Shown here in pieces: positions 1 through 64,000 of a DNA stretch of 64,000 bases. Numbering within the stretch: position 1 is the stretch's first letter; the number at the start of each line of letters is the position of its first letter. Made by a program: the position numbers and the translations under genes. The notes beneath the pieces were generated by a model that was not told where the DNA came from, searched no databases, and saw nothing but the letters and a program-made list of their open reading frames with translations. Origin of the DNA: a virus; IMG/VR virus record IMGVR_UViG_3300017730_000002, positions 45,287 through 109,286 of that record. One strand, written 5' to 3'.

Positions 1-63
1 TATATAGGATTAGTATACTCTCTATATAGAAGATAAGATACATAGTATCCCGCATTTAGATTT

Positions 64-244
64 GTTTGAATAGATTTAGGAGGGAAAACCTCGGTCATAA
101 GGTGGGCTCTTATGATTACTGTTGACTTAGGTTCGCTACCTTCGTTGTATCAGGGCTTAGATGTTTCGTCTAGGGTTTAATAATGCCTTTGGGTTCAACT
201 TTTCTTGGTTGGGCAAGTGCTTCGCACTTCTTGAGTATTCAAAC
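64..244 (+). ncRNA. Candidate structured ncRNA or leader domain
   Basis: GTTTGAATA(64-72) pairs with TATTCAAAC; encloses hairpins GAGG-GAAAA-CCTC, GTCATAAG/CTTATGAT, CTTAGAT/GTCTAGG, AAGTGC-TTC-GCACTT; no ORF. Confidence 0.45.
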
Positions 245-367
245 ATTAAATAGGTACAAGTAGGGTGTATTCCCGTAAATTAGTTCTTGCTAAGTTGACA
301 GAGAGTCAAGCCTTTTTTATTTACAAACCTATGACTAGAGAGTCGGTCATAGTATAAATGGAATAGA

Positions 368-587
368 AATTAGAAATTGTATAGGTTCTAACGTAATTTT
401 AAAAGTTAGTATAGGCATACAACATATGCTTAGAGGTCTGGATGACTGTCTGTCCTTAAATGTGAACTATACTATGCAATATTTTCTTTTCGCGATTTAT
501 TATCATTTCTAATTGATATGCTTCGGCTATTAATTAGTCTTAATCCCAAGTTGTCGGGATTTAAAATCACAGATGTTGAACTGTGAT
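368..587 (+). ncRNA. Candidate structured RNA domain
   Basis: AATTAGAAAT(368-377)/ATTTCTAATT(505-514), ATTGTATAG/CTATGCAAT, GCATA/TATGC, a C(UUCG)G hairpin near 511-535, then AATCCC/GGGATT and ATCACAG/CTGTGAT hairpins. Confidence 0.4.
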
Positions 588-599
588 ATGAATTCGTTC

Positions 600-1092
600 T
601 AATAGACAAAACACCGTGTAATCAGTACCTTTCTTGTAAGGGGAGCAGTTGCACACAAGGGTGGATAGGACAAAGACCTTACAGGGTTCTAAAACTATCA
701 GTGTTATATGTAAAGAGTACGGTCTGTAAACTGTACGTGGTTGCATATGAAATTAGGGATTTGAGCTACTATCCTAGTAAAACGTAAAATGCTAAGTCTT
801 AACTAAAAACAAAGAACTGGACAATGACGTGAAGTCTAAAGCTTATGGTGTAATTAGAAGTGCCTAATCATAGTTTAGAAATGAACTGTGTTATCCCGCA
901 AGGGGTTGTGAATTTTATGTGCCAGCATAATTGAAGCAACACTTAATTGAGATGTCATTGGCCAATGATATTGATAGAGAGTAGAATGATTACATCTTAT
1001 CCTGTTACTATGCAGTCGATCATAGTATGGCAAAGTTAATGAAGGATTTTTCTATCCGTGTGCTAACCCTTACAAATTGAGGGGTCATTAAC
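600..1092 (+). ncRNA. Candidate large multi-domain structured ncRNA (about 500 nt)
   Basis: Nested long-range helices 663-670/995-1002, 695-706/966-977, 818-830/952-964; local stems 717-736, 835-879, CCC-GCAA-GGG 895-904, 1006-1027, 1035-1092; G-U pairs favour + strand; ends at a terminator. Confidence 0.65.
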
Positions 1093-1097
1093 ATTTT

Positions 1098-1124
1098 GAA
1101 CCGAGTAGTGCTAGGTTCTTTTTT
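1098..1124 (+). terminator. Intrinsic terminator
   Basis: GAACC...GGTTC stem followed by T6. Confidence 0.6.
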
Positions 1125-1145
1125 ATTCACTTAAAACATTTTGAA

Positions 1146-1409
1146 ATGGAGACATTTGTATCTTACAAAAACAAAGTAGTTAATAGACGTAATGATGATC
1201 TCGCTGAGAGTAATTTAGTCTATCCTATTGGTAAAGGGTATCATCAAGTAGCGCAACTTGATAAATCCTGGGTATTAAAGTATTTGCGTTTGAAATTAGG
1301 TCGTGGAGTTAAAGATATTCATAACAAGTATGTAGTTCGTATTAAGAATGATATGCTTGTATATAACTGTGACGGCAAGTATTGGTTAATTAAAAAAAAT
1401 AATGACTAA
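1146..1409 (+). CDS. Hypothetical protein
   Basis: 87-aa ORF with A-rich upstream region; overlaps next gene. Confidence 0.7.
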   Translation: METFVSYKNKVVNRRNDDLAESNLVYPIGKGYHQVAQLDKSWVLKYLRLKLGRGVKDIHNKYVVRIKNDMLVYNCDGKYWLIKKNND

Positions 1410-1632
1410 AGAAGAAGCATTAGAAAAGACTAGAAAGAAATTCACTAACCTCTTTGATGGAGATATCCTTCCAAGGGTTAGTGTCGGTAAGATTATATCT
1501 TACTATGAATCACTTATTGCAGGTAACAAACCTATAGTTACTGATAGAGATTGTAATATTACAAGAGCATTCAATGAAGCATCGAATTATGATATGATGG
1601 ATGATCTTGATGAATATTATGATGGTATTTAA
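1402..1632 (+). CDS. Hypothetical protein
   Basis: 76-aa ORF overlapping the upstream gene, acidic C-terminus. Confidence 0.7.
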   Translation: MTKEEALEKTRKKFTNLFDGDILPRVSVGKIISYYESLIAGNKPIVTDRDCNITRAFNEASNYDMMDDLDEYYDGI

Positions 1633-1780
1633 CCTGACACAGCGGGTTAATAGAGGTTGTACGGTCCAAATTTACTCTATAAAATCTTATGGGACCTATG
1701 CTGGTAACAGTTCCAGACACGGAGATGAGATGAAACCTTAGACACTTAATTAATGTCTGTATGGGATTAAGCCGTGAAAG
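1629..1780 (+). ncRNA. Candidate compact pseudoknotted RNA (riboswitch- or ribozyme-like)
   Basis: Stems 1629-1650, 1650-1680, 1683-1690/1761-1768, GCTG-GTAA-CAGT, TAGACA/TGTCTG; potential pseudoknots GGTCC(1663-67)/GGACC(1692-96) and CACGG(1718-22)/CCGTG(1772-76). Confidence 0.45.
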
Positions 1781-1783
1781 AAT

Positions 1784-1816
1784 GAGGGTAGACTGTGAAA
1801 AAAACTACCCTCTTTT
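1784..1816 (+). terminator. Intrinsic terminator or attenuator
   Basis: GAGGGTAG/CTACCCTC perfect 8-bp stem plus T5. Confidence 0.7.
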
Positions 1817-1843
1817 TATTTATTTACTTAAAAACAAATTATC

Positions 1844-2257
1844 GTGAAATTATTTGATAAAAGAATTAACTTAGATGTAAAAACAGAAAATTTAATTGGT
1901 CTTGCCATAGGTATAGACTCGTGGGGTAAAGTAGATGTAAGAACTAGACAGTATCAACTGTTAATCTTATGTTTTGTAATAGAATTACAAACAAGAACTA
2001 CTATTAAAGAAAAAATAGTAAAGAAAAATCTATACAAGAAGAAAAGGAGAACAACTCGTACAGCTAAATTTATAGCATTTATGTGTGGATTATGTATGCT
2101 TGCATCTTGTTTGGCTATATATGAAGCTCTTAATGCTACTACAGGTGCTACTGCATATTCTTTTACATTAGTATCAGCAGTATTTTTAGCTTTATTTGTA
2201 GTGATAGGCATAAGTTATCTCATTATGGATAATAAAGAAAAATACTATGTTGAGTAA
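1844..2257 (+). CDS. Membrane protein, unknown function
   Basis: GTG start; two C-terminal hydrophobic helices after a basic patch. Confidence 0.7.
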   Translation: MKLFDKRINLDVKTENLIGLAIGIDSWGKVDVRTRQYQLLILCFVIELQTRTTIKEKIVKKNLYKKKRRTTRTAKFIAFMCGLCMLASCLAIYEALNATTGATAYSFTLVSAVFLALFVVIGISYLIMDNKEKYYVE

Positions 2258-2378
2258 ACTATTAACTAGATGGATTATATATTTTTTACTATTTGAAATG
2301 TTAATAGTGTTAGATTATATTTTAGAAATAATAATACCTTGTGTTTATTATCTTTATACTCAAGTATTGTAAAGACAT

Positions 2379-2408
2379 TGCAAGTAGGTAACACTACTTG
2401 CATTTTTT
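2379..2408 (+). terminator. Intrinsic terminator-like hairpin (member of a repeated stem family)
   Basis: TGCAAGTAG/CTACTTGCA 9-bp stem plus T6. Confidence 0.65.
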
Positions 2409-2435
2409 GATTAATTATTTATTTAAAAACAAACT

Positions 2436-2573
2436 ATGTTACAACCCACAGATGAATGTTACATCTACATTAAAGATGGAAAAGAATTATTTACAGGATC
2501 GTTAGAATTAGCTCATAAAAGAGCAGATGATGACACCACAATTAAAGTTGTCAAAATTGACATAATCACTTAA
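2436..2573 (+). CDS. Small hypothetical protein (45 aa, not in ORF track)
   Basis: MLQPTDECYIYIKDGKELF...; A-rich start context AAAAACAAACTATG. Confidence 0.6.
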   Translation: MLQPTDECYIYIKDGKELFTGSLELAHKRADDDTTIKVVKIDIIT

Positions 2574-2585
2574 AAATTAAAATTT

Positions 2586-2783
2586 ATGACTGAAATTATG
2601 ATTGAAGAGATTCAGGAATTGCACATTGCAGTACACCAAGAAGCAATCTCACCAGAAGAAATAGAAGAAAAGTATGAATGTAGACTTACTGTTAAGAACA
2701 TAAGAGAAATCAGAGATATATTATCTCGTTTGCATATGCAAGCTATGTGTCCACAGTTTGGTTTACCAAATTTTGAAATATGA
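2586..2783 (+). CDS. Hypothetical protein
   Basis: 65-aa ORF in a tightly packed cluster. Confidence 0.65.
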   Translation: MTEIMIEEIQELHIAVHQEAISPEEIEEKYECRLTVKNIREIRDILSRLHMQAMCPQFGLPNFEI

Positions 2784-2950
2784 AAAAAACAATTACATTA
2801 TTAGAACTTATAAAAATTGTATTACCAGTTGTTACTGTTGTTACATTAGTATTAATTATGTCCAGTTGTGGAACGGGACAAGTAAGCTGTGATGCTTATG
2901 GTCAAAATGATATAGAATATGGGGACATATCAGAAGATGAAGCAAGCTGA
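2780..2950 (+). CDS. Small lipoprotein (56 aa, not in ORF track)
   Basis: MKK + hydrophobic stretch + lipobox-like IMSSC; ATGA overlap with upstream stop. Confidence 0.65.
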   Translation: MKKTITLLELIKIVLPVVTVVTLVLIMSSCGTGQVSCDAYGQNDIEYGDISEDEAS

Positions 2951-3131
2951 AGCAGAGTACAAAGAGTTAGAGAATGATATCAGTACTGATGAGAAATCAA
3001 AAATGTACTGGAGTTCTAGAGAAAAGTATCGTTCATTAAAGTATGAATATACTATTCAAAGCTCTGTGCTTATATTAGTAGTGTTTGCTGCAGTAGCAGT
3101 AATTGCAAGTATTTTATTCGGAGGTGTGTAA
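2919..3131 (+). CDS. Small protein with C-terminal transmembrane helix
   Basis: Coiled-coil-like N-terminus and VLILVVFAAVAVIASILFGGV tail. Confidence 0.65.
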   Translation: MGTYQKMKQAEAEYKELENDISTDEKSKMYWSSREKYRSLKYEYTIQSSVLILVVFAAVAVIASILFGGV

Positions 3132-3157
3132 TGCACCTCCACAAATTATGATTAGAA

Positions 3158-3754
3158 ATGGCATATAAAAAAGAAAAAAGAGGTGCTTCATTAGTAGTGA
3201 ATCACTTTGATAATCAGTTAAATATTGTAGGTAACTACTTTAATAAGTGGGTACATCACGAGATTAACCTTGATGAAAAAAAGACTAAAATAGTAACAGG
3301 AACTCAAAAATATCAATATTTAGATAAACCAGTAGTCTGGAGAGACAAATGGTTAAAGAGTAAATTCATTAACTGTAAGCAACAGATTGACAACCAATTA
3401 TGGTTTGTTGATTTTAATGCTTATGGATATCAAGTAAGCTTTACAGAAGAATTTGATGGCATTCATATTGGTGATGATTATTGGAATATTAAGAAATGTC
3501 AATTTCTTGGTAAAATAGTCAGTAGACTTAATCAGTATCTAAAACAAGAGAAAGACAATGCTATTGTTTTACATCCAGATGCAAAAGAAACAAGGTGTAT
3601 GATTAAGCCTGAAGTATTGGTCTCTTGTATTGAGTCAGTTAATAAGGATTTTCCTTATACACTGAAATCAAGAAGAGAATCATATGAACATGCTGAAAAT
3701 ATATTTGAGGTAACTCAAGGTAGAGAGCCTGAGCTAGATGATTTACCGTTTTAA
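3158..3754 (+). CDS. Hypothetical protein with SSB-like C-terminal tail (DDLPF)
   Basis: 198-aa ORF ending ELDDLPF. Confidence 0.7.
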   Translation: MAYKKEKRGASLVVNHFDNQLNIVGNYFNKWVHHEINLDEKKTKIVTGTQKYQYLDKPVVWRDKWLKSKFINCKQQIDNQLWFVDFNAYGYQVSFTEEFDGIHIGDDYWNIKKCQFLGKIVSRLNQYLKQEKDNAIVLHPDAKETRCMIKPEVLVSCIESVNKDFPYTLKSRRESYEHAENIFEVTQGREPELDDLPF

Positions 3755-3806
3755 GAATTTTTTAAGTGGATAGGGTAAAGGTTGGAGATGTAATGTCTTC
3801 AGCCTT

Positions 3807-4262
3807 ATGCCTTTAAAAAACAAAATTATGCAGATAAAAAAAGTAGCTGTAAACATTACAGAAAGAGATATAACATCAATGGTTGAGACCATATGTAAAG
3901 AAACACAAAGTACACAAAAAGCAAATGACATTGCAGATCTATTTACAGAACTTTTATTAAAGAGTACTGAAGCATCTACATTATTTGTGCAAATTATGCT
4001 TGGTAATGGTTTACCACTAACATTGCGTGAAGGAGATGTAGTTAGATGTAAATGGGATAGGCTTAAAGTAGGACTAACAAATGCAGATGACACACTTGAT
4101 AGACTTCACGAAAATAATCTGATTAATGAAGATAATGAGGTTGTTTGTATGGTAAAATCATTCAGAGGTTATACAGAATATTTCCCATATACTGTGGAGT
4201 TTAAGTATGGAGATGATCTATATGCATCTTGTAGTATGGGATTTGAAGATATACTATCATAA
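3807..4262 (+). CDS. Hypothetical protein
   Basis: 151-aa ORF; true start may be the second Met. Confidence 0.7.
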   Translation: MPLKNKIMQIKKVAVNITERDITSMVETICKETQSTQKANDIADLFTELLLKSTEASTLFVQIMLGNGLPLTLREGDVVRCKWDRLKVGLTNADDTLDRLHENNLINEDNEVVCMVKSFRGYTEYFPYTVEFKYGDDLYASCSMGFEDILS

Positions 4263-4263
4263 A

Positions 4264-4543
4264 ACATTGCAAGCAGCTGTCATCGTAACTAAAATAAGGA
4301 GAGTTTAATAGTCCTTCCTTAGACACTGCTTGCATCTTATTAACCTGTAACTGACCCTTGAGTTTTAATTAACTATAGTCTGCGGTGGCTATGAGGGTCA
4401 GAACAGGTTTTAGTCATTATATTTTAGTCGAATATATGCTTGTAGCAAATAACAAAGGAAGAATTTTAACCCATTTTTCCTTTGTTAGCTATATAATGGC
4501 AATTTTTTTATTGTTGCATAGCCAACATATGAAAATTTATTGC
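4264..4543 (+). promoter_or_regulatory. Cluster of four long hairpins (possible RNA-processing sites or ncRNA)
   Basis: Stems 4268-4334, 4342-4409 (AACCTGT..CTGACCCT/AGGGTCAG..ACAGGTT), 4450-4487, 4499-4543 in an ORF-free gap. Confidence 0.55.
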
Positions 4544-4554
4544 GTAATTAGTAT

Positions 4555-4797
4555 ATGAATTATCAGTTACCTAATGGAAAAGTTATCTATATCTCTATAG
4601 AGGAGTACTTATCCTTGACTGATGAAGATATCCAGCATCTTATAGCATTAGACTACGGTGATGTAATTACTAATCCCTTCAGTGGATCAGCAGTAGACAC
4701 TAAAGGTAAAGTAGAACCAACAGAACCCAGAGAGTTTTTAGATACGGGTGATGATGGTGAAACCTTTCCAGATATAAATCTATCAGATTTATCTTAA
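4555..4797 (+). CDS. Acidic hypothetical protein
   Basis: 80-aa ORF MNYQLPNGKVIYISIEEYL... Confidence 0.75.
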   Translation: MNYQLPNGKVIYISIEEYLSLTDEDIQHLIALDYGDVITNPFSGSAVDTKGKVEPTEPREFLDTGDDGETFPDINLSDLS

Positions 4798-4867
4798 TGT
4801 AATATGACTTATTAAAGTCCACTTACTTGCATTTGGCAATGTGCAAGTATAGTATCTAGTTGCCCAA

Positions 4868-4895
4868 TTATTTATTTATTTATTTATTTATTTAT
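4868..4895 (+). repeat. (TTTA)6 microsatellite upstream of the 4910 start
   Basis: Six perfect TTTA copies at 4871-4894. Confidence 0.9.
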
Positions 4896-4909
4896 CAAAA
4901 CAATTCATT

Positions 4910-5389
4910 ATGAATTCAAAAGTTAAAGTAGTAGCTAATGCTACAACAGGAGCGGTTGTTAATGTATCAGAGAACAACCCAGAGTATGGTTATATTAGAT
5001 TAGAGCAAACTAAAGCTGTAATTGATGATAACGGATTTTTAAAGAATAGAAGTATTTCTACTTTATTGCAAGGTAATGTAGAAGACCTTAGATCTTTAGG
5101 ATTTTTTGCAGGTCAAGAAGTTCCTGGTAAAATTTGCGTTCAAGAATCTTTAGAAGCATTTAGTTCTAAAAATCCTGAAAGAGATTTGAAAGTAGCGGGT
5201 GTTACAGGTATTGTATGCAGACAAGGTGAGTCACCTATTTATCGCAAGACTGTTTATGATCCAACAGGTTCTAAAGTAGAATCTTTTGTTCAGCATGATA
5301 ATGTTGCTGAGTTAAGAGCAGCATATGATGCTCAGAAAGCTACTAGTGAAGCTATTAAGCCTAATGCAGATTTCTCTATAGGAGGATAA
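4910..5389 (+). CDS. Hypothetical beta-rich protein, possibly nucleic-acid binding
   Basis: 159-aa ORF followed by a terminator; function not recognisable. Confidence 0.75.
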   Translation: MNSKVKVVANATTGAVVNVSENNPEYGYIRLEQTKAVIDDNGFLKNRSISTLLQGNVEDLRSLGFFAGQEVPGKICVQESLEAFSSKNPERDLKVAGVTGIVCRQGESPIYRKTVYDPTGSKVESFVQHDNVAELRAAYDAQKATSEAIKPNADFSIGG

Positions 5390-5410
5390 TAAATTTTAAT
5401 GGTTACAGAT

Positions 5411-5434
5411 AAAGGGTCAGCAATGGCCCTTTTT
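5411..5434 (+). terminator. Intrinsic terminator
   Basis: AAAGGGTCA-GCAA-TGGCCCTTT stem with GNRA loop plus T run. Confidence 0.75.
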
Positions 5435-5467
5435 CTATTTATGAATTTAATAAAAAACAAGTTGTAT

Positions 5468-5962
5468 ATGAGTTCGACTAAAAAACAAAAATTTGAGTAC
5501 TCTGGAAAACTAGAAGAGTACCAGTTGTATAAGAAAAATACTTATACCAAATATGAAGCAGATCAATATTCACAATATCAAAACTTTCTTTATAAGAGAG
5601 CATTGTATGGTCTAAAGTCTTTACCAGCTGAAGAAGTAGCAAAGATGAGTAAGCAAAAGCAGATTAGAATACAAAGAGTTAACAGAAGAGCACAGCGTGT
5701 TCTTAATGAAGCAAAGCAAAGAAAAGTAATTAGTATTACTAATGGTTTATTTGCAAAATGGTTTCCTGATACAAAATTTACTAAGTTTATGCTTGGCAGT
5801 ACTGAAACAGATTTCAAAGTAAGAAATACTCTAAATTTTAAAGATTTAAATATTGATAAACATGAAATAGTTCGTATATTTATTGAAGAAGGAATCTTAA
5901 GTTCAAACTTTTTAAGTTTAAGAAGAGATCCTAATCAGTTACCAAGATTAAAAAATGTATAG
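5468..5962 (+). CDS. Basic hypothetical protein
   Basis: Start moved to MSSTKKQK because the track start (5399) runs through the terminator. Confidence 0.7.
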   Translation: MSSTKKQKFEYSGKLEEYQLYKKNTYTKYEADQYSQYQNFLYKRALYGLKSLPAEEVAKMSKQKQIRIQRVNRRAQRVLNEAKQRKVISITNGLFAKWFPDTKFTKFMLGSTETDFKVRNTLNFKDLNIDKHEIVRIFIEEGILSSNFLSLRRDPNQLPRLKNV

Positions 5963-6155
5963 AAACCAAGAATTATCAGAAATAGACCAAGAGTTTTATG
6001 ATTTTACTAAAGATTTTGATTTAGAAGATTGGAGAACGGTTAGAACTGAAGATTATTGGTGGGTAGAGACTCCTATTGGTACTAAAAGACCAAGGAGTAC
6101 CTATGAAAAGCTTGATTTAATTAGGCATTACGTTAATAAAGGAGTGCCAAAATGA
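5955..6155 (+). CDS. Hypothetical protein
   Basis: 66-aa ORF overlapping its neighbours. Confidence 0.65.
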   Translation: MYRNQELSEIDQEFYDFTKDFDLEDWRTVRTEDYWWVETPIGTKRPRSTYEKLDLIRHYVNKGVPK

Positions 6156-6559
6156 AACCAAAGTTAAAAGAATGTGACGGTTGTCAAAAGATGACTGTTA
6201 TATGGAAGAATCATGAGGGTAATAGATACTGTAAATATTGCTGGAGTTGCCACAAAAGCAGTACTAACAAGCCAAAGAAACCAAACAAGTCTGTTATCCC
6301 TCGTGTTTCTGCCAAAAGAAAGAAGAAAGATGCTGAGTATCTTAAGTTAAGAGAAAGATATCTTATTGACAATTCCCTATGTAAAGTTAAAGTTCAAGGA
6401 TGCAGTAGTAATGCTACTGATGTTCATCATACATATGCAGGCAGTAACCGTGATGCTTTTTATTTGGTTCAAAGTACATGGATTCCTGTTTGCAGGAATT
6501 GTCATAACTGGATCCACGAGCATCCAGAAGAAGCAAGAATTATGAATTATTTAAAATGA
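6152..6559 (+). CDS. Zn-finger/HNH endonuclease family protein
   Basis: CxxC pairs at the N-terminus; C..C..ATDVHH...VCRNCHNWIH HNH-type motif. Confidence 0.75.
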   Translation: MKPKLKECDGCQKMTVIWKNHEGNRYCKYCWSCHKSSTNKPKKPNKSVIPRVSAKRKKKDAEYLKLRERYLIDNSLCKVKVQGCSSNATDVHHTYAGSNRDAFYLVQSTWIPVCRNCHNWIHEHPEEARIMNYLK

Positions 6560-6924
6560 AGTATATGACAAGCATCGTATTAAGAACATTAACAAAAAAG
6601 TCAAAATTAGGAGTTTGGAAAATTACTGATACTATACAAAATTTACTTGATAGAAAAGATAAAAGAAATCTTGTACAAGCTTACTTTAAATTGACTACAA
6701 TTAACTATACTGATGATATTCTCGATGAATTAGGAATAACATCTAAATGGAAGATTAAAAAACCAGGAGCAAATAAAGATTTATATTATGAGTTTTTAAA
6801 GGCAAATAACTGGAGTAGTGAAATGACTAGTAAAAAAAGTAGAGGAGGTAGGGCTGATAAACTTAAAGGAAAGAATATTCTTTTATCAAAAAGTTCATTA
6901 CAAAGTAAAAATCACGGAAGATGA
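6556..6924 (+). CDS. Basic hypothetical protein
   Basis: 122-aa ORF with ATGA overlaps. Confidence 0.65.
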   Translation: MKYMTSIVLRTLTKKSKLGVWKITDTIQNLLDRKDKRNLVQAYFKLTTINYTDDILDELGITSKWKIKKPGANKDLYYEFLKANNWSSEMTSKKSRGGRADKLKGKNILLSKSSLQSKNHGR

Positions 6925-7172
6925 TACATCAAAAACAAGAAGCTAATACGAATTATCCAAAAGTAAAAGATGATGGGCAGAGATTAATAGATGCTCATTT
7001 AAAATTTGATTCACCTTCTAAAAATGTAATAGGAGAAAAGTTGTACCCTAGAGAAGCATTGCAAGCAGCAATTGTAACAGCTAAAGAGTTAGCTAGTGCT
7101 ACTGCAAAGGCTCATTGGTATAAAGTGCTTACATATTTAGAAAATCAACAACAAATAAAATATGGTAGATAG
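6921..7172 (+). CDS. Hypothetical protein
   Basis: 83-aa ORF with ATGA overlap. Confidence 0.65.
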   Translation: MIHQKQEANTNYPKVKDDGQRLIDAHLKFDSPSKNVIGEKLYPREALQAAIVTAKELASATAKAHWYKVLTYLENQQQIKYGR

Positions 7173-8259
7173 AGATAAAGTACAAGCTGAAGCTCTAAAG
7201 AAAACTATAGGTATTAACAGATGTGGTTTAGGATTGGCTACAGGTGTCGGTAAGACACTTGTAGCACTAAATCATCTGGAGAGTAACTATTCTCCATTGC
7301 TTAATATACTTGTAGTTGCACCAAAACTATCAATTTTTGATAGTTGGAGAGCAGAAGCAAGAAAATTTGATAAAGAAAAGTTATTGGTAAGAGCTACATT
7401 TACAACTTACTTAAGCTTAAATAAACAAAATCCCAAGGACTTTGATATTGTATATCTAGATGAATGCCATAGCTTATTAAATTCTCATAAAGAGTTTCTA
7501 AATGAGTATAATGGTAAGATTCTAGGTCTTACAGGCACACCGCCTAAATATCACAAATCTGAGAAAGGTGTGTTAGTAAATGAATTCTGTCCAATAGTAT
7601 ATGAATTTGTTACTGATAGTGCTGTAGATAATAATATTCTAAATGATTATCAGATAATTGTACATGAGCTTGAGTTAAGCACAAAGAATAATTATCTAGT
7701 AGAAATGAAGAATAAGAGTTTTAAGACTTCAGAACAAAAAAATTACGGTTATTGGTGTAACAGAATTGAAGCTGGTGCAGGGTCTATGCATATGCTGCGT
7801 ATTATGAGAATGAAAGCTATGAAAGAATATCCCAGTAAAGAACAGTATGCTAAATTATTGTTTGAGAGTATTCAAGATAAATGCATAATGTTTGCTAATA
7901 CCCAAGATCAAGCTGATAAATTATGTGAGCATAGCTATCATAGCAAGAATCCTGAATCTGAAGATAATCTTGAAATGTTTAAAGAAGGTACTATAAGTAA
8001 ATTATCTTCTGTAATGCAATTAAATGAAGGTGTAAACATTCCAAATTTAAGACAAGGAATTATTATGCATGCATATGGTAATGAAAGAAAGTCTGCTCAG
8101 AGGATAGGAAGGTTACTGAGGCTTAATCCAGATGAAAAAGCTATAGTACATGTATTATGCTATAAACATACTGTAGATGAAAAATGGGTAAAGACTGCCT
8201 TAGAAGGTCTAGATAGTTCCAAAATAGAATGGAAGAACTACAATGTTAACCTGGGTTAG
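7162..8259 (+). CDS. Superfamily 2 DExH helicase
   Basis: LATGVGKT (I), DECH (II), LTGT (III), EGVNIP (V), QRIGRLLR (VI). Confidence 0.9.
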   Translation: MVDRDKVQAEALKKTIGINRCGLGLATGVGKTLVALNHLESNYSPLLNILVVAPKLSIFDSWRAEARKFDKEKLLVRATFTTYLSLNKQNPKDFDIVYLDECHSLLNSHKEFLNEYNGKILGLTGTPPKYHKSEKGVLVNEFCPIVYEFVTDSAVDNNILNDYQIIVHELELSTKNNYLVEMKNKSFKTSEQKNYGYWCNRIEAGAGSMHMLRIMRMKAMKEYPSKEQYAKLLFESIQDKCIMFANTQDQADKLCEHSYHSKNPESEDNLEMFKEGTISKLSSVMQLNEGVNIPNLRQGIIMHAYGNERKSAQRIGRLLRLNPDEKAIVHVLCYKHTVDEKWVKTALEGLDSSKIEWKNYNVNLG

Positions 8260-8296
8260 ATAGCTATTATCTGCCCAAAAATTAGTATATTATTAT

Positions 8297-8551
8297 ATGG
8301 GTGAAGCTAAAACACATAAGGTTATTTTGTATAATGATGACATACTCAGTTTTGATTATGTCACAGCATGCTTGATGGAGATATGTAATCATACACCTAT
8401 TCAAGCAGAACAATGTGCCCTTACAGCACATAATAATGGTAAAGTAACTATTATTTCTGGAGATTTTGATGAAATGTACAAAGTATTAGAAACACTGACC
8501 ATGGTAAGTGTTGAAGTAGATATAGAAGCATATGAAAGCAATTTGTATTGA
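8297..8551 (+). CDS. clpS: ClpS-like N-degron protease adaptor
   Basis: HKVILYNDD..SFDYV...QAEQCALTAHNNGK matches the ClpS core signature. Confidence 0.85.
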   Translation: MGEAKTHKVILYNDDILSFDYVTACLMEICNHTPIQAEQCALTAHNNGKVTIISGDFDEMYKVLETLTMVSVEVDIEAYESNLY

Positions 8552-8873
8552 CAGTAGTAACAAGCCAGAAAACATTTCAGAATATGAATGGGTGGAAGAA
8601 GGTCGTGTATATACTATTACTGAAGTAGTAGAAATGGGTTTGCAAAACGGTAAACTAGGAATTGCCTTAGAAGAAATACAGCTTACAGATGCTTCTGCTC
8701 CTTACAAGTATTATTCTTTAGAAAGATTTTTATTAGTTCCTGAAAACTTAAGCATTAAGCTTAAAGAACTAAGTGATGAGGATATGAGAGATTGGCAAGA
8801 ATCCAGTCTTAAAACTATAGCTAAAGAAATAGATGCATATGAAGAAGATGCAGATTTGACAAATTCAATTTAA
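8532..8873 (+). CDS. Hypothetical protein (SH3-like phage family)
   Basis: MKAICID...EGRVYTITEV...ERF pattern. Confidence 0.7.
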   Translation: MKAICIDSSNKPENISEYEWVEEGRVYTITEVVEMGLQNGKLGIALEEIQLTDASAPYKYYSLERFLLVPENLSIKLKELSDEDMRDWQESSLKTIAKEIDAYEEDADLTNSI

Positions 8874-8887
8874 TTAACAAACAATTT

Positions 8888-9067
8888 ATGGGAGAAAGAA
8901 TCTTTGAGGGATCAATGATTCTGTTGGTAATATACTTTATAGTATCACAATGTATGGTATTATACTTTTGGTATTTACTTGCACAGAATCACGATTTCTT
9001 ATACACATTATTTATTGGGCCAGTTATAGCAGAGTATAAAGGTTTGCTATGGCCGTTTTTTATTTAA
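8888..9067 (+). CDS. Small membrane protein (59 aa, not in ORF track)
   Basis: MGERIFEGSMILLVIYFIVSQ...LLWPFFI; fills the gap between neighbours. Confidence 0.6.
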   Translation: MGERIFEGSMILLVIYFIVSQCMVLYFWYLLAQNHDFLYTLFIGPVIAEYKGLLWPFFI

Positions 9068-9070
9068 AAT

Positions 9071-9550
9071 ATGCAAGATTACACAGACAAAGATGTACTA
9101 CTAGCTCTTAAAAAAGTTATTCCTAGAGTTAGAACAAGAAAAAGAAGTTATTTAGATAAACGTAATTATCTAATATCTATATTGTATTATAAGTTTGAAT
9201 ATACTGAGGAGAAGATCTCTAGTATGTTTAAGCTCACATGTGATCCTATGGACAGATCATCAGTATCACATGCTAAAAAACAACCAGGGAACTTTTCTAA
9301 AAATGAAGATGTAAAGTTTTTAATTCATACAGAAGAGCTTGTAAAAGAGTTTCCGTTTAATGTTCCTGAAGTAATTACAGAGGGTATAGAAAAGAATTTA
9401 TATATACCCATGAGTTTAAAACAACATAGACGTATTACAACTTATTGTGAAAAGCATAACTATAGACAGAATCAAGCTATTAGAAAATTGCTAGACAGTG
9501 CTCTTAAAATTGATGAAAGTGATTATACAGTAAGATTAGTAAAAGAATAG
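9071..9550 (+). CDS. DNA-binding protein: DnaA domain-IV-like HTH plus C-terminal ribbon-helix-helix
   Basis: RKRSYLDKRNYLISIL...EKISSMF...DRSSVSHAKK resembles DnaA_C; LYIPMS..HRRITTYC...NQAIRKLLDSAL resembles RHH. Confidence 0.55.
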   Translation: MQDYTDKDVLLALKKVIPRVRTRKRSYLDKRNYLISILYYKFEYTEEKISSMFKLTCDPMDRSSVSHAKKQPGNFSKNEDVKFLIHTEELVKEFPFNVPEVITEGIEKNLYIPMSLKQHRRITTYCEKHNYRQNQAIRKLLDSALKIDESDYTVRLVKE

Positions 9551-9552
9551 TT

Positions 9553-9768
9553 ATGGGACATATGAAAAATTTATACATAGATATATGTAATGCAAATGAT
9601 GGTGTTCTTCCAAAAGAACTTACCATAGAAGATGCAAATAGAATGCATGAGTGGAAAATATTTAATTGGACAGAGTATGTACAGAAATTTGATAAGGAAA
9701 TTAAAGACAAGAAATTTGACATCATCACTGATACGCGAGAAAATAAGAAAGAAGAAGAATTATTCTAG
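9553..9768 (+). CDS. Hypothetical protein
   Basis: 71-aa ORF MGHMKNLYIDI... Confidence 0.7.
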   Translation: MGHMKNLYIDICNANDGVLPKELTIEDANRMHEWKIFNWTEYVQKFDKEIKDKKFDIITDTRENKKEEELF

Positions 9769-9776
9769 AGTAAACA

Positions 9777-10619
9777 ATGAGTGCGGAAATTAAGCATCAA
9801 AATACTAAAACCCTAGTTACCAAAGACAATAATAATAGTGCAAATTGCATAGCTCCTAACCTAGTATATGGTTGTTTTGGAGGCTGTGTAGATACCTATT
9901 GTTATATGTCCAGGTATAATGGTCATAGAGTATTTGTAAATGAGAATGTAGATGATATATTTAACTCTGTTGTAGAGTGGGAGAAAGGTTTTACCAAGGT
10001 CCCTGATCAGCAGGATCCAATATATACCATGGTAGATGTTGCATGTAATACTGATTTAGTGCTAATGCAGCGTTATTTACCTGAACCATTGATAGATTAT
10101 CTCAAAAGATATGATAATCACCCTACCTTGAATTCAACTATGGCAACTAAGTATCCTAGTTTGTTGAAACTTGACGTCAAAAAGTTCAACAAAAAACCAA
10201 GGGTAAGAGTTAGTCTTATGCCACAAAGGTTTGCAGACGTGTTGGAGCCTAAGATGCAAAAGGTTGCAAGAAGGATTCCTGAGATCAATAGACTTAAAGA
10301 CCTTGGGTGGGAAGTGCACGTTAACTATAGTCCTCTTGTTTTCTACAAGAAATGGAAAGAAGACTACAGTGAGTTGTTTAAGATGGTAAAGGATGCAGCA
10401 GGAGTAAATAAATGTGAGGTAATTGCATTAACTAATCATGCTAATCAAATGGCAAGGTCTTCTGATGCGGCCAGAGAATTAATGAGCCTTAGCTATGAAG
10501 TAAAAAATAGCTCAGGTGTTATGAGGTATCCTTTGAAACATAAAACAAGGTTACTTGAGGAGTTTAAAGAACTATACTCACAGTACTTTGATTTAGACAC
10601 AATAAGGTATATTTTCTAA
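9777..10619 (+). CDS. Spore photoproduct lyase-like radical SAM protein
   Basis: GCFGGCVDTYCY cluster motif; DVACNTD, RVSLMP, EP and HVNYSP segments colinear with the SplB family. Confidence 0.8.
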   Translation: MSAEIKHQNTKTLVTKDNNNSANCIAPNLVYGCFGGCVDTYCYMSRYNGHRVFVNENVDDIFNSVVEWEKGFTKVPDQQDPIYTMVDVACNTDLVLMQRYLPEPLIDYLKRYDNHPTLNSTMATKYPSLLKLDVKKFNKKPRVRVSLMPQRFADVLEPKMQKVARRIPEINRLKDLGWEVHVNYSPLVFYKKWKEDYSELFKMVKDAAGVNKCEVIALTNHANQMARSSDAARELMSLSYEVKNSSGVMRYPLKHKTRLLEEFKELYSQYFDLDTIRYIF

Positions 10620-10643
10620 GTTTATTAAGTTTATTAAGTTTAT
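10617..10643 (+). repeat. Tandem repeat (TAAGTTTAT)x3
   Basis: Three perfect 9-bp copies starting at the stop codon of the lyase gene. Confidence 0.9.
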
Positions 10644-10763
10644 TAGTGCTGCTGATGTACACAGTTCTGGATTAGGTCGTGATAAGATATACGTAATGTG
10701 AATCCTAGTAGCTCAAAATACCTGAAATATAGGTGGCGGGGCCTAAAGTTAAAGCACTAATAA
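10640..10763 (+). ncRNA. Candidate structured RNA directly upstream of the tRNA
   Basis: Perfect 11-bp closing stem TTATTAGTGCT/AGCACTAATAA enclosing three hairpins. Confidence 0.5.
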
Positions 10764-10766
10764 TTT

Positions 10767-10840
10767 GCACCCATAGCTCAGATGGATAGAGCAACTGCCT
10801 TCTAAGCAGTAGGTCTTAGGTTCGACTCCTAATGGGTGTA
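10767..10840 (+). tRNA. tRNA-Arg (anticodon UCU)
   Basis: Cloverleaf: GCACCCA/TGGGTGT acceptor, GCTC/GAGC D-arm, ACTGC-CTTCTAA-GCAGT anticodon arm, TTAGG-TTCGACT-CCTAA T-arm; CCA not encoded. Confidence 0.96.
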
Positions 10841-10842
10841 CT

Positions 10843-11126
10843 AAGGGTGTTACTCCACAACGGCAATGTTATGTTAAGGTCTAGGAAGTGTAGTAGAGGT
10901 GAGCTTGAAAACGTAACAGTTACAAGTTGAATTCTCTTGTTCAAGCATGGAGACAGATGAGCAACCCGCGGGGGAAATGGAGGCAAAGTGTATTGACCTA
11001 TTTGGTAATAGAATAGGCATAGAGCCGAATACACAGTATTATACTAACATGGAAGTAAACGTCTATGGAAAAAGATTTGTGAAAGCAACTAGGTGGAGGT
11101 AAGTGCTCTAGTATAATACTACCCTT
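10843..11126 (+). ncRNA. Candidate structured ncRNA (about 285 nt) directly downstream of the tRNA
   Basis: AAGGGT/ACCCTT closing stem plus T run; GCTTGAA/TTCAAGC, GTGTATT/AATACAC with inner CCTATT/AATAGG, 12-bp AGTATTATACTA/TAGTATAATACT, TTGT-GAAA-GCAA. Confidence 0.55.
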
Positions 11127-11139
11127 TTTATTAATTTTT

Positions 11140-11274
11140 ATGAGTATGAATGAAGCATATGATTTACTGAGAGATTTAGAAATATTAATTCGTGATGGTA
11201 AAGACATCAAGAAACAATTAATACTTATTGCAAGTATTAGAATATTAATGAAAGAAGCTGAAAATGGGAACTAA
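11140..11274 (+). CDS. Small hypothetical protein (44 aa, not in ORF track)
   Basis: MSMNEAYDLLRDLEILIRDGK... Confidence 0.5.
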   Translation: MSMNEAYDLLRDLEILIRDGKDIKKQLILIASIRILMKEAENGN

Positions 11275-11354
11275 TATAGCAGATTGGATGGAGCATTGGG
11301 ATCATTTTGATAGAGATTTGTATATAGCTTATCTTATAGCAAAACAAAATAAAG

Positions 11355-11507
11355 ATGAGTAAGTCAAGGTATAAAATGCCATGGGGTAAATATAAAGGAA
11401 AGTCATTAAGTGATATACCTTTTAATTACCTAAGATGGTTATCTGAACAAGATTATAGCCCAAAACAAGTGAAAGCTTGGGTAAAAAGACATAAAGATTT
11501 TATTTAA
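11355..11507 (+). CDS. DUF3820/QSregVF_b-like small protein (50 aa, not in ORF track)
   Basis: MPWGKYKGKSLSDIPFNYLRWL matches the MPFGKYKG..I..IP..YL.W family signature. Confidence 0.8.
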   Translation: MSKSRYKMPWGKYKGKSLSDIPFNYLRWLSEQDYSPKQVKAWVKRHKDFI

Positions 11508-11527
11508 TAAATTAAAAACCAAAAAAG

Positions 11528-11722
11528 ATGGCAATAGACAATGAAACTTTTGAACATTTTAGAGAACTAAAAAGAAAAAAAGAAGAAGCTGAAAATAAAA
11601 CAATACTTCAAGAAGTTATTCAATTTTTAATTGATAATGAACAATATGGAGATGATTGGAAAAAACATATTGATCTTCTTCAAAAAATTAGTGATAAAAT
11701 AAAAATTGCAGAAAATGATTAG
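11528..11722 (+). CDS. Hypothetical protein
   Basis: 64-aa ORF. Confidence 0.65.
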   Translation: MAIDNETFEHFRELKRKKEEAENKTILQEVIQFLIDNEQYGDDWKKHIDLLQKISDKIKIAEND

Positions 11723-12026
11723 AATATTATTAGCAGCACTCTTATTAGTAGGGTGTGGTAAAAAACTAGATCTTGTAGAAAAACGAGATGCTGTATGGGA
11801 CAAAGCAGAAATGATTGATGTCAAATGTTACAAGAGTGACACTGATCCAAGGTATTTACAAACCTTTGAGATGAATGGATACAAGTTTGTAATATATACT
11901 AATGGACGTGGTAGTGCTATGCAAGCAATACCTTTAAATAATAATGCAGAATATATCCGCATGTTAGAAGAAGAGAATCAATTGCTAGGAGAAACATTAG
12001 CAGAATACTCTTTAAATTATGAATAA
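11715..12026 (+). CDS. Lipoprotein
   Basis: MIRILLAALLLVGC lipobox; ATG at 11715 preferred over TTG at 11706. Confidence 0.75.
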   Translation: MIRILLAALLLVGCGKKLDLVEKRDAVWDKAEMIDVKCYKSDTDPRYLQTFEMNGYKFVIYTNGRGSAMQAIPLNNNAEYIRMLEEENQLLGETLAEYSLNYE

Positions 12027-12150
12027 GCCTTGTTATAGATGCCATGTAGTAAAAGACACCTCTGAGATGGAAGAGATTGGAGTGTGGATATGTAAAGATT
12101 GCCTAGGGGAATCTGAAAGTAAAAACAAAAAGAAAAAAAGTAAATTATGA
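12019..12150 (+). CDS. Small zinc-finger protein (43 aa, not in ORF track)
   Basis: MNKPCYRC...WICKDC followed by a basic tail; overlaps both neighbours. Confidence 0.65.
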   Translation: MNKPCYRCHVVKDTSEMEEIGVWICKDCLGESESKNKKKKSKL

Positions 12151-12848
12151 GTAAAGCAGAATTAGAATCAGTAAGTGTAAATACTAATGCACAATTAGAG
12201 TTAAAAGTAACTAAGGAAGATGTATTAAATGTATTATTGGAAAAGAAAGAAAATGAGCTTGTTGAAGCTATAGAAAAGTTGACTGTTATAAAAGATGAGA
12301 ATGAAAAGAACTCAAAACAAGTAATGGAAGATTTTATATTGTCAATAGTAAATAAAGAATTTACAGAATGCGAACATTATTATGCTAAGGACCTTAGAAG
12401 CCGTGTTAGATATGCTTGGGAACATCTAACTGTTTATGACTTTAATGGATATGATGTTTATGATATCGTACAATTAAATACTGTAAAGAATCCTTCAAGA
12501 GTAAAACAGAAAAAAGTACATACTTCAACTTATACTTATAAAGTAAATATGAGAGGTGATAATACTTTTGCATATCATTTAATAAAAGAGGTAGAAGATT
12601 TAAATGGATGGGAAGGTACACTTAATAAAAGAGTAGAGCAAAAACTAACAAAAGATCAAATAAAAGATCTTAAGATAGCAATTAAAAAAATAAATGCTTT
12701 TAATGAAGCTTATAAGAATGATCATATAGCTTTAGCTACTCTTGAGTATGAGTTATTGACTTTAGATACCAACCGTGCATTTAGAAATAAACTTACTAAG
12801 ACTATTATTGCTAATGCAGATTTAACACAACTTTTATTAGACGCATAA
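12147..12848 (+). CDS. Hypothetical coiled-coil protein
   Basis: 233-aa ORF. Confidence 0.75.
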   Translation: MSKAELESVSVNTNAQLELKVTKEDVLNVLLEKKENELVEAIEKLTVIKDENEKNSKQVMEDFILSIVNKEFTECEHYYAKDLRSRVRYAWEHLTVYDFNGYDVYDIVQLNTVKNPSRVKQKKVHTSTYTYKVNMRGDNTFAYHLIKEVEDLNGWEGTLNKRVEQKLTKDQIKDLKIAIKKINAFNEAYKNDHIALATLEYELLTLDTNRAFRNKLTKTIIANADLTQLLLDA

Positions 12849-12849
12849 T

Positions 12850-13032
12850 ATGAAAGGATTAGTAATTAATACATATTGGTTAGGAGCTCTTATAACTTAC
12901 CTAGGCTGTATATTTTTCTTGACTTCATTAGATGTTATTGTATCTATGATTGGATGGTTTATTATACCCCAGGTATTTAAGTTTAGGGTAAATGAAGAAA
13001 TAAAAGATTTAGATGACAAAGCAGTGGACTGA
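12850..13032 (+). CDS. Small membrane protein
   Basis: Hydrophobic N-terminal 40 aa. Confidence 0.6.
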   Translation: MKGLVINTYWLGALITYLGCIFFLTSLDVIVSMIGWFIIPQVFKFRVNEEIKDLDDKAVD

Positions 13033-13342
13033 TAAAAACATGCTTGAATTTGCAAGAATTGCATCTGGAGGATCCTATGGGGATTACAAAGGATGCAAGT
13101 CTTTGCAATCAAAGCTAGAAAGATATGAACTTATGAATAAAACAAAAAAAGTAAGAGTACTAGTAGATGTATATTATAGCAGAAGTACAGAGTTTGAAAT
13201 GAATGCTCCTATTGATGCTGGAGAAGAAGAAGTTATAGAGTATGTAGAGGATCATTTCTTTGAGAATATGCCAGATATGGCTAATATAACTTTGCACGAA
13301 GATGAAGTAAAACACCAAGTAATATCAATAGAAGATGAGTAA
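13013..13342 (+). CDS. Hypothetical protein
   Basis: 109-aa ORF. Confidence 0.7.
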   Translation: MTKQWTDKNMLEFARIASGGSYGDYKGCKSLQSKLERYELMNKTKKVRVLVDVYYSRSTEFEMNAPIDAGEEEVIEYVEDHFFENMPDMANITLHEDEVKHQVISIEDE

Positions 13343-13544
13343 AGATTTAAATAAACACAGACAAGTAAAAAGTGTAGATAGTAATAGTATTATCACAAAG
13401 AAAGCTGATAGGGTTTTACCTGTAAAGTTAAGATCAAGATTTGATATGATATTTGAGATAATAGATATAGAAAAGAAGTATCCAAATGATGCTGACTTAG
13501 GTAAACACCTTAGACAAGAAATATTATCATGGAAAGACGAATAA
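13335..13544 (+). CDS. Hypothetical protein
   Basis: 69-aa ORF with KYPNDADLG motif. Confidence 0.7.
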   Translation: MSKDLNKHRQVKSVDSNSIITKKADRVLPVKLRSRFDMIFEIIDIEKKYPNDADLGKHLRQEILSWKDE

Positions 13545-13951
13545 AGAATCTAGGTAAGAAAATATTGGATGAGCACTATAAAATAACTAGTAATCCTGAA
13601 GCTAAGAATTCAAACATAATGTGGATGATGTATTTAAATAAAGCTAATACATCTAAAGCAGGAATGATTAAGCCATGGATGTTTTTAGCTGAAGCGCATC
13701 TTTTGATGTATTTGGGCTATATGGATAAGTATGCTGTGGAAAATCTAGTTAATCTTATAAAGTCTCCAGATAAAGATAACTTATTTGTGGCTTCTCAAGT
13801 AATTAAGTTTTATAGAAACTTAAGAATAAAAGAACTTGGGGAGTTTGACAAAAAGAAATCTAAGTATAGAGAAGTTATACGTGACTATGATACTAAGATT
13901 TTAAATATGGATTTGTGGAAACAATACAAAAAATTAAAAGCAGATGACTGA
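13529..13951 (+). CDS. Hypothetical protein carrying the shared NL..[ML].[KR]S.D.DN...A motif
   Basis: ENLVNLIKSPDKDNLFVASQVI. Confidence 0.7.
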   Translation: MERRIKNLGKKILDEHYKITSNPEAKNSNIMWMMYLNKANTSKAGMIKPWMFLAEAHLLMYLGYMDKYAVENLVNLIKSPDKDNLFVASQVIKFYRNLRIKELGEFDKKKSKYREVIRDYDTKILNMDLWKQYKKLKADD

Positions 13952-14222
13952 GAAAGAACTAATGGACCTAGATTTTGAGAAAGTTATGGTATATGATGAA
14001 GAAAGTGATAATGGTTATGATTATCATTACTTTCGTAAACAAATTGGTGGTAGCATGTTTTTAGCCGCTGATACACTTAATAAAGAAGGAGAGCTACGTG
14101 TTAACATAGATGATCCTGGATTGGTAATAAGAGATATAAACCTTGTAAAAGAATTAATAAATGTTTTCAGCAAAATTGAAGATGCAGAACGGGAAGTTAG
14201 TGTATCCAAAGAAAATGGATAA
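13944..14222 (+). CDS. Hypothetical protein
   Basis: 92-aa ORF MTEKELMDLDFEKV...GYDYHYF. Confidence 0.7.
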   Translation: MTEKELMDLDFEKVMVYDEESDNGYDYHYFRKQIGGSMFLAADTLNKEGELRVNIDDPGLVIRDINLVKELINVFSKIEDAEREVSVSKENG

Positions 14223-14523
14223 GCTTGCTTTCAAGTTATTTACTGAAAAACTTTCTGAAGGACAAGAGGTAGACATTTTTATGTCTATCTCTGATGCTGA
14301 GGGAAGTGGTGCACAGATATCAAAAGTGCATGCTTGTATACGAGAATTGGCCAAGGAAAGTGGCTATAGCTTTGATGATATGAAAAAGCTAGTAAAAGAA
14401 AAAGCAGGGTTACTTATAGTCAATGATTATAAATCTTTTGCTGAATGTGATAAAAGTGAATTAAATTTAGCTATTCAAGCTTGTATAGAAATAGGTGAGT
14501 TCTATAATGTTAATCTTCATTAG
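14161..14523 (+). CDS. NinB/Orf-like recombination protein
   Basis: S.AQISKVHACIRELAKESGYSFDDMK..VK...KSFAECDKSEL...IQAC pattern resembles the NinB family. Confidence 0.6.
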   Translation: MFSAKLKMQNGKLVYPKKMDKLAFKLFTEKLSEGQEVDIFMSISDAEGSGAQISKVHACIRELAKESGYSFDDMKKLVKEKAGLLIVNDYKSFAECDKSELNLAIQACIEIGEFYNVNLH

Positions 14524-14845
14524 ATTTATTTATATCTTTTATAGCTTTTTTTAATGTATTAGGATCAATATCTTTTTCAATAAACATATTATTTTCTAAA
14601 GCTTGTTTTTCAATTTCACCTATGAGCAAAGTAAGAGTATAAAAGGTTCTTTCTTTATCATTTAGATCAGCATAAGATTTTGATGTTAGATTTTTAATAA
14701 AATTTTCAGCATTACCTTTAGGTGAGTTATTGATATCTTTAAAAGATGTAATTAAAGCTGACTTTACCATCATGTAAAAAGTTTTGTTTACATCAATATG
14801 CATTATTGCATCATCCTTTAATTCTTTTACTTTAGTAGACTCCAT
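14510..14845 (-). CDS. Hypothetical protein, lone antisense gene in the + arm
   Basis: Start reassigned to MESTKVK (14845); own TATATTTG box just upstream. Confidence 0.75.
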   Translation of the reverse strand: MESTKVKELKDDAIMHIDVNKTFYMMVKSALITSFKDINNSPKGNAENFIKNLTSKSYADLNDKERTFYTLTLLIGEIEKQALENNMFIEKDIDPNTLKKAIKDINKSNED

Positions 14846-14859
14846 AATATTAATTTTAC

Positions 14860-14867
14860 CAAATATA
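14860..14867 (-). promoter_or_regulatory. Bacteroidota-type sigma -7 promoter box (TAnnTTTG)
   Basis: TATATTTG on the - strand about 15 nt upstream of the 14845 start. Confidence 0.55.
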
Positions 14868-14875
14868 AAAAATAT

Positions 14876-15589
14876 ATGACACAAACAATAGATATAGAAG
14901 ATATTAAACAAAAAATATTTAAAAAATTAGAACCATCAGGTTGGGCTAGACCGCTTAAATCTTTTATATTTAGTTCTGATTTTGAGGATATAATTAAACA
15001 ACTAGTAACGCTATCTAAAGATGGTAAAAGATTCACTCCTAAATTAAGTCAGTTGTTTAGAGCATTTGAAGAATGTCCTTATGATGAACTTAAGGTAATT
15101 ATGGTAGGTCAAGACCCATACCCTAAGTTAGGAGTAGCAGATGGTATTGCATTTAGTTGTAGTAATACAATGGAGCAGCAACCAAGTTTAAGATTTATTT
15201 TAAATGAGGTTAACAGAACTGTATATGATGGTGTAGGTCAATCACATGATCCAGACCTTACACGGTGGGCTAATCAAGGTATATTGATGCTAAATACTGC
15301 ACTTACAACTACTGTAGGTAAAGTAGGGCAACATTATCCCATATGGAAACCTTTTTTAGCTTATTTATTTGATCATTTAACATTTGGTCACACAGGTTTA
15401 GTATATATTTACATGGGTAAGCAAGCTCATGAATGGAAAGATACTGTACATGATATGAATTATAAGTTCCTTGTTAGCCATCCAGCAAGTGCTGTATACA
15501 ATAAAGGCCAGACTTGGGATTCTAAAAATGTATTTGTAGATGTTCAAAAGATTTTAAAAGATAATATGAATTTTTCAGTAACTTGGTAG
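14876..15589 (+). CDS. ung: Uracil-DNA glycosylase (family 1)
   Basis: GQDPYP, ADGIAFS, PSL, WANQGILMLN and HPAS motifs. Confidence 0.95.
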   Translation: MTQTIDIEDIKQKIFKKLEPSGWARPLKSFIFSSDFEDIIKQLVTLSKDGKRFTPKLSQLFRAFEECPYDELKVIMVGQDPYPKLGVADGIAFSCSNTMEQQPSLRFILNEVNRTVYDGVGQSHDPDLTRWANQGILMLNTALTTTVGKVGQHYPIWKPFLAYLFDHLTFGHTGLVYIYMGKQAHEWKDTVHDMNYKFLVSHPASAVYNKGQTWDSKNVFVDVQKILKDNMNFSVTW

Positions 15590-15590
15590 T

Positions 15591-16181
15591 ATGGATGAAA
15601 TATTTAATAAATTAATAAAAGAAAAGCTTACTCCTAATTCTTTATATGTATTACATTGTATTAAGAATAAGTTATCTGTATCTAAATCTTTAGCTAATTC
15701 TGATTTAGAAGTACATAGATTAAAGAGTGAGGATTGGCTTAATGAGGATTTGCAATTAACTAGTAAAAGCCTTATCTTTATGGAAGAATTAGGTTCTTAT
15801 TTTAGAAAGACTAAAAAGAAAACTTCTAAAGATTTAATGGGGGATAATTATGACAATAAAATAAAGTTATATAACTCTTTATTCCCTGCTAAAAAACTTG
15901 GAAGTGGTAAGTATGCAAGAACTAATGTAAAAAACTTGGAAGCAGGTTTTAGATGGTTTTTTGATACTTATGACTATGATTGGCATACAATATTATTAGC
16001 AACAAAAAAATATGTACTTGAATATAAAATGAAAAATTATGAATACATGAGAACATCCCAATATTTTATTAGAAAACAAAATACAGACAAATCTTTTGAG
16101 TCTGATTTAGCTACTTACTGCGACATGTTAAATGAAGTAGATTCTAATGAATTTGACATATTCAAAGATAAAATAGTATAA
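15591..16181 (+). CDS. Putative replication initiator or helicase loader
   Basis: wHTH-like N-terminus, C-terminal YNSLFP...YMRTSQYFI region, position directly before DnaB. Confidence 0.5.
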   Translation: MDEIFNKLIKEKLTPNSLYVLHCIKNKLSVSKSLANSDLEVHRLKSEDWLNEDLQLTSKSLIFMEELGSYFRKTKKKTSKDLMGDNYDNKIKLYNSLFPAKKLGSGKYARTNVKNLEAGFRWFFDTYDYDWHTILLATKKYVLEYKMKNYEYMRTSQYFIRKQNTDKSFESDLATYCDMLNEVDSNEFDIFKDKIV

Positions 16182-16182
16182 T

Positions 16183-17184
16183 TTGGAACAATTCAATGGT
16201 GCAAAGCCTTTAAAGGCTATTAGTAAGGTGCGTGCTTATGAGAAGGCCCTTTTAGAAATGAGAGGGAGAATGGACGGTAGAATTAAAAGTCTTGCAACTG
16301 CATGGCCTAAGTTTAATGATGCTACACTAAATGGTTTAGAGTGGAATACTCTAACTGTTGTTGGCGCTAGACCTGGTGTTGGTAAAACTTTATTTATGGA
16401 GCAGCTTGTTACAGAAGTTATTGCTCTTAATAAAGATCAAGACTTTCAAGTTCTACAATTTCAATTTGAGATGCCTGAGAAAACTCTTGGTATGAGAGCG
16501 TTCTCTGCTATAACTCAGAAAGATTATGGTGTCCTTCATAGTAAGTATGAACCTTTAGAAGAAGAGATTTACAATAAATGTAAACAATACACTAGTACAC
16601 TTAATAAAAACAATAGGGTATTCTCTATTTACAGACCGTGTACTGTTAATGAATTCTGCGCAAGTATAGATTATCATTTTAGACAAAATGTAAAAGAAGT
16701 TAATGGACAAAAGGTGTATCCTAAACTTTTAGTAACTGTAGATCACTCAGCTTTATTTAAAAGAGATAAGCATGAGAAAGATAGATTTGAAATGTTATAC
16801 AATCTAGGTGAAGCGCTAACCTTTATGAAAAGAAGTTATCCACTATCATTTGTTATTTTAAGTCAATTAAATAGAAACATTGATGATCCTAAACGTGCTG
16901 TAGAAGGTACATATGGTAATTATGTTCTAGACTCTGACTTATTTGGTGCTGATGCATTATTGCAACATGCTGATATAGTATTAGGTATTAATAAACCTGC
17001 TGCTAGAAAAATTAGATATTATGGTCCAGAAAGAATACAAATAACAGATCCAGAAACCTTGGTGTTTCATTTCTTAAAATGTAGAAATGGAGACACTAGA
17101 ATAAGTTTCTTTAGATTAGATAGAGATACAATAAGAATAGTAGAAATGAACACACCAACACAAAATAATAAAATTCAAATATGA
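16183..17184 (+). CDS. dnaB: Replicative DnaB-like helicase (C-terminal ATPase domain only)
   Basis: GARPGVGKT, FEM, VDH, LSQLNR, ADIV and KCRNG motifs; TTG start. Confidence 0.9.
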   Translation: MEQFNGAKPLKAISKVRAYEKALLEMRGRMDGRIKSLATAWPKFNDATLNGLEWNTLTVVGARPGVGKTLFMEQLVTEVIALNKDQDFQVLQFQFEMPEKTLGMRAFSAITQKDYGVLHSKYEPLEEEIYNKCKQYTSTLNKNNRVFSIYRPCTVNEFCASIDYHFRQNVKEVNGQKVYPKLLVTVDHSALFKRDKHEKDRFEMLYNLGEALTFMKRSYPLSFVILSQLNRNIDDPKRAVEGTYGNYVLDSDLFGADALLQHADIVLGINKPAARKIRYYGPERIQITDPETLVFHFLKCRNGDTRISFFRLDRDTIRIVEMNTPTQNNKIQI

Positions 17185-17792
17185 GTACAAGACAAGAGAA
17201 CCAAAAAGTTCTTATGGCAACACACTTGCCAACATTTAAGAGGTTGAAGATTGCTGACCCTTATTTTATTGCTAAGTCTGCATGGGCGCCCCCAGGAGAA
17301 GCGCTTAAAATACAGTTCTTTCCTAATGAATTAAAACAAGGAAGAGATATCTATACAGAACTTAGTGATTTTAATGCTGTATCAGAAGATCCAACACATA
17401 CATTGTATAAATTAAAGCATAATCCTTTTTATAAAGAGGAATATCCTTTAGAACAAAAGACTAGTAAGTCAGGTAATGATTATGAAGTTTATGTTGTACC
17501 TATTGAGGAGCTTGTTGCTATTGATAAGAAATCAGGTAAAGAAATACCTTATAATTCATATCAAGATTACTTAAAGAACCCTCCCAAAGAAGAAGTAGAG
17601 ACTAAACCCGCTGATTTTCCAAACTTTACTGAAGAATATCTTGATGTAGGGTTGAAGAAGAAAGAGGAAGATGATCCTAAATATGTTCCTTGGAAAGAAG
17701 ATGAAGAAGAAGTAAAAAACTTTCCAGATTGGTTAAACACTTTGGATAGAATAGCAACTGCATTAGAAAAAATAGAAAAGAAAATAAAATGA
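17181..17792 (+). CDS. Hypothetical protein of the replication module
   Basis: 203-aa ORF between DnaB and the AAA ATPase. Confidence 0.75.
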   Translation: MSTRQENQKVLMATHLPTFKRLKIADPYFIAKSAWAPPGEALKIQFFPNELKQGRDIYTELSDFNAVSEDPTHTLYKLKHNPFYKEEYPLEQKTSKSGNDYEVYVVPIEELVAIDKKSGKEIPYNSYQDYLKNPPKEEVETKPADFPNFTEEYLDVGLKKKEEDDPKYVPWKEDEEEVKNFPDWLNTLDRIATALEKIEKKIK

Positions 17793-18514
17793 GTATAGTA
17801 CTTCCAACAAAAAAGGTAAAGAAAGAAAGAGTTAATCCTAAAAGATTAATAATCTATAGTAAACCAAAGACAGGTAAAACAACTGCATATGCAGGCTTAG
17901 AAAACAATTTAATATTGGATCTAGAGAATGGTAGCGAGTATGTTGAAGCATTGAAAGTTAAAATTGAAAACTTACAAGAGCTTCTTGATGCAGGCAAGGC
18001 CATAAAAGAAGCAGATAAACCTTATGATTATGTTACAATAGATACAGTAACCGCATTAGAAGAAATGGTAATGCCACTAGCTGTAAAAATGTACAAAAAG
18101 ACACCAATGGGTAAAAATTATGATGGTAATAATGTAACAACTCTTGCAAATGGTGCTGGATATTTATATATTCGTCAGGCATTTTTTCAAGTATTGGATT
18201 TTATTGATACATTAGCGCCTCATATTATTTTATCTGGACACATCAAAGACAAAGTTGTAGATGATAAAGGAGAAATGGTTATGGCTGCTAATATTGACCT
18301 CACAGGTAAAATAAAATCTTTAATCTGCGCTAATGCAGATGCTATAGGTTATATGTACAGAAAGGGTAATAAGACCATCCTCAATTTTAAAAATGATGAT
18401 GGTGTAACATGTGGTGCAAGACCTGACCACTTAAGAAATGAAGAAATAGTAGTTTCTGAAATGAATGAAAAAGGTGAGATAAAAACTCACTGGAATAAAA
18501 TATACAAATCGTAA
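17789..18514 (+). CDS. AAA_24/Sak4-like ATPase (recombinase)
   Basis: SKPKTGKTT Walker A, LDLENG, IDTVT, GH; adjacent to SSB. Confidence 0.8.
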   Translation: MSIVLPTKKVKKERVNPKRLIIYSKPKTGKTTAYAGLENNLILDLENGSEYVEALKVKIENLQELLDAGKAIKEADKPYDYVTIDTVTALEEMVMPLAVKMYKKTPMGKNYDGNNVTTLANGAGYLYIRQAFFQVLDFIDTLAPHIILSGHIKDKVVDDKGEMVMAANIDLTGKIKSLICANADAIGYMYRKGNKTILNFKNDDGVTCGARPDHLRNEEIVVSEMNEKGEIKTHWNKIYKS

Positions 18515-18542
18515 TTATTAACAATTAAAAAAGAAAAATCAA

Positions 18543-19226
18543 ATGGCTTTAAGTACAACAGATTTAAAAGCAGAGGGTGGTAGCGGAATGCCTAAGACAA
18601 TTGCTCCTGGTAATCATGAACTAAAAATTAATAGTATAAGACTAGATGAATTTAGATTTATTGAAGGAGCATACCATTTACTTATGGAAATGGAAACTAA
18701 ACCAATAGAAGGTTTTGAAGGTTTTCTTAGAGATAGAAATGATGAAAGCAAAGGGCGTTTTGAAGGCCAAATTGGTAGAGTAAAAGCTAGTCAGTATGCA
18801 TTTGCGGATGGTGAAACTAAGTCAGGAATTAAAATACAAAGAGATAGATCTGTATTATTATTCCTAAAGAATTTATCTAATGCTCTTGGTATTGCTGATT
18901 GGTTTGCTGAACAAGATAATCAACATGAAACAATTGAAGACTTTGTAAAAGCATTCAATGATACTGCACCTTATCAAGATAAATATTTACATACTTGTCT
19001 TGCAGGTAAAGAATATGAAAATAAATCAGGTTATATTGCATATGACTGTTGGTTTGCAAAAGCACAGAACAAAAAATATGGCTATGCACCTAATGCAGAA
19101 ACTATGTTACCTTATGATGAGTCTAAACATTTAAGAAAGATTGAGAACAAGCCTGTTGAATCTTTTGGTAATGATGAAGACTTATCAATTCCAATGAAAA
19201 CCAGCGCAGATTTTGATCTAGACTAG
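18543..19226 (+). CDS. Putative single-stranded DNA-binding protein
   Basis: Follows the Sak4-like ATPase; PG.HELKI start, GKEY, acidic-aromatic tail SADFDLD. Confidence 0.6.
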   Translation: MALSTTDLKAEGGSGMPKTIAPGNHELKINSIRLDEFRFIEGAYHLLMEMETKPIEGFEGFLRDRNDESKGRFEGQIGRVKASQYAFADGETKSGIKIQRDRSVLLFLKNLSNALGIADWFAEQDNQHETIEDFVKAFNDTAPYQDKYLHTCLAGKEYENKSGYIAYDCWFAKAQNKKYGYAPNAETMLPYDESKHLRKIENKPVESFGNDEDLSIPMKTSADFDLD

Positions 19227-19236
19227 ATTTCATTTT

Positions 19237-19244
19237 TATATTTG
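19237..19244 (+). promoter_or_regulatory. Bacteroidota-type -7 promoter box
   Basis: TATATTTG in the intergenic gap before primase. Confidence 0.45.
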
Positions 19245-19248
19245 TAAG

Positions 19249-19280
19249 TAAAGGGAGGATTTTTTAGTTCTCCCTTTATT
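19249..19280 (+). terminator. Terminator-like hairpin
   Basis: TAAAGGGAGGA/TTCTCCCTTTA inverted repeat. Confidence 0.6.
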
Positions 19281-19297
19281 GTCTAAAAACATATTGT

Positions 19298-20278
19298 ATG
19301 ATTTCAACTAAAAATTTAATTTCTGATTTAAATGATATACCAACAGGATGGGCTTTTGAATATTACCTAGGATTATCTGAAACACTTGATGGCCAAGATG
19401 TCAAGATAAGATCTATAGTTAATACCAGAGAGCGTACTCCTTCAATGTGTATTTATCTTAATGCTACTACAGGAAGATATTGTTTTAAAGACTTTTCTTC
19501 AGGCAATGGTGGTGACTCCGTAGAACTTGTTAAAATTATTTTTGGCCTTACACGGGGACAATCAGCTATGAAAATTATTGAAGACTATAATCAATATGTT
19601 TTAAACAATGATTGTAATCCTATAAAAGAATATAAAGTTCATAGTAGATATAAGGTAACTGATTATGAGATAAGACACTGGACAACAATTGATCAAAAGT
19701 ATTGGACAAAGTTTAATATTGGATCCAGGCTGCTTGAAAGATATAATGTGGCCCCGCTACAGTACTATGTGATGACTAAAGAAGATAATGATGGTAAGGA
19801 AAGTTCTATTACTATTAAAGGTCTTAGTCTATATGGTTACTTTAAAGATGATGGTACATTGTACAAAGTTTACCAACCTAAAGTTTCTGATAAGAAATTT
19901 ATTAAGGTTAAAAATTACATCCAAGGATCTGATCAACTAAAATATGATAAGAAGTATCTTGTAATTACATCTTCACTAAAAGACTTAATGACCTTTGAGA
20001 GACTTAAGTTAGATGATGCAGAGTCAATTGCACCTGACAGTGAGAATACTTTGATACCAGAGAGCATGCTCAAAAGTATAATACCAAAGTATGAAAAGAT
20101 ATTTGTTTTGTTTGATAATGATGAAGCAGGTATCAGATCTATGAAGAGATACAAAGAGAAGTATGATTTTGATTACGTGATTCTAGATATGGAGAAAGAT
20201 TTATCTGACTCTATTAAGGTACACGGTCTTACTAAAACTAGAGAGGTTTTATTACCCCTATTAAAAAAGTTGATATGA
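19298..20278 (+). CDS. DNA primase (crAss-type DnaG/TOPRIM)
   Basis: ERTPS..FKDFSSG.GGD degenerate Zn-binding domain, KVYQP, ITSSLKD, FDNDEAG, KDLSD. Confidence 0.85.
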   Translation: MISTKNLISDLNDIPTGWAFEYYLGLSETLDGQDVKIRSIVNTRERTPSMCIYLNATTGRYCFKDFSSGNGGDSVELVKIIFGLTRGQSAMKIIEDYNQYVLNNDCNPIKEYKVHSRYKVTDYEIRHWTTIDQKYWTKFNIGSRLLERYNVAPLQYYVMTKEDNDGKESSITIKGLSLYGYFKDDGTLYKVYQPKVSDKKFIKVKNYIQGSDQLKYDKKYLVITSSLKDLMTFERLKLDDAESIAPDSENTLIPESMLKSIIPKYEKIFVLFDNDEAGIRSMKRYKEKYDFDYVILDMEKDLSDSIKVHGLTKTREVLLPLLKKLI

Positions 20279-20778
20279 AAAGTTTAAAGAGTAAAATAAA
20301 AAAGGACATGTATCCTTGGAAAATAGAAATAGATGCTCCTGATAGACCAAGTAAAAAAAAGTTATTAGATTTTAATAATGACATGATTCCAGAAGGTGCT
20401 GTAGGTTTTGTTTACATAATGAACTACTTAGATAGTAAAAGTGGAATAATGTATTCTTACATTGGTAAGAAAAACTTTTATAGTAAAAGAAAGAAAAAGT
20501 TTGGCAAGAAAGCGCTAGCTGCTATGACAGACAAAAGAGCTAAGAAATATGAGACAGTTGTTAAGTTAGACTATGAAAACTATTTCAGTAGCAACAAAGA
20601 ACTAAAACAAGCATATAAAGATGGTAAAATGATATATAGAACCATACTTAAAATTTGTTTTAGTAAATCAAAATTAACTTATCAAGAAACAAAATATCAA
20701 TTTAAATATGAAGTTCTTGAGAAAGATTACTATCTGAATGGAAATATATTAGGAAGATTTTATAAAGGAAAAATATGA
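20275..20778 (+). CDS. GIY-YIG endonuclease (Seg/EndoII-like)
   Basis: GFVY...YIGKK, later E and N.NI motifs. Confidence 0.75.
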   Translation: MKSLKSKIKKDMYPWKIEIDAPDRPSKKKLLDFNNDMIPEGAVGFVYIMNYLDSKSGIMYSYIGKKNFYSKRKKKFGKKALAAMTDKRAKKYETVVKLDYENYFSSNKELKQAYKDGKMIYRTILKICFSKSKLTYQETKYQFKYEVLEKDYYLNGNILGRFYKGKI

Positions 20779-20984
20779 TGAGTCACAAGAATAGCAATCG
20801 GGTATATGTCAATATTGATGAGACTATACGGCATTTATGCACCTATCCTAATCAAGTGAGTGACTTATTTTTAAATCAAAACAAATATGAGTAAAGAAGA
20901 ATTAATAGAGTGGATAGAAAATTTACCACTACAGACACTGACTGATGAATTAAAGGATGATATTATAGAAAAGATAGATGATTT

Positions 20985-21419
20985 ATGAATAAAGAAGTTT
21001 TAAAAAACTTACTAACTATGATGCGGTCAAGTGATAAAGACAATCACTATATGGCAATGCAAGCAATTGTAAATCTGGGTGACCCCAGTACTGTAATAGA
21101 AAATTACAAAGAAGAATTATTATTCTTATGGTTATATGGTAATCCTCATCTTGAGGATTGGGCGCTTGTAGATGTAAGAGTTACAAGACTATTTCGTGAC
21201 TTAGTAAATAAACATAGACCCAAAGGAGTAGGTCTTGTATATAAGCAAGATTTAAAGCTTAAAGAAAGATGGTTGGGTCATATGATAGGACCAAATGCTC
21301 GCATTAAAAAACCATGGGTAGCAGAGTTGATGATTGAAGAGATTATCAATGAGAAAAAGAGAATATTTAATGCTCTTGATTTTAAATACAAAGAAATCCA
21401 AGTAAATATAATACAATGA
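20985..21419 (+). CDS. Hypothetical protein carrying the shared NL..[ML].[KR]S.D.DN...A motif
   Basis: KNLLTMMRSSDKDNHYMAMQAI; ATGA-coupled to the vWA gene. Confidence 0.75.
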   Translation: MNKEVLKNLLTMMRSSDKDNHYMAMQAIVNLGDPSTVIENYKEELLFLWLYGNPHLEDWALVDVRVTRLFRDLVNKHRPKGVGLVYKQDLKLKERWLGHMIGPNARIKKPWVAELMIEEIINEKKRIFNALDFKYKEIQVNIIQ

Positions 21420-22642
21420 ATAGACAAGATTCACTGAGTAAAACATCAAAAGACTTGATGTTAAAGGAACCCTATTATGGTTTCTTTTTATTAATGTTAC
21501 ACAAGAGCTGGAGTGATCAACTTCCAACTGCAGGTGTATGTAAAAATGGCATCAACTTTCAATTGATGATCAATGAGAAGTTCTGGACTGATTTGCCAGA
21601 AGATCACAAACTAGGACTACTGAAACATGAGTTACTTCATATTGCATTTCAACATCTTACAACTTTTACTATGTTTAGTGATAAGAAGATGGCCAATATT
21701 GCAATGGATATGGAGATCAATCAGTATATAGATGGACACTGGTTACCTGAAGGTGGTATAGATATAAATGACTATGGTGATCTTAATCTAGATAAGAAAG
21801 CTGGTTCTAGATATTATTATGATAAGCTTAAGCAAGCTCAACAAGATAAGAAAGATACTGGATCCTGTGGAGATGATAACATGGACAAGTTGCTTGATGG
21901 TATGGAGCAATCTCAATGTAAAGTTACAATTGGAAAAGCTAGTGGTAGAGATGGAGATAAGGAAGTTAATATTCCTGATCATGAGTGGGAAGAGTTTGAA
22001 GACATGCCTGATGCAGAGAAGAAGCTTATTGAAAAGCAAGTTCAAAGAGTTATGTCTGAAGCTAAGGAACAGACTCTTAAGAAGAGAGGGTATGTACCAG
22101 GTGAGATATCAGGTCTTATTAAGCTTGATGAAGTTATACCACCTAAATTTAATTGGAAAGCATATATCAGAAGGTTTACTGGTATATCTACTAAAATCTT
22201 TACTAGAAAAGTTAGGAGAAAAGAGAACAAAAGATACTCTGATAATCCTGGCCTTAAGATAAAGATGAGACAAAACATGCTTGTTGGTATTGATACTTCA
22301 GCTTCTGTTTGTAACAGTGAATTAGAAGAATTTATTAATGAGATACATCACTTGTATAAAGCAGGTGTTAATGTTACAATTGTACAGTGTGACACTAAAA
22401 TTCAATCTATCAAAGATTATGATGGAAAATTTGAACTAGAGGTGTCAGGTAGAGGAGGTACTTATTTTGAACCTGTTCTAGAATTATTTAATGAAAGAAG
22501 AGAGTTTACAAGCTTAATCTATTTTACAGATGGAGAGGCTTGGACAGATATAAAACCCAGGAAGCCAGTTCTATGGGTATTATCAGAGAGATCTGAGTTT
22601 AATGATAGCTTACCAGGAAGACAAATTAGATTAGAAATTTAA
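21416..22642 (+). CDS. DUF2201-type metallopeptidase-vWA protein
   Basis: HELLH zincin motif with NIAMDMEIN; C-terminal vWA MIDAS DTSAS, GGT, FTDG. Confidence 0.88.
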   Translation: MNRQDSLSKTSKDLMLKEPYYGFFLLMLHKSWSDQLPTAGVCKNGINFQLMINEKFWTDLPEDHKLGLLKHELLHIAFQHLTTFTMFSDKKMANIAMDMEINQYIDGHWLPEGGIDINDYGDLNLDKKAGSRYYYDKLKQAQQDKKDTGSCGDDNMDKLLDGMEQSQCKVTIGKASGRDGDKEVNIPDHEWEEFEDMPDAEKKLIEKQVQRVMSEAKEQTLKKRGYVPGEISGLIKLDEVIPPKFNWKAYIRRFTGISTKIFTRKVRRKENKRYSDNPGLKIKMRQNMLVGIDTSASVCNSELEEFINEIHHLYKAGVNVTIVQCDTKIQSIKDYDGKFELEVSGRGGTYFEPVLELFNERREFTSLIYFTDGEAWTDIKPRKPVLWVLSERSEFNDSLPGRQIRLEI

Positions 22643-22657
22643 ATTAAAAAAAAAGAC

Positions 22658-23833
22658 ATGAGTAAAATCACACAGTTAAACGTTGATGAGTTAAAAGGCT
22701 TCTTAAAGCATATGGTTACTAATAACCAGTATATTCAAAATGAAGGTAAAGTACCTGTTGCAATAAATATTGAAGGTGATGCGGGCCTTGGTAAGACTTC
22801 CGCTATTGTCCAGCTTGGTAAAGAGATGGATATGGATGTTGTAAAGATTAATCTATCTCAGATAGAAGAACTAGGTGACCTTGTTGGTTTTCCTGTTAAA
22901 GAATTCAAAATTCAAAATAAAGAAGGCCAAAGCACTTGGATTATGGAAGCTCAGGTTGAAGCTGCTATGAAGAAGGGTTACAAGATTGTAGAAAAGCGCA
23001 TGGCTCATGCTGCACCTGAATGGATCCAAGGTAGAACTGAAGGTGGTTTCTTGGTTCTTGATGATTACACTCGTGCTGATCATAGATTTATGCAAGCAAC
23101 TATGGAAATCTTGGACAGACAAGAATATATTTCTTGGTCTCTTCCTAAGAACTGGCATGTTATCCTGACTACTAATCCAGACAATGGTGAGTATCAGGTA
23201 ACTTCTCTTGATGATGCTCAGAAAACTAGATTTATCTCTACAGAGGTAAAGTTTGATGCTAATGTATGGGCTCGTTGGGCAGAGAAGGTTAACATTGATG
23301 GTAGATGTATTAACTTTTTGTTGATGAATCCTGAGATTGTAACACAAAAGGTTAATCCTAGAAGTATTACTACCTTCTTTAACTCTATTAGCTCTATTCA
23401 AAAGTTTGAAGATGAGTTGCCGCTGATTAATATGATTGGTGATGGGTCAATTGGAGAAGAGCCGTCTGCATTGTTTGCTATGTTTATCAATAACAAGTTA
23501 GATAAGATTATCAGCCCTGAGCAGATTCTTACTAATGATGATTGGAACTATGTTAAAGGTTCTTTGACTAGTTGTATTGGTAAAGATGATGATTTCAGAG
23601 CAGACATCTCTAGTATTATTAGTACTAGAATTATCAACTTTGCATCAATAACAGCTGACAAAGGCTCAGTACCACAAAAGATGATTGATAGAATTATCTC
23701 TTTGGTTACTGACTGTGATTCATTTACTGATGACTTGAGATATTACATGGTTAAAGAGATCCTTAATGGTCACAAAGCCAAATTCTCAAAACTGATGTTG
23801 AATCAGAAGGTGGTGGCGATGACTGTAAAGTAA
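22658..23833 (+). CDS. MoxR-like AAA+ ATPase
   Basis: GDAGLGKT Walker A, GDLVGFP, LVLDDYTRA Walker B region, TTNP sensor, AQKTRF Arg finger. Confidence 0.88.
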   Translation: MSKITQLNVDELKGFLKHMVTNNQYIQNEGKVPVAINIEGDAGLGKTSAIVQLGKEMDMDVVKINLSQIEELGDLVGFPVKEFKIQNKEGQSTWIMEAQVEAAMKKGYKIVEKRMAHAAPEWIQGRTEGGFLVLDDYTRADHRFMQATMEILDRQEYISWSLPKNWHVILTTNPDNGEYQVTSLDDAQKTRFISTEVKFDANVWARWAEKVNIDGRCINFLLMNPEIVTQKVNPRSITTFFNSISSIQKFEDELPLINMIGDGSIGEEPSALFAMFINNKLDKIISPEQILTNDDWNYVKGSLTSCIGKDDDFRADISSIISTRIINFASITADKGSVPQKMIDRIISLVTDCDSFTDDLRYYMVKEILNGHKAKFSKLMLNQKVVAMTVK

Positions 23834-23889
23834 TCACAGATAAAACAGTTTCCCGTTTTACTAAACATTAACCTAATTAATTCACAGAT

Positions 23890-23914
23890 AGAGGGGTGTA
23901 AAAGCCCCTCTTTT
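23890..23914 (+). terminator. Terminator-like hairpin
   Basis: AGAGGGG/CCCCTCT stem plus T run. Confidence 0.6.
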
Positions 23915-23925
23915 AAAAATAAATA

Positions 23926-25317
23926 ATGAGTACAATAAAAAAAATACCATTCGTAAGTTTAGTTGCAGATATTGGAAAAGATGAATATGGCAAAATAGTC
24001 ATACAAGATGTACGTACTGAAGAAACAGATGTATTAAATATAATTGAAGGTGCAAAGTATAATAAGTCAACTCATGGTTTGACATTTAATACTAGTAAGT
24101 GGACACCAAAAATGAAAGATAAGATTTACTTTATGAAAGGATGTACTGTCCCAAGAATAAAGCTTAAGGATCTATCTGTAAAATATAAGATAAGAACTAC
24201 TACTGACTTAAGTACAGCAACCGTTGTTGTTGGTAGTGATAGAGCTGGAGATAAACTGTTTAGCAGCACATGGATGCATTTGGTTCACCCAAAAGTATTT
24301 ATGGCTAGTATGGATGCTTTGAAAGAAGTAGCTGAGGATTTTGATGATTATTATGTAAACCAAGTAAATGATATACTTGAAGGTTTTGATCTAGATACTT
24401 TAGAATATGTGTGTGTTGATTGGCATACTAAAAATCTATGTAACCCTAGAAATAATTCTAATGGAGCTTTAACTACAGCGATTCTTAGAAACTTAGGTTT
24501 AAATCTAGAGCAGTATATACAGTCTGAGTGGTCAAACGTATCAAGGAACAGTGAATATCTATGGACTATAAGTGATGATAATCTAGAGATTTGGGAAGAA
24601 GTTAAAACTAAAGATGTCATTGAGCAAAATGCATTGCTTGAAGTTGTTAATGGTGATGATGCTGTCTTAATTGATTTAGATACTTATCAAAACTTAAGAA
24701 ACATGTTTAAGAGTTCTGATAGTGACAATCATGTGATGGCCATGGAGATTATGGCTAATGCTAATTATCTAGAAAGTCTTCTCTATCTTGAGATGTTATT
24801 CTTTCACCATGGTCATGAAATTGATAGTTCAAGAACTAAAAACCATGTTAACTTTAAGTCATTGAAGAACTATCTTGGTAGAGGTAATAGCAGTAGTCGT
24901 CACATTGATGGCGTTATTGCAAACCTAATGTCTTTTGGTAAACTTGATGAAGCAGCTCTTGCATTTATTATGGAAGATCAAAAAGAATACTTTAGCAAAA
25001 ATGGTTATTCTAGTTATATACAACCAACTGCTTATGGTATGAATCCAGAGTTTCAACCACAGTTAAATTACCAGTGGGTCCATAAAACTGAAGGTTTTGT
25101 AGATAAAACTACAGTAGCCGCAGTTGAAGAAGAAGAGGTTGTTGAAGATACTGTAGATGAAGTTACTGTTTCTGAACCTGTCACGGCAAAAAGGGGGTCT
25201 CTGACGGATCCTAAAATTAAAGAGGTAGAAGTAGAAACAGAAGAAGAAGCTACAGAAGAAGTATTAATAGCAGAAAAAGAAGAAGTAAAGAATGAAGAAA
25301 AGTTTGATTGGTTCTGA
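23926..25317 (+). CDS. Hypothetical protein with BRCT-like N-domain, shared helical motif and acidic tail
   Basis: KIYFMKGCTVPRIKLK...IRTTTDLSTATVVV (BRCT-like); QNLRNMFKSSDSDNHVMAMEIM; E-rich tail ending FDWF. Confidence 0.7.
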   Translation: MSTIKKIPFVSLVADIGKDEYGKIVIQDVRTEETDVLNIIEGAKYNKSTHGLTFNTSKWTPKMKDKIYFMKGCTVPRIKLKDLSVKYKIRTTTDLSTATVVVGSDRAGDKLFSSTWMHLVHPKVFMASMDALKEVAEDFDDYYVNQVNDILEGFDLDTLEYVCVDWHTKNLCNPRNNSNGALTTAILRNLGLNLEQYIQSEWSNVSRNSEYLWTISDDNLEIWEEVKTKDVIEQNALLEVVNGDDAVLIDLDTYQNLRNMFKSSDSDNHVMAMEIMANANYLESLLYLEMLFFHHGHEIDSSRTKNHVNFKSLKNYLGRGNSSSRHIDGVIANLMSFGKLDEAALAFIMEDQKEYFSKNGYSSYIQPTAYGMNPEFQPQLNYQWVHKTEGFVDKTTVAAVEEEEVVEDTVDEVTVSEPVTAKRGSLTDPKIKEVEVETEEEATEEVLIAEKEEVKNEEKFDWF

Positions 25318-26305
25318 TGAACTAAATGCGTTTTATAATGAGAAGTTTTACTTTAGTTATAGCAGCATAAACAAGCTATTGTTTTCACCAAGTATGTTTT
25401 TTAAAGATTACGTGCTTAAACAAAAGGAAGAAAGTGTTGACCCTCACCTTGTAAAGGGGAAGGTCATACACTGCCTTCTTTTAAATCCTGAAGACTTTGA
25501 TAGTGAGTTTATAACTGTACCAGGTAAGCTTCCAAGCGGTAATAACAGGTTGATAGTTGATGAAATTTTCAAATTATATTTGGAAGGCTCAGATAATTCA
25601 TTAACTTTGGACAAATATGAGACTGCAATAGTAGATCTCTTAGAGAAAATAAACTTGCATCAAAAGCTTAAGACTGATGAAGCAAGAGTCAAGAAAATCT
25701 TAACAGCTGATAATATTAGCTATTTTGAATTTCTGAAATCAAGTCAAGGTAAAACCTTGGTAGACACAGATACACTCAACTATTGTAAAGAGTGTGTAGA
25801 ATCTATAAAAGAGAATGAGTCTATAACTGCACTACTGCAACTTGATGAATCTGATTTAGAAGTATATAATGAAGTTCCTGTACAGACTGACCAACTTATA
25901 AATGGTAAGTTTCAATTTGGATTTAAAGGTATACTTGATAATGTAGTGATTGATAAAGAAAAGAAAATCTTATTTATTAATGATTTGAAAACTACAGGTA
26001 AGCCGCTAATTGACTTTCCTGAATCTGTGGAGTACTATAGATATTGGTTGCAGGCAGCCGTTTACTATAGTCTTGCGTATTACAGATATATTGCTGATAA
26101 AGATGATCATCAAGAGTGGAGTATACAATTTACATTTGTTGTAGTAGATAAATATAATCAGGTATATCCATTTCAGGTTACTCCTAAAACAATGAAAGAA
26201 TGGATGGAGAGATTAAATAAAGTTCTCTTACAAGTAGTTTACCATTATGAGAAGAAGGATTATACTTTACCATATGAATTAGCAGTAGAAAACTTAAAAC
26301 TTTAA
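25292..26305 (+). CDS. PD-(D/E)xK exonuclease (RecB/RecE-like)
   Basis: SYSSI, GKVIH, NEVP, KGILD, NDLKTT and YWLQAAVY motifs. Confidence 0.85.
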   Translation: MKKSLIGSDELNAFYNEKFYFSYSSINKLLFSPSMFFKDYVLKQKEESVDPHLVKGKVIHCLLLNPEDFDSEFITVPGKLPSGNNRLIVDEIFKLYLEGSDNSLTLDKYETAIVDLLEKINLHQKLKTDEARVKKILTADNISYFEFLKSSQGKTLVDTDTLNYCKECVESIKENESITALLQLDESDLEVYNEVPVQTDQLINGKFQFGFKGILDNVVIDKEKKILFINDLKTTGKPLIDFPESVEYYRYWLQAAVYYSLAYYRYIADKDDHQEWSIQFTFVVVDKYNQVYPFQVTPKTMKEWMERLNKVLLQVVYHYEKKDYTLPYELAVENLKL

Positions 26306-26311
26306 AAATAT

Positions 26312-26869
26312 ATGGCAGTAAAATCAATTTATAGTAAATACTTTCAAAAATCCAAGGTGTTTTTATATCCGCTCCTTGGAATTAAAAGAGGCGTTAAAGT
26401 AATTCCAAGTGAGACTTATCTTACTTGGGATCCTTATTATATAGCCGAGGATATGAAATTGTTATGTTTATACCACCCAGATGGATCTCATGATTATTTA
26501 GAATATGAAAAGAATGTTTTACTAAAACATACTAGATTAATTGATATAAAAGATATTGATAAAACCAATAAGCTTTTTATATTTGATTTTTCTGATATAA
26601 AAAATGATTGGGATAATTTTATAAAAGGTAAATACAGTCAGATAGATAAAGAAACTAAGTCAAAGATACTTGGTTTCTTTGATAAGGGTAGTGCAAATCA
26701 TGTATACATGAAAAGCTATTTGAACCCAAATCAATATTTTGATGATTATGCAGAATGTCTTGGTGTTGAAGTTGAGTTATTGAAAAAAGTAGGTGAGCTT
26801 TGTGCGAAACCTGACATTAATAAAGAAACTATATTAATAAATCAAGCAGAAAAAGAAATAATTAATTAA
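26312..26869 (+). CDS. Hypothetical protein
   Basis: 185-aa ORF, FLYPLLG...GKYS...GEL pattern. Confidence 0.75.
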   Translation: MAVKSIYSKYFQKSKVFLYPLLGIKRGVKVIPSETYLTWDPYYIAEDMKLLCLYHPDGSHDYLEYEKNVLLKHTRLIDIKDIDKTNKLFIFDFSDIKNDWDNFIKGKYSQIDKETKSKILGFFDKGSANHVYMKSYLNPNQYFDDYAECLGVEVELLKKVGELCAKPDINKETILINQAEKEIIN

Positions 26870-26887
26870 TTTTACTAAAAAACTAAC

Positions 26888-27271
26888 ATGAGTGAAAAAA
26901 CAATGATGCTGGTTGAATCAACCTGGCAAGACACAACAACTTTTAAGATGATTCCAATCAGTAATGACTGCCCATATGTGGAGTGTATATTTGATCCATC
27001 ATCTAAAGTATTTGTAATTATTAGTAAGGTAACTAAAACATCCTTGCATATGTTACCTAAGCTTGATGAATATGGTAAAGCCATCAGTGGAAATCGTGGA
27101 GCAAAGCAAGAGAGAAGATCAATTGATACTTTTCAAGAGTATTATATTGAAGATCTAAAAGCTATTGCAGAAATCACAAACCATTTTGCAATTAACGCTA
27201 AGAAGTTTGATACTGATAAATTTACTAAAGAAGTAGCAAGCAAACCTTCAGTGGCTGCAGTAGCAGAGTAA
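26888..27271 (+). CDS. Hypothetical protein
   Basis: 127-aa ORF, TAATG-coupled to the polymerase. Confidence 0.75.
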   Translation: MSEKTMMLVESTWQDTTTFKMIPISNDCPYVECIFDPSSKVFVIISKVTKTSLHMLPKLDEYGKAISGNRGAKQERRSIDTFQEYYIEDLKAIAEITNHFAINAKKFDTDKFTKEVASKPSVAAVAE

Positions 27272-29178
27272 TGACTAGGACTCATTGGGTAATGGACTAT
27301 GAAACTTTGCTAAATTGTTTCATAGCCGTATTTGAGGACATCAAGTCTGAAGACCGCGAGATATTTGTTATTCATAAAGAAAGAAATGACTGTCTAGAAT
27401 TTATTACATTTCTAGAGAGGAATATTTTGCTTGAAGAATGGCATGTATCTTTTAATGGTATAGGATTTGATGCTCAAGTAACAGAACACATATTGGCAAA
27501 CAAAGAGCAGTTACTGGAGATGTCTGGTGAAGAAGTTGCTCTGTTCATATATGCAAAGGCCCAAGATACTATTCAAAGACAAAGTGAAGGAGAGTGGGCA
27601 GTCTTTGCTCCGTGGACTCTGCAAATTAAACAAGTTGATGTATTTAAACTCAACCATTGGGATAATGCAGCTAAGAGAACTAGTTTAAAGTGGGCTCAGT
27701 TTAGTATGGATTGGCAGAACATACAAGATATGCCAATACATCACAGTACTGAAATTAAAACCCTAAAGCAGATAGATGACATAATAGAATATTGTATTAA
27801 TGACGTAGCTTCTACTAAAGCAATTATGTATCGCAGCAAGAAAGAAATTGCTTTGAGACAACAGCTTACTAAAGAATACAATATAGATCTATTCAGTGCA
27901 TCTGAACCAAGAATTGCAAAAGAACTATTTGCAATGTTCCTAAGCAAAAAGACAAGAATAAAAAAGTATGATTTAAAAAAGATGAGGACCCATAGGTCTA
28001 AGCTTATAGTTAATGATCTTTTGTTGCCTTATATTAAGTTTGAGACAGCAACATTTCAAAGACTGGTAAATAAGTTTAGGGATCTGGAACTTAATCCGTA
28101 TGATTTAAAAGGTAGTTTTAAATACAGTGTCAGATATAAAGGAATAACTACACACTTTGGCCTTGGTGGTGTACACGGTGCACGTAAAGACATATACACA
28201 TCTAATGATGAGTTTGTCATAATGTCAAGTGATGTTACAAGTTTCTATCCTAATCTAGCCATTAGAAATAAATGGTCACCATTACACCTTCCTAAAGAGG
28301 AGTTTTGTGATCAGTATGAATGGTTCTTTGATGAAAGAAAGAAGATACCTAAATCTGACCCTAGAAACTATGTTTATAAGATTGTACTAAACAGTACCTA
28401 TGGTCTTAGTAATGATGAGAACAGCTTCCTATATGATCCTGAGCTTACCATGCGTATAACTCTTAATGGCCAGTTGAGCCTTATGATGTTGTATGAGATG
28501 ATATGTGAAAGGATTCCTAATGCAGTTCCGCTAATGCAAAATACAGATGGCCTTGAGACAAGGATCCCAAGAAAGTACGTAGATGAGTATATGCAGATTT
28601 GTAAAGAGTGGGAAGATATCACTAACCTGCAGCTAGAGCATGATACCTATCAAAAGGTTATACTAGCAGATGTAAATAACTATATAGCAGTTACAGAAGG
28701 AGAAGACTTTAAGACTAAGTGTAAAGGTAGATTCGTATTTGAAGATTTGCCGCTACACAAGAATAAAAGTTTTCTGTGTGTAAGAAAAGCTATGTATGAT
28801 TATTTCATCTATGATAAAGACCCTGAGCAAACAATCAAAGAGAATAAAAACATCTTTGATTTCTGTGGTGGTGTTAAAGCTAAAGGTGAATGGAAGTTCT
28901 TTGAAGAACATATTGTTAATGGAGAACATAAGAGGGATCCGTTACAGAAAACTGTTAGATACTACATAAGCAATGGAGGTTCCAAGACTGTCAAAGTGCA
29001 CAGTATAGATGGAAGAGTTGCGCAAGTAGAAGCAGGTAAATGGTTGCAAACTATGTTTATTGATTACATAGAAAAGCCATTTGAAGAATATGATATCAAT
29101 TATGATTTCTATATTAAAAAGGCCAAGAAAGAAATAGAAGCTCTTGAGCCAAAAACTAATCAATTACAATTATTTTAA
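27271..29178 (+). CDS. DNA polymerase, family B (crAss-type)
   Basis: Exo DYE, FNGIGFD, YCINDV; Pol SDVTSFYP, KIVLNSTYG, NTDG; ends QLQLF. Confidence 0.93.
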   Translation: MTRTHWVMDYETLLNCFIAVFEDIKSEDREIFVIHKERNDCLEFITFLERNILLEEWHVSFNGIGFDAQVTEHILANKEQLLEMSGEEVALFIYAKAQDTIQRQSEGEWAVFAPWTLQIKQVDVFKLNHWDNAAKRTSLKWAQFSMDWQNIQDMPIHHSTEIKTLKQIDDIIEYCINDVASTKAIMYRSKKEIALRQQLTKEYNIDLFSASEPRIAKELFAMFLSKKTRIKKYDLKKMRTHRSKLIVNDLLLPYIKFETATFQRLVNKFRDLELNPYDLKGSFKYSVRYKGITTHFGLGGVHGARKDIYTSNDEFVIMSSDVTSFYPNLAIRNKWSPLHLPKEEFCDQYEWFFDERKKIPKSDPRNYVYKIVLNSTYGLSNDENSFLYDPELTMRITLNGQLSLMMLYEMICERIPNAVPLMQNTDGLETRIPRKYVDEYMQICKEWEDITNLQLEHDTYQKVILADVNNYIAVTEGEDFKTKCKGRFVFEDLPLHKNKSFLCVRKAMYDYFIYDKDPEQTIKENKNIFDFCGGVKAKGEWKFFEEHIVNGEHKRDPLQKTVRYYISNGGSKTVKVHSIDGRVAQVEAGKWLQTMFIDYIEKPFEEYDINYDFYIKKAKKEIEALEPKTNQLQLF

Positions 29179-29179
29179 T

Positions 29180-30550
29180 ATGCCAAGAAAAATAAAAAGC
29201 TACGGAAGACAAGATCTAATAGACATTGCTCTTCCAAATCATGCTGATTCGTATACTGTAATAAGTCATGAGTCCGTAATGGACTTATCAACTAAAGCAT
29301 TGGAAGATGCTGGATTTAGTATAACTGCTGAAAACTATAGAGCCACACATGATGGTAACATAGCTTCAGCTATATATACTTTGAACTTTGGAGATGATCC
29401 AGAGTTGTCAATGATGTTTGCGTGGTCAAACAGTTATAATAAACAAATGAGGTTTAAATGTGGAATTGGTGCAATCCATAATACAAACTCTACAAGTTTA
29501 GTTTGTGGAGATATGGGGTCCTGGGCAAGAAAGCACACAGGTTCTGCAGATACAGAAACCAAGGAAACAATAGAGCAGCAAGTAAAGTTAGCTAAAGTGT
29601 ATTATGAGCAGCTATGTTCTGATAAAGAGTCTATGAAAAAGATCAATCTAGATGTTAGAAAGCAATCACAGATACTAGGTATGCTATTTGCTGAACATGA
29701 TATCTTGACTACTGAGCAAGCTAGTATGATTAAGCAACAGATGAGTAGGCCGACTTATAAGTGTACTGAACCAGGTACATTATGGGAATTCTACAACTTT
29801 GTTACCATTGCTCTACAGCAATCACATCCAAAGACTTGGATGGAGGATCAAAGAGTTCTACATTGGTTTATCAGTGATACATTTAAGTTTGATAAAGTAA
29901 ATGTAGCACCTGCGGCCACCAGTGACGAGGAGGAAACATCTGAAGAAAATGAGGTTAATGAAGCTACAGTAGATAATAAAGCCACTGTAGATACAATACC
30001 TGAGAATTCAACAGAAGAGACCAAGGACCCCGCTCAGGTAGATCTAGTAGATTCTATTGCTGAGATTGAAGCTGAACAACAAGAAGCTTGGGATCAGCAA
30101 ACTAGAATTGAAGAAGGTCTTGACCATAAAGGTGGAGGAGATGATGATGATGATGGGCACATAGATGATAGTCCTGAAATTACAGGAATACCTGATGGTG
30201 ACAAGTTATCTGATACTGATGATGAGTTTGATGCTGATGCAGAAATGCAAGAGATGAAAACTGAAGAGATCATTAAAGAAAAGATAGCTGAAGATGAAGC
30301 TGCAGTATCTGAAGTATGTGATGACAATCCTATACCAGAAGTTACTGATGCAGAAGCTGCAGAATTAATCAAAGGCCAAGAAGCTGTTGATCAGCAGATG
30401 GCACAAGAAGCAGCAGCTGATAATTCAGTATCTGATGAGAACGTTGACATTGTTATGAAAGGTGAACCTGACTTTAATTTAGATTTTGCACCAGTTGCAG
30501 AAGATGATGATGATGTTGAAGCGGGAGATGTTGATTTTGATTTCGCATAA
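29180..30550 (+). CDS. DUF932-like protein with long acidic C-terminal extension
   Basis: YTVISH, NSYNK..RF..G....CG and TLWEFYNFVT..L motifs; start moved to MPRKIK directly after the Pol stop. Confidence 0.7.
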   Translation: MPRKIKSYGRQDLIDIALPNHADSYTVISHESVMDLSTKALEDAGFSITAENYRATHDGNIASAIYTLNFGDDPELSMMFAWSNSYNKQMRFKCGIGAIHNTNSTSLVCGDMGSWARKHTGSADTETKETIEQQVKLAKVYYEQLCSDKESMKKINLDVRKQSQILGMLFAEHDILTTEQASMIKQQMSRPTYKCTEPGTLWEFYNFVTIALQQSHPKTWMEDQRVLHWFISDTFKFDKVNVAPAATSDEEETSEENEVNEATVDNKATVDTIPENSTEETKDPAQVDLVDSIAEIEAEQQEAWDQQTRIEEGLDHKGGGDDDDDGHIDDSPEITGIPDGDKLSDTDDEFDADAEMQEMKTEEIIKEKIAEDEAAVSEVCDDNPIPEVTDAEAAELIKGQEAVDQQMAQEAAADNSVSDENVDIVMKGEPDFNLDFAPVAEDDDDVEAGDVDFDFA

Positions 30551-30569
30551 AACTAATATGAATAACTAC

Positions 30570-30604
30570 AAGGGAGATGGCTTAGGCTGTCTCCCTTTTT
30601 TTTT
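30570..30604 (+). terminator. Terminator at the convergence of the two genome arms
   Basis: AAGGGAGATGGC-TTAG-GCTGTCTCCCTT stem plus long T run. Confidence 0.85.
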
Positions 30605-30605
30605 A

Positions 30606-30761
30606 TCAAGTACGATCAAATACATGCAATGATAAAGTACATATAAATAAATATAAAGTAAACGTATTCATTTGTTCTTTCTCATTTGGTGCTATATATT
30701 CCCAACCTAAAGCACACCTATCATGAGGCCAATGCAAAGCTATATCTAATTGCCAATTCAT
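30606..30761 (-). CDS. Small hypothetical protein (51 aa, not in ORF track)
   Basis: MNWQLDIALHWPHDRCALGWEYI...; TAATG overlap with the 1945-aa gene stop. Confidence 0.65.
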   Translation of the reverse strand: MNWQLDIALHWPHDRCALGWEYIAPNEKEQMNTFTLYLFICTLSLHVFDRT

Positions 30762-33700
30762 TATCTTAAATTTTCAAATTGTTCATTCTTCTTAATTGCC
30801 CACATAGGCGATAAGTTTTTACCTGTCAATCCTATAGTTTGACCTAAGTGATTCCATATTTTATTTGAACCTTCTTTTTGCCAATCGTAATATCCAACAT
30901 CTTGTTTATAGTATGCTTTTTCACTTCCAGTAGCAAGATTATATAAATCATTTAAGATTCTTACATAAGCTACAACAGTAGGTCCAAGCATTATAGTACT
31001 ACTATCTATCATACTCAGTTGATCTTTAGCTCCCCATATCGGTAAAAAGAGTCTATTTTCTTTTTGAATCATAATTAATTGATAAAGAATCTGATTACCT
31101 GACCAACCAATTAAAAACGGATAGTCTTTCTCTTGTCTTTCTCTAATCTTTTTAAATCTATCTTCATCTCCTGGATCATAACCAAATAATAAACCAGCAG
31201 CTAAACCTAATATTGCTAAGTAAGCAGTTTCTGTAACTATCTTTCTCCATGCAGCTTTTTCTCTATCTGTCATATATTTACTTCTATATTGACCTGTGGT
31301 TAACATTTTTCTAAGTGAATCTATAGCATCTATATAATAACCTCGTGTAAGCTCATTAGTATTCCAATTGTATACATCACCAAATAAATTGTTTTTTGCT
31401 GTATCAAACTGGAATCTATTAAGAACCATACCTGTTAAAAATCTTCTAGAGAAAGTGGCAAGACTATAACCAAGATACTTTTCTGCAAGAGGGCTATCTA
31501 TTTTATTAGTTATACCATTAAGTCTTGCGTTTGCATCTGCAATAATTAACTTAAGATTATTAAACTGAGTAGACTTGCTAATAATTAGCTTTTCCCCTGG
31601 CTCAAGTTTTCTTTTAGATTTTATTTTATTCTTTGCCATTAACTTTTCAACAGGTATAGAATACTGTTTAGCAATGCTCTCTAAAGTATTACCTTCACCT
31701 ACTGTATGATTAATTGGAACATGAGAATATTCAGGATCCACACCTTCTTTTAATTTTAATACACCATCCTCATCAGTTGTCCAAGCATCTGCATATGGAA
31801 TTTGTTTTACTGTACCATCTGGCTGCATTACATCAACCATCTGTTTATACATTATTCCAAATCCAAGTTCCATAGCTGAATTTTGTTCCATTAGTTTCCT
31901 ATCTGAATAAAGCCACTTTCCATCAAAAAAATCAGTGACCAAAGTCCTAGTGGTTGACTCACCAAACTCAGTTCTAGATTTACCTGGGGCCATATCAAAA
32001 GCTTCTGATATTTGTACATCCATAGGTTTAGCACCTCTAGCATAATTACCAACTGTACCCATTTGCCACGTAGCTTTAGCTGCTCTATACTTACCTCTGA
32101 CTAAAGTTCTAGCATCTAAATACTTTCCACCCGCAGCTTCTATAGCTTTATTAAACTGCATACCTCCTCTGTTTTTTAAAGAAGATTGAGGATTTAATGC
32201 AAAGAATGCTCGTGCTGCATTACCTGATAAAGCTCTCATAGCTTTTGTAAGAGGTCTGTTATTTTGCTGAAATTCTGACACTCTTTGTCCATAATAAGTT
32301 CTATCTATAAACTCTCTAAGTGCAGTTATTCGCTTGTCTTCACCTTTATTTTTAGAAATTAGATTTAGTCTAGATGAAATTTTACCTGTATTACGACTTG
32401 CAACATTTAAATTTTTGATAGCATTTTCATCATCAGATATAATACCTAATATTGCATTCATTACAGGTTCATCTTCCATCAAAGCTTTTTGTTCATTTAA
32501 AGAATACAGATAATCCCATATAGATCTCATAGCATCTGTAGAGGTTTCTGCTAAAGATAGTTTATACATACCTCGTACTGGAACTCTTGTAATTCTATTT
32601 CCCTCTAAATCTGTTGGAATATAAATAAGTGATTCATCAAAATTAAAACCATCTTCTGCATCATCTTTTTTTCCTTGTACATAGGAACTCACATATTCTA
32701 GTGCAGTACTTACCTGTTCTTTTTTGGCCTTTAGTTTTGCTGCTGTTTGACCACTAGTAAATGCTTCTACATTTGTTCTTTGTCTAAATCTAGGTAAATC
32801 TAAATACATTCTAGAAGAAAGTACAGCGTCTTTCTGTAGATCTAAAAGTTCTTTTTTATAACCTTGCAATAATTTAAACTTAGCATCGTTCTTAGATTGC
32901 ATTTCATAGAACTTCTTGTTTTGATATTTATCATCAAAGGCTCCATTAATTACATCTCCTGTAAATTCTTTTGGTAAAAAGTTACCTCTATTGTCTATTA
33001 TAGTACCTACGTATTGAGATCTATCGGCACCCATAGGTATAGTTCTGTACTTATCTTTTATAGTTGAAGTAGAATACTTAGCAATTGGTACACCTTGTAT
33101 GTTAATGGTATTACCTTCTGAGTCTTTTATAGAAGTAGTTTTGTAATGATTTTTATTTGAAGGTCTTTCTAAACTCCAAACCTTTAGTCTAACAAATCCA
33201 GGAGACATTTTTTCTCCATCATACATGTCTCTTTCAAAGTGATTCTTATAAAACCATTCTTCAAATACAGACCCACCTTCAGTCTCATTAAATATTTTAT
33301 TTAAAGCTACCTTATCTAAAACAAAATCTTCTACAGTTTCAGCAGTAACAGGATCAGCTCCCGTACCCTCAAGTGCATCATTAAAAGCAGCAATATAATT
33401 ATCAGTTGGTGTGATGTTTCTAAGGGCATTTAGTTTTGAATATAGGTTTCTCATGTTACCTATTTCAATAGATGTCATTCCAAACTCATTTTGTCTTGTA
33501 GTTAAATCTTGAAACACCTTTAACTCATCTGCACTTAGTTTAGCTTTCTTAGATATCTTAAAATTAAGTTGGTTTAAAGTTCTAGACTCTGCTTTTGATA
33601 AACCAGTCTTTCTATCAAACAATAGATTCTGTGCTACTATTTCATTTTCAATTGTCTTTAATCTTTCAATCTGTATTGAGTTTAGATCTCGGCCATTAGG

Positions 33701-36598
33701 TTCACCATCTTTATCTGTAACAGTATTTACAATTCTAAATCTTTCTTCATAAAGACTATTAAGCTTTTCTATTACAGGATTATTACTTGACTTGGCCTGA
33801 AGTTTTCTTAAATCATTTAATATTTGATTTTTATCTTGATAGTATTCGCTAGTATATGCAACCTTGGTATTTTTTTCTAAGAATTTGTTTACTTGCTCAT
33901 TGAATAATTCAGGATTAGATTCTTGTGTAATACCTTCTCCAGCTAATACAACATTTATAAAGTGATTATAGTCATCTTCAAATCTTTGCATATCTGTAGA
34001 ATACTCATAAAACTTTTTAGATTCTTTTCTATACTTTCTTCTTACTAGTACTCTTTGAAGTTCTTCACCCTGCTTATACTTACCGTTTATATCTACAAGA
34101 TTGTAGAGTTCATCATACTTTATTTTAGCTTCTTTAGATGCACTAAACTCTAAAAGATCATCGAGATCAGTCCAGGCATCATTTACATTTAATACATTAA
34201 GTTCCTCAAGAGCCTTCTGTCTTTCAACAAATGCTTCTGCAGAAACTTTAGCTGATATAGTTATTTCTCTTTTAGTAGAAGGGTCATATATGGTATTAGG
34301 TTGCTCCCATATTTTTCTAACATTATATACCTCTTGAGTATATGGTCTATGCATATACTTTTCGTGAAAGTCATTAAGCTCCTTAGTAGCCTTTATTATA
34401 GCATCTTTGTCCCCACTTTTGTGTGCAATTTCTAAGTTATTTTGAAGACGATCTCTATCAAATCTCCAACCTTTAAACTTATCAATTACAGAATAAATTT
34501 CATACTCTTCAATTTCATTAGTATTTGGATTTATTTCAGCTACAGTATCCACAAAAAGCAATGCTTCAGCAACCTGTTTAGGATTAGTTATATCTACACC
34601 TGCTGCTTTAAAAAGAGGATTTAATTTTTCACCAATTCTATTAACTTGATTAAGACTTTGTGTTTCTGATAAAGATAACTTGTTCTTTGTATATCTGTAT
34701 ACAGAACCCAGTAAGTCATCTACATTACCCAAAGGAGTATACATTGCTCCTATATTTCCAAGATCTTCTGTTCTACCCTCTAAGTAATTTAAAATAGTAT
34801 CTCTGCTTATCCTTTTTGCAATATAAGTTTTGATATTGTTAATGATAGGTTTACTTGCTGTGGTTTTCCTTGGTAAATTTAAAGATGAAACACTTCTTAC
34901 ATTTTCATTATCTATCTTATTTAAAATATCTTTTACAAAGGCATCTATCTCTTCTTCTGTAAAATTATCTGCTGCCAATAAACGCCTTACTTCTGATTCA
35001 AAGTTCCCCCTAATATTTTCAGACATTGCCTCAGTGTTCTCTTCAAAAAATTGCACCGTAAAATCTTTACTAAGAGTACTTACTAACTGTAAGTTATCTT
35101 CAATACTTTGTGATATGGCAGCAAGTTTATTCATAAAAGGATTTGATCTATCAGAACTTTTTAATCTTAATCTTGCATTATCTATAAATTGTTTTTCAGC
35201 TGCTAAGAGTTTTTTGAAGTATTGAATTTTTGCAATACCGTCTGTAGATAGATGTCTCTTATCTTTTTCAAGTTCTCTTAATATATTATTAATCTTATTT
35301 GAAAAAGTTTCAATCTCACTAATACTGTTTATAAGAGCAATAGATCTAGTTCTTAAATCAGACTCTTGTTCTGCTAAACCATCAGCTACTTTATCAAGAT
35401 TCTCTTCAGATAATCTACCATCTTTTGTTTTAAATGGCGCCACATAATCTCTAATATTTTCCAATACAGCCCTACCACCTTCAGCTTCAAGTTCTTCTTT
35501 TAACTTTTTAGGGCTATTTTTTAATACACGTATTTGATACTGCATTTCTTCACCCATTGTATCAATAGTTTCTTGTAAAGCCTTATCAGAAGATTGACTA
35601 AGATCCTTTAAAAACTGTTCTGTTTCTTTTCTAAAGTCAGCCAAATCAGATTTAATATATTCAAAATCCTCTATTACAAAGTCTTTATTAATCATCATAT
35701 CAACTAACTCATCAAGTGTAGTTGACATTTTAAGTTTCCCAAGATTTACTTTTTTTCCAGCCAATGCCCTAACAACTTGTTTTATAGCATAAAGTATTTT
35801 CTTTAGTAGTTTTTGAAACTCTGTATCATTATCTATAACATCATTTATTATTTCATTCCCACCAAGCTCAATTGCTTTTACTAAAACTTCTTCTTTAAAT
35901 CTATCTGTATTAGGTTCTAGTTCAGGGTATAAATCTTTAACAGAATTTATTATTGCTTTTCCTTTATCTGTACTCGCTGTCTGATCGTAAAGATTATAAA
36001 ATAATTTAGCATTCTGCTTCTGAATGGCTTTCATAAAAGGATGCGCAAATTCATGTAACACATTAGATGAATTGAACTGACCCTCAATAAAATACACTTT
36101 ATCTCCATAGAAAAATGCAGATACACCAGCCTTCAATGGCGTAGGTGAATTTTCTAATAATAGTTCTGCCTCAGTTTGTGTAATAATAACTGAATCTATA
36201 CCAAATATTTTAGTAAACTTATCAGATAATGCTTTTGCAATAAGTTTATCTTTCTCTACCCTTAATCTTTCATCAGTAAAAAGATCATCAGTATCATACA
36301 AGTATCTATCATTGTATTCTATACCAGCTCTTCTAGCATCAAGCCTTTGAACTTGTCTTGCTTCTTCTATTTCTAGATTTAGCTCCTCTTCAAAGTATTG
36401 ATTTACTAAACCTGGCGATATGTATATATCTCTTTCTACAGTATCACCTAATCTAAATGTCACAACTTCTTCTCCAAATCTTTGATTTATAGTATTAGCT
36501 AAAGCTCTAGCATTTTTAATATTCATACCAAGTCCTGCGCTAGATAATCTATCTACTACATCATAAAGGTTAGATTTTATTTGTTTTCTACAAGGCAT
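30761..36598 (-). CDS. Giant virion/ejection protein with zincin-like domain and LysM domain
   Basis: VLHEFAH...EEVL near the N-terminus; LysM HTVGEGNTLESIAKQYSIPVEKLMAKN...LEPGEKLII; hydrophobic C-terminal helices. Confidence 0.8.
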   Translation of the reverse strand: MPCRKQIKSNLYDVVDRLSSAGLGMNIKNARALANTINQRFGEEVVTFRLGDTVERDIYISPGLVNQYFEEELNLEIEEARQVQRLDARRAGIEYNDRYLYDTDDLFTDERLRVEKDKLIAKALSDKFTKIFGIDSVIITQTEAELLLENSPTPLKAGVSAFFYGDKVYFIEGQFNSSNVLHEFAHPFMKAIQKQNAKLFYNLYDQTASTDKGKAIINSVKDLYPELEPNTDRFKEEVLVKAIELGGNEIINDVIDNDTEFQKLLKKILYAIKQVVRALAGKKVNLGKLKMSTTLDELVDMMINKDFVIEDFEYIKSDLADFRKETEQFLKDLSQSSDKALQETIDTMGEEMQYQIRVLKNSPKKLKEELEAEGGRAVLENIRDYVAPFKTKDGRLSEENLDKVADGLAEQESDLRTRSIALINSISEIETFSNKINNILRELEKDKRHLSTDGIAKIQYFKKLLAAEKQFIDNARLRLKSSDRSNPFMNKLAAISQSIEDNLQLVSTLSKDFTVQFFEENTEAMSENIRGNFESEVRRLLAADNFTEEEIDAFVKDILNKIDNENVRSVSSLNLPRKTTASKPIINNIKTYIAKRISRDTILNYLEGRTEDLGNIGAMYTPLGNVDDLLGSVYRYTKNKLSLSETQSLNQVNRIGEKLNPLFKAAGVDITNPKQVAEALLFVDTVAEINPNTNEIEEYEIYSVIDKFKGWRFDRDRLQNNLEIAHKSGDKDAIIKATKELNDFHEKYMHRPYTQEVYNVRKIWEQPNTIYDPSTKREITISAKVSAEAFVERQKALEELNVLNVNDAWTDLDDLLEFSASKEAKIKYDELYNLVDINGKYKQGEELQRVLVRRKYRKESKKFYEYSTDMQRFEDDYNHFINVVLAGEGITQESNPELFNEQVNKFLEKNTKVAYTSEYYQDKNQILNDLRKLQAKSSNNPVIEKLNSLYEERFRIVNTVTDKDGEPNGRDLNSIQIERLKTIENEIVAQNLLFDRKTGLSKAESRTLNQLNFKISKKAKLSADELKVFQDLTTRQNEFGMTSIEIGNMRNLYSKLNALRNITPTDNYIAAFNDALEGTGADPVTAETVEDFVLDKVALNKIFNETEGGSVFEEWFYKNHFERDMYDGEKMSPGFVRLKVWSLERPSNKNHYKTTSIKDSEGNTINIQGVPIAKYSTSTIKDKYRTIPMGADRSQYVGTIIDNRGNFLPKEFTGDVINGAFDDKYQNKKFYEMQSKNDAKFKLLQGYKKELLDLQKDAVLSSRMYLDLPRFRQRTNVEAFTSGQTAAKLKAKKEQVSTALEYVSSYVQGKKDDAEDGFNFDESLIYIPTDLEGNRITRVPVRGMYKLSLAETSTDAMRSIWDYLYSLNEQKALMEDEPVMNAILGIISDDENAIKNLNVASRNTGKISSRLNLISKNKGEDKRITALREFIDRTYYGQRVSEFQQNNRPLTKAMRALSGNAARAFFALNPQSSLKNRGGMQFNKAIEAAGGKYLDARTLVRGKYRAAKATWQMGTVGNYARGAKPMDVQISEAFDMAPGKSRTEFGESTTRTLVTDFFDGKWLYSDRKLMEQNSAMELGFGIMYKQMVDVMQPDGTVKQIPYADAWTTDEDGVLKLKEGVDPEYSHVPINHTVGEGNTLESIAKQYSIPVEKLMAKNKIKSKRKLEPGEKLIISKSTQFNNLKLIIADANARLNGITNKIDSPLAEKYLGYSLATFSRRFLTGMVLNRFQFDTAKNNLFGDVYNWNTNELTRGYYIDAIDSLRKMLTTGQYRSKYMTDREKAAWRKIVTETAYLAILGLAAGLLFGYDPGDEDRFKKIRERQEKDYPFLIGWSGNQILYQLIMIQKENRLFLPIWGAKDQLSMIDSSTIMLGPTVVAYVRILNDLYNLATGSEKAYYKQDVGYYDWQKEGSNKIWNHLGQTIGLTGKNLSPMWAIKKNEQFENLR

Positions 36599-36619
36599 AA
36601 TTCTTTTTTATAAATATAA

Positions 36620-39600
36620 TTAAAATCCACAGAAATCATCTGTTCTATCTATTGGAGGTTTACCCTTAGGTCCAAATTCTTTTTTAACATCTTCTTCAAA
36701 TTTACTTAAGTCTCTCTGATCCATACGGAGAGTACCATCTGGATTACGTACTACTCTTCCAGATAAATATCCTGGAGGTTGATCACCAGTTGTTGTATCG
36801 GTAGTAAAATCAGTATTAAGATTTCTTCTAGTTAAAAAGCTATCTGTAAGAATTTGTAGAACTTGTTTATTAGATAAAAGATTTAATAACCACTTGGTAA
36901 ACTTCTTCCACCAGTTTAGAGCTTCACCTTTTTGTGCTACTACTTGTTCTCCTATAGCTTGAACTAAAGCTTCTTCCCCACCAAATCTTCTTATTCCTTC
37001 CTGAACAAGTTCATTGTCTCTAAAGTATGCAATGTAATGATGAGCATACTCATGAGGCAAAGTATCTTGTTTTTGGTTTGCCGCATCAATTAAAACAGTC
37101 ATAGCTTTTATATTAGCCTGACCTATAATTTTATCTTTGTAAGTTTGATTTAATAAATATAAATCACTAAATACATTAGTAGTGCTACCATAAACAAGTT
37201 TATTTGTTAAACGACTGTTTAAATCAGTTAAGTCTGCTAACTTTTGAAAAGGTGCTTCATAACCAGTAAACAAGCTCTCCTGAACTTTATCCCATTGATC
37301 TGTAGCAGTCATAGAAAGCACTCCTTCAGCTATACCATTGTTTAAGTCTTTAAATAACTTACCACTTGATTCTGCAGTTACAGCATTTAAGAACCAACCT
37401 GGAACTGGAGCCATTATATCTCCTGCTGTATTTATATCTTTATCGTCTGCAGTAAATTCATCTTTATTAGCAAGTACATATTTAACCAAGTCTTGTTTAG
37501 CTTTTAATTTTACATACTCTTCATTTTTTTTACGTTCAAGTAAGTCATTACTATTATGAAAATAGGTAGGGCTTGTTAGTCCTCGCAAACCATCAGTAAT
37601 ACCATTAGTAGCTAGGATATCTTCTGCTAAATCACCAAGACCACTTTCTATGGCAGATGATGGTGCAGGTCCGTAATAATGCTCCCAAGACAGCTCAAAC
37701 TGAGATATCCTTCCTTTAACAAGATCAGCTTTTCTTTGCTCAGGTGTTTGAAATTGTACTTTAAGTCTTTGTTTTAATAACTCCTTTTCTAAGTTTTCTA
37801 AAGCTACATAATCAATTCCTTTTTTGATTCTGTCTGTATTATTTTTAAAATCTTTTAAAGCAAGTTGTGCATCAATCCAACGATCATCAGATGATGTGAC
37901 TTCTTCACCACTATAATATGTTACATCTTTATATAACTTTTCCCCAGTAACTGGATCTTTTCCAGCACGTTCTCTTCGTTTAGAAGGTACTCTTTCATAT
38001 AACTTATCTAGTTTACCATTTATAAAGTTATATGTATATATACCTTCTTTTCCTTGTAAGTTAAAATCTCTACGAACACCAGGAAATGTTTTAGTAATGT
38101 ATGGACTCATACTTTGACCAATATCAAAATAATTCTGAGCAGTTACAAAAAGTTCAAATAAATCCTTTTTAGTTTTTGTACCATTATCAAATCCTGAAAT
38201 AGTATCTTTAATCTTTTTAATTTCTAGATCTGCTAAATACTCAAGATCTTTATCGGCTTGTTCAGCTATTTCAATGTCTTTAATGTATTGAGGATTATTA
38301 GGATCCATACCGCTTTTTTCTCCTTCCTCAAGTCTTTTAAGTTCTTGTTGAGTTGACCAATCAAGAATTTCTTCACCGTAAGTATCATATAATAAATAAC
38401 CTAATGCATAAACATCTAAAGTAACTCTACCTCCATACTCTACGTTTATATACTTATAAGGATCACTCTTTATAGCATTTTCCATTGTAGCTAAAAAAGC
38501 TACTTTATTTTTACGGCTAAATGCATAAAATTGAGAAGCGGCTTTTTTTAAAGGTGCTGTTAATTCTGCAATAACTTTTTGCGTTGTTTCTTGAGATCTT
38601 TTCATCTCCTGATTGAACACATCTGGACTAGAATCAAATCCAATGGGATCATTTGTAAAATTCAGCTTTATGTTAGGATACTTTTCTCTTAATACAGCTT
38701 CAATTTTCTTAGATAACTCTTCACTAAATTTAGTATCAAATCCAGTGGTGTCAGGACCTAAAATTATTTCAGGGTTTCTACTCACAAAACTTTCAAAACC
38801 TTTTAAGTCAGCTTCATTACCTAGTATATGTATTTGATCTATATCATATACCACATAAATATCTGTAGGAGTTGGATCCATTGTATTTTTTATAATAGAA
38901 GAATCCTTATTAGTTTCTTTATCTTCTTTTATAATAGCAGCAAATGACTTATCTCTTCTAGTTTGTTCTTTTTGCGTATAAGTACCAGGATTTTTCATAT
39001 CCAAAATAACTTTAACTAAATTTCCATCAAATGCAGAAAAACCTTCTTCTCTTGTTTTTTTTATAAACTCAGAAGCTTCTTTAAATGTTAAGTTCTTTCT
39101 TATTCTTTCATCAGATTGAAAAGCATCTCCAGTTTGTTTAGGTTTTAAATAGACAGCATATTTAATCTTGTTATCATAAAATTCATTTGCTTTTGCAAGT
39201 CTACCTTTTTTAAATGCATATAATGTAAAAGAACCACCGTCATCATCCATTACATTTCGAGGCTTTTCAAAAAATTCCTCTTGCTGTTCTAAAGTTGATT
39301 TATCATATAAAGTCTTTAATATACCATTAGCATCAATAGTATCTTGTTCTATGTATGTACTAAAAGGGTCCGCTGTTAAATATTCTAAAGCTGTTGAAGG
39401 GTTATCTGCAAAAAAGAACCCTTCTTGTGCAGATGAAGATCTAGTATAAGATCCAAGTTTTTCTTTTGAAAATGGTTTAAAATTTTCATCAGTACCATGA
39501 TATAAAATATCTTTTACTTGACTATTTGGGAATATAGATTGTATGTATTCAGCATATTGTTCTTTTGTACCAATAGCAGCAAGCTCAGGATTTTCAGAAA

Positions 39601-42600
39601 ACAGCACATCTATTTCAGGATTAACTTGATCAGTAACCATTAGCTTACTAAACTCGTCATTGAAGATAATGTTAGATGGTATAGGTCCTGCAGATGCAAA
39701 CATCTCTGCCATCTCTAAAGGACTATATCCATTTAGATTTCTACCTTGTGTTGTGTATAAAACATATGCATTTCTACTAGGATTTTTTGTATAGTAGTCA
39801 TACATATTTTTTATTTGATTTATAATCTCATCTTTAGGAACCTGTCTAGCAGGATCATCCATAGGAAGTTGCCAATCAGTTACGGTTTGTATTGCATAAG
39901 ATGAACCTTCCGTACCTGTTTGAAATCCTCTAGGTTGGCCTACTATAACTCTAAGACCCTTACCTTCAATCTTTTGTTTTTTATATGCTCTAGAATCATT
40001 AGCATATAGAATACCAGCTGTACCTCCACCGTGGAATCCATCTTGATTAGATCCAAATACAGTATCTTCATTACCTTTTAGGTTTTTAATATCAACAAGA
40101 CCTGTATAAGTTTTAACCTTAGCAGGCGGTTGAGTAGATTTATCTATGTTTCCACTTTTTACAGCATTATGTCTAAGTGTAATACTAAATCTTTTAGACT
40201 TATTTCCTTCAGCATCTATACCATGTTTATAATTGATTTGCCCATCTTTACCCATTATTAAACCTAGGCCAGATTTCATAGATATTTTATATTCTTTTTT
40301 ACCCTTTAGAATCATAGTTCTTTCATCACCAAAACTTATAGTTACTACAGAAGGATTTAACTTACCTTTATTATTTAATATAGGCTCGTTGTCTGTATGG
40401 AATCCTATTTTTTGACTACCATCCTTATATTCATTTATAAGAACCATATCAAAGTATCCATCCTCAAAACCTAAATCTCTAGTTATTTTAGAGACCAACC
40501 TTTGAAGTTCAACACTTCCTGTATTAGCAGGCCTAGTTGTCCCTGAATAAGAATAACTTTCATCAGAAAAATACATACTGCGTCTACCCCTACCAAATTT
40601 ATCAGAAGACTTATGCTCAGATTCATAAGTTTGATCATACAATGTTTCTATAAAATCAAAAACTTTTTTAGACTCTTCGTTTGTAAAAACTTGTTTAGTA
40701 AAAACTTCGGCATCTTCTACATTAACACTTTTTAAACCCTTGGTATTTACTAAACCATTAGTAAGTAAAGTTGCAATGTCTAAATCACTACTTTGATCTG
40801 TTGGTTGAACAGGAGCTATAGGAGCACCATATTCTTTAGGATCTACCACTAAGTCTATAAACTTATCGGTTGACATTTTACCAAATTTTAAAAGCTTCTT
40901 AAATACAAATTCAAAAGTAGCATCATTGCTTTGAGCATCTGTGAAATTCTGACCAGCTACATTCATTATATTTACAAAGTTCTCATAAGGAAGAACATCA
41001 ATCATTGAATCTCTATTATATCCACCTGTACCATTTTGATATATAGATATCAAAGGTAACCTCGCAAATAATCTAGACAATCTTAAGTTCTCAGCTCTAT
41101 CAGCTACTTTCTTTACAGCAGGGTCTGCAAGATCTTTTAAGTTTTGGTAATAGATATCGCCAAGACCTTCTGTCTTTTTTACTTGAGATATGTTTCGTAA
41201 TGATAAAACTTTTATACCAACATTATCACCAAACTGTTTAGGAATATAAAGCTGCTCAAGTATAGGATACTTTTGCTTTAAATCTGCATTTCTGTCTATA
41301 CTGTCAATTACAGTTTGTGAATAAGAATAAGCTCCTGTTCCCATAATTACAGATCTATTATAAGAATCCAGAAGCGCTTCTTTATTCAAGAAGTATTCAT
41401 AGGCTTGTTTTGTAGCATTCTCTTCAGTAAAATTAAACTGAGTTTTTAAAGTATTCTTAACAGCAATAAATTCTTTGTCACTAGATATATTTTCTAGTGG
41501 TATTCTAGATCTTAAATACTCTCTTGCTATTACATACTTTTTATACTGTATAACATTATCAAATATATCTTTATTAAAAGTTCTTAGACCTTCTTTAGGA
41601 TATGTTATAGAATTTTTTAGATAAGCTTTGTTAAAAAAGTCTCTTTCTATTTTAGCATTATCTACATATATAACATCTGACTGTTCTGTCATATTAGCCA
41701 TTGCACCTCTTTCTACACCTTCTCTGTTTATAATCTTACGGCCCATGTATGTTTCAGGAGTAGATGTTAGCTTACCATTAGAATCCACAAAACCTGTCTG
41801 ATAGTTTTGGAATATATAATCCATCAAACTATCTTTAAATCTTGTTATAAGTAAAGACTTCTCATCTCTGGTTGCTCTTATAAAAGGAAGTTCTCTCTTA
41901 AGAAAATCATTAACTCTGTCATTATTTCTAAATTGAAACACAGGAGTTACAATATCTTTAATAAGATCACCTATCCTGAAGCTACTTAATATAGATTCTT
42001 CTCTTAGTTTTCTTACAAGCTGTTGATCCACCTTTGTTAGATCAGCTAAACCTTCATAATTAGCTTCTTTAAGAATTATTTCTTGTAGTGTTCTTGATGT
42101 AGTTGTATCAGGATTAGACTGAAGCTTTAAACTTGTCAAACCTTTTAACTGCTTTTCAATTTCTAAGAAATGAAGAAACATATTTAATCCTACGTTATTT
42201 GCTCTAGGATCATTTGAAATAGTATCTCTATTTACAGAAGCCATATCACTAGTAGTAAAGACATCCTTATCTCCCATTCTTCTACTTAAAACATCATAGA
42301 AGTTTTTATTAGTTATATACTGGTATACCGTAATATCTTGATAATCTTCTGTTGTAAACTCAAGTAAGCTACCCTTTCTATTTTGTTCAAGAGCTATTTT
42401 TTCAATAGTTCTACCTGCAGCTTCGTATTTTACAAACTGGCGCTCAACACCTTCTGTTGAATACTCGCTACCCAGCTTTCTCTGTTGAGCAGCGTATTCT
42501 ATTACATAAGGGTTAGATACAAACTGTACTGCTGACTTAATTGGAACACCAGCTTTTATTAAGTACAAAAGTATCGGAGCTACCTCTCTATTACCTTGAA

Positions 42601-45600
42601 TGTTAAACACCCAAGGATCCTTTTCAATATCTACAAATCCATTTAACAATTGATTATAAAGCTCATTAATGTTATTACCATCTTTTGCTGTAACATCCGA
42701 TATTGATATAGATCCATCAGGAAACTCATTATGTGGTAAGAATAGTCTCATATTATAATCACCATCTGTAAGTGTCCAGCCGCTTTTTATAAAATTAGGA
42801 AGACTTGTCTCTTTAATTACTTCTCTTTTGCCTGCTTTATCTACTACAGTAACGGCTTTAACATATCTCTTAGTTGCATTATCATATATTTCTGGAGAGT
42901 ATTTTTTAGGCATCTTACCTCCTTGGCTGTTTATTATAGGACTTAATGCATTTTCTATAGCTACAATACCAAGTACTCTTTTACCTATCATGTTCTCAGT
43001 ATGCTTCTGTAAATTATAGATAGGCTCGATTGTTCTTGTTGGACTTATAACCTTTGTCTCTTTGCCGTTTTTATCTACTTTAATTTTGACACCTTGACTT
43101 CTGTTAGCGTATCTATCATAAGTTGCTACATCATCTCCAATTTCATCAGCTATCTCTTCTTTTAATAAATAAGTAGCATTAGGTTTTACTAAGTTAGCAT
43201 AGTTAGATTTTAGACTAAGTATCTCAGCCATGTTAAACATTATATCATTTTGTAAAGCAAGCTTCTTAGTATTAAATATCTTTTTCTGAGTAGCTTCAGT
43301 AGACATGTTTGCCATCTCAATAGTCTTTTCTACAGAAGAATTATATTCAGTCAAAGACCCATCAGAATTTATGTTAGGAAAAAATATATTAAGCTTATCA
43401 ATATCAAAGTCAGATCCTGATTTAGCAACTATCTCTGTTGGAAGTATTATAATGTTACCCGCACTTGCTGGAAGAAATTCATGAACCTCACCAAATTCCA
43501 TATAGTTAATACCTCCAACAGGAATACGTGTACCTACTATGGTAACCTTTTTTCTATTTTCACCATTATTAGCATCTAACCACTTTTCGTCCTTTATAAG
43601 CTTATTTAAATTAGCTAAACTAGCCTCTTCATCTAAAACTCTAGTTGTATTTTCTACACCAGAATCATCTATATATGTTTCTTCTCTATATACAGCAACG
43701 TCATCAAGTCTTAAAAGATTTTTAAAACTACCTTGCATCGCAATAGCTACTTTCATACCTGCAGTACTACCATCTTCTGGTTTAGTTCTGTAAAAAGGTA
43801 AATCGTTTGTACCTCGATATTTTTGAATGTCTGCTGTACTTGCTGTTTTGTACTCAGCTTGATTCCACATACCGTTGGTCAAAGCACTAGAAACTTGAAC
43901 TAAAGACTCACCATTAATTCTTTGATTAATAATTCTTTTTTGAATTAGATTAATTATCATTGACTCAATATCACCAGCTTTAAAGTGATATGATAAATCA
44001 GTTTCTAAAGTTCCATTTACATTCTTTCCTACAAATTCTATTTGATGTTCAGGGACATTTCTTCTGCCTAATTCTCTTTGAACTAAGCTTAAGAAGTTAT
44101 TAATATTACCTATATACTTATCGCCTTCTTTTCTATATCCTATTTCAGACAAAAGCTCTTCTTCTAAAATCTTTTCATAATCACTTATCAATTTAGCGTA
44201 TCTTTCTGCAGCATCCTTAGCATCAGGATCTGTAATAATACCTCTATTATAGAGATCTTTTAAGATCATTTTTCTAAACTGAGTAGAAAATATAGTTTGT
44301 TTTTTAAACTTCTTTGGAACGCCTGTTACATTTTTAAGATACTCTACGTAGATAGTATTCATAGTAAAGTCAATATCACCCTTTAGTGTATCTTGCTCTT
44401 TATTCTCAGCATCAAAAATTATATCAGCGCCTTCTGGATTAGATGCTATATGTGAAACTTTAGAACCTGTCTTAAATAAAGAATAGTGAATACTTTTATC
44501 CATCATTTGTTCATGAAGACTTTCTAATTCACCAGTCATTACCCCAGGTATCAATGGCATAAGTGAAAATTTATGCATTGAATTAACAGGTAACTTAGCT
44601 TGTTTTATACTACCTGAATAGAATAACTTATATGGCGGAAAGAATTCAGTAACTTCATTTATACCCACATATTCTCCTCTAGAAATTTTTTGAAACAAAG
44701 CTTCTTGCTCATAGCTCCAATCATTTTCTAAAAATCTTAAAGATCTGTATGCATCAAAAGTAATATAACCTTGGCCATCAGCCTCTTCCATTCCTTTATA
44801 AACACTGAGATCTCTCTTTACAAGTTCATCTACTCTAGCTTTATCAAAGTTTTTACTATAGAATTCTCTGAGACCCTTTTCTATCTGATCTAAATATTCA
44901 CTGTCTCTTTCAATGTCTTTCATAATAGCAGTATTTAAACTACCATCATACCTAAGAGTCTTCTTACCATTTTGCTCTGCATAAGAAGTCTTTTTTAAAT
45001 GACCATTAACGAATGTCTGAGCTGCTTTATCTACTCTAAAAGTTTTACCACCAGACTTAGTACCAGGAGATCTTTTTGAAAGCTCTTCTTTCTCATGATT
45101 GTATTGTGATAAATCACCTTCAAGTAAATTTGCAGTTTCAAAATTATGAATCCATGAATTATACACATAAGCCGCAGCTAATAATTTCTGTTGTCCAAGT
45201 GGATCTTCAGTAATTTTATTAACCTCTTCTAATAAGTTCTTACTTAAATAGTCATTTTCTGCAATTTTTAACCGAACCTCAGTTGCTAACTTATTAAAAT
45301 ACTCATTTATTTCACCTTTTATCTTAGCTTGTAATGTGATGTTTTCATTTTCTAAATAAGATTCTAAATCAAAAAACTTACCTTCATTTTTATCAATGAT
45401 GTCATATATTTCTTGCTTAGTATCATCAGTTAATACGTCATCAAATATTGTAAATGACTCACCTGCCATTCTACCATTAGTAAGTTTATTATTAAATCCT
45501 ACATAGTTTTTAAACTCTGGGTTACTCTTAAACTTATGGATCCTGTTAGCTTCAGAAGCTAAGTAGCCCAATATAAACTCATTGTTTATTAACTCTTGAG

Positions 45601-48600
45601 TACCTCGATAATCACTAAACTTGTCTATATCAATGTATAAATTAGAGTTCTTTTTATTAAGATCAAATCCTAACTTACTTTTAATAGACCCTGTAAACTT
45701 TAAACCAAATGCAGACTTCTTAGATGCAGCTCTAATAAACTCTTGTGTTCCACCTAGCAGCATCATGTGAAGCTCTTGTGAGAACTTAGATCCTTCATCT
45801 AAGTCAGCGGTATTAGTACCTCCACCTGTTTCTTTAGTAGTACCAGAATCTAAGAATAATTCAAGATTAGCATTTTGTATACGCTTGCCGCTTGTTGCAG
45901 TAGAGTTTAAAGAATACATACTTCTTAAAAGTACTGACTTAGATGTAAAAGGATTTATGTCAGGACTAAGATAATTCATTGGATTATTTTCACTATCTAT
46001 AAGATTTTGAAAATCTTCTGCATCATTTATTTTGGATGTTCTTGTAGATACTGTATTATTTTCTATATACTCATATACTATATTTCCTTCTGCATTCTGT
46101 ACACCAAATATATTAGCCGCTTCTCCAAATCTTCCTTGTAAACGTGCTATTCTATCTATCTGAGTTTTTTGAGACGTAGCAGATGTAGACGTAATGCTTT
46201 TATCTAAAGGTCTTTGAAGTGTCTTAATGGGATCCTGCAGTAAGTCAGATAATCTATCAGTTTGTGTTTTACTTAAAGGCGCATCCTGAGTGCTTACTTT
46301 ATCATATACATTTTTAAGATTACCATAGATATATTCTAAACCATAAAATCTTTGACCCTCTGATGAAGTTAATTCGGTTCTTATGGTATCAATATTATCT
46401 ACATATAAACCAATTGCTCTAAGAAATTCTACAGACTTAGACGTATCAAACTTGCCATTTTTACCAAAGTCTTGGATAACCTTTTCTAAATTTAACTCTG
46501 TTATTTTTGAAGATGGGTTCAGTGTTGTGTATGGGTTATCCATATCACTCATGTACTGATTTCTAAACGTATTAATAACATTTCTAGCATCAGCAGATGC
46601 ATTATTTACTTTGGCTGTATCATCCTTAAATAAAGTTAGCTGTATATAAGGTACTCTTGACTTATTAAAATCCTGCCAGAAAGATGTAGTAGCTTTAAAG
46701 TCATAAATATTATTAGCTGCTATACTTGGGTTGGGAAGCTTAGTTGAAGTCAATTGTTTAAAAGGTGCATACATGTCACCTGCCTTAACCAGTTTATCAT
46801 ACATTACTTGAGGATCAGATTCACTTGCAATAGTTCTTACAACATTATTCCACGTTAACCTAAAGTCAGCAAGCTTTTTAAATCCTAAAGAGTTTAACTT
46901 AGTCTTGCCACTCTTGTCTGTGTCATGCAGACTTTTAAGCATGTATATTGTTTCCTTACCTGCAAACTCTAATAATGATTTATCTCCAACTTTTTTATCA
47001 GCAAATCTTTCACCAACTTCTTCAGCTGTATTTTCATCCTTAGTAAGTTCATCTTCTATATATGTATCTGCTAGAATCTTATATGTACTGTTTTTCAAAT
47101 GGAAACCTACCGTACCATCTGTTGCTGTGCCATAGTTTTCTACAGCAGCTGTAAGTACTCTTATGTTTTCATCAAGCTGATCTACTACAAATTCATTCTC
47201 CTCGGCAACTTCTACTCTTTGTGTTTTAAATTCGTTTAACTTTTCCTCAAGTCTCTCTTTTATTACATCATATAAAATAGACTTTTTACCAGGATCCAAA
47301 ACTAACTTAAGAGCCATGCCTTTATTATTTTCAGAGTCAGTGCTTCTTAAATCCATAGTAACTTCATCAACTATATCAGATATAATTGAATCCATACTAT
47401 CTTTAACTAAAAGAGATTCGCTTCTTGTTAAAGCTTGTTTATCGGTACCAGGTTCTGTAATACCTATGTTTCTTTCTAACTCATCAAACTGTACATTCTC
47501 AATGGTAGGTGTATATTTATTGAGACCTTTGTTATAATAAAGAGCTTCAAACATTTCTTGAACCATTTGAATTTCCATTACATTAGATGCATATCCTACA
47601 CCAAACAACTTTTTTAAGAAATTTAATATTCTTCTAAAGAAAGTATTTCTTTTAGGAGATCCTTTTTTAGCTTTTGGATTTTTAGCATAAGTTCTAAACT
47701 CTTCTGCAAGAATTTCTTCTATTTCCTGAACACTATAATTTTTACCACCTTTTAAAGATTTTTTAACTTCTCTATATAGAGCTCTTTTTTCTTTAGGTGA
47801 TAAAAACAATTGTGTAAATCCATGCCATGCTTCGTGATATAAATCAACTGATGAACCTTTCTTAGCGATCTGTATTGTACCATACTTACCTGCAAGAATA
47901 CCGCCATATGAAATAAACTTAGCAAATGCATCTGAGTTAACTATATTAACTCCTACCTCTAAATCTAAATATTTACTAAGGTCAGATTTATTCCACCAAT
48001 CAATTGCTTTTTTATTTTGCTCAGATGTACCTTTATCTTGAGTTAATGTTCCAGATCTTTCTAAACCAAATCGTTTAGCTATACCTCTTTCATAAGGTGT
48101 ATTTGTTCCTGCTTTAGTTGTAGCATCATCTATTTGTTCTTCCTTAGATTTAGTCTGTCTATTTTTATACAGCTCTTTATAGTAAGGTACTCTACTATCT
48201 TCCTGAGCATAAAAATCAGTTTCTTGAACATTGCCAATAACTTCCCCAGTAGTACTATCCACTACAGATAAGAGTTCGGGTATAAAAATTTTAGTCTTGT
48301 TATCAATTTTTTCTTCTATTACAAATGTTATAGGCGCACCTACCATAAAGGGAATTGTGACATTTCCATATTTATATTTATCAGCAAGATAGATTTTCAT
48401 TGTTTGACCATCCACAGGTGATTGAAATAGTATATATGCATAAGGACCTTTACCACCAGGTCTTTCTCCATTTTCTACTGCAGATATAGTAGTTGTAGTT
48501 ACAGTACCAGCATTCTTTACAAAAGCTGCAAGAGCATCTTTTCTTTTTCTAATTTCAGATGGTTGCTTTTCTTTAGCATCTTCTAAAGATTTAGTTACTT

Positions 48601-50338
48601 TACTGGGTATAGCAAAGTTCATATATTGATTAAACACCTTTTCAGCATTAGCTGAAGATAAATCAATTTTACCACCTTTTAAGGAAGCAAGATAATCAGT
48701 GTAAGATATGCCAGACTTTTGAAGTTCGCCTGTTTCAATATTGTAATCTACAAAAGCATCACTTGCTAAGTTACTCTCATTAAATATTATACTTATAGGA
48801 TACTTTACGTTTTTAAACTCACTAGCATTCATGAGTGTATCAACTATAATAGATTTAGCTTCTGGACTTTTTAAATCGAGAGGCTTTGATTTCTCTGTAG
48901 GATTCTTTTGAAAAGTATCTTCAAAATAAGAAAACTGAATTGTTTTATTATTATCTAGATATTTTATACCATGTCTTCTTTGTTTTCTACTTTTAGTATA
49001 AGGAGATAAGAATTGCTTTATGTAAGCTGATCTTTCATTATAATCTAACTTATCATTTATTAATACCTCAGCAATTTTTTCAGCAGTAGCTTGATCAAGA
49101 GCAGGTCTATTTACAGTAAACTGCTCACCTCTTATATTTATTGTAGACTTGTATACATTCTGTGATTTTAATGGTGTTATTGTTCTTATTGAATCCTGTA
49201 AACCAAACTTAGAAAGAGTTCCTAATGTTAAACTTTTTTGTGTATATGCGGCCTCTACACCTGCAGAGAAACCTACAAGAGCTAATGATTTTACATCACC
49301 ATTAAGAATGCTTTTATTTAAATCGTATAAGCTTTTAAGCTGCTCTTGAAATATTTTTTCAGCAACTTCTTGAGTTACTTCTTGATCAGCCATAATCCTA
49401 GCAACGTTATTTGCCAATACTTCGTATCCATAAAGATTTACAGGTTTATACTTACCACCTTTCTTTACCACGTTTCTCATCATTTGATAGACAATCTGCC
49501 CACCCGTTTGAGTTATGTTTCCGTTATTATCAAATTTAATAGGGTTACCTTCTTTATCAGCTAATACAGTTAAGATAACTTCATTTGGGTTTATTACATT
49601 TGCCTTAGACTTTCCTGCTCTTATTATAGCAGAAGCCTTCAATAAAAAGTTACCAGTTATCTTATCTAGATCCTTAACATCCATATCAGATAACTTCATA
49701 GGCTTTAGGGTAACGTCTACTCCTTGATAAGATATAGTACCAGTTACACCTTCTTCCTGAACATCTTCAGCTTGTTGTATATTGTTAAATACAGTATAAA
49801 AAACTTTTCTTTCTTCTGAACTTTTTTGAATTAATGTTTCATCAAGTTTATTAGGATCAAGAGTTTCAAATTGTTGAAACGTTGTGCTAAATACATTAGT
49901 TGGCTCAAGCCTAACAGGCTCAAGTCTATCTACAGATGATGGAGGTATCTTAGACGTAGTCAACTCTGTTTGAAACACAGCTTCTTTTAAAACGCTTTGA
50001 CTTTGCTGTGGTGCAAAATGTTTAAGTACATTTCTTAGGCCAACGTTAGGATCAGCAAAAAGTTTATTAAGCTTAAGTATTGGATCTACATTTAGCTCAA
50101 CATCATTAATAAAGTTTGGTAAGGTTGAATAAGCTTTAAACACCATTAGTGGTACAGGCTGTAAGAATTTCACAGCAGTATCAATATCTTTTGCTTTTGT
50201 AATCTTTTTAAAAAGATCTTTCATATATGCATCAGCATCAAATGGAGTATTTTCCGATTGAGCTTGCTTCATCTTTTTAGTTACAGCAGTATATATCTTT
50301 TCTAATTGTATGGGGCTAACAGCACAAATTATTTTCAT
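36620..50338 (-). CDS. Virion DNA-dependent RNA polymerase polyprotein (single chain) with zincin, AlkB, macro-like and ART-like domains
   Basis: ADGQGY.T..YR, STQFRK, GTRIP, SGSDFDIDKL (43397-43411); HEAWH and HEYAH zincin motifs; HTD..H..R AlkB motif; FGSN..G.HGGG; YHGT..GFFF. Confidence 0.9.
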   Translation of the reverse strand: MKIICAVSPIQLEKIYTAVTKKMKQAQSENTPFDADAYMKDLFKKITKAKDIDTAVKFLQPVPLMVFKAYSTLPNFINDVELNVDPILKLNKLFADPNVGLRNVLKHFAPQQSQSVLKEAVFQTELTTSKIPPSSVDRLEPVRLEPTNVFSTTFQQFETLDPNKLDETLIQKSSEERKVFYTVFNNIQQAEDVQEEGVTGTISYQGVDVTLKPMKLSDMDVKDLDKITGNFLLKASAIIRAGKSKANVINPNEVILTVLADKEGNPIKFDNNGNITQTGGQIVYQMMRNVVKKGGKYKPVNLYGYEVLANNVARIMADQEVTQEVAEKIFQEQLKSLYDLNKSILNGDVKSLALVGFSAGVEAAYTQKSLTLGTLSKFGLQDSIRTITPLKSQNVYKSTINIRGEQFTVNRPALDQATAEKIAEVLINDKLDYNERSAYIKQFLSPYTKSRKQRRHGIKYLDNNKTIQFSYFEDTFQKNPTEKSKPLDLKSPEAKSIIVDTLMNASEFKNVKYPISIIFNESNLASDAFVDYNIETGELQKSGISYTDYLASLKGGKIDLSSANAEKVFNQYMNFAIPSKVTKSLEDAKEKQPSEIRKRKDALAAFVKNAGTVTTTTISAVENGERPGGKGPYAYILFQSPVDGQTMKIYLADKYKYGNVTIPFMVGAPITFVIEEKIDNKTKIFIPELLSVVDSTTGEVIGNVQETDFYAQEDSRVPYYKELYKNRQTKSKEEQIDDATTKAGTNTPYERGIAKRFGLERSGTLTQDKGTSEQNKKAIDWWNKSDLSKYLDLEVGVNIVNSDAFAKFISYGGILAGKYGTIQIAKKGSSVDLYHEAWHGFTQLFLSPKEKRALYREVKKSLKGGKNYSVQEIEEILAEEFRTYAKNPKAKKGSPKRNTFFRRILNFLKKLFGVGYASNVMEIQMVQEMFEALYYNKGLNKYTPTIENVQFDELERNIGITEPGTDKQALTRSESLLVKDSMDSIISDIVDEVTMDLRSTDSENNKGMALKLVLDPGKKSILYDVIKERLEEKLNEFKTQRVEVAEENEFVVDQLDENIRVLTAAVENYGTATDGTVGFHLKNSTYKILADTYIEDELTKDENTAEEVGERFADKKVGDKSLLEFAGKETIYMLKSLHDTDKSGKTKLNSLGFKKLADFRLTWNNVVRTIASESDPQVMYDKLVKAGDMYAPFKQLTSTKLPNPSIAANNIYDFKATTSFWQDFNKSRVPYIQLTLFKDDTAKVNNASADARNVINTFRNQYMSDMDNPYTTLNPSSKITELNLEKVIQDFGKNGKFDTSKSVEFLRAIGLYVDNIDTIRTELTSSEGQRFYGLEYIYGNLKNVYDKVSTQDAPLSKTQTDRLSDLLQDPIKTLQRPLDKSITSTSATSQKTQIDRIARLQGRFGEAANIFGVQNAEGNIVYEYIENNTVSTRTSKINDAEDFQNLIDSENNPMNYLSPDINPFTSKSVLLRSMYSLNSTATSGKRIQNANLELFLDSGTTKETGGGTNTADLDEGSKFSQELHMMLLGGTQEFIRAASKKSAFGLKFTGSIKSKLGFDLNKKNSNLYIDIDKFSDYRGTQELINNEFILGYLASEANRIHKFKSNPEFKNYVGFNNKLTNGRMAGESFTIFDDVLTDDTKQEIYDIIDKNEGKFFDLESYLENENITLQAKIKGEINEYFNKLATEVRLKIAENDYLSKNLLEEVNKITEDPLGQQKLLAAAYVYNSWIHNFETANLLEGDLSQYNHEKEELSKRSPGTKSGGKTFRVDKAAQTFVNGHLKKTSYAEQNGKKTLRYDGSLNTAIMKDIERDSEYLDQIEKGLREFYSKNFDKARVDELVKRDLSVYKGMEEADGQGYITFDAYRSLRFLENDWSYEQEALFQKISRGEYVGINEVTEFFPPYKLFYSGSIKQAKLPVNSMHKFSLMPLIPGVMTGELESLHEQMMDKSIHYSLFKTGSKVSHIASNPEGADIIFDAENKEQDTLKGDIDFTMNTIYVEYLKNVTGVPKKFKKQTIFSTQFRKMILKDLYNRGIITDPDAKDAAERYAKLISDYEKILEEELLSEIGYRKEGDKYIGNINNFLSLVQRELGRRNVPEHQIEFVGKNVNGTLETDLSYHFKAGDIESMIINLIQKRIINQRINGESLVQVSSALTNGMWNQAEYKTASTADIQKYRGTNDLPFYRTKPEDGSTAGMKVAIAMQGSFKNLLRLDDVAVYREETYIDDSGVENTTRVLDEEASLANLNKLIKDEKWLDANNGENRKKVTIVGTRIPVGGINYMEFGEVHEFLPASAGNIIILPTEIVAKSGSDFDIDKLNIFFPNINSDGSLTEYNSSVEKTIEMANMSTEATQKKIFNTKKLALQNDIMFNMAEILSLKSNYANLVKPNATYLLKEEIADEIGDDVATYDRYANRSQGVKIKVDKNGKETKVISPTRTIEPIYNLQKHTENMIGKRVLGIVAIENALSPIINSQGGKMPKKYSPEIYDNATKRYVKAVTVVDKAGKREVIKETSLPNFIKSGWTLTDGDYNMRLFLPHNEFPDGSISISDVTAKDGNNINELYNQLLNGFVDIEKDPWVFNIQGNREVAPILLYLIKAGVPIKSAVQFVSNPYVIEYAAQQRKLGSEYSTEGVERQFVKYEAAGRTIEKIALEQNRKGSLLEFTTEDYQDITVYQYITNKNFYDVLSRRMGDKDVFTTSDMASVNRDTISNDPRANNVGLNMFLHFLEIEKQLKGLTSLKLQSNPDTTTSRTLQEIILKEANYEGLADLTKVDQQLVRKLREESILSSFRIGDLIKDIVTPVFQFRNNDRVNDFLKRELPFIRATRDEKSLLITRFKDSLMDYIFQNYQTGFVDSNGKLTSTPETYMGRKIINREGVERGAMANMTEQSDVIYVDNAKIERDFFNKAYLKNSITYPKEGLRTFNKDIFDNVIQYKKYVIAREYLRSRIPLENISSDKEFIAVKNTLKTQFNFTEENATKQAYEYFLNKEALLDSYNRSVIMGTGAYSYSQTVIDSIDRNADLKQKYPILEQLYIPKQFGDNVGIKVLSLRNISQVKKTEGLGDIYYQNLKDLADPAVKKVADRAENLRLSRLFARLPLISIYQNGTGGYNRDSMIDVLPYENFVNIMNVAGQNFTDAQSNDATFEFVFKKLLKFGKMSTDKFIDLVVDPKEYGAPIAPVQPTDQSSDLDIATLLTNGLVNTKGLKSVNVEDAEVFTKQVFTNEESKKVFDFIETLYDQTYESEHKSSDKFGRGRRSMYFSDESYSYSGTTRPANTGSVELQRLVSKITRDLGFEDGYFDMVLINEYKDGSQKIGFHTDNEPILNNKGKLNPSVVTISFGDERTMILKGKKEYKISMKSGLGLIMGKDGQINYKHGIDAEGNKSKRFSITLRHNAVKSGNIDKSTQPPAKVKTYTGLVDIKNLKGNEDTVFGSNQDGFHGGGTAGILYANDSRAYKKQKIEGKGLRVIVGQPRGFQTGTEGSSYAIQTVTDWQLPMDDPARQVPKDEIINQIKNMYDYYTKNPSRNAYVLYTTQGRNLNGYSPLEMAEMFASAGPIPSNIIFNDEFSKLMVTDQVNPEIDVLFSENPELAAIGTKEQYAEYIQSIFPNSQVKDILYHGTDENFKPFSKEKLGSYTRSSSAQEGFFFADNPSTALEYLTADPFSTYIEQDTIDANGILKTLYDKSTLEQQEEFFEKPRNVMDDDGGSFTLYAFKKGRLAKANEFYDNKIKYAVYLKPKQTGDAFQSDERIRKNLTFKEASEFIKKTREEGFSAFDGNLVKVILDMKNPGTYTQKEQTRRDKSFAAIIKEDKETNKDSSIIKNTMDPTPTDIYVVYDIDQIHILGNEADLKGFESFVSRNPEIILGPDTTGFDTKFSEELSKKIEAVLREKYPNIKLNFTNDPIGFDSSPDVFNQEMKRSQETTQKVIAELTAPLKKAASQFYAFSRKNKVAFLATMENAIKSDPYKYINVEYGGRVTLDVYALGYLLYDTYGEEILDWSTQQELKRLEEGEKSGMDPNNPQYIKDIEIAEQADKDLEYLADLEIKKIKDTISGFDNGTKTKKDLFELFVTAQNYFDIGQSMSPYITKTFPGVRRDFNLQGKEGIYTYNFINGKLDKLYERVPSKRRERAGKDPVTGEKLYKDVTYYSGEEVTSSDDRWIDAQLALKDFKNNTDRIKKGIDYVALENLEKELLKQRLKVQFQTPEQRKADLVKGRISQFELSWEHYYGPAPSSAIESGLGDLAEDILATNGITDGLRGLTSPTYFHNSNDLLERKKNEEYVKLKAKQDLVKYVLANKDEFTADDKDINTAGDIMAPVPGWFLNAVTAESSGKLFKDLNNGIAEGVLSMTATDQWDKVQESLFTGYEAPFQKLADLTDLNSRLTNKLVYGSTTNVFSDLYLLNQTYKDKIIGQANIKAMTVLIDAANQKQDTLPHEYAHHYIAYFRDNELVQEGIRRFGGEEALVQAIGEQVVAQKGEALNWWKKFTKWLLNLLSNKQVLQILTDSFLTRRNLNTDFTTDTTTGDQPPGYLSGRVVRNPDGTLRMDQRDLSKFEEDVKKEFGPKGKPPIDRTDDFCGF

Positions 50339-50341
50339 GTC

Positions 50342-53300
50342 TTAACAGTCTAGGTCATCTAATAAATTATCTTCAGCATCTTCTGCTGAAATATTAGAAT
50401 CATTTATTTCTTTTAATTTAGCATCATTTGCAAGAAGCTCTGATGTAGCAGTTGTTGTCTCTTTACCAAAGTTTTCTTCTTCTTTAGTTACATTTTGTTC
50501 AAAAGACTTTGGATCATTTAACGCATCATTTGATAAATAGTTATCATTTATTTGATCAAGAGTTAACGTCATAACTGAACCATCGTTAGATTTAACTGTA
50601 ATTTTATTACCATCTATTTTTGAAACTTTCACAATACCATCTTTTTCTACAAATATATCACCTTTGGATTTACCTTTAGTTTTTATTACATCTAATTTAG
50701 CAATTACTTCGCTACCTACTTTAACATTTGCTAATGTTATTGATGGAGCTCCAAAGTTAGAACCTGTGTTTAAAGCTGCTTTAGCTGCTTCTAGAATGCT
50801 ATTAAGCTCAGAAACTGCTTCCGTTGGAATTTCTCCTTGCAATTCAGCTATCATAATGTTTCTATTTACTGTATCTATATCTTTTATAGATTTAGCTTTT
50901 GCAATTTGAGATTTCAGTTCATTAAATGCTTTGACTTCTGACTTAGTCATTTTAACATTCTTAATAGGTTGTTTTAAAGCATCTTCTAAAGCATCATTAT
51001 CTTGTTCATCAGATGATTCTGTTTCACCAAGTTTATTCTCTAATGATGAATCCGTAGATGGTGCAGTTGTTAAAGGAATTACAGAGTTAATTCTTTCTGC
51101 AAAGTCAGCCTTATTTAAATTTATTAAGTATTCACTACTAAGTAAGTTTGCAGAAGAAGGTCGTTGTGCACTTTCAATTTTACCATCAGTATTTTCACTA
51201 GTAGATTTAGTTATCTGAATGGGTAATAAAGCTATGTTAGCATCAACACCTATCATTCTATTTAAAAGATTTGCATATGCAGTTTGTTGCAATCCGTAGT
51301 TCTGAAGTTTAGAAAATTTATTTCCTTTCTTAAAGAAGCCATTCCATTTACTAGATTGACCAGTCTTAATATCTACAATAGTAATATTACCTTTTCTATC
51401 TGCAACAAGTAAATCAATTTCACCAGCTATTCTTAAAGCATCGTCATAGACAACTATACCTGTACTAGCTATATATAGTTCACCGTTATCAACTCTTCTC
51501 TTAAGCTCAGTAAGCATTCCTTCAGGACCAAAAAGATTATCATAAGCTTCTCTACTAATCTGATTCTCATTAAACTCAGGTACTGTACCTTTATCAAAAA
51601 GATCTTTAACGGCCTTGTCAACATAATTACCTGTAATTCTAGAAGACTCATATGTAAGCTCACCTACTAGATTAACTGCAGCATCTTTTAGACTAGTTGC
51701 AGATGCAGTATCAAATATATCTTGAGCTTTAACTTTTTCTACAGGCAGTCCTTGTTTATCAAGTAAATTAAGAGAATATAAAACTTTACCATCTTCAAAC
51801 CTATAGACATTAACCTTATAAGGTTTATCCTTAACAGTTATTCTGTAAGTTGCAGATGTTTTATATTTATAAATACTACCTTTACCTGCTAATCTATACC
51901 TCTTTGGATCAGATTTTACTAACTCTTGTGCTGCCTTATAAGCTTCAGTACCTTCTATAAGGCTTTGGTCTCTTTCCTCTAGTTTTGTTAGTTCAATACC
52001 TACACTTATACTTCCATCATAACCAGGTTGTCCTTCTTCTATTGTTTCATCTATAAGAACAACTTTTTCTAAAGTAGCTATATCTTCTTTATTAGTAAGT
52101 TCTTCAGCACCTTCTAGTTCAGGAACTAAATCTGATAAACCTATGGCAGCTTGTTCCATTGCAACCATCTCAGATACACCTTCTAACACTTTAGGTAACC
52201 TAACCTTAAGTTCCCTAAGAGTGTATGGCTCTACACCAGATATTCCAGCTTTGTTAATTTCATCAATAAATGCGTCTATTGCAGTTATATCTTGACCTAA
52301 TGTTCTGTCAAATATCTCTTGTACCTTTTCTTTATCTTTGTATGTATAATCACCTAAGAACTGATTAATAACAGAAGTAACTCTACTGTATGGATCTTTA
52401 CCTTTACCCTCTATATAATAACCATCATTTTCTTGCCTGTACTTGGGTTGTTTAGATTTAAGCTCTTGTATCTTATCAATTGCAGCTTGCTGCTCAGGAC
52501 TAAATCCAGATCTAATTCTAGAGTTAATAACACCCTCTAAATTTTTTATTTGAATTTTTAAGTACTTAATATTTTCATCTTCTTGTGGAGTTCTAGTTTT
52601 CTTTTCTTCCAAAGACTCAACTTGAAGTTTTATTCTTGTTTGTATAGCTCTTAGTGTAGGAGCATTCTTACCTATGGTACTGATAGTTTTACCATTAAAC
52701 TTAAACTCAAAATCTTTCTTTAGACCTTCGCCCTTTACAGCAGCCTTAGCTTCTTGTTTTTGATTGTAATCATCAATTATTTTTTTAACTGTAAAGTTTC
52801 CTTGCTTAACAAACTTATCAAAAAGATTTTCTTGTTGCTCCTCTGTTAAGGTATCTCTTTGCTCTAGTGTTAATGTTTTATCAAACTCTACAAATAAAGC
52901 ATTTCTTAATTCTGCGGGCATGCTTGCTATATCACTATCTGTAGTATATACTACAGCCTTTTCAGTTGGTGTAGTTGTAACTTCAGCAGAATCCTCATTT
53001 TCTAAATACTCTTGTGTTATTCTTTCAAGCTCTTCATTCCTTTGCTGATTAATTAAGTTTACAGTATTTTGATTTGGAAGACTTTGTATATTATAAATCT
53101 CCGCAGATAGATAGTTGAACTCTTTGTTTAATTTTTTAACATCTACGATTTCACCACTTTCATCAACAAATCTTAGATTACCTTCTTTGTCTTTATAAAA
53201 TATAACAGGATCTTGGTTTTCATCATATGTAGCTTGTATATACTGACCACCTTCTAAATCTTTAACAAGATCGTTAAGCTTGTAAGTCTGACCCTTCTTT

Positions 53301-56300
53301 GCAGGAAATTCAGCTAAGGTAACCTTTGTGTCTTCTAACGGTAGACTAGCAATCTTATCATCATACATTTTATTTATATCAGCAACCTTTGCTTTATAAA
53401 TATCATCATTTGCAAGAGCAGCTTCTTTGACCGTTAAGTTTTTTAGATTCTCATAAGGAATAAAAAACTCTCTATAAATCTGCTCATACTCTGGAGTACC
53501 TTTCTTATATACAACCTTATCAATATTATTAAATATTTCAGAAGGTAAAGTTCCATCTTTGACAAACTGCGCAAAGTCATCTGCACTCATATACAACCCT
53601 TGATCAGCAAGTTGATTTAAAAATGCATTATCTTCTACCATACTAACTTGACTATTTACAAGTCTTGTATAATATTCAGATCTTCTATCATAAAGCCTCT
53701 TCATCCACTTTTGATTCTTATCCACTACTTCTAAGAAACCAGCTGGATCATGTAGAATGTTTATCATTCTAGACATTTCTCTTGATTCTTGACCTAACTT
53801 GTAATAATCTGTTAACTTTTCAAAACCATCATCTAAAGCTGAATCTAATACATTTGTATTTACACCTTTAGCTACAGCTCTTAAATAACTATGATGAGAA
53901 TTTTTTAAGTTTCTAATAATCTCAGCTTGTTTCTGCTGATCATCTAATGGACCTAACTCTGAATTTATATAATCATCTACCTCTTGGTCTGTTACTTCTT
54001 CTTCACCTTTCTGCGCTTGAAGTATCTGTCTTGCTTGAGGTCTAAAGTCATCGCGTATATAGAATTTTCTAAATTCAGAAAATGCTTTCTTATAGTTTTC
54101 TAAACTTTTCTTTTGCTCTTTTAACGCATTAATTCTATTTCTATCAGGATTATTTTTTTGTTGTTCAGTATCTATTTCTTGATCAAGTATTGTTTGCTGT
54201 TGATTAATTTGCATAGGATCAAATAAAACTCTAGCAGCTCCATAATCACTTTCTCCTATATTACTGTTTTGCATGTAACTATCCTGAATATCGCTCATTC
54301 TTTCTGTTACATCTGCAAAAGATTCATTAAAGAATACAAAATTTTCAACAGATTTATTCCAAGCATGATGCAATGCTACTTGAGCATTATACTCATATGT
54401 ATCAGTTTTATCTAAACCTTCTAGCGATGGCACAGGATTCGGAAACATCTCTTGAGCTTCTTTATACCTTTGATCAATAGCTTCAATTTTATTTATACTC
54501 TTTTGAATTCTTTCTCTATAGTACTCAGGTTTCTTTTTAGTATCACCTTCTATAGCACCCAAAAGCTCTTTATCAGTAAGTTCTTGCATTGACTTTAACT
54601 TGTCAACAAAAAGATTAGTACTGTTAGTTCGGTTCATTAAGTCAACCGCGGAGATAAAAGACTCATTGTCGGTATCAAAGTTTTCTTTAGTGGAAGCACC
54701 TTGACTAGCTTTAGCATTTGCAATATTAGATTGAGTTCCTAAATTTATTATTCTACTATCTAAGAAAGTATTTAAATCAACATTATTTAATTGCTCAACT
54801 AGGCTCTCAGATACAAACTTTTTTGTTTCTACCCATTTAGCATACTCAGCTTTATTAAACATTCTGTTATACTGAACACCTAAAAAAGGTACAGCAGCAT
54901 TTATCGGTTTCGCAAACATACCCATAAAAAATCCTGATGCAAAAGTTTCAAAACCTCTTGCAGAAAATTCTTTACCTAATTCTGTTTGATATTCTGACCA
55001 ACTAGTACCTTCAATTCCCGCTTGATCTTTAAGAGTCCAATCAATTACACCATTGCTATAAGTAGATCGCTGTACCATAGCTGAATCTAAAGCACGTTTA
55101 GCGGATTCTTCATTAGCTCTTGCAATAGCTTCCTGAGCATTTTCTTGAAGACCTTCCATGAAGTTACCTTTAAAATAAACTACAGTTTCCTTAGCTGTCT
55201 TAAATCCTGGATTTTTCCACCAACTTTTAGCTAAGTTCTTAAGATTATTTTTTTCAAATATAAATGCCTTTTGGGTATTGTCGTAAAGAATTTTACCATA
55301 AGTACCAAATTTCTTTTGACCTCCACTTGCTGCAATGTCATAGATTTCTTCTCTAGTATTTCGCATAAACTTACTTATGCCACCCCTAGGTCTCGTAATA
55401 TTACTAAATGTTATTTTATTAGATATATATATAAGACCTGCGTTAGTAAGTAATGTTTCAAGACCTTTCTTTTCAGCTACAGCTCTAATAAATCTTTGCT
55501 CCTCATTATTTGGGGCTCTACCAGTCTTTTTATAAAAATCTTTATATCCTTCATCATATGTAGAATTAATAACCATTCCTGATTCTAATCTAGCTTCAGC
55601 AAAAGCCATATTTATATTTCTAACATCTCTATAAAAACCACCTGCTGTTTTAAAACCTTGCGCAAGCTTTGTTAATTTTTGGCCTTGTTTTGATGCCTTA
55701 TTTATACCTTTAATTGCATCAACTGTATTTTCAAAAGGATTAGCAAAATCAAGTGCAGCCTTAACATTTCTATTTTTCCAAAAACTTCTAGCTTTATTTA
55801 CATTACCTAAAGACTGTAAAGTATTTTTAAAACCTTTACCTATGGTTCCCATCTTACCAACTTTACCTAATCTGTTAAGTAAAGATCCTTTTCTAGCAGC
55901 TTGAACACCGCCAAGCAAACCTCCAGAAGCATATGTAGCTGCAGTTAAAGCAACCTCTTCTAATGCAGCTTCTGCCATAATACCCGCAGTGTAACCAAAG
56001 TTCATAAAAGTATTATTAAAGAAAGCACCTGCTCCACCTCTAGAATCTTGACCTATTGCAGAGTAATACTCATACTCCTTTGCTTCATCTAAATCAGCAC
56101 TTGTAAAATCTCCCTGAAGCATTTTACCAAGACTTTTTACACCAGTCTTAAATCCTAATCCAGCCAAAGGTAAAAATGAATTAGAGAGCATTCTAGAAGT
56201 ATTATCCCACCAAGTAGTATTAGCATTATACAATGCTTCATTATCTCTTATAGGACTAAATCCAACTTCTCTAAGTTTCTCTTCTCCAAATGCTGCATAC

Positions 56301-56653
56301 CTATCATAGAATGCATTACTAGCAGGACCCGAATCATAAGAATATATTTTTGCATAGTTGTTCTTACCTTCAGTACTATCAAAGTCAGCAAGAGTTCCAC
56401 TGATGTAATCATTGATTGCATCTTTAGTTGGAGGCGCTACAATATTATTACCAGGAGAACCAACCATAGGAGCAACATTACCTACAGGCATATTAGGAAC
56501 ACCTGTCACTGGAAAGTTTATAACATTATCTTGTAGTTGCGTTTCACCATAAAACGGGGTAATGTTTGCAGGATCAGACGGAGTAGTAACTTGAGGGTCT
56601 GATATATTTCCAGTTATTCCTGGTGTAAAATTATTTTCATTTTCAGAAGCCAT
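50342..56653 (-). CDS. Giant virion/ejection protein with PD-(D/E)xK nuclease domain
   Basis: Gly/Ala-rich hydrophobic helices in the N-terminal third; AGEIDLLV...IVDIKTG...YGLQQTAY nuclease motif. Confidence 0.8.
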   Translation of the reverse strand: MASENENNFTPGITGNISDPQVTTPSDPANITPFYGETQLQDNVINFPVTGVPNMPVGNVAPMVGSPGNNIVAPPTKDAINDYISGTLADFDSTEGKNNYAKIYSYDSGPASNAFYDRYAAFGEEKLREVGFSPIRDNEALYNANTTWWDNTSRMLSNSFLPLAGLGFKTGVKSLGKMLQGDFTSADLDEAKEYEYYSAIGQDSRGGAGAFFNNTFMNFGYTAGIMAEAALEEVALTAATYASGGLLGGVQAARKGSLLNRLGKVGKMGTIGKGFKNTLQSLGNVNKARSFWKNRNVKAALDFANPFENTVDAIKGINKASKQGQKLTKLAQGFKTAGGFYRDVRNINMAFAEARLESGMVINSTYDEGYKDFYKKTGRAPNNEEQRFIRAVAEKKGLETLLTNAGLIYISNKITFSNITRPRGGISKFMRNTREEIYDIAASGGQKKFGTYGKILYDNTQKAFIFEKNNLKNLAKSWWKNPGFKTAKETVVYFKGNFMEGLQENAQEAIARANEESAKRALDSAMVQRSTYSNGVIDWTLKDQAGIEGTSWSEYQTELGKEFSARGFETFASGFFMGMFAKPINAAVPFLGVQYNRMFNKAEYAKWVETKKFVSESLVEQLNNVDLNTFLDSRIINLGTQSNIANAKASQGASTKENFDTDNESFISAVDLMNRTNSTNLFVDKLKSMQELTDKELLGAIEGDTKKKPEYYRERIQKSINKIEAIDQRYKEAQEMFPNPVPSLEGLDKTDTYEYNAQVALHHAWNKSVENFVFFNESFADVTERMSDIQDSYMQNSNIGESDYGAARVLFDPMQINQQQTILDQEIDTEQQKNNPDRNRINALKEQKKSLENYKKAFSEFRKFYIRDDFRPQARQILQAQKGEEEVTDQEVDDYINSELGPLDDQQKQAEIIRNLKNSHHSYLRAVAKGVNTNVLDSALDDGFEKLTDYYKLGQESREMSRMINILHDPAGFLEVVDKNQKWMKRLYDRRSEYYTRLVNSQVSMVEDNAFLNQLADQGLYMSADDFAQFVKDGTLPSEIFNNIDKVVYKKGTPEYEQIYREFFIPYENLKNLTVKEAALANDDIYKAKVADINKMYDDKIASLPLEDTKVTLAEFPAKKGQTYKLNDLVKDLEGGQYIQATYDENQDPVIFYKDKEGNLRFVDESGEIVDVKKLNKEFNYLSAEIYNIQSLPNQNTVNLINQQRNEELERITQEYLENEDSAEVTTTPTEKAVVYTTDSDIASMPAELRNALFVEFDKTLTLEQRDTLTEEQQENLFDKFVKQGNFTVKKIIDDYNQKQEAKAAVKGEGLKKDFEFKFNGKTISTIGKNAPTLRAIQTRIKLQVESLEEKKTRTPQEDENIKYLKIQIKNLEGVINSRIRSGFSPEQQAAIDKIQELKSKQPKYRQENDGYYIEGKGKDPYSRVTSVINQFLGDYTYKDKEKVQEIFDRTLGQDITAIDAFIDEINKAGISGVEPYTLRELKVRLPKVLEGVSEMVAMEQAAIGLSDLVPELEGAEELTNKEDIATLEKVVLIDETIEEGQPGYDGSISVGIELTKLEERDQSLIEGTEAYKAAQELVKSDPKRYRLAGKGSIYKYKTSATYRITVKDKPYKVNVYRFEDGKVLYSLNLLDKQGLPVEKVKAQDIFDTASATSLKDAAVNLVGELTYESSRITGNYVDKAVKDLFDKGTVPEFNENQISREAYDNLFGPEGMLTELKRRVDNGELYIASTGIVVYDDALRIAGEIDLLVADRKGNITIVDIKTGQSSKWNGFFKKGNKFSKLQNYGLQQTAYANLLNRMIGVDANIALLPIQITKSTSENTDGKIESAQRPSSANLLSSEYLINLNKADFAERINSVIPLTTAPSTDSSLENKLGETESSDEQDNDALEDALKQPIKNVKMTKSEVKAFNELKSQIAKAKSIKDIDTVNRNIMIAELQGEIPTEAVSELNSILEAAKAALNTGSNFGAPSITLANVKVGSEVIAKLDVIKTKGKSKGDIFVEKDGIVKVSKIDGNKITVKSNDGSVMTLTLDQINDNYLSNDALNDPKSFEQNVTKEEENFGKETTTATSELLANDAKLKEINDSNISAEDAEDNLLDDLDC

Positions 56654-56657
56654 AAAA

Positions 56658-59600
56658 CTATTGTTGCATAAGTAATAACTGTTCTCTTATTTTATCATCT
56701 GATAAACCTTGTTTACGTAATTGATCTACATACTCAGCAGTTTGTCTATTTCGTTGTGTTATACTATTCATAAAGTTCATGCTATTCATAACAGCAACTC
56801 TTTTATCTAAGTTACCTGGGTTAATTATAGGTTCTTCAAATGTTTGTGTAGTATACTGTAATGTTTCTGTATCAAATATTGGATAAGTTTGGAACATTCC
56901 TACATTACCTGTTTGTTTGTTATACTTAACTTGCGTTTTAAAATCTTTATTAAAAGGGTTAGTATATTCATACATTCCAGTAGGACTGTTCTTTGCAGAA
57001 GTCATAACATAACCTTGTGTAGCATTTGCTAATAAATCATTTCTAAAAGTACTTCTATCCGATATAACACTAAGGCCATTCATTTTTAAAGCGCTTACTT
57101 GATCTGCATTAAGAACACCTGCTTTAGTAACCTCATCATTTTTATTAACTTTTTCCATAAGGTTATCCCAAAACTTAGCATCAGAAGTTTTAAATGTTAC
57201 AGAAGAAAGATTACCGTCTCTTGCAGCAATAGGAGAACCTATTACTTTAAACTTAACCTTTGAATCTGTGTCTTGCATTTCTGCCTCAATGTAATCTAAT
57301 ACAGCTCTTTGTTGCTGTCTTGTCATTGCTTCAGGTGCTACATAATCAGGATCATAAAACTTATCATCCGCAGTTGGAGATGTATTACCAAAAGCTGGAG
57401 AAGCAGCTGTTGCATAAGAACCTGATGTTTTACCATCTGCTGTTTCTGTAAGATCCATTTGATTAATATCTCTAAAGATATCTTTACCGTGTCTTTCAAA
57501 TGTACCACCTTTACCTGTTATGACTACTGAACTTCCTTGAAGATTAACTACATCATTTCCATCACCAGGATTAACATTTACACCAACAAGAGGAGATGAA
57601 CCAAGTTCTAGATAATCAATATCATATTCATTTAAATCTCTGTTAGCTTCTTCATAGCTTTTAAGATCATTACCATCTACATCTTCTAAAATTCTAGTAG
57701 TATATGTATTTTGATCACCACCTATAAAAGTGTCTGGGATTAAACCTTGACCTTTACCCGCAACATCTTGTAAACCTAAAAGCTCTAAAGTTTTACCATA
57801 TACACCCCTTATGGGCACTTCTGCTCTTGTCATAGCAACCTGTTCTGTACTAGCACCCTGATTAGCTATAAGCTTATTCTTAACATCTTCAGTTATTTTA
57901 CCTTGATCTTTTAAATGTTGAGCCCACTCTTTTACTGTTCTTATTCTACCAGTATTTGTAACTAACGCAGCTACTTCATTGTCACCTTTAGCTTTTGCAT
58001 CTTTTGCAATAGAGGCCATTGCTTTGTCATTCCATGCTTCATATGCTTGCATTGAACTATTATAACCATCTATTTCTTGCATACCTTGATTAAGCTCTTC
58101 TATTTTACCTGGGTACAAGCCTTTAATAATTTCTCTATTAGAATCTACATCATAAAAAGATTCAAGAGATTTAGTTAAGTTGTTTAAAGCATCTGCTCTA
58201 GTATTTCCTTTAATTTTACCATCTTTCCAAGCTTTATCAAAAGCTTCTACACTAGTTGTAGCATTAACAAGATCATTTAAGTTTTGTCCATCAAAGTATT
58301 GATCTACGTCTTCAGAGTCCATGTTACCATTTCTAACAGCTTCATTAATAACATTTAAGTTTGTACCTAAAGAAGGTAAAATTTTATCTCTGTATTCATC
58401 ATCAGCTATAGACTGTTGAGCAGCTACACCACTACCTGCTACAGTTAATCCAGGATCAGTAAGAGTTTCTGCATTCTTGTAAAACCTTTCATCTTTAGGA
58501 ACTACTTTAGTACTTCCATCGGGATTAACTTGCAATCTAAAGTCACCTGTATCAAGTTTTTGTTTATCAAGTGCACGTTTATCTTTTCTGTCTTGCTCAT
58601 ACTTTTTCTCCTTCATTCTCAAAGCAGACTTATAATCAGCTAAACCAAACTGATTTACTTCAACATCTTGCTTATAATTTCTATAAGCATACGTAACAGC
58701 AGCCTGATCAACATCTCTATTAAAAAGATCATTCGCCACTAATCCATCTACACGTCTTCTCAAAACATCTATGTTAGCAAAAGGATCTTCAACTCCTGTA
58801 GATGTTGTTCCATTAGAAGAACCATTATTATAGTTTGCTACAAGAGCGTTGCTCTTTTCTAAGTTACCATCTACTATCTCTTTGTTATATACAAGCTCTC
58901 TGATGGCAGCATTAACTTGTGGATCTGTAGGATTTTCTGCTCTTTTCTTTTCTAATAAATCAATATTCTTTTGGTAACTGGCAGATTTATCTTTTAGTAC
59001 TTGATTTTGTCTAATGGTTTGATCTTTCATTCTATCATAACCATCTTGTAAATAAGCTCTTTCGGCAGCCTCTGCATCTCCACCAAAGTTTCCAGCTTCT
59101 GATGCTACATAATTTTTTCTCTGAACATAAGATTGAGTCTGGTACATGTCTTTAATAAAAGGATCACTACCAAGTCTAAGATTTAACACTTTAGATAAAG
59201 GCTCTATAAGTTGTTCACCATTGGTAGTTTTTACAATCCACTTACCACCTTCAAAGCTTGGAGTAACTCTATCACCATACTCTTTGGTTACTTCCTCAGC
59301 TTTTTTCATTACATCTACATAAGGGGTATACTTTACATTTCCTATAGATTGTATCTGATCATATGGAGTTTCTTTAAACTCCTGCATTCTATAGTTAATT
59401 GCATCAACACCAGTTCTCCAATACTGACTTCTTTTATCTTCTTCAGAAGAAGATCTCATAGATTCTGCAGCATTTAATTGACCTTTGGTATTTTTAGTCC
59501 AAGCAATATCCTTCATTAAGTTTCCATCCTGATAAAAAGGTTGAAAAACTTGTTGAGCTTGAGTAACATTTTGATCTAAAGATAAATCTAAACTAGCTAC

Positions 59601-59831
59601 CCTTTTTAAATTAAAATCAATTTGATCAACTATAGCTTTTTGTTTTTCACGGCTTTCATCATGAGTTAAATCTGCATAATAAATTTGACCATATAACTTA
59701 TTTAATTGTTTCCAATTTTGATCATACTGGTTTTGTTTTGCTTGAAGAACATTGTTCACAAAGTTAAAGTCAACCTGGTATGGTTGAATCTGTGGAATGA
59801 ATGTTGAAACTCCCTGTGGGTAACGTGCCAT
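56658..59831 (-). CDS. Virion internal (cargo) protein
   Basis: 1057 aa; PY..DF.F...VL..KQ.QYD N-terminus and position upstream of the RNAP cluster as in crAss-like phages. Confidence 0.65.
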   Translation of the reverse strand: MARYPQGVSTFIPQIQPYQVDFNFVNNVLQAKQNQYDQNWKQLNKLYGQIYYADLTHDESREKQKAIVDQIDFNLKRVASLDLSLDQNVTQAQQVFQPFYQDGNLMKDIAWTKNTKGQLNAAESMRSSSEEDKRSQYWRTGVDAINYRMQEFKETPYDQIQSIGNVKYTPYVDVMKKAEEVTKEYGDRVTPSFEGGKWIVKTTNGEQLIEPLSKVLNLRLGSDPFIKDMYQTQSYVQRKNYVASEAGNFGGDAEAAERAYLQDGYDRMKDQTIRQNQVLKDKSASYQKNIDLLEKKRAENPTDPQVNAAIRELVYNKEIVDGNLEKSNALVANYNNGSSNGTTSTGVEDPFANIDVLRRRVDGLVANDLFNRDVDQAAVTYAYRNYKQDVEVNQFGLADYKSALRMKEKKYEQDRKDKRALDKQKLDTGDFRLQVNPDGSTKVVPKDERFYKNAETLTDPGLTVAGSGVAAQQSIADDEYRDKILPSLGTNLNVINEAVRNGNMDSEDVDQYFDGQNLNDLVNATTSVEAFDKAWKDGKIKGNTRADALNNLTKSLESFYDVDSNREIIKGLYPGKIEELNQGMQEIDGYNSSMQAYEAWNDKAMASIAKDAKAKGDNEVAALVTNTGRIRTVKEWAQHLKDQGKITEDVKNKLIANQGASTEQVAMTRAEVPIRGVYGKTLELLGLQDVAGKGQGLIPDTFIGGDQNTYTTRILEDVDGNDLKSYEEANRDLNEYDIDYLELGSSPLVGVNVNPGDGNDVVNLQGSSVVITGKGGTFERHGKDIFRDINQMDLTETADGKTSGSYATAASPAFGNTSPTADDKFYDPDYVAPEAMTRQQQRAVLDYIEAEMQDTDSKVKFKVIGSPIAARDGNLSSVTFKTSDAKFWDNLMEKVNKNDEVTKAGVLNADQVSALKMNGLSVISDRSTFRNDLLANATQGYVMTSAKNSPTGMYEYTNPFNKDFKTQVKYNKQTGNVGMFQTYPIFDTETLQYTTQTFEEPIINPGNLDKRVAVMNSMNFMNSITQRNRQTAEYVDQLRKQGLSDDKIREQLLLMQQ

Positions 59832-59893
59832 TGTATTATAATCTTATTTTATAAATATATTAAAATTTTTAAAGTTTATTAAACCTGTAAAGT

Positions 59894-62800
59894 TTAGTTA
59901 CCATAAGGCATTGTAGTATATGTTGGAATAAACCCTCCTAGTGCTCTCTTTGGCATACTCTTAAGAATGTAAGCTTCTTTAGCTTCATCACTTAATCCCA
60001 TTAACTCAGGAGATACCATCATCTCACTTGGTGTTAGAGCAGGCTTTTCTGGAATCTGCGGCTTACCTGTTGTAAAGTAAGGAAGCCCCTGTGCAAAGTC
60101 CGTAGCATACTGTGGATATAAGTAATTAGTTAAAGCTCTTTTTTGTTTTTCAGCCTCAGCCTCTTGTATCTTAGCTTGAGTTTGAGCTCTAATTGCATTC
60201 CAATTTAAAGTTTCTTTATCCCTAACACTGGCATTAATAAATGATTGTTTAGTAGCAGCATCTGCTGTAGCTGCTGCATTACCTGCATCATATCTACTCT
60301 GCAATGCTTGCGTTTGATTACCTGTTCTTACATTTCTAGCTTCTACATCTGCTACATTTTTACCAAGTGCTTGTGTAGCTTTACCTACAAGGTTAGATAA
60401 TTGAGCCATTTTTTGAGGAGTAGATTGTGCAGTCTGTGAAATTTTATCTGCAGCCATATTTACATTAGAGGCAATTGCTTGTTGTTTAGCAAGATAATCT
60501 TCATAACCAGATCTAACTTCTACTCTATCTGGTCTTGCAACTTGAGCTCTAGCCACATTAGGATCCATAAGAGCTGCTGTATAAACACCTCTAGTAGCTA
60601 CATCAGACCAACGTGGGGAATCTCCAAATCCTGGAACTTGCATCTGTTGACTTTCTACATCTGTATATTCAGGACACGGACATTTCATTTCTCCAGTAGA
60701 TGGATCTTCTACAGGTTGTGGTTGAGGATCCAAAAGATTACCTTCTGCATCTTTACAGTTACACTTCATATCTGGTGTAGGAGGTTCTTCTGCTACAACA
60801 AATTTTGCACTATCACTTTCAATACCTGTCTCACATTCTGATAATCTTGCTACAGCTTCTTGGCCTATAACACTTTTATCGGCCAGTTCTTGTGCAGTAA
60901 CTCCTACATAAGAACCAGTTTTCATAGACTGACACATGTCATCTAAGAATTTATTTGGATCTTTAGCCCTATTATTAGACGCTTCTCTTTTATCTATAGT
61001 TCTGCCTTCACCAGTTTCTCCACTATAGTATACATCTCTACCCGACTCATCTTGGAACCCAGCTTGCTCTAAACCTTCTGTAGAGCCTACGTCAATGCCT
61101 GGTTTATTTTTTTCATAATATGCTCTAGCTTGTTCTGGTGTCATAGGTTCACCATTTACCATAACAGTACCAGCTACTTCATACTTAGGTAATTTTTTAA
61201 TTTTAACCTTTCTTGTACCACCTTTTCCCATACTAGGAAAGTAGGAACCTCCCGTAGTCATACCATAAGCAGCCATAGGAGTTCCACCATATTGTTCTTT
61301 TGGAGGATCTATATATTCTTTTGAAAATTTAGGTCTTTTTTTACCATAAGCATAACCATCTGGACCAAACTCACTAGATATTTGTGAACCTACATGATAA
61401 AAAGTATCCATCCATGCATCACCATCGAAAAGATTCCCTAATTTAAACATAGAATCATCAGCATTCATTCTGGCTTGACCCAGCTCACCAAATACAGCAT
61501 TTCTTCTTGGATGCCCAGGACGCATCATGCGATAAAACATTCTTAATTCTTCTATAGGTTGGCACTTACCAAGAATACCATTCCATCCTTGCCCCTGTGG
61601 ACATGATTCAGACATATTAGGATTAGTTGCTGACATTCCTTCTCTAGCCATAGGCACACCACCGAATTGAACAATTTGTTCTTGTTGATATCCAGAAGAA
61701 CGCATGTTATCTAGCTGTCTTCCGCTAAGAGCACTAGTTTCACCTCTTTCATCCCTATCTACTGCATCAAAATCAAAGTTTGCTCTAGCGTCATCACCTG
61801 CTATTCTAGAAGCATCGAGCCCTTTAATGATATTAGTTGCAGCAGGCATATATTTATTAAAGGTTCTTCTACCTAATTCTTTGAGATCTACATCATAAGC
61901 ATTTTTTAATTTAAACTTAGCTTTAGTTTCTTCCCCTGTACCTGTACCTTCAGCCACTTGCTTATTAGTAAGTGGCTCCTCTTGTTGCCTAGGGTCAACT
62001 TCTATCTTAGGAGTTTCATCTTTTGGTAGATATGGATTATCAGGAGCATTCTCATTCTGAAAAGCTGTAGTCCAAGGACTAGGATCCATAGGTGAAGTTA
62101 TCAAACCTTCTTGATCTCCTTCAACTACTAAACCTTCTTGAGCATATACAAACCTATCTAAGTCAGAAAATCCTCCGTAGGTCATCATACCCTGGGGAGG
62201 CATACCTTGCTGAGGCATAGGTTGTGGTTGTGCTATAGGAGCTCCATCTGGCATTTGCTGTGGTGGAGGACCTTGTTGCATCATTTGTTGTTCTTGTTCA
62301 GGCTCTGGTGGTATTAATTGCTCTTCAGTAATTCCATTAGCTTCCATGTATGGTCTAGCCATTTCTGGAATACCTTGCGGGAATCCTTTCTTAGCTTCTT
62401 GTGCTAAAGCAAGAGCACCAAGTTTCATGATGTAATTCTTTATCATCATTTCTGCAGTATTCCTACTTTTCTCATCTGAATCAGGATCCATTAAAATCTC
62501 CTTATACTTATTTATGTCATAAGGTTTAGCAAGTTCGGCAGGAGTGTACCCACCTTTCTTTTTAGTTTTACCAAACATTTTAAGAATCTTAGGATCCCTA
62601 ATCTTCATTGCTTTGGTATCACTAAATATAAATGTATCATCAGGAAGATCTAGCGGAACACCTCCGTTAGTATGTCTTGGTCCTGATATAGTAAAGTGAT
62701 CAGGAATGTTATCACCTGATATAGGACCAAATGCAGTTTCTCCACCCTCAGCCTCTAAGTTAGCTTTATCTCTTGGTACAGATGTAAGTGTCTTGCCTAT

Positions 62801-62938
62801 TTTAGCTTTAGGTGTAGACATACTTTTATAATCTCCACCACCCCAAGCAGCTGGTGTAACATCTAAGGCCCCATCTGGTTGTTGACCACCGTAAGCTTTT
62901 TTACTAAGTTTTCCTAAACTTTTGATTCTAACTTTCAT
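59894..62938 (-). CDS. Virion internal protein with repeated xxGG motifs
   Basis: EAEGGE...GPRHTNGGV...IFSD domain; Q/P/M-rich linkers; multiple YGG/FGG motifs. Confidence 0.65.
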   Translation of the reverse strand: MKVRIKSLGKLSKKAYGGQQPDGALDVTPAAWGGGDYKSMSTPKAKIGKTLTSVPRDKANLEAEGGETAFGPISGDNIPDHFTISGPRHTNGGVPLDLPDDTFIFSDTKAMKIRDPKILKMFGKTKKKGGYTPAELAKPYDINKYKEILMDPDSDEKSRNTAEMMIKNYIMKLGALALAQEAKKGFPQGIPEMARPYMEANGITEEQLIPPEPEQEQQMMQQGPPPQQMPDGAPIAQPQPMPQQGMPPQGMMTYGGFSDLDRFVYAQEGLVVEGDQEGLITSPMDPSPWTTAFQNENAPDNPYLPKDETPKIEVDPRQQEEPLTNKQVAEGTGTGEETKAKFKLKNAYDVDLKELGRRTFNKYMPAATNIIKGLDASRIAGDDARANFDFDAVDRDERGETSALSGRQLDNMRSSGYQQEQIVQFGGVPMAREGMSATNPNMSESCPQGQGWNGILGKCQPIEELRMFYRMMRPGHPRRNAVFGELGQARMNADDSMFKLGNLFDGDAWMDTFYHVGSQISSEFGPDGYAYGKKRPKFSKEYIDPPKEQYGGTPMAAYGMTTGGSYFPSMGKGGTRKVKIKKLPKYEVAGTVMVNGEPMTPEQARAYYEKNKPGIDVGSTEGLEQAGFQDESGRDVYYSGETGEGRTIDKREASNNRAKDPNKFLDDMCQSMKTGSYVGVTAQELADKSVIGQEAVARLSECETGIESDSAKFVVAEEPPTPDMKCNCKDAEGNLLDPQPQPVEDPSTGEMKCPCPEYTDVESQQMQVPGFGDSPRWSDVATRGVYTAALMDPNVARAQVARPDRVEVRSGYEDYLAKQQAIASNVNMAADKISQTAQSTPQKMAQLSNLVGKATQALGKNVADVEARNVRTGNQTQALQSRYDAGNAAATADAATKQSFINASVRDKETLNWNAIRAQTQAKIQEAEAEKQKRALTNYLYPQYATDFAQGLPYFTTGKPQIPEKPALTPSEMMVSPELMGLSDEAKEAYILKSMPKRALGGFIPTYTTMPYGN

Positions 62939-62947
62939 ATTGGTATT

Positions 62948-64000
62948 TTAAACATATTCAACCATTCCACCTGCCTGCATTATCAGAGCTATCTCAGCTT
63001 CAGTAAGATCATATTCACCACCTTCTTCATATTCACCACCATAAGCCATACCAACAGCATCTGTAAATTCCTTATTAACACCATAATACTTAGTGCCAGT
63101 AGGTTGTGAAGGCTGTACTACATTAGGATTAGAAGGTTGATTCTTATAATAGTTATCCCAATAAGAATCCATTTGCTGATAATCAGGTTCATCTAATGAT
63201 TCTGAAGGAGCTGTTGAGCCAGGTGCTGCAGGTGTAGGCGTAGGTGTAGATGGTGCACTGTATCTAGGAGTTTGACCAAAACTATATGTTGGCTGAACTT
63301 GTGGATAATCTTGTGGTAAAGGTGCGCCTGCTGCAGGTTCAGTAGGAGCATCATAACCACCTGTTTGTATTTGATCAGCTGGTCTTAATGGCATAGATTG
63401 TACACCTGGTCCTTGTTTACGCATTTGACCTGAACCATCCATTATTTCCATTGGTTCAGATACTTTTTCAGTAGCAAATGATTTAGATCCAGTTCCAGAT
63501 GGCATAGTGTTACCAGCATCTGGTTTATTCTCCATAGATTTTACATCAGCTTGTCTATCCAAATATTCTAATTGAGTCATGCCTCTATTTAAATCTCTTC
63601 TTAGAGCTCTTTTATCTTTTCTTAGCATATTAGGATTTTTGTCAAACTGATCACGAGCAAATTGTCTATTAGTCATGTAGCCAGATCCTTCATCCTGTGA
63701 AGCAGGACCTTCAATCATTGAACCTTTATTCTTATCTAATGTAATTAAAGGATCTGTAGATTGTTTACCATCGCCAGAAGTACCAAATGTAAATTCAGCT
63801 TTACCTCTTGGTCCAAATAAACCTTGTCTACCTTTAAACTTAGCGCTAGTTAATCTGCTCATATCTACAGGCTGTCCAGGGAATCCTGTTTGAGTCCAGT
63901 AAGAACCTGCTCTATTAAATATTTTAGGTTGACCTGCACCTCTAAATCCATATGTATTACCAAATGCAGATCCTGCTAACATACCCATTGGGTTAGCTGA
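62948..64000 (-). CDS. Virion internal protein, N-terminally truncated by the window edge
   Basis: Frame is open from 64000 (SANPMGM...); P/Q-rich; ends MAYGGEYEEGGEY...MQAGGMVEYV. Confidence 0.65.
   Translation of the reverse strand, partial: SANPMGMLAGSAFGNTYGFRGAGQPKIFNRAGSYWTQTGFPGQPVDMSRLTSAKFKGRQGLFGPRGKAEFTFGTSGDGKQSTDPLITLDKNKGSMIEGPASQDEGSGYMTNRQFARDQFDKNPNMLRKDKRALRRDLNRGMTQLEYLDRQADVKSMENKPDAGNTMPSGTGSKSFATEKVSEPMEIMDGSGQMRKQGPGVQSMPLRPADQIQTGGYDAPTEPAAGAPLPQDYPQVQPTYSFGQTPRYSAPSTPTPTPAAPGSTAPSESLDEPDYQQMDSYWDNYYKNQPSNPNVVQPSQPTGTKYYGVNKEFTDAVGMAYGGEYEEGGEYDLTEAEIALIMQAGGMVEYV

What the first reader, a model, noticed from the sequence alone, without database searches (positions are those of the whole stretch)
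600..1124. Candidate large, ornate, unannotated ncRNA (about 500 nt) at the head of the phage early region
Seen: an ORF-free stretch folds by hand into nested long-range helices (GGATAGGA 663-670/TCTTATCC 995-1002; TTCTA 687-691/TAGAA 982-986; CTATCAGTGTTA 695-706/TGATATTGATAG 966-977; TGGACAATGACGT 818-830/ATGTCATTGGCCA 952-964). It also has at least eight local hairpins, including a GCAA tetraloop (895-904), and ends at an intrinsic terminator. Segment 651-670 can alternatively pair with 1050-1063, which lies in the loop of the 3' hairpin (pseudoknot or switch). Many G-U pairs indicate RNA on the + strand. Known: phages carry large ncRNAs of unknown function (ROOL, GOLLD). Inference: this is either a divergent member of such a class or a new class from crAss-like phages. 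I found no group I/II intron, RNase P or tmRNA signature.
Basis: partly seen in the sequence, partly recalled or inferred. Interest (0 to 1): 0.85.

Follow-up and report, generated by a model that had tools for sequence, protein, structure and literature searches.

The report
New large folded phage RNA gene
The flagged gene-free stretch is a real gene for a folded non-coding RNA of about 584 bases, from an uncatalogued family shared by several uncultured, probably marine, phages; it resembles the enigmatic GOLLD and ROOL phage RNAs in kind, and its job is unknown.

Summary
Window 541-1124 (+) is a discrete, single-copy gene for a structured non-coding RNA of about 584 nt.

I found eight more copies: one metagenome contig and seven viral contigs, 73-99% identical. 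Homology starts and stops sharply at the unit's ends. On the 9-sequence alignment the consensus fold has 150 pairs in 23 helices. 98.3% of cells pair, and 57 pairs change on both sides, against 27 in shuffles and 7-10 in slid controls. Two pseudoknots and two GNRA loops are also kept. Conserved G-U pairs fix the strand as +.

There is no Rfam match, no coding potential, no conserved neighbouring gene and no shared upstream sequence. The closest relatives of this phage lack the unit, so it is an optional, mobile cassette in the early region. One copy follows tRNA genes in a phage contig of over 166 kb that showed no match to the one hallmark protein tested.

Function is unknown. My best guess is a stable trans-acting RNA of the GOLLD/ROOL kind. 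Expression could not be tested. Earlier notes of this scan (e1-5729828, e1-5976798) appear to have met the same family on other DNA.

The parts
541..1124 (+). Complete RNA gene (about 584 nt): the conserved unit of the family
   Evidence: Homology to eight other loci starts at about 541 and ends after the U-tract; the flanks are unrelated. nhmmer places a single copy in the phage's own genome at window 541-1123.
542..609 (+). 5' domain: H1 (542-547/556-561), H2 (567-572/581-586), pseudoknot PK1 (H1 loop 551-555 with 605-609), and an optional GAA-UUCG-UUC hairpin at 590-599
   Evidence: H1 and H2 each have 3 covarying pairs. PK1 pairs in 100% of cells with 3 covarying pairs, and slid controls give 0. 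The optional hairpin is present only here and in L049; three other members carry a different hairpin at this spot.
612..699 (+). Domain II: H3 (612-615/660-663), H4 (616-632/639-654, with an invariant core at about 624-650), H5 (664-668/695-699), H6 (675-679/684-688)
Evidence: 97.8-100% of cells pair, and each helix has 2-3 covarying pairs.
704..778 (+). Domain III: H7 (704-713/741-750), H8 (717-723/730-736), H9 (752-758/772-778). Candidate kissing contact between the H6 loop (680-683) and the H8 loop (725-728)
   Evidence: for the helices. The kissing loop pairs in 97.2% of cells with one covarying pair (GC in 6, AU in 3), which is weak support.
762..845 (+). Pseudoknot PK2: H9 loop 762-767 pairs with 840-845
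   Evidence: 98.1% of cells pair, 2 pairs covary, slid controls give 0.
790..1032 (+). Large 3' domain closed by H10 (790-794/1028-1032). It holds:
- a variable hairpin at 826-836
- H12 (847-856/987-996)
- H13 (861-865/978-983)
- H14 (869-877/882-890, GNRA loop)
- H15 (895-897/902-904, GNRA loop)
- H16 (905-909/936-940)
- H17 (915-920/925-930)
- H18 (952-959/964-971, GGCC loop)
- H19 (1006-1012/1021-1027)
   Evidence: H12, H14, H16, H18 and H19 have 4-7 covarying pairs each. H10, H13 and H15 never vary, so they are untested. The variable hairpin keeps a stem despite unrelated sequences. The H18 loop always holds a GC-only palindrome: GGCC in 8 members, GCGC in L058.
1035..1092 (+). 3' three-way element: H20 (1035-1042/1085-1092), H21 (1044-1046/1055-1057), H22 (1067-1072/1078-1083). 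It includes the most conserved stretch of the family, about 1029-1066
   Evidence: H22 has 5 of 6 pairs covarying. The stretch is near-invariant across all nine members.
1098..1124 (+). Intrinsic terminator: stem-loop 1098-1118 followed by U6 at 1119-1124
   Evidence: The hairpin is almost invariant in all nine members, the closing pair covaries (GC, AU, CG, GU), and a U-rich tract always follows. The simple scan did not list it, probably because the outer 5-bp stem read alone encloses an 11-nt loop, beyond that scan's 3-8 limit.
1146..1409 (+). Neighbouring 87-aa ORF. It is a separate cassette, not part of the RNA unit
   Evidence: Relatives L050 and L051 carry the ORF, with homology starting at window 1131 and unrelated DNA upstream. 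L053 has it in another order.

Best explanation
Window 541-1124 (+) is a stand-alone gene for a highly structured non-coding RNA of about 584 nt. It belongs to an uncatalogued family carried as an optional, horizontally exchanged cassette by uncultured, probably marine, phages.

Shown:
- The unit is discrete, with sharp ends and its own conserved intrinsic terminator.
- It does not code for protein.
- Selection acts on RNA base pairing on the + strand: 23 helices, two pseudoknots and two GNRA loops.
- It always lies co-oriented within arrays of small genes; in the four loci where a switch of gene direction is in view it lies 1.5-4 kb after it. This is the early-type region.

Inferred:
- It is made from the start of infection and accumulates as a stable, compact RNA that acts in trans. 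Long intergenic transcripts of the crAss-like phage phi14:2 behave this way.
- It is of the same kind as GOLLD and ROOL.
- Most likely mechanism, at about 35%: it folds through its tertiary contacts and joins with other copies through the palindromic H18 loop into an RNA-only particle or scaffold that touches the host's translation or tRNA machinery.
- Next most likely, at about 25-30%: it is a decoy or sponge for one host protein, possibly a defence protein.

The confidence given below is for the core claim (a real, trans-acting structured RNA gene of a new family), not for the mechanism.
For: - Eight homologues, 73-99% identical over the whole unit and unrelated in both flanks.
- Consensus fold: 98.3% of 1346 cells pair. 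57 pairs change on both sides, against 26.9 +/- 3.3 in shuffles (0 of 500 reach it) and 7-10 with slid partners.
- Two pseudoknots: 99% paired, 5 covarying pairs, slid controls 0.
- GNRA loops are kept as GAAA or GCAA.
- Many conserved G-U pairs fix the strand.
- No coding signal, and no protein record for the longest internal ORF.
- No Rfam hit.
- No conserved adjacent protein. The nearest shared genes lie 3-5 kb downstream, at 31-73% amino-acid identity, while the RNA stays at 77-82% nucleotide identity.
- The unit is present in G044, whose giant virion protein is only 30% identical to this phage's, and in G038, which gave no match to that protein.
- tRNA genes or tRNA-like elements lie beside the unit in L071, L075, L072 and L069. 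GOLLD and ROOL show the same association.
- The H18 loop is always a GC palindrome, GGCC or GCGC.
- Precedent: two long intergenic regions early in phi14:2 are transcribed above most genes and persist.
Against:
- No shared promoter: the 170 nt upstream are not conserved. The RNA may be cut out of a longer early transcript.
- There are only nine sequences in about six lineages, so some helices (H10, H13, H15) and much of the tertiary model rest on invariant columns.
- Single-sequence folding energy is only marginally better than shuffles (z = -2.2).
- Oligomerisation rests on one palindromic loop with two variants.
- The closest relatives of this phage do without the RNA, so it is dispensable.
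Confidence: 0.85

Rival explanations
1. It is a protein sponge or decoy RNA. The conserved single-stranded blocks bind and hold one host protein early in infection, for example a defence nuclease, a ribosomal protein or an RNA chaperone. No RNA-only assembly is involved.
For: - Long invariant unpaired blocks, for example about 624-650 and about 1029-1066.
- Early-region position next to host-takeover-type small genes.
- Optional, patchy distribution, as is typical of accessory and counter-defence cargo.
Against: No partner is known and no conserved neighbouring gene hints at one. At 584 nt with 23 helices it is far larger than known protein sponges need to be. Nothing tested here separates this reading from the self-assembly reading.
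Confidence: 0.27
2. It is a cis-acting leader (riboswitch, attenuator or processing and stability element) that controls the gene downstream, the 87-aa ORF at 1146-1409.
For: It sits directly upstream of, and co-oriented with, a small ORF, and ends in a terminator only 21 nt before the start codon.
Against: - The downstream gene differs in every homologue.
- The same ORF occurs without the RNA in L050 and L051.
- The terminator hairpin and loop are invariant, and no alternative anti-terminator pairing covaries.
Confidence: 0.04
3. It is a divergent member of a catalogued RNA family: GOLLD, ROOL, HEARO, a group I or II intron, RNase P, tmRNA or 6S.
For: Its size, its phage setting and its tRNA neighbours resemble GOLLD and ROOL.
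Against: No Rfam 15 model reaches even E = 10 on this stretch or gathering score on the homologue loci. The flanks show no interrupted gene that would make it an intron.
Confidence: 0.03
4. It is a DNA-level element (replication origin, packaging site or recombination hot spot) or decayed coding sequence, and the folding is incidental.
For: It lies in a 1.5-kb ORF-free stretch next to an AT-rich conserved element (window -163 to 60). Single-sequence folding energy is only marginal.
Against: - Compensatory changes keep pairs, and G-U pairs work on one strand only. That is selection on RNA.
- There are stops in all frames in all members and no codon periodicity.
- There is no remnant of the gene of about 600 aa that relatives carry here.
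Confidence: 0.02

Closest known systems
ROOL RNA (Rfam RF03087; accession from my own knowledge)
   Same: - About 600 nt, many helices and pseudoknots, no known protein partner.
- Encoded by phages, often near tRNA genes.
- Function unknown.
- Here: 584 nt, 23 helices, 2 pseudoknots, tRNA or tRNA-like neighbours in 4 of 8 other loci.
   Different: No match to the covariance model and no recognisable shared sequence. Different hosts and habitat. The octameric nanocage of ROOL is untested here.
GOLLD RNA (Rfam RF02032; accession from my own knowledge)
   Same: A large ornate RNA of phages and prophages, often beside tRNAs, that rises during the lytic cycle. Some members come from marine metagenomes.
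   Different: GOLLD usually exceeds 800 nt and has a conserved 3' half with a variable 5' half. This RNA is conserved along its whole length. There is no model match.
Long early non-coding transcripts of the crAss-like Cellulophaga phage phi14:2 (g004-g006 intergenic regions; bioRxiv 10.1101/2020.03.07.982082)
   Same: A long ORF-free stretch (1.7 kb there, 1.5 kb here) a few kb into the early region, co-oriented with small early genes. Their early, strong and lasting transcription is the best available model for how this RNA is expressed.
   Different: No detectable sequence or structure-model similarity. No conserved structure has been described for the phi14:2 RNAs. Expression of the present RNA is untested.

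Membership tests
ROOL (Rfam) | Match to the family covariance model | tested here: not met
   No hit at gathering score on the window, at E <= 10 on window 1-2000, or at gathering score on the nine homologue loci.
GOLLD (Rfam) | Match to the family covariance model | tested here: not met
   Same searches.
GOLLD/ROOL kind (large ornate phage RNAs) | More than 500 nt, non-coding, with many covariation-supported helices and pseudoknots | tested here: met
   584 nt; 150 pairs in 23 helices with 57 covarying pairs; 2 pseudoknots; no coding signal.
GOLLD/ROOL kind (large ornate phage RNAs) | Phage-encoded, often beside tRNA genes | tested here: met
   All nine copies lie on viral or phage-like contigs. 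tRNA-Pro and tRNA-Ile lie directly upstream in L071. There is a borderline tRNA hit in L075. T-arm-like elements lie near the copies in L069 and L072. No tRNA lies beside the copy in this window; the nearest is at 10767.
GOLLD/ROOL kind (large ornate phage RNAs) | RNA-only homo-oligomer (nanocage) | not testable with these tools
   The only hint is that the H18 loop is always a GC palindrome, GGCC or GCGC.
phi14:2 early long non-coding RNAs | Sequence or structure homology to phi14:2 positions 2905-4601 | tested here: not met
   blastn, nhmmer and the model R1 find nothing.
phi14:2 early long non-coding RNAs | Very high early transcription that persists late in infection | not testable with these tools
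cis-regulatory leader (riboswitch or attenuator) | The same gene or gene class lies downstream across homologues | tested here: not met
   Downstream genes are unrelated. The local ORF occurs without the RNA.
Self-splicing intron (group I or II) | Model match, and an interrupted host gene whose halves join across the element | tested here: not met
   No Rfam intron hit. The flanks are unrelated intergenic DNA or whole small ORFs.
Rho-independent terminator (3' end of the unit) | Stable hairpin directly followed by a U-tract | tested here: met
   Hairpin 1098-1118 plus U6, kept in all nine members with a covarying closing pair.

The most novel reading that the evidence does not exclude
The RNA is the founding member of a further class of self-assembling, RNA-only particles like the GOLLD and ROOL nanocages. 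It would be made from the first minutes of infection by crAss-like and other phages, with copies joined through the palindromic GGCC/GCGC loop of H18, and it would be traded between unrelated phages as a ready-made cassette.
Probability: 0.2. Interest if true: 0.85.

Novelty: new variant of a known kind. Interest (0 to 1): 0.72.

Why it matters
Natural RNAs over 500 nt with an elaborate conserved fold and no known function are few: GOLLD, ROOL, OLE, HEARO and raiA. Two of them were recently shown to build cages larger than a ribosome.

This finding gives:
- a further family of that size with a covariation-backed fold;
- a link between that kind of RNA and the early, host-takeover region of crAss-like phages;
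- a sequence-defined candidate for the kind of abundant, stable early non-coding RNA seen but left unexplained in phi14:2.

The unit is short, self-contained and ends in its own terminator. It can therefore be transcribed in vitro and examined directly by native gel, cryo-EM and pull-down.

Its patchy spread across unrelated phages argues for a portable function that pays off in some hosts only.

Tried and rejected
Searches that found nothing:
- blastn of window 1-1200 and 505-1135 against GenBank phages, even at E <= 1.
- The 87-aa neighbour ORF in viral contigs.
- 37 relatives found through the helicase, searched by blastn, nhmmer and whole-record search. The stretch is absent. In the closest relatives, the two anchors that flank it here at 1339 bp apart lie only 411 bp apart.
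- The first two exact-word patterns.
- Eight of the ten loci matched by one later pattern were chance matches in coding DNA.
- Both genome-contig scans gave nothing or only chance hits of 25-32 nt, so no copy was seen in bacterial or archaeal genomes.
- Model R1 (3' domain) over 606 kb of loci, including phi14:2: only the window itself.
- Protein search with the longest internal ORF.
- Rfam on the whole early region of this phage.
- PDB sequence search with the DFDID region of the 4572-aa protein.

Readings rejected:
- Pseudogene of the gene of about 600 aa that relatives carry at this position: tblastn finds no trace.
- Alternative genetic codes: no frame opens.
- A shared promoter: none in the 170 nt upstream of the nine copies, and the sigma-70 scan shows nothing useful.
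- Other possible long-range pairings from my covariation scan (574-578/1023-1027, 616-620/1009-1013, 677-681/754-758): they clash with better-supported helices and rest on one or two lineages, so I left them out.

Full report
**Where it lies.** The window is bases 45287-109286 of a 109-kb viral record that CheckV rates 93% complete. The phage has a helicase whose relatives in GenBank are Flavobacterium, Bacteroides, Cellulophaga and other Crassvirales phages, at about 30% identity. It has giant minus-strand ORFs of 1945, 4572 and 2103 aa. One of them carries a DFDID motif, which is the catalytic motif of the phi14:2 virion RNA polymerase according to the preprint read. I therefore call it crAss-like. 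A sequence search of that region against solved structures found nothing. Genes switch direction about 3.5 kb upstream of the window. A run of small + strand ORFs follows, each ending in a GC hairpin plus a long T-tract. Then comes an ORF-free stretch of 1.5 kb, window -346 to 1145. It stays closed under TAG=Q and code 4.

**The observation.** By energy alone the case is weak. The + strand of 600-1124 folds at z = -1.62, and 8 of 100 shuffles fold as well. The minus strand is at z = -0.07. Rfam has nothing, either at gathering score or at E <= 10.

**Finding relatives.** The closest relatives do not carry the stretch. 37 loci found through the helicase, at 52-93% identity, have no similarity to window 60-1399. 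In L004 and L005 the two flanking anchors are 411 bp apart, against 1339 bp here. Other relatives carry a gene of about 600 aa at this position, and it has left no trace here.

The 87-aa ORF just downstream has four protein clusters of relatives. A metagenome scan with them gave L049, a near-identical copy of window 100-1900 that lacks 314-504. It also gave L050 and L051, where the ORF is present but homology begins only at window 1131. So the RNA and the ORF are separate cassettes.

Earlier notes of this scan shared short words with my stretch on two other genomes. I used those counts only to decide where to place exact-word patterns. Four patterns then brought in seven full-length homologues from viral contigs: L059, L058, L064, L065, L066, L067 and L068. 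Their nhmmer E-values run from 1e-152 to 1e-206.

**The unit.** In the nine-sequence alignment (A4), similarity begins within a few bases of window 541 and ends just after the T-tract at 1124. Both flanks are unrelated in every locus except L049. Each record holds one copy. No frame is open in any member, and variable sites show no codon periodicity (81, 86 and 92 per phase).

**Structure.** RNAalifold predicts 152 pairs.
- I dropped two spurious terminal pairs and counted 150 pairs in 23 helices. 98.3% of cells form standard pairs. 57 pairs change on both sides, against 26.9 +/- 3.3 in shuffles (0 of 500) and 7-10 when partners are slid by 1-3 columns. The structure was derived from this same alignment, which favours it on the share of cells paired. 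The excess of two-sided changes is too large to be explained that way.
- A scan for further covarying stacks found two pseudoknots: the H1 loop 551-555 with 605-609, and the H9 loop 762-767 with 840-845. Together they pair in 99% of cells, have 5 covarying pairs, and score 0 in slid controls.
- The loops of H6 and H8 change together (UACA with UGUA, or UGCA with UGCA). This suggests a kissing contact but rests on one covarying pair.
- Two tetraloops stay GNRA. A hairpin at 826-836 keeps a stem through unrelated sequences. An optional hairpin sits after H2 in some members.
- At least 15 pairs are mostly G-U, so only the + strand can form the fold.
- With the right ends, the single sequence folds at z = -2.20.

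Counted on the same alignment, the four long-range helices are no better than shuffles: 81.8% against 81.0% paired, and 4 against 2.9 covarying pairs. Their segments are engaged elsewhere:
- 664-668 pairs with 695-699;
- 987-996 pairs with 847-856;
- 952-971 is a local hairpin.

The proposed switch 651-670/1050-1063 is likewise indistinguishable from chance. Its invariant ACAC/GUGU part cannot be tested.

**Context.** In all other loci the RNA is co-oriented with arrays of small ORFs. In L069, L070, L072 and this genome, where a switch of gene direction is in view, it lies 1.5-4 kb past it.
- Four loci (L070, L074, L075, L076) share with this phage a block of four proteins 3-5 kb downstream, at 31-73% amino-acid identity. 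The RNA stays at 77-82% nucleotide identity.
- G044, a complete 115.6-kb record, has a giant protein only 30% identical to this phage's.
- G038, a 166-kb contig rated 59% complete, has no match to that protein. It carries the RNA directly after tRNA-Pro and tRNA-Ile.
- A borderline tRNA hit follows the RNA in L075. T-arm-like elements lie beside it in L069 and L072.
- In L076 a Hatchet ribozyme lies about 470 nt upstream. The same non-coding module of about 550 nt fills the equivalent ORF-free slot of L014 and L012.
- No protein gene is consistently adjacent.

The picture is an early region built from swappable cassettes, some of them RNA genes. The present RNA is one optional cassette that has crossed between distant phage lineages.

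**What it does.** Nothing here shows function or even expression.

The best analogy for expression is phi14:2. There, two long intergenic regions at the start of the early region are transcribed above most genes from the first time point and do not decline. The authors call them long non-coding RNAs of unknown function. Their sequence is unrelated to this RNA.

The best analogy for kind is GOLLD and ROOL: large, ornate, phage-borne, tRNA-associated RNAs, now known to form RNA-only nanocages held by kissing loops and A-minor contacts. The H18 loop here is always a GC palindrome, GGCC in eight members and GCGC in the most divergent one. That is the sort of feature that joins copies in those RNAs.

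On this basis I favour a stable, trans-acting, possibly self-associating RNA, at about 35% for the mechanism. A protein-sponge or decoy role comes close behind. A cis-regulatory leader, an intron, a known Rfam family and a DNA-level element are each contradicted by tests made here.

**Novelty.** No Rfam 15 family matches, and I found no paper describing this family, though my literature search was limited. Notes e1-5729828 and e1-5976798 indicate that this scan has met the same family on other genomes. I could not see their sequences and did not rely on their conclusions. This is a new family within a known kind of RNA.

Noticed in passing
L002:11940-15027 (window -3347 to -260): Twelve copies of a GC hairpin followed by TTTC and a long T-run, each about 20-30 nt before the next small ORF or non-coding unit. 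They read as intrinsic terminators that bound early cassettes. Weaker copies lie at window ~310, ~1117 and ~1808. Similar T-rich junctions precede the RNA homologues in L072 and L075.
   Followed up: partly
window -163 to 60 (L002:15125-15347): An AT-rich (about 25% GC) non-coding element with TATAG-type repeats. It is conserved at 70-79% in relatives that differ on both sides of it (L004, L005, L010, L011, L014, L053). It may be a promoter cluster or an origin-like element.
   Followed up: no
window 1629-1845: A non-coding element after the 76-aa ORF, conserved at 82-84% in L003, L004, L052 and L053, ending in a strong terminator. RNAalifold finds only 3 pairs with two-sided changes, so the case for a structured RNA remains weak.
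   Followed up: partly
L076:7439-7576 (-); also L014:2786-3286 and L012: A Hatchet self-cleaving ribozyme (86.7 bits, gathering score 51) lies about 470 nt upstream of the RNA homologue in L076. The same non-coding module of about 550 nt (85% identical) fills the ORF-free slot of relatives L014 and L012, which lack the RNA.
   Followed up: partly
L069 about 6150-6230; L072 about 430-520 (-); L075:1142-1212: tRNA-like elements with a canonical T-arm word lie beside the RNA homologues. ARAGORN calls none of them a tRNA. The Rfam tRNA model scores 30.4 bits in L075, just above its gathering score of 29.
   Followed up: partly
window 314-504: This 190-nt piece of the ORF-free stretch, including the T-tract after the hairpin at about 296-312, is absent from the otherwise near-identical L049. 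There the upstream module (64-313) runs almost directly into the RNA gene.
   Followed up: no
window 36620-50338 (-): A 4572-aa ORF carries a DFDID motif at residue 2310, the catalytic motif of the phi14:2 virion RNA polymerase. A sequence search of residues 1800-3000 against solved structures found nothing.
   Followed up: partly
L010:4321-6120, L014:3698-5539, L009:576-1976: Relatives carry a gene of 466-613 aa at the position of this window's ORF-free stretch (DUF7788 and DUF2828 in L009). It is absent here without a remnant.
   Followed up: partly

Follow-up and report, generated by a model that had tools for sequence, protein, structure and literature searches.

Polyvalent proteins are giant polypeptides in which unrelated enzymatic domains are joined and whose modules are shuffled between elements; they include N4-like virion RNA polymerases (RNAPs) fused to a zincin metallopeptidase and to an ADP-ribosyltransferase (ART) of the H-Y-D type (Iyer et al. 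2017, PMC5512222). Neither AlkB nor 2OG occurs in that paper and 'macro' has only three occurrences, at least one of them in a passage on macromolecules and not on a macrodomain; the crAss group is outside its coverage. For that group, gp66 of Cellulophaga phage phi14:2 has been found to be packaged, injected and responsible for transcription of the early genes (bioRxiv 10.1101/2020.03.07.982082). Two other systems are relevant because of the chemistry involved. In plant RNA viruses, AlkB domains that form part of replicase polyproteins demethylate RNA at m1A and m3C (van den Born et al. 2008, PMC2553587), and the phage NADAR protein AdfN strips the ADP-ribose that DarT1 places on phage DNA, and so acts against DarTG1 (PMC11825919).

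The window analysed here, 64 000 nucleotides of DNA from a marine crAss-like phage, contains one open reading frame (ORF) of 4572 codons, P0001 (Table 1), which shares traits with each of these systems and differs from each of them. RNAP, AlkB, macro-like and ART domains lie in this single ORF, where at least two disparate enzymatic domains define a polyvalent protein. As in the proteins of Iyer et al., HExxH zincin motifs and an H-aromatic-D ART accompany an RNAP of a kind for which injection is known, but the chassis is a crAss-type two-barrel DFDxD RNAP, whereas that of N4 is T7-like. With phi14:2 gp66, P0001 has in common its large size, the DFDxD motif and its position in a block of giant genes; unlike gp66, it carries three extra enzyme modules and a tail of ∼720 amino acids. 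The AlkB-type dioxygenase inside a polymerase-containing viral polyprotein recalls the plant viruses, but those are eukaryotic ssRNA viruses with a non-virion replicase, while we are dealing with a dsDNA phage and a DNA-dependent RNAP that is presumably injected. The likeness to AdfN resides in the NADAR domains found in sister alleles of the same slot and in the predicted removal of ADP-ribose from nucleic acid; AdfN, however, is an early protein that stands alone and does not belong to a virion RNAP. The original prediction, made from the sequence, held the trio on a virion RNAP to be undescribed. This is true in part: AlkB and the exact trio are the unusual features of P0001, but the design principle was described in 2017 with the ART and zincin fusions of N4-type RNAPs. 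P0001 would thus extend the polyvalent design to a new type of polymerase and add AlkB to it.

Table 1. Features of the P0001 ORF, from its N-terminal to its C-terminal end (coordinates are those of the window)
Feature	Coordinates	Strand	Basis or remark
Giant ORF P0001, 4572 aa	36620-50338	minus	one open frame; predicted crAss-like virion-type RNAP polyvalent protein
HEAWH, zincin-like metallopeptidase motif, aa835, N-terminal to RNAP core	47822-47836	minus	motif only
RNAP core region, ~aa1401-3170	40829-46138	minus	collinear BLASTP to P0018, P0029, P0014, P0021-25; tblastn to crAss-like phages
DFDID catalytic-loop motif, aa2310-2314	43397-43411	minus	motif reading
Linker APVQPTDQSS, upstream boundary of variable slot	40787-40816	minus	P0019 comparison
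AlkB-like Fe(II)/2-oxoglutarate dioxygenase module, aa3222-3389	40172-40675	minus	PF13532, phrog_21963, PDB sequence matches
Linker KSTQPPAK, downstream boundary of AlkB slot	40118-40141	minus	KSTQP common to P0019, at its NADAR end
A1S_2505-family / phrog_2072 module, predicted macrodomain fold, aa3427-3563	39650-40060	minus	HMM + AlphaFold2
Upstream copy of 12-nt direct repeat encoding NPEI, AATCCTGAAATA	39611-39622	minus	P0019 comparison
ART-PolyVal-related ADP-ribosyltransferase module, aa3577-3858	38765-39610	minus	PF18760, homologues, fold
Downstream copy of NPEI repeat, AACCCTGAAATA	38765-38776	minus	P0019 comparison
HEYAH, second zincin-like motif near C-terminus, aa4429	37040-37054	minus	motif only

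A crAss-like RNA polymerase core

The core of P0001 matches crAss-like phage records only (13 records by tblastn against GenBank phages), among which is the 'putative RNAP catalytic subunit' of crAss002, and its profile matches 432 relatives in IMG/VR. Of the 21 related giants, 19 have DFDxD, the motif named as the hallmark of crAss-like virion RNAPs (bioRxiv 10.1101/2020.03.07.982082). The DFDID motif, together with a similarity confined to RNAPs of crAss-like phages, identifies P0001 at the sequence level as a crAss-like RNAP. Similarity to the solved phi14:2 RNAP structure is below phmmer detection, and a search of the PDB with the P0001 sequence did not recover it. Collinear similarity to other RNAP giants stops at about aa3170, so that the modules do come directly C-terminal to the RNAP core, as proposed. 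Upstream of DFDxD, a motif of the form HE[AS][WF]H is found in 13 of these 21 giants, and HEYAH is kept in P0019 and P0028; searches of Pfam, PHROG and NCBIfam gave no HMM match for the zincin motifs of P0001, of which HEAWH and HEYAH alone were seen.

Identity of the three modules

All the motifs and linkers from which the three domains had been predicted are located in this one minus-strand ORF, each at the expected place, and the E-values of the HMM searches take the domain matches far beyond chance occurrences of motifs. AlkB is supported by a curated model: the excised module scores 70.7 bits against Pfam PF13532 (E 2.5e-19, cut-off 31.2) and the whole protein 64.5 bits, with profile positions 8-194 of 194 covered. 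The module also matches phrog_21963 ('alkylated DNA repair') in a PHROG search, and its best PDB sequence matches are ALKBH2 and ALKBH3, IGFHTD aligning with IGEHRD of ALKBH2. Read from the sequence, the HxD...H iron triad (H3314, D3316, H3372) and the RxxxxxR motif that binds 2-oxoglutarate (R3383, R3389) are intact; the motifs are YSYSG (aa3262), LINEY (3300), IGFHTD (3311), KHGI (3371) and RFSITLR (3383). The NCBIfam equivalog for E. coli-type AlkB, NF011930, gives 17.2 bits for a cut-off of 267, so that the module is an AlkB-like family member and not an AlkB orthologue. By its family, it should remove N-alkyl lesions (m1A, m3C) oxidatively from single-stranded DNA or RNA.

The middle module belongs to a family known as A1S_2505 (NCBIfam NF049995 A1S_2505_Nterm, 54.9 bits, above the cut-off of 45) or phrog_2072 (E 2.7e-15), for which we know of no function. 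It matched no Pfam family at E<=1 and no PADLOC model, DarG included; its family profile found no PDB sequence, and the family has no sequence-level link to known macrodomains such as DarG2, TARG1 and Poa1p. It is the predicted fold alone that bears out the macro-like assignment, no macro HMM or PDB profile matching. The AlphaFold2 model, of medium confidence (pLDDT 73), has 72 Foldseek matches in the PDB at E<=1e-3, nearly all those listed being macrodomain chains (top E 6e-6). With VIA, Z is 7.3-8.4 to 2afc, Poa1p, TARG1 and DarG, and the best 45 rows are mostly macrodomains or macro-fold N-domains of leucine aminopeptidases (Z up to 8.6), at TM values of 0.45-0.55 and in a Z range (∼7-8.6) which, as the tool warns, can be non-specific. 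The glycine-rich loop FGSN..G.HGGG.A comes after strand 1 of the module, whose motifs are FGSN (aa3428), HGGG (3436) and SYAIQT (3480). With moderate confidence, the model suggests a three-layer alpha/beta/alpha macro fold, to which TARG1, DarG and Poa1p come closest, with the DarG/TARG1 clade among the nearest folds; the prediction for the module is binding or hydrolysis of ADP-ribose adducts.

The third module shows YHGT (aa3613), GFFF (3640) and YVVY (3828). Its own score against PF18760 (ART-PolyVal) is 28.2 bits (E 3.6e-6), below the cut-off of 31.2 and limited to profile positions 8-59 of 140. Homologues, conserved residues and fold nevertheless uphold a polyvalent-type ART. The module is matched by 1529 cluster representatives at E<=1e-3; of the 47 homologues aligned, 42 reach E<=1e-3 against PF18760 (2.6e-15 at best), and the copy in P0029 passes the cut-off with 32.9 bits. 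The active site of ART-PolyVal consists of H (strand 1), Y (strand 2) and D (strand 5) (PMC5512222). Here it is H-F-D: H3614 is invariant (47/47), D3812 is found in 46/47, and the strand-2 position, F3642 in P0001, is either Y or F (20 homologues each) or, less often, H (4), W (2) or S (1). This site is interrupted by an insert of poor model quality (∼aa3658-3770), and the AlphaFold2 model (pLDDT 75) falls below 50 at segments 79-92, 115-133 and 149-165 of the 274-aa query. Run by itself, Foldseek found nothing significant for this model; in a wide VIA search the best 22 rows, and most of the best 37, are ART-superfamily chains (Z of 8.4 for PARP2, 8.3 for NatT, 7.9 for MbcT, 7.7 for ParT and 6.4 for diphtheria toxin). 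The cyanophage pre-ejectosome protein 9k3a_B was also a VIA fold match. On its model, the third module is an ART-superfamily fold; we file it as ART-PolyVal-related and not as a curated member, because its PF18760 score is below cut-off, the domain being split by the insert, though the homologues and the P0029 copy do match.

Exchange of modules behind the core

Comparison with P0019, a 96%-identical sister protein (95-99% over most of the alignable length, 89% over the last 372 amino acids), shows that the modules can be replaced one at a time. The P0019 sequence departs directly after DPKEY[GA]AP, at the upstream boundary of the slot, and NADAR occupies the place of AlkB (E 4e-36 with an HMM built for this analysis without P0019; the Pfam match is weak). 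The macro module is kept. The ART module, which in P0001 is flanked exactly by two NPEI repeat copies 846 nt apart, is missing from P0019 precisely between the repeat positions, a single NPEI being present. More distant giants give the same picture: with P0014 and P0018, identity is 70-83% over the AlkB module and 24-41% over the core; with P0021-P0025 it is 73-78% over the macro module and 23-31% over the core (36.5% over one partial stretch, in fragment P0023). BLASTP alignments also show that module positions vary from giant to giant.

Module content varied as well over the 80 RNAP-anchored IMG/VR loci in which the variable slot was surveyed: macro was present in 5, NADAR in 6 and ART in 10, and neither AlkB nor the AlkB, macro and ART trio was found in any of the 80. 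Counted from the start of the core, the macro and NADAR copies, and three out of four ART copies that are in frame, lie ∼1.6-4.6 kb downstream (in most cases 2.5-4.6 kb), which is also the arrangement in the window. To judge from these alignments, the slot that follows the RNAP core is prone to recombination and contains enzyme modules, connected by short linkers, that can be exchanged independently of one another; these swappable modules are the new result. The original prediction had also treated writer, eraser and repair enzyme as one system, which is not supported: the modules occur independently and are swapped singly, and hence are not a co-evolving unit.

Possible roles of the modules

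The explanation that we favour, and consider probable as a whole, is that P0001 is a polyvalent protein with a crAss-like two-barrel RNAP of the packaged and injected kind as its chassis, packaging being argued by analogy with phi14:2 gp66 only. As to proteolytic release, activities and targets, we infer that the giant protein would get into the cell along with the DNA of the phage, and that its eraser modules (AlkB and macro, or NADAR in sister phages) would strip base adducts, DarT-type ADP-ribosylation included, from the incoming genome or from early transcripts. T4 Alt modifies host proteins, and the ART module may do so in the same manner; the modules may be freed by way of the two HExxH zincin motifs that flank them. 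A toolkit delivered at injection, as originally proposed, would fit both the architecture and published precedent (PMC5512222, PMC11825919).

Another possibility is that host defence is not involved and that the RNAP-borne AlkB, perhaps with macro, does housekeeping repair, cleaning chemical damage (for example m1A or m3C from environmental SN2 methylation) on the extracellular genome or, while early transcription goes on, on single-stranded templates and transcripts. The chemistry of the AlkB family is that of repairing m1A and m3C, two lesions that arise in single-stranded nucleic acid; repair enzymes are the best PDB sequence matches of the module, the replicase domains of plant viruses repair viral RNA (PMC2553587), and the closest relative fragment, P0002, is from a surface-ocean sample (TARA label). 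We still regard this as unlikely. The lack of AlkB in the 80 RNAP-anchored relatives argues against a general need of the phage group, NADAR, a shown counter-defence in phages (PMC11825919), replaces AlkB in the nearly identical sister, and a patchy distribution with lateral exchange is what conflict genes typically show.

We know of no role of AlkB against any phage defence. Because AlkB sits exactly where P0019 has NADAR, one may nonetheless speculate that erasers of nucleobase adducts are what the slot has specialised in, that some marine hosts alkylate (methylate) phage ssDNA or RNA in a way analogous to DarT, and that virion-delivered AlkB is the counter-measure. This is a long shot; if true, it would point to a class of anti-phage defence not described before, and to the first enzyme that counters it.

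It is more doubtful still that macro and ART form a self-contained pair, with macro as a cis antidote to ART until release, as in DarT/DarG, or with the pair reversibly regulating the RNAP. The two adjoin in P0001 and are both present in P0028 and P0029, and DarG-type macrodomains are among the nearest folds; but they are mostly apart, since none of the 5 macro loci of the survey has an ART within 10 kb, none of the 10 ART loci has a macro module, 13 of 16 macro-bearing giants are without ART, and P0019 retains macro though ART was lost or never gained. Finally, the split, sub-threshold ART and a macro family without known function could suggest inactive relics, or spacers with a purely structural or packaging role in a giant protein that evolves fast, but this is very improbable given the intact AlkB triad and arginines, the conserved histidine, aromatic position and aspartate of ART, the 32 invariant columns that the macro family keeps across sequences at 39-47% identity, and the contrast in identity between modules (70-83%) and cores (24-41%), which points to strong purifying selection or to recent transfer of working parts.

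The polymerase and its genomic surroundings

The window takes up bases 45287-109286 of a 109,286-bp IMG/VR virus record that is ~93% complete (CheckV), and its GC content is ~31%. From ~30.7 to 64 kb it consists of a minus-strand block of giant genes, coding for products of 1945, 4572, 2103, 1057, 1014 and 346 aa. Comparison of 20 kb with GenBank phages by megablast, a search for near-identical phages, gave no match, and a tblastn search with the DNA polymerase brought no information on taxonomy.

The 4572-aa product, P0001, is encoded by the minus-strand ORF at 36620-50338. It contains a DFDID motif at aa2310 and, N- and C-terminal of this, the HExxH motifs HEAWH (aa835) and HEYAH (aa4429). 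When its core, aa1401-3174, was compared by tblastn with 50,697 GenBank phage records, 13 matched; all were crAss-like phages, among them crAss002 with its 'putative RNAP catalytic subunit', and the similarity was strongest around the DFDxD loop. Presence of DFDxD in a large virion-packaged protein has been published as a hallmark of crAss-like phages, and for gp66 of phage phi14:2 there is experimental proof of packaging, injection and early transcription (bioRxiv 10.1101/2020.03.07.982082, PMC7886860). Phmmer searches against PDB sequences, with the whole of P0001 or with its RNAP core, gave no match and did not recover the phi14:2 RNAP structure; the link between the two proteins is therefore made through the motif and the tblastn matches to crAss-like phages and, for the same reason, packaging of P0001 in the virion is something that we infer.

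Coordinates of the polymerase-borne modules and of neighbouring features (window positions; residues are those of P0001)
Feature	Position	Residues	Strand	Evidence
AlkB-like module	40172-40675	aa3222-3389	-	PF13532 (2OG-FeII_Oxy_2), 70.7 bits, cut-off 31.2
Macro module	39650-40060	aa3427-3563	-	phrog_2072, E 2.7e-15; NCBIfam A1S_2505, 54.9 bits vs 45
ART module	38765-39610	aa3577-3858	-	ART-PolyVal, 28.2 bits, under Pfam cut-off 31.2
2103-aa upstream neighbour	50342-56653		-	PD-(D/E)XK nuclease / phrog_298 exonuclease domain near its aa1670-1830
1945-aa downstream neighbour	30761-36598		-	single LysM domain at its aa1631-1673, PF01476, E 1.9e-11
tRNA-Arg (anticodon TCT), single	10767-10841		+	within plus-strand gene block

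Identity of the three modules

The original prediction had placed an AlkB-type dioxygenase, a macro-like domain and a polyvalent-type ADP-ribosyltransferase (ART) behind the polymerase core, and the motifs on which it relied are all present, in frame, where it had located them. For AlkB the call is upheld by the Pfam score and by an intact iron triad (H3314, D3316, H3372) and RxxxxxR motif (R3383, R3389). The module also matches phrog_21963, 'alkylated DNA repair'; of the solved structures, human ALKBH2 and ALKBH3 match it best (E 5e-4), with IGFHTD aligning to IGEHRD. On the NCBIfam equivalog for E. coli AlkB it scores 17 bits vs 267 and, judged by sequence, it is not an orthologue of that enzyme. 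A near-length search with the module returned one fragment only, a result that says nothing on the absence of free-standing relatives. A slightly larger region (40118-40816, minus strand) matches the PADLOC model CARF_2OG (E 1.3e-6), a 2OG-dioxygenase domain tied to a CARF sensor in candidate defence systems; thus, kindred dioxygenases serve the host side too.

The A1S_2505 family, to which the second module is assigned, is made of phage non-structural proteins, and Pfam has nothing for this module. Its homologues are phage proteins of 140-210 aa that stand alone, or else parts of giant proteins. Nine sequences went into an AlphaFold2 model (pLDDT 73), with which Foldseek found 72 PDB matches at E<=1e-3, and among the matches listed these are macrodomain chains nearly throughout, including alphavirus nsP3, macroH2A1.1, YmdB, MACROD2 and C6orf130/TARG1. 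An independent all-against-all structural search gave Z-scores of 7.3-8.4 to BT Q8A8B0 (2afc), Poa1p, TARG1 and the DarG macrodomain, and macro-fold proteins formed the majority of its best 45 rows. The macro-like call is thus borne out, at the level of the modelled fold only; the family profile of the module finds no macrodomain among PDB sequences. A SLOG/YpsA-type Rossmannoid had been another candidate for the middle domain and was dropped, since the fold searches gave macrodomains. PADLOC yielded no DarG or DarT match for either the macro or the ART module.

The third module matches the N-terminal third alone of the Pfam ART-PolyVal profile (PF18760), and the polyvalent-type ART call is supported by homologues, conserved residues and predicted fold. 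When 1.84 billion representatives were searched exhaustively with phmmer, 1529 relatives came out at E<=1e-3, most of which match in two stretches, N- and C-terminal, with a variable middle between them. PF18760 is matched by 42 of the 47 relatives that were aligned (best E 2.6e-15). H3614 is invariant in this alignment, D3812 is present in 46 sequences, and the strand-2 aromatic position, F3642 in P0001, is occupied by Y (20), F (20), H (4), W (2) or S (1). This pattern fits, at the sequence level, the H-Y-D active site of the polyvalent-protein ART family (PMC5512222). In the AlphaFold2 model (pLDDT 75) the core strands are confident and the insert is modelled poorly. Foldseek gave no significant match with this model; in a wide structural search with VIA-align, the best 22 rows were all ART-superfamily chains, as were most of the best 37, with PARP2 (Z 8.4), NatT, tankyrase, MbcT, ParT, RES toxins, diphtheria-type toxins, AcrIF11 and Arr among them. 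The match to chain 9k3a_B of the cyanophage A4 pre-ejectosome (Z 6.6), also returned by this search, suggests that phage ejection proteins of solved structure include ART-fold domains. The insert dividing the ART core (38990-39330, minus strand, aa ~3658-3770; in the 274-aa query, pLDDT is <50 at 79-92, 115-133 and 149-165) is common to some short free-standing homologues (P0036, P0037, P0054 and P0055).

Module exchange among related giant proteins

A region-restricted search for giants sharing aa3175-3860 yielded 21 proteins of 2715-5866 aa, onto which segments of P0001 were mapped. DFDxD is present in 19 of them, and 13 have HE[AS][WF]H upstream of it. One of the giants, P0019 (4171 aa), shares 95-99% identity with P0001 across most of what can be aligned, and 89% across the last 372 aa. 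At the AlkB position P0019 has ~130 unrelated residues, followed by the macro module and then directly by the C-terminal region. The edges of the slot are sharp: the two proteins agree up to DPKEY[GA]AP and resume at KSTQP. The replacement is a NADAR, weakly matched by Pfam alone (E 0.006) and clearly by an HMM of RNAP-borne NADARs built without P0019 (E 4e-36). As to the ART module, a 12-nt repeat that codes for NPEI occurs on each side of it in the window, the two copies being spaced by exactly 846 nt, and a single NPEI is found at the P0019 junction where ART is absent; the signature is that of an in-frame indel at a short repeat.

Fragment P0002, which comes from a TARA surface-ocean sample and is a relative of window 39548-40141, likewise runs from its macro module (95% identical) straight into the C-terminal region, with no ART. 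Its residues 1-95, immediately ahead of macro, represent a third allele of the slot, a ~95-aa module with ILSGEKTTTLR. Pfam gave no match for the latter, and hence no support for an ASCH-like identity, which had been considered. In fragment P0004, a NADAR above the Pfam cut-off adjoins an 84%-identical macro piece.

Identity of the modules fails to track divergence of the cores. P0014 and P0018 share AlkB with P0001 at 70-83% identity, at RNAP-core identities of 24-41%, and AlkB is also found in giants with no BLAST-detectable core similarity; macro is 73-78% identical in P0021-P0025, with cores at 23-31% (36.5% for a partial stretch of the P0023 fragment), and just 35-38% identical in P0028 and P0029, with cores at 26-40%. 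These sequence comparisons therefore indicate that the modules are exchangeable cassettes, subject to lateral exchange. Their placement varies as well, with ART N-terminal in P0014, AlkB near the N-terminus in P0020 and macro inside the zincin region of P0021. Other combinations occur: the core of P0029 is followed by NADAR, macro and an ART that matches PF18760, and P0018 has AlkB plus NADAR. In two of the RNAP giants, P0017 and P0027, the N-terminus is fused to homologues of the N-terminal 1000 aa of the 2103-aa neighbour.

Survey of the slot in IMG/VR

Single-sequence queries of IMG/VR with the ART module or the RNAP core found no relatives; an alignment-based query succeeded for the RNAP. 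This query, profile A3 of the DFDxD region, is unbiased with regard to the cassette and gave 432 confirmed relatives. From these, 80 loci were retained, with flanks no longer than 10 kb, and scanned on the RNAP strand with HMMs built in this analysis. All modules of the window, used as a positive control, were recovered. Any module was found at 17 loci: macro at 5, NADAR at 6, ART at 10 and AlkB at none, the AlkB HMM being drawn from close relatives so that divergent AlkBs may escape, and the counts referring to standard-code, same-strand frames in flanks that end at 10 kb or at the contig end. All macro and NADAR copies are inside the RNAP ORF, as are four ART copies, the rest of the latter being in the next ORF(s) downstream. 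At ~1.6-4.6 kb (mostly 2.5-4.6 kb) past the start of the core profile lie the copies of macro and NADAR and three in-frame ARTs, like the window modules, which lie at 3.1, 3.8 and 4.3 kb; the fourth in-frame ART, at locus L073, is N-terminal. Some relatives have two ART-PolyVal-type copies: L077 (IMGVR_UViG_3300017917_002762, 12974-20173) has a NADAR in the RNAP ORF and then ART matches in two downstream ORFs, and L073 (250-1175) has them at and before the N-terminus of the RNAP ORF. At another locus, L002, the ORF after the RNAP contains a HEFAH motif.

Macro and ART co-occur at none of the 80 loci, and the AlkB-macro-ART succession is found neither there nor in any of the 21 giants. The idea that the trio forms a unit is thus not supported.

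Possible function and precedents

Polyvalent proteins are giant phage or plasmid proteins that join unrelated enzymes and are delivered at invasion; zincin peptidases are often interspersed in them and are thought to free the parts, and fusions of N4-type virion RNAPs to zincin, ART, lysozyme and RNase domains have been explicitly described (PMC5512222). The architecture of P0001 matches this concept; that work makes no mention of AlkB, 2OG dioxygenases or crAss phages. A literature search of limited reach brought up nothing of relevance on AlkB or ADP-ribosyltransferase in crAss-like phages. The injected multi-enzyme design had been predicted for the T7-like N4 polymerases (PMC5512222), and here it would be carried by the RNA polymerase of crAss-like phages, an unrelated two-barrel enzyme, with AlkB joining the repertoire. 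The design itself is known; what is new is the chassis, the presence of AlkB and a clean series of natural alleles.

Experiments have shown that phage NADARs counter a defence by removing DarT1 ADP-ribose from phage DNA, and a macrodomain, DarG2, serves as antitoxin to DarT2 (PMC11825919). AlkB, NADAR and the macrodomain alternate or adjoin in one slot, and the simplest unifying idea would be that the slot holds a set of enzymes removing nucleobase adducts. Such enzymes would ride on the very polymerase that has to transcribe the genome just after its injection. ART, added in some phages, may modify host targets, as does T4 Alt. The original prediction, a toolkit delivered ahead of phage gene expression that repairs or unmarks nucleic acids, counters ADP-ribosylating defences or modifies host targets, is plausible in the light of this analysis. 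AlkB could equally repair chemical damage, as do AlkB domains of plant-virus replicase polyproteins, which repair RNA damage (PMC2553587). A dedicated writer/eraser pair of ART and macro is disfavoured because the two modules mostly occur separately.

The allele series provides ready-made comparisons, in ~96%-identical proteins, for learning what each module protects against: AlkB versus NADAR versus another module at one position, and presence versus absence of ART between the 12-nt repeats. The predicted macrodomain also offers a functional lead for the widespread A1S_2505/phrog_2072 phage family.
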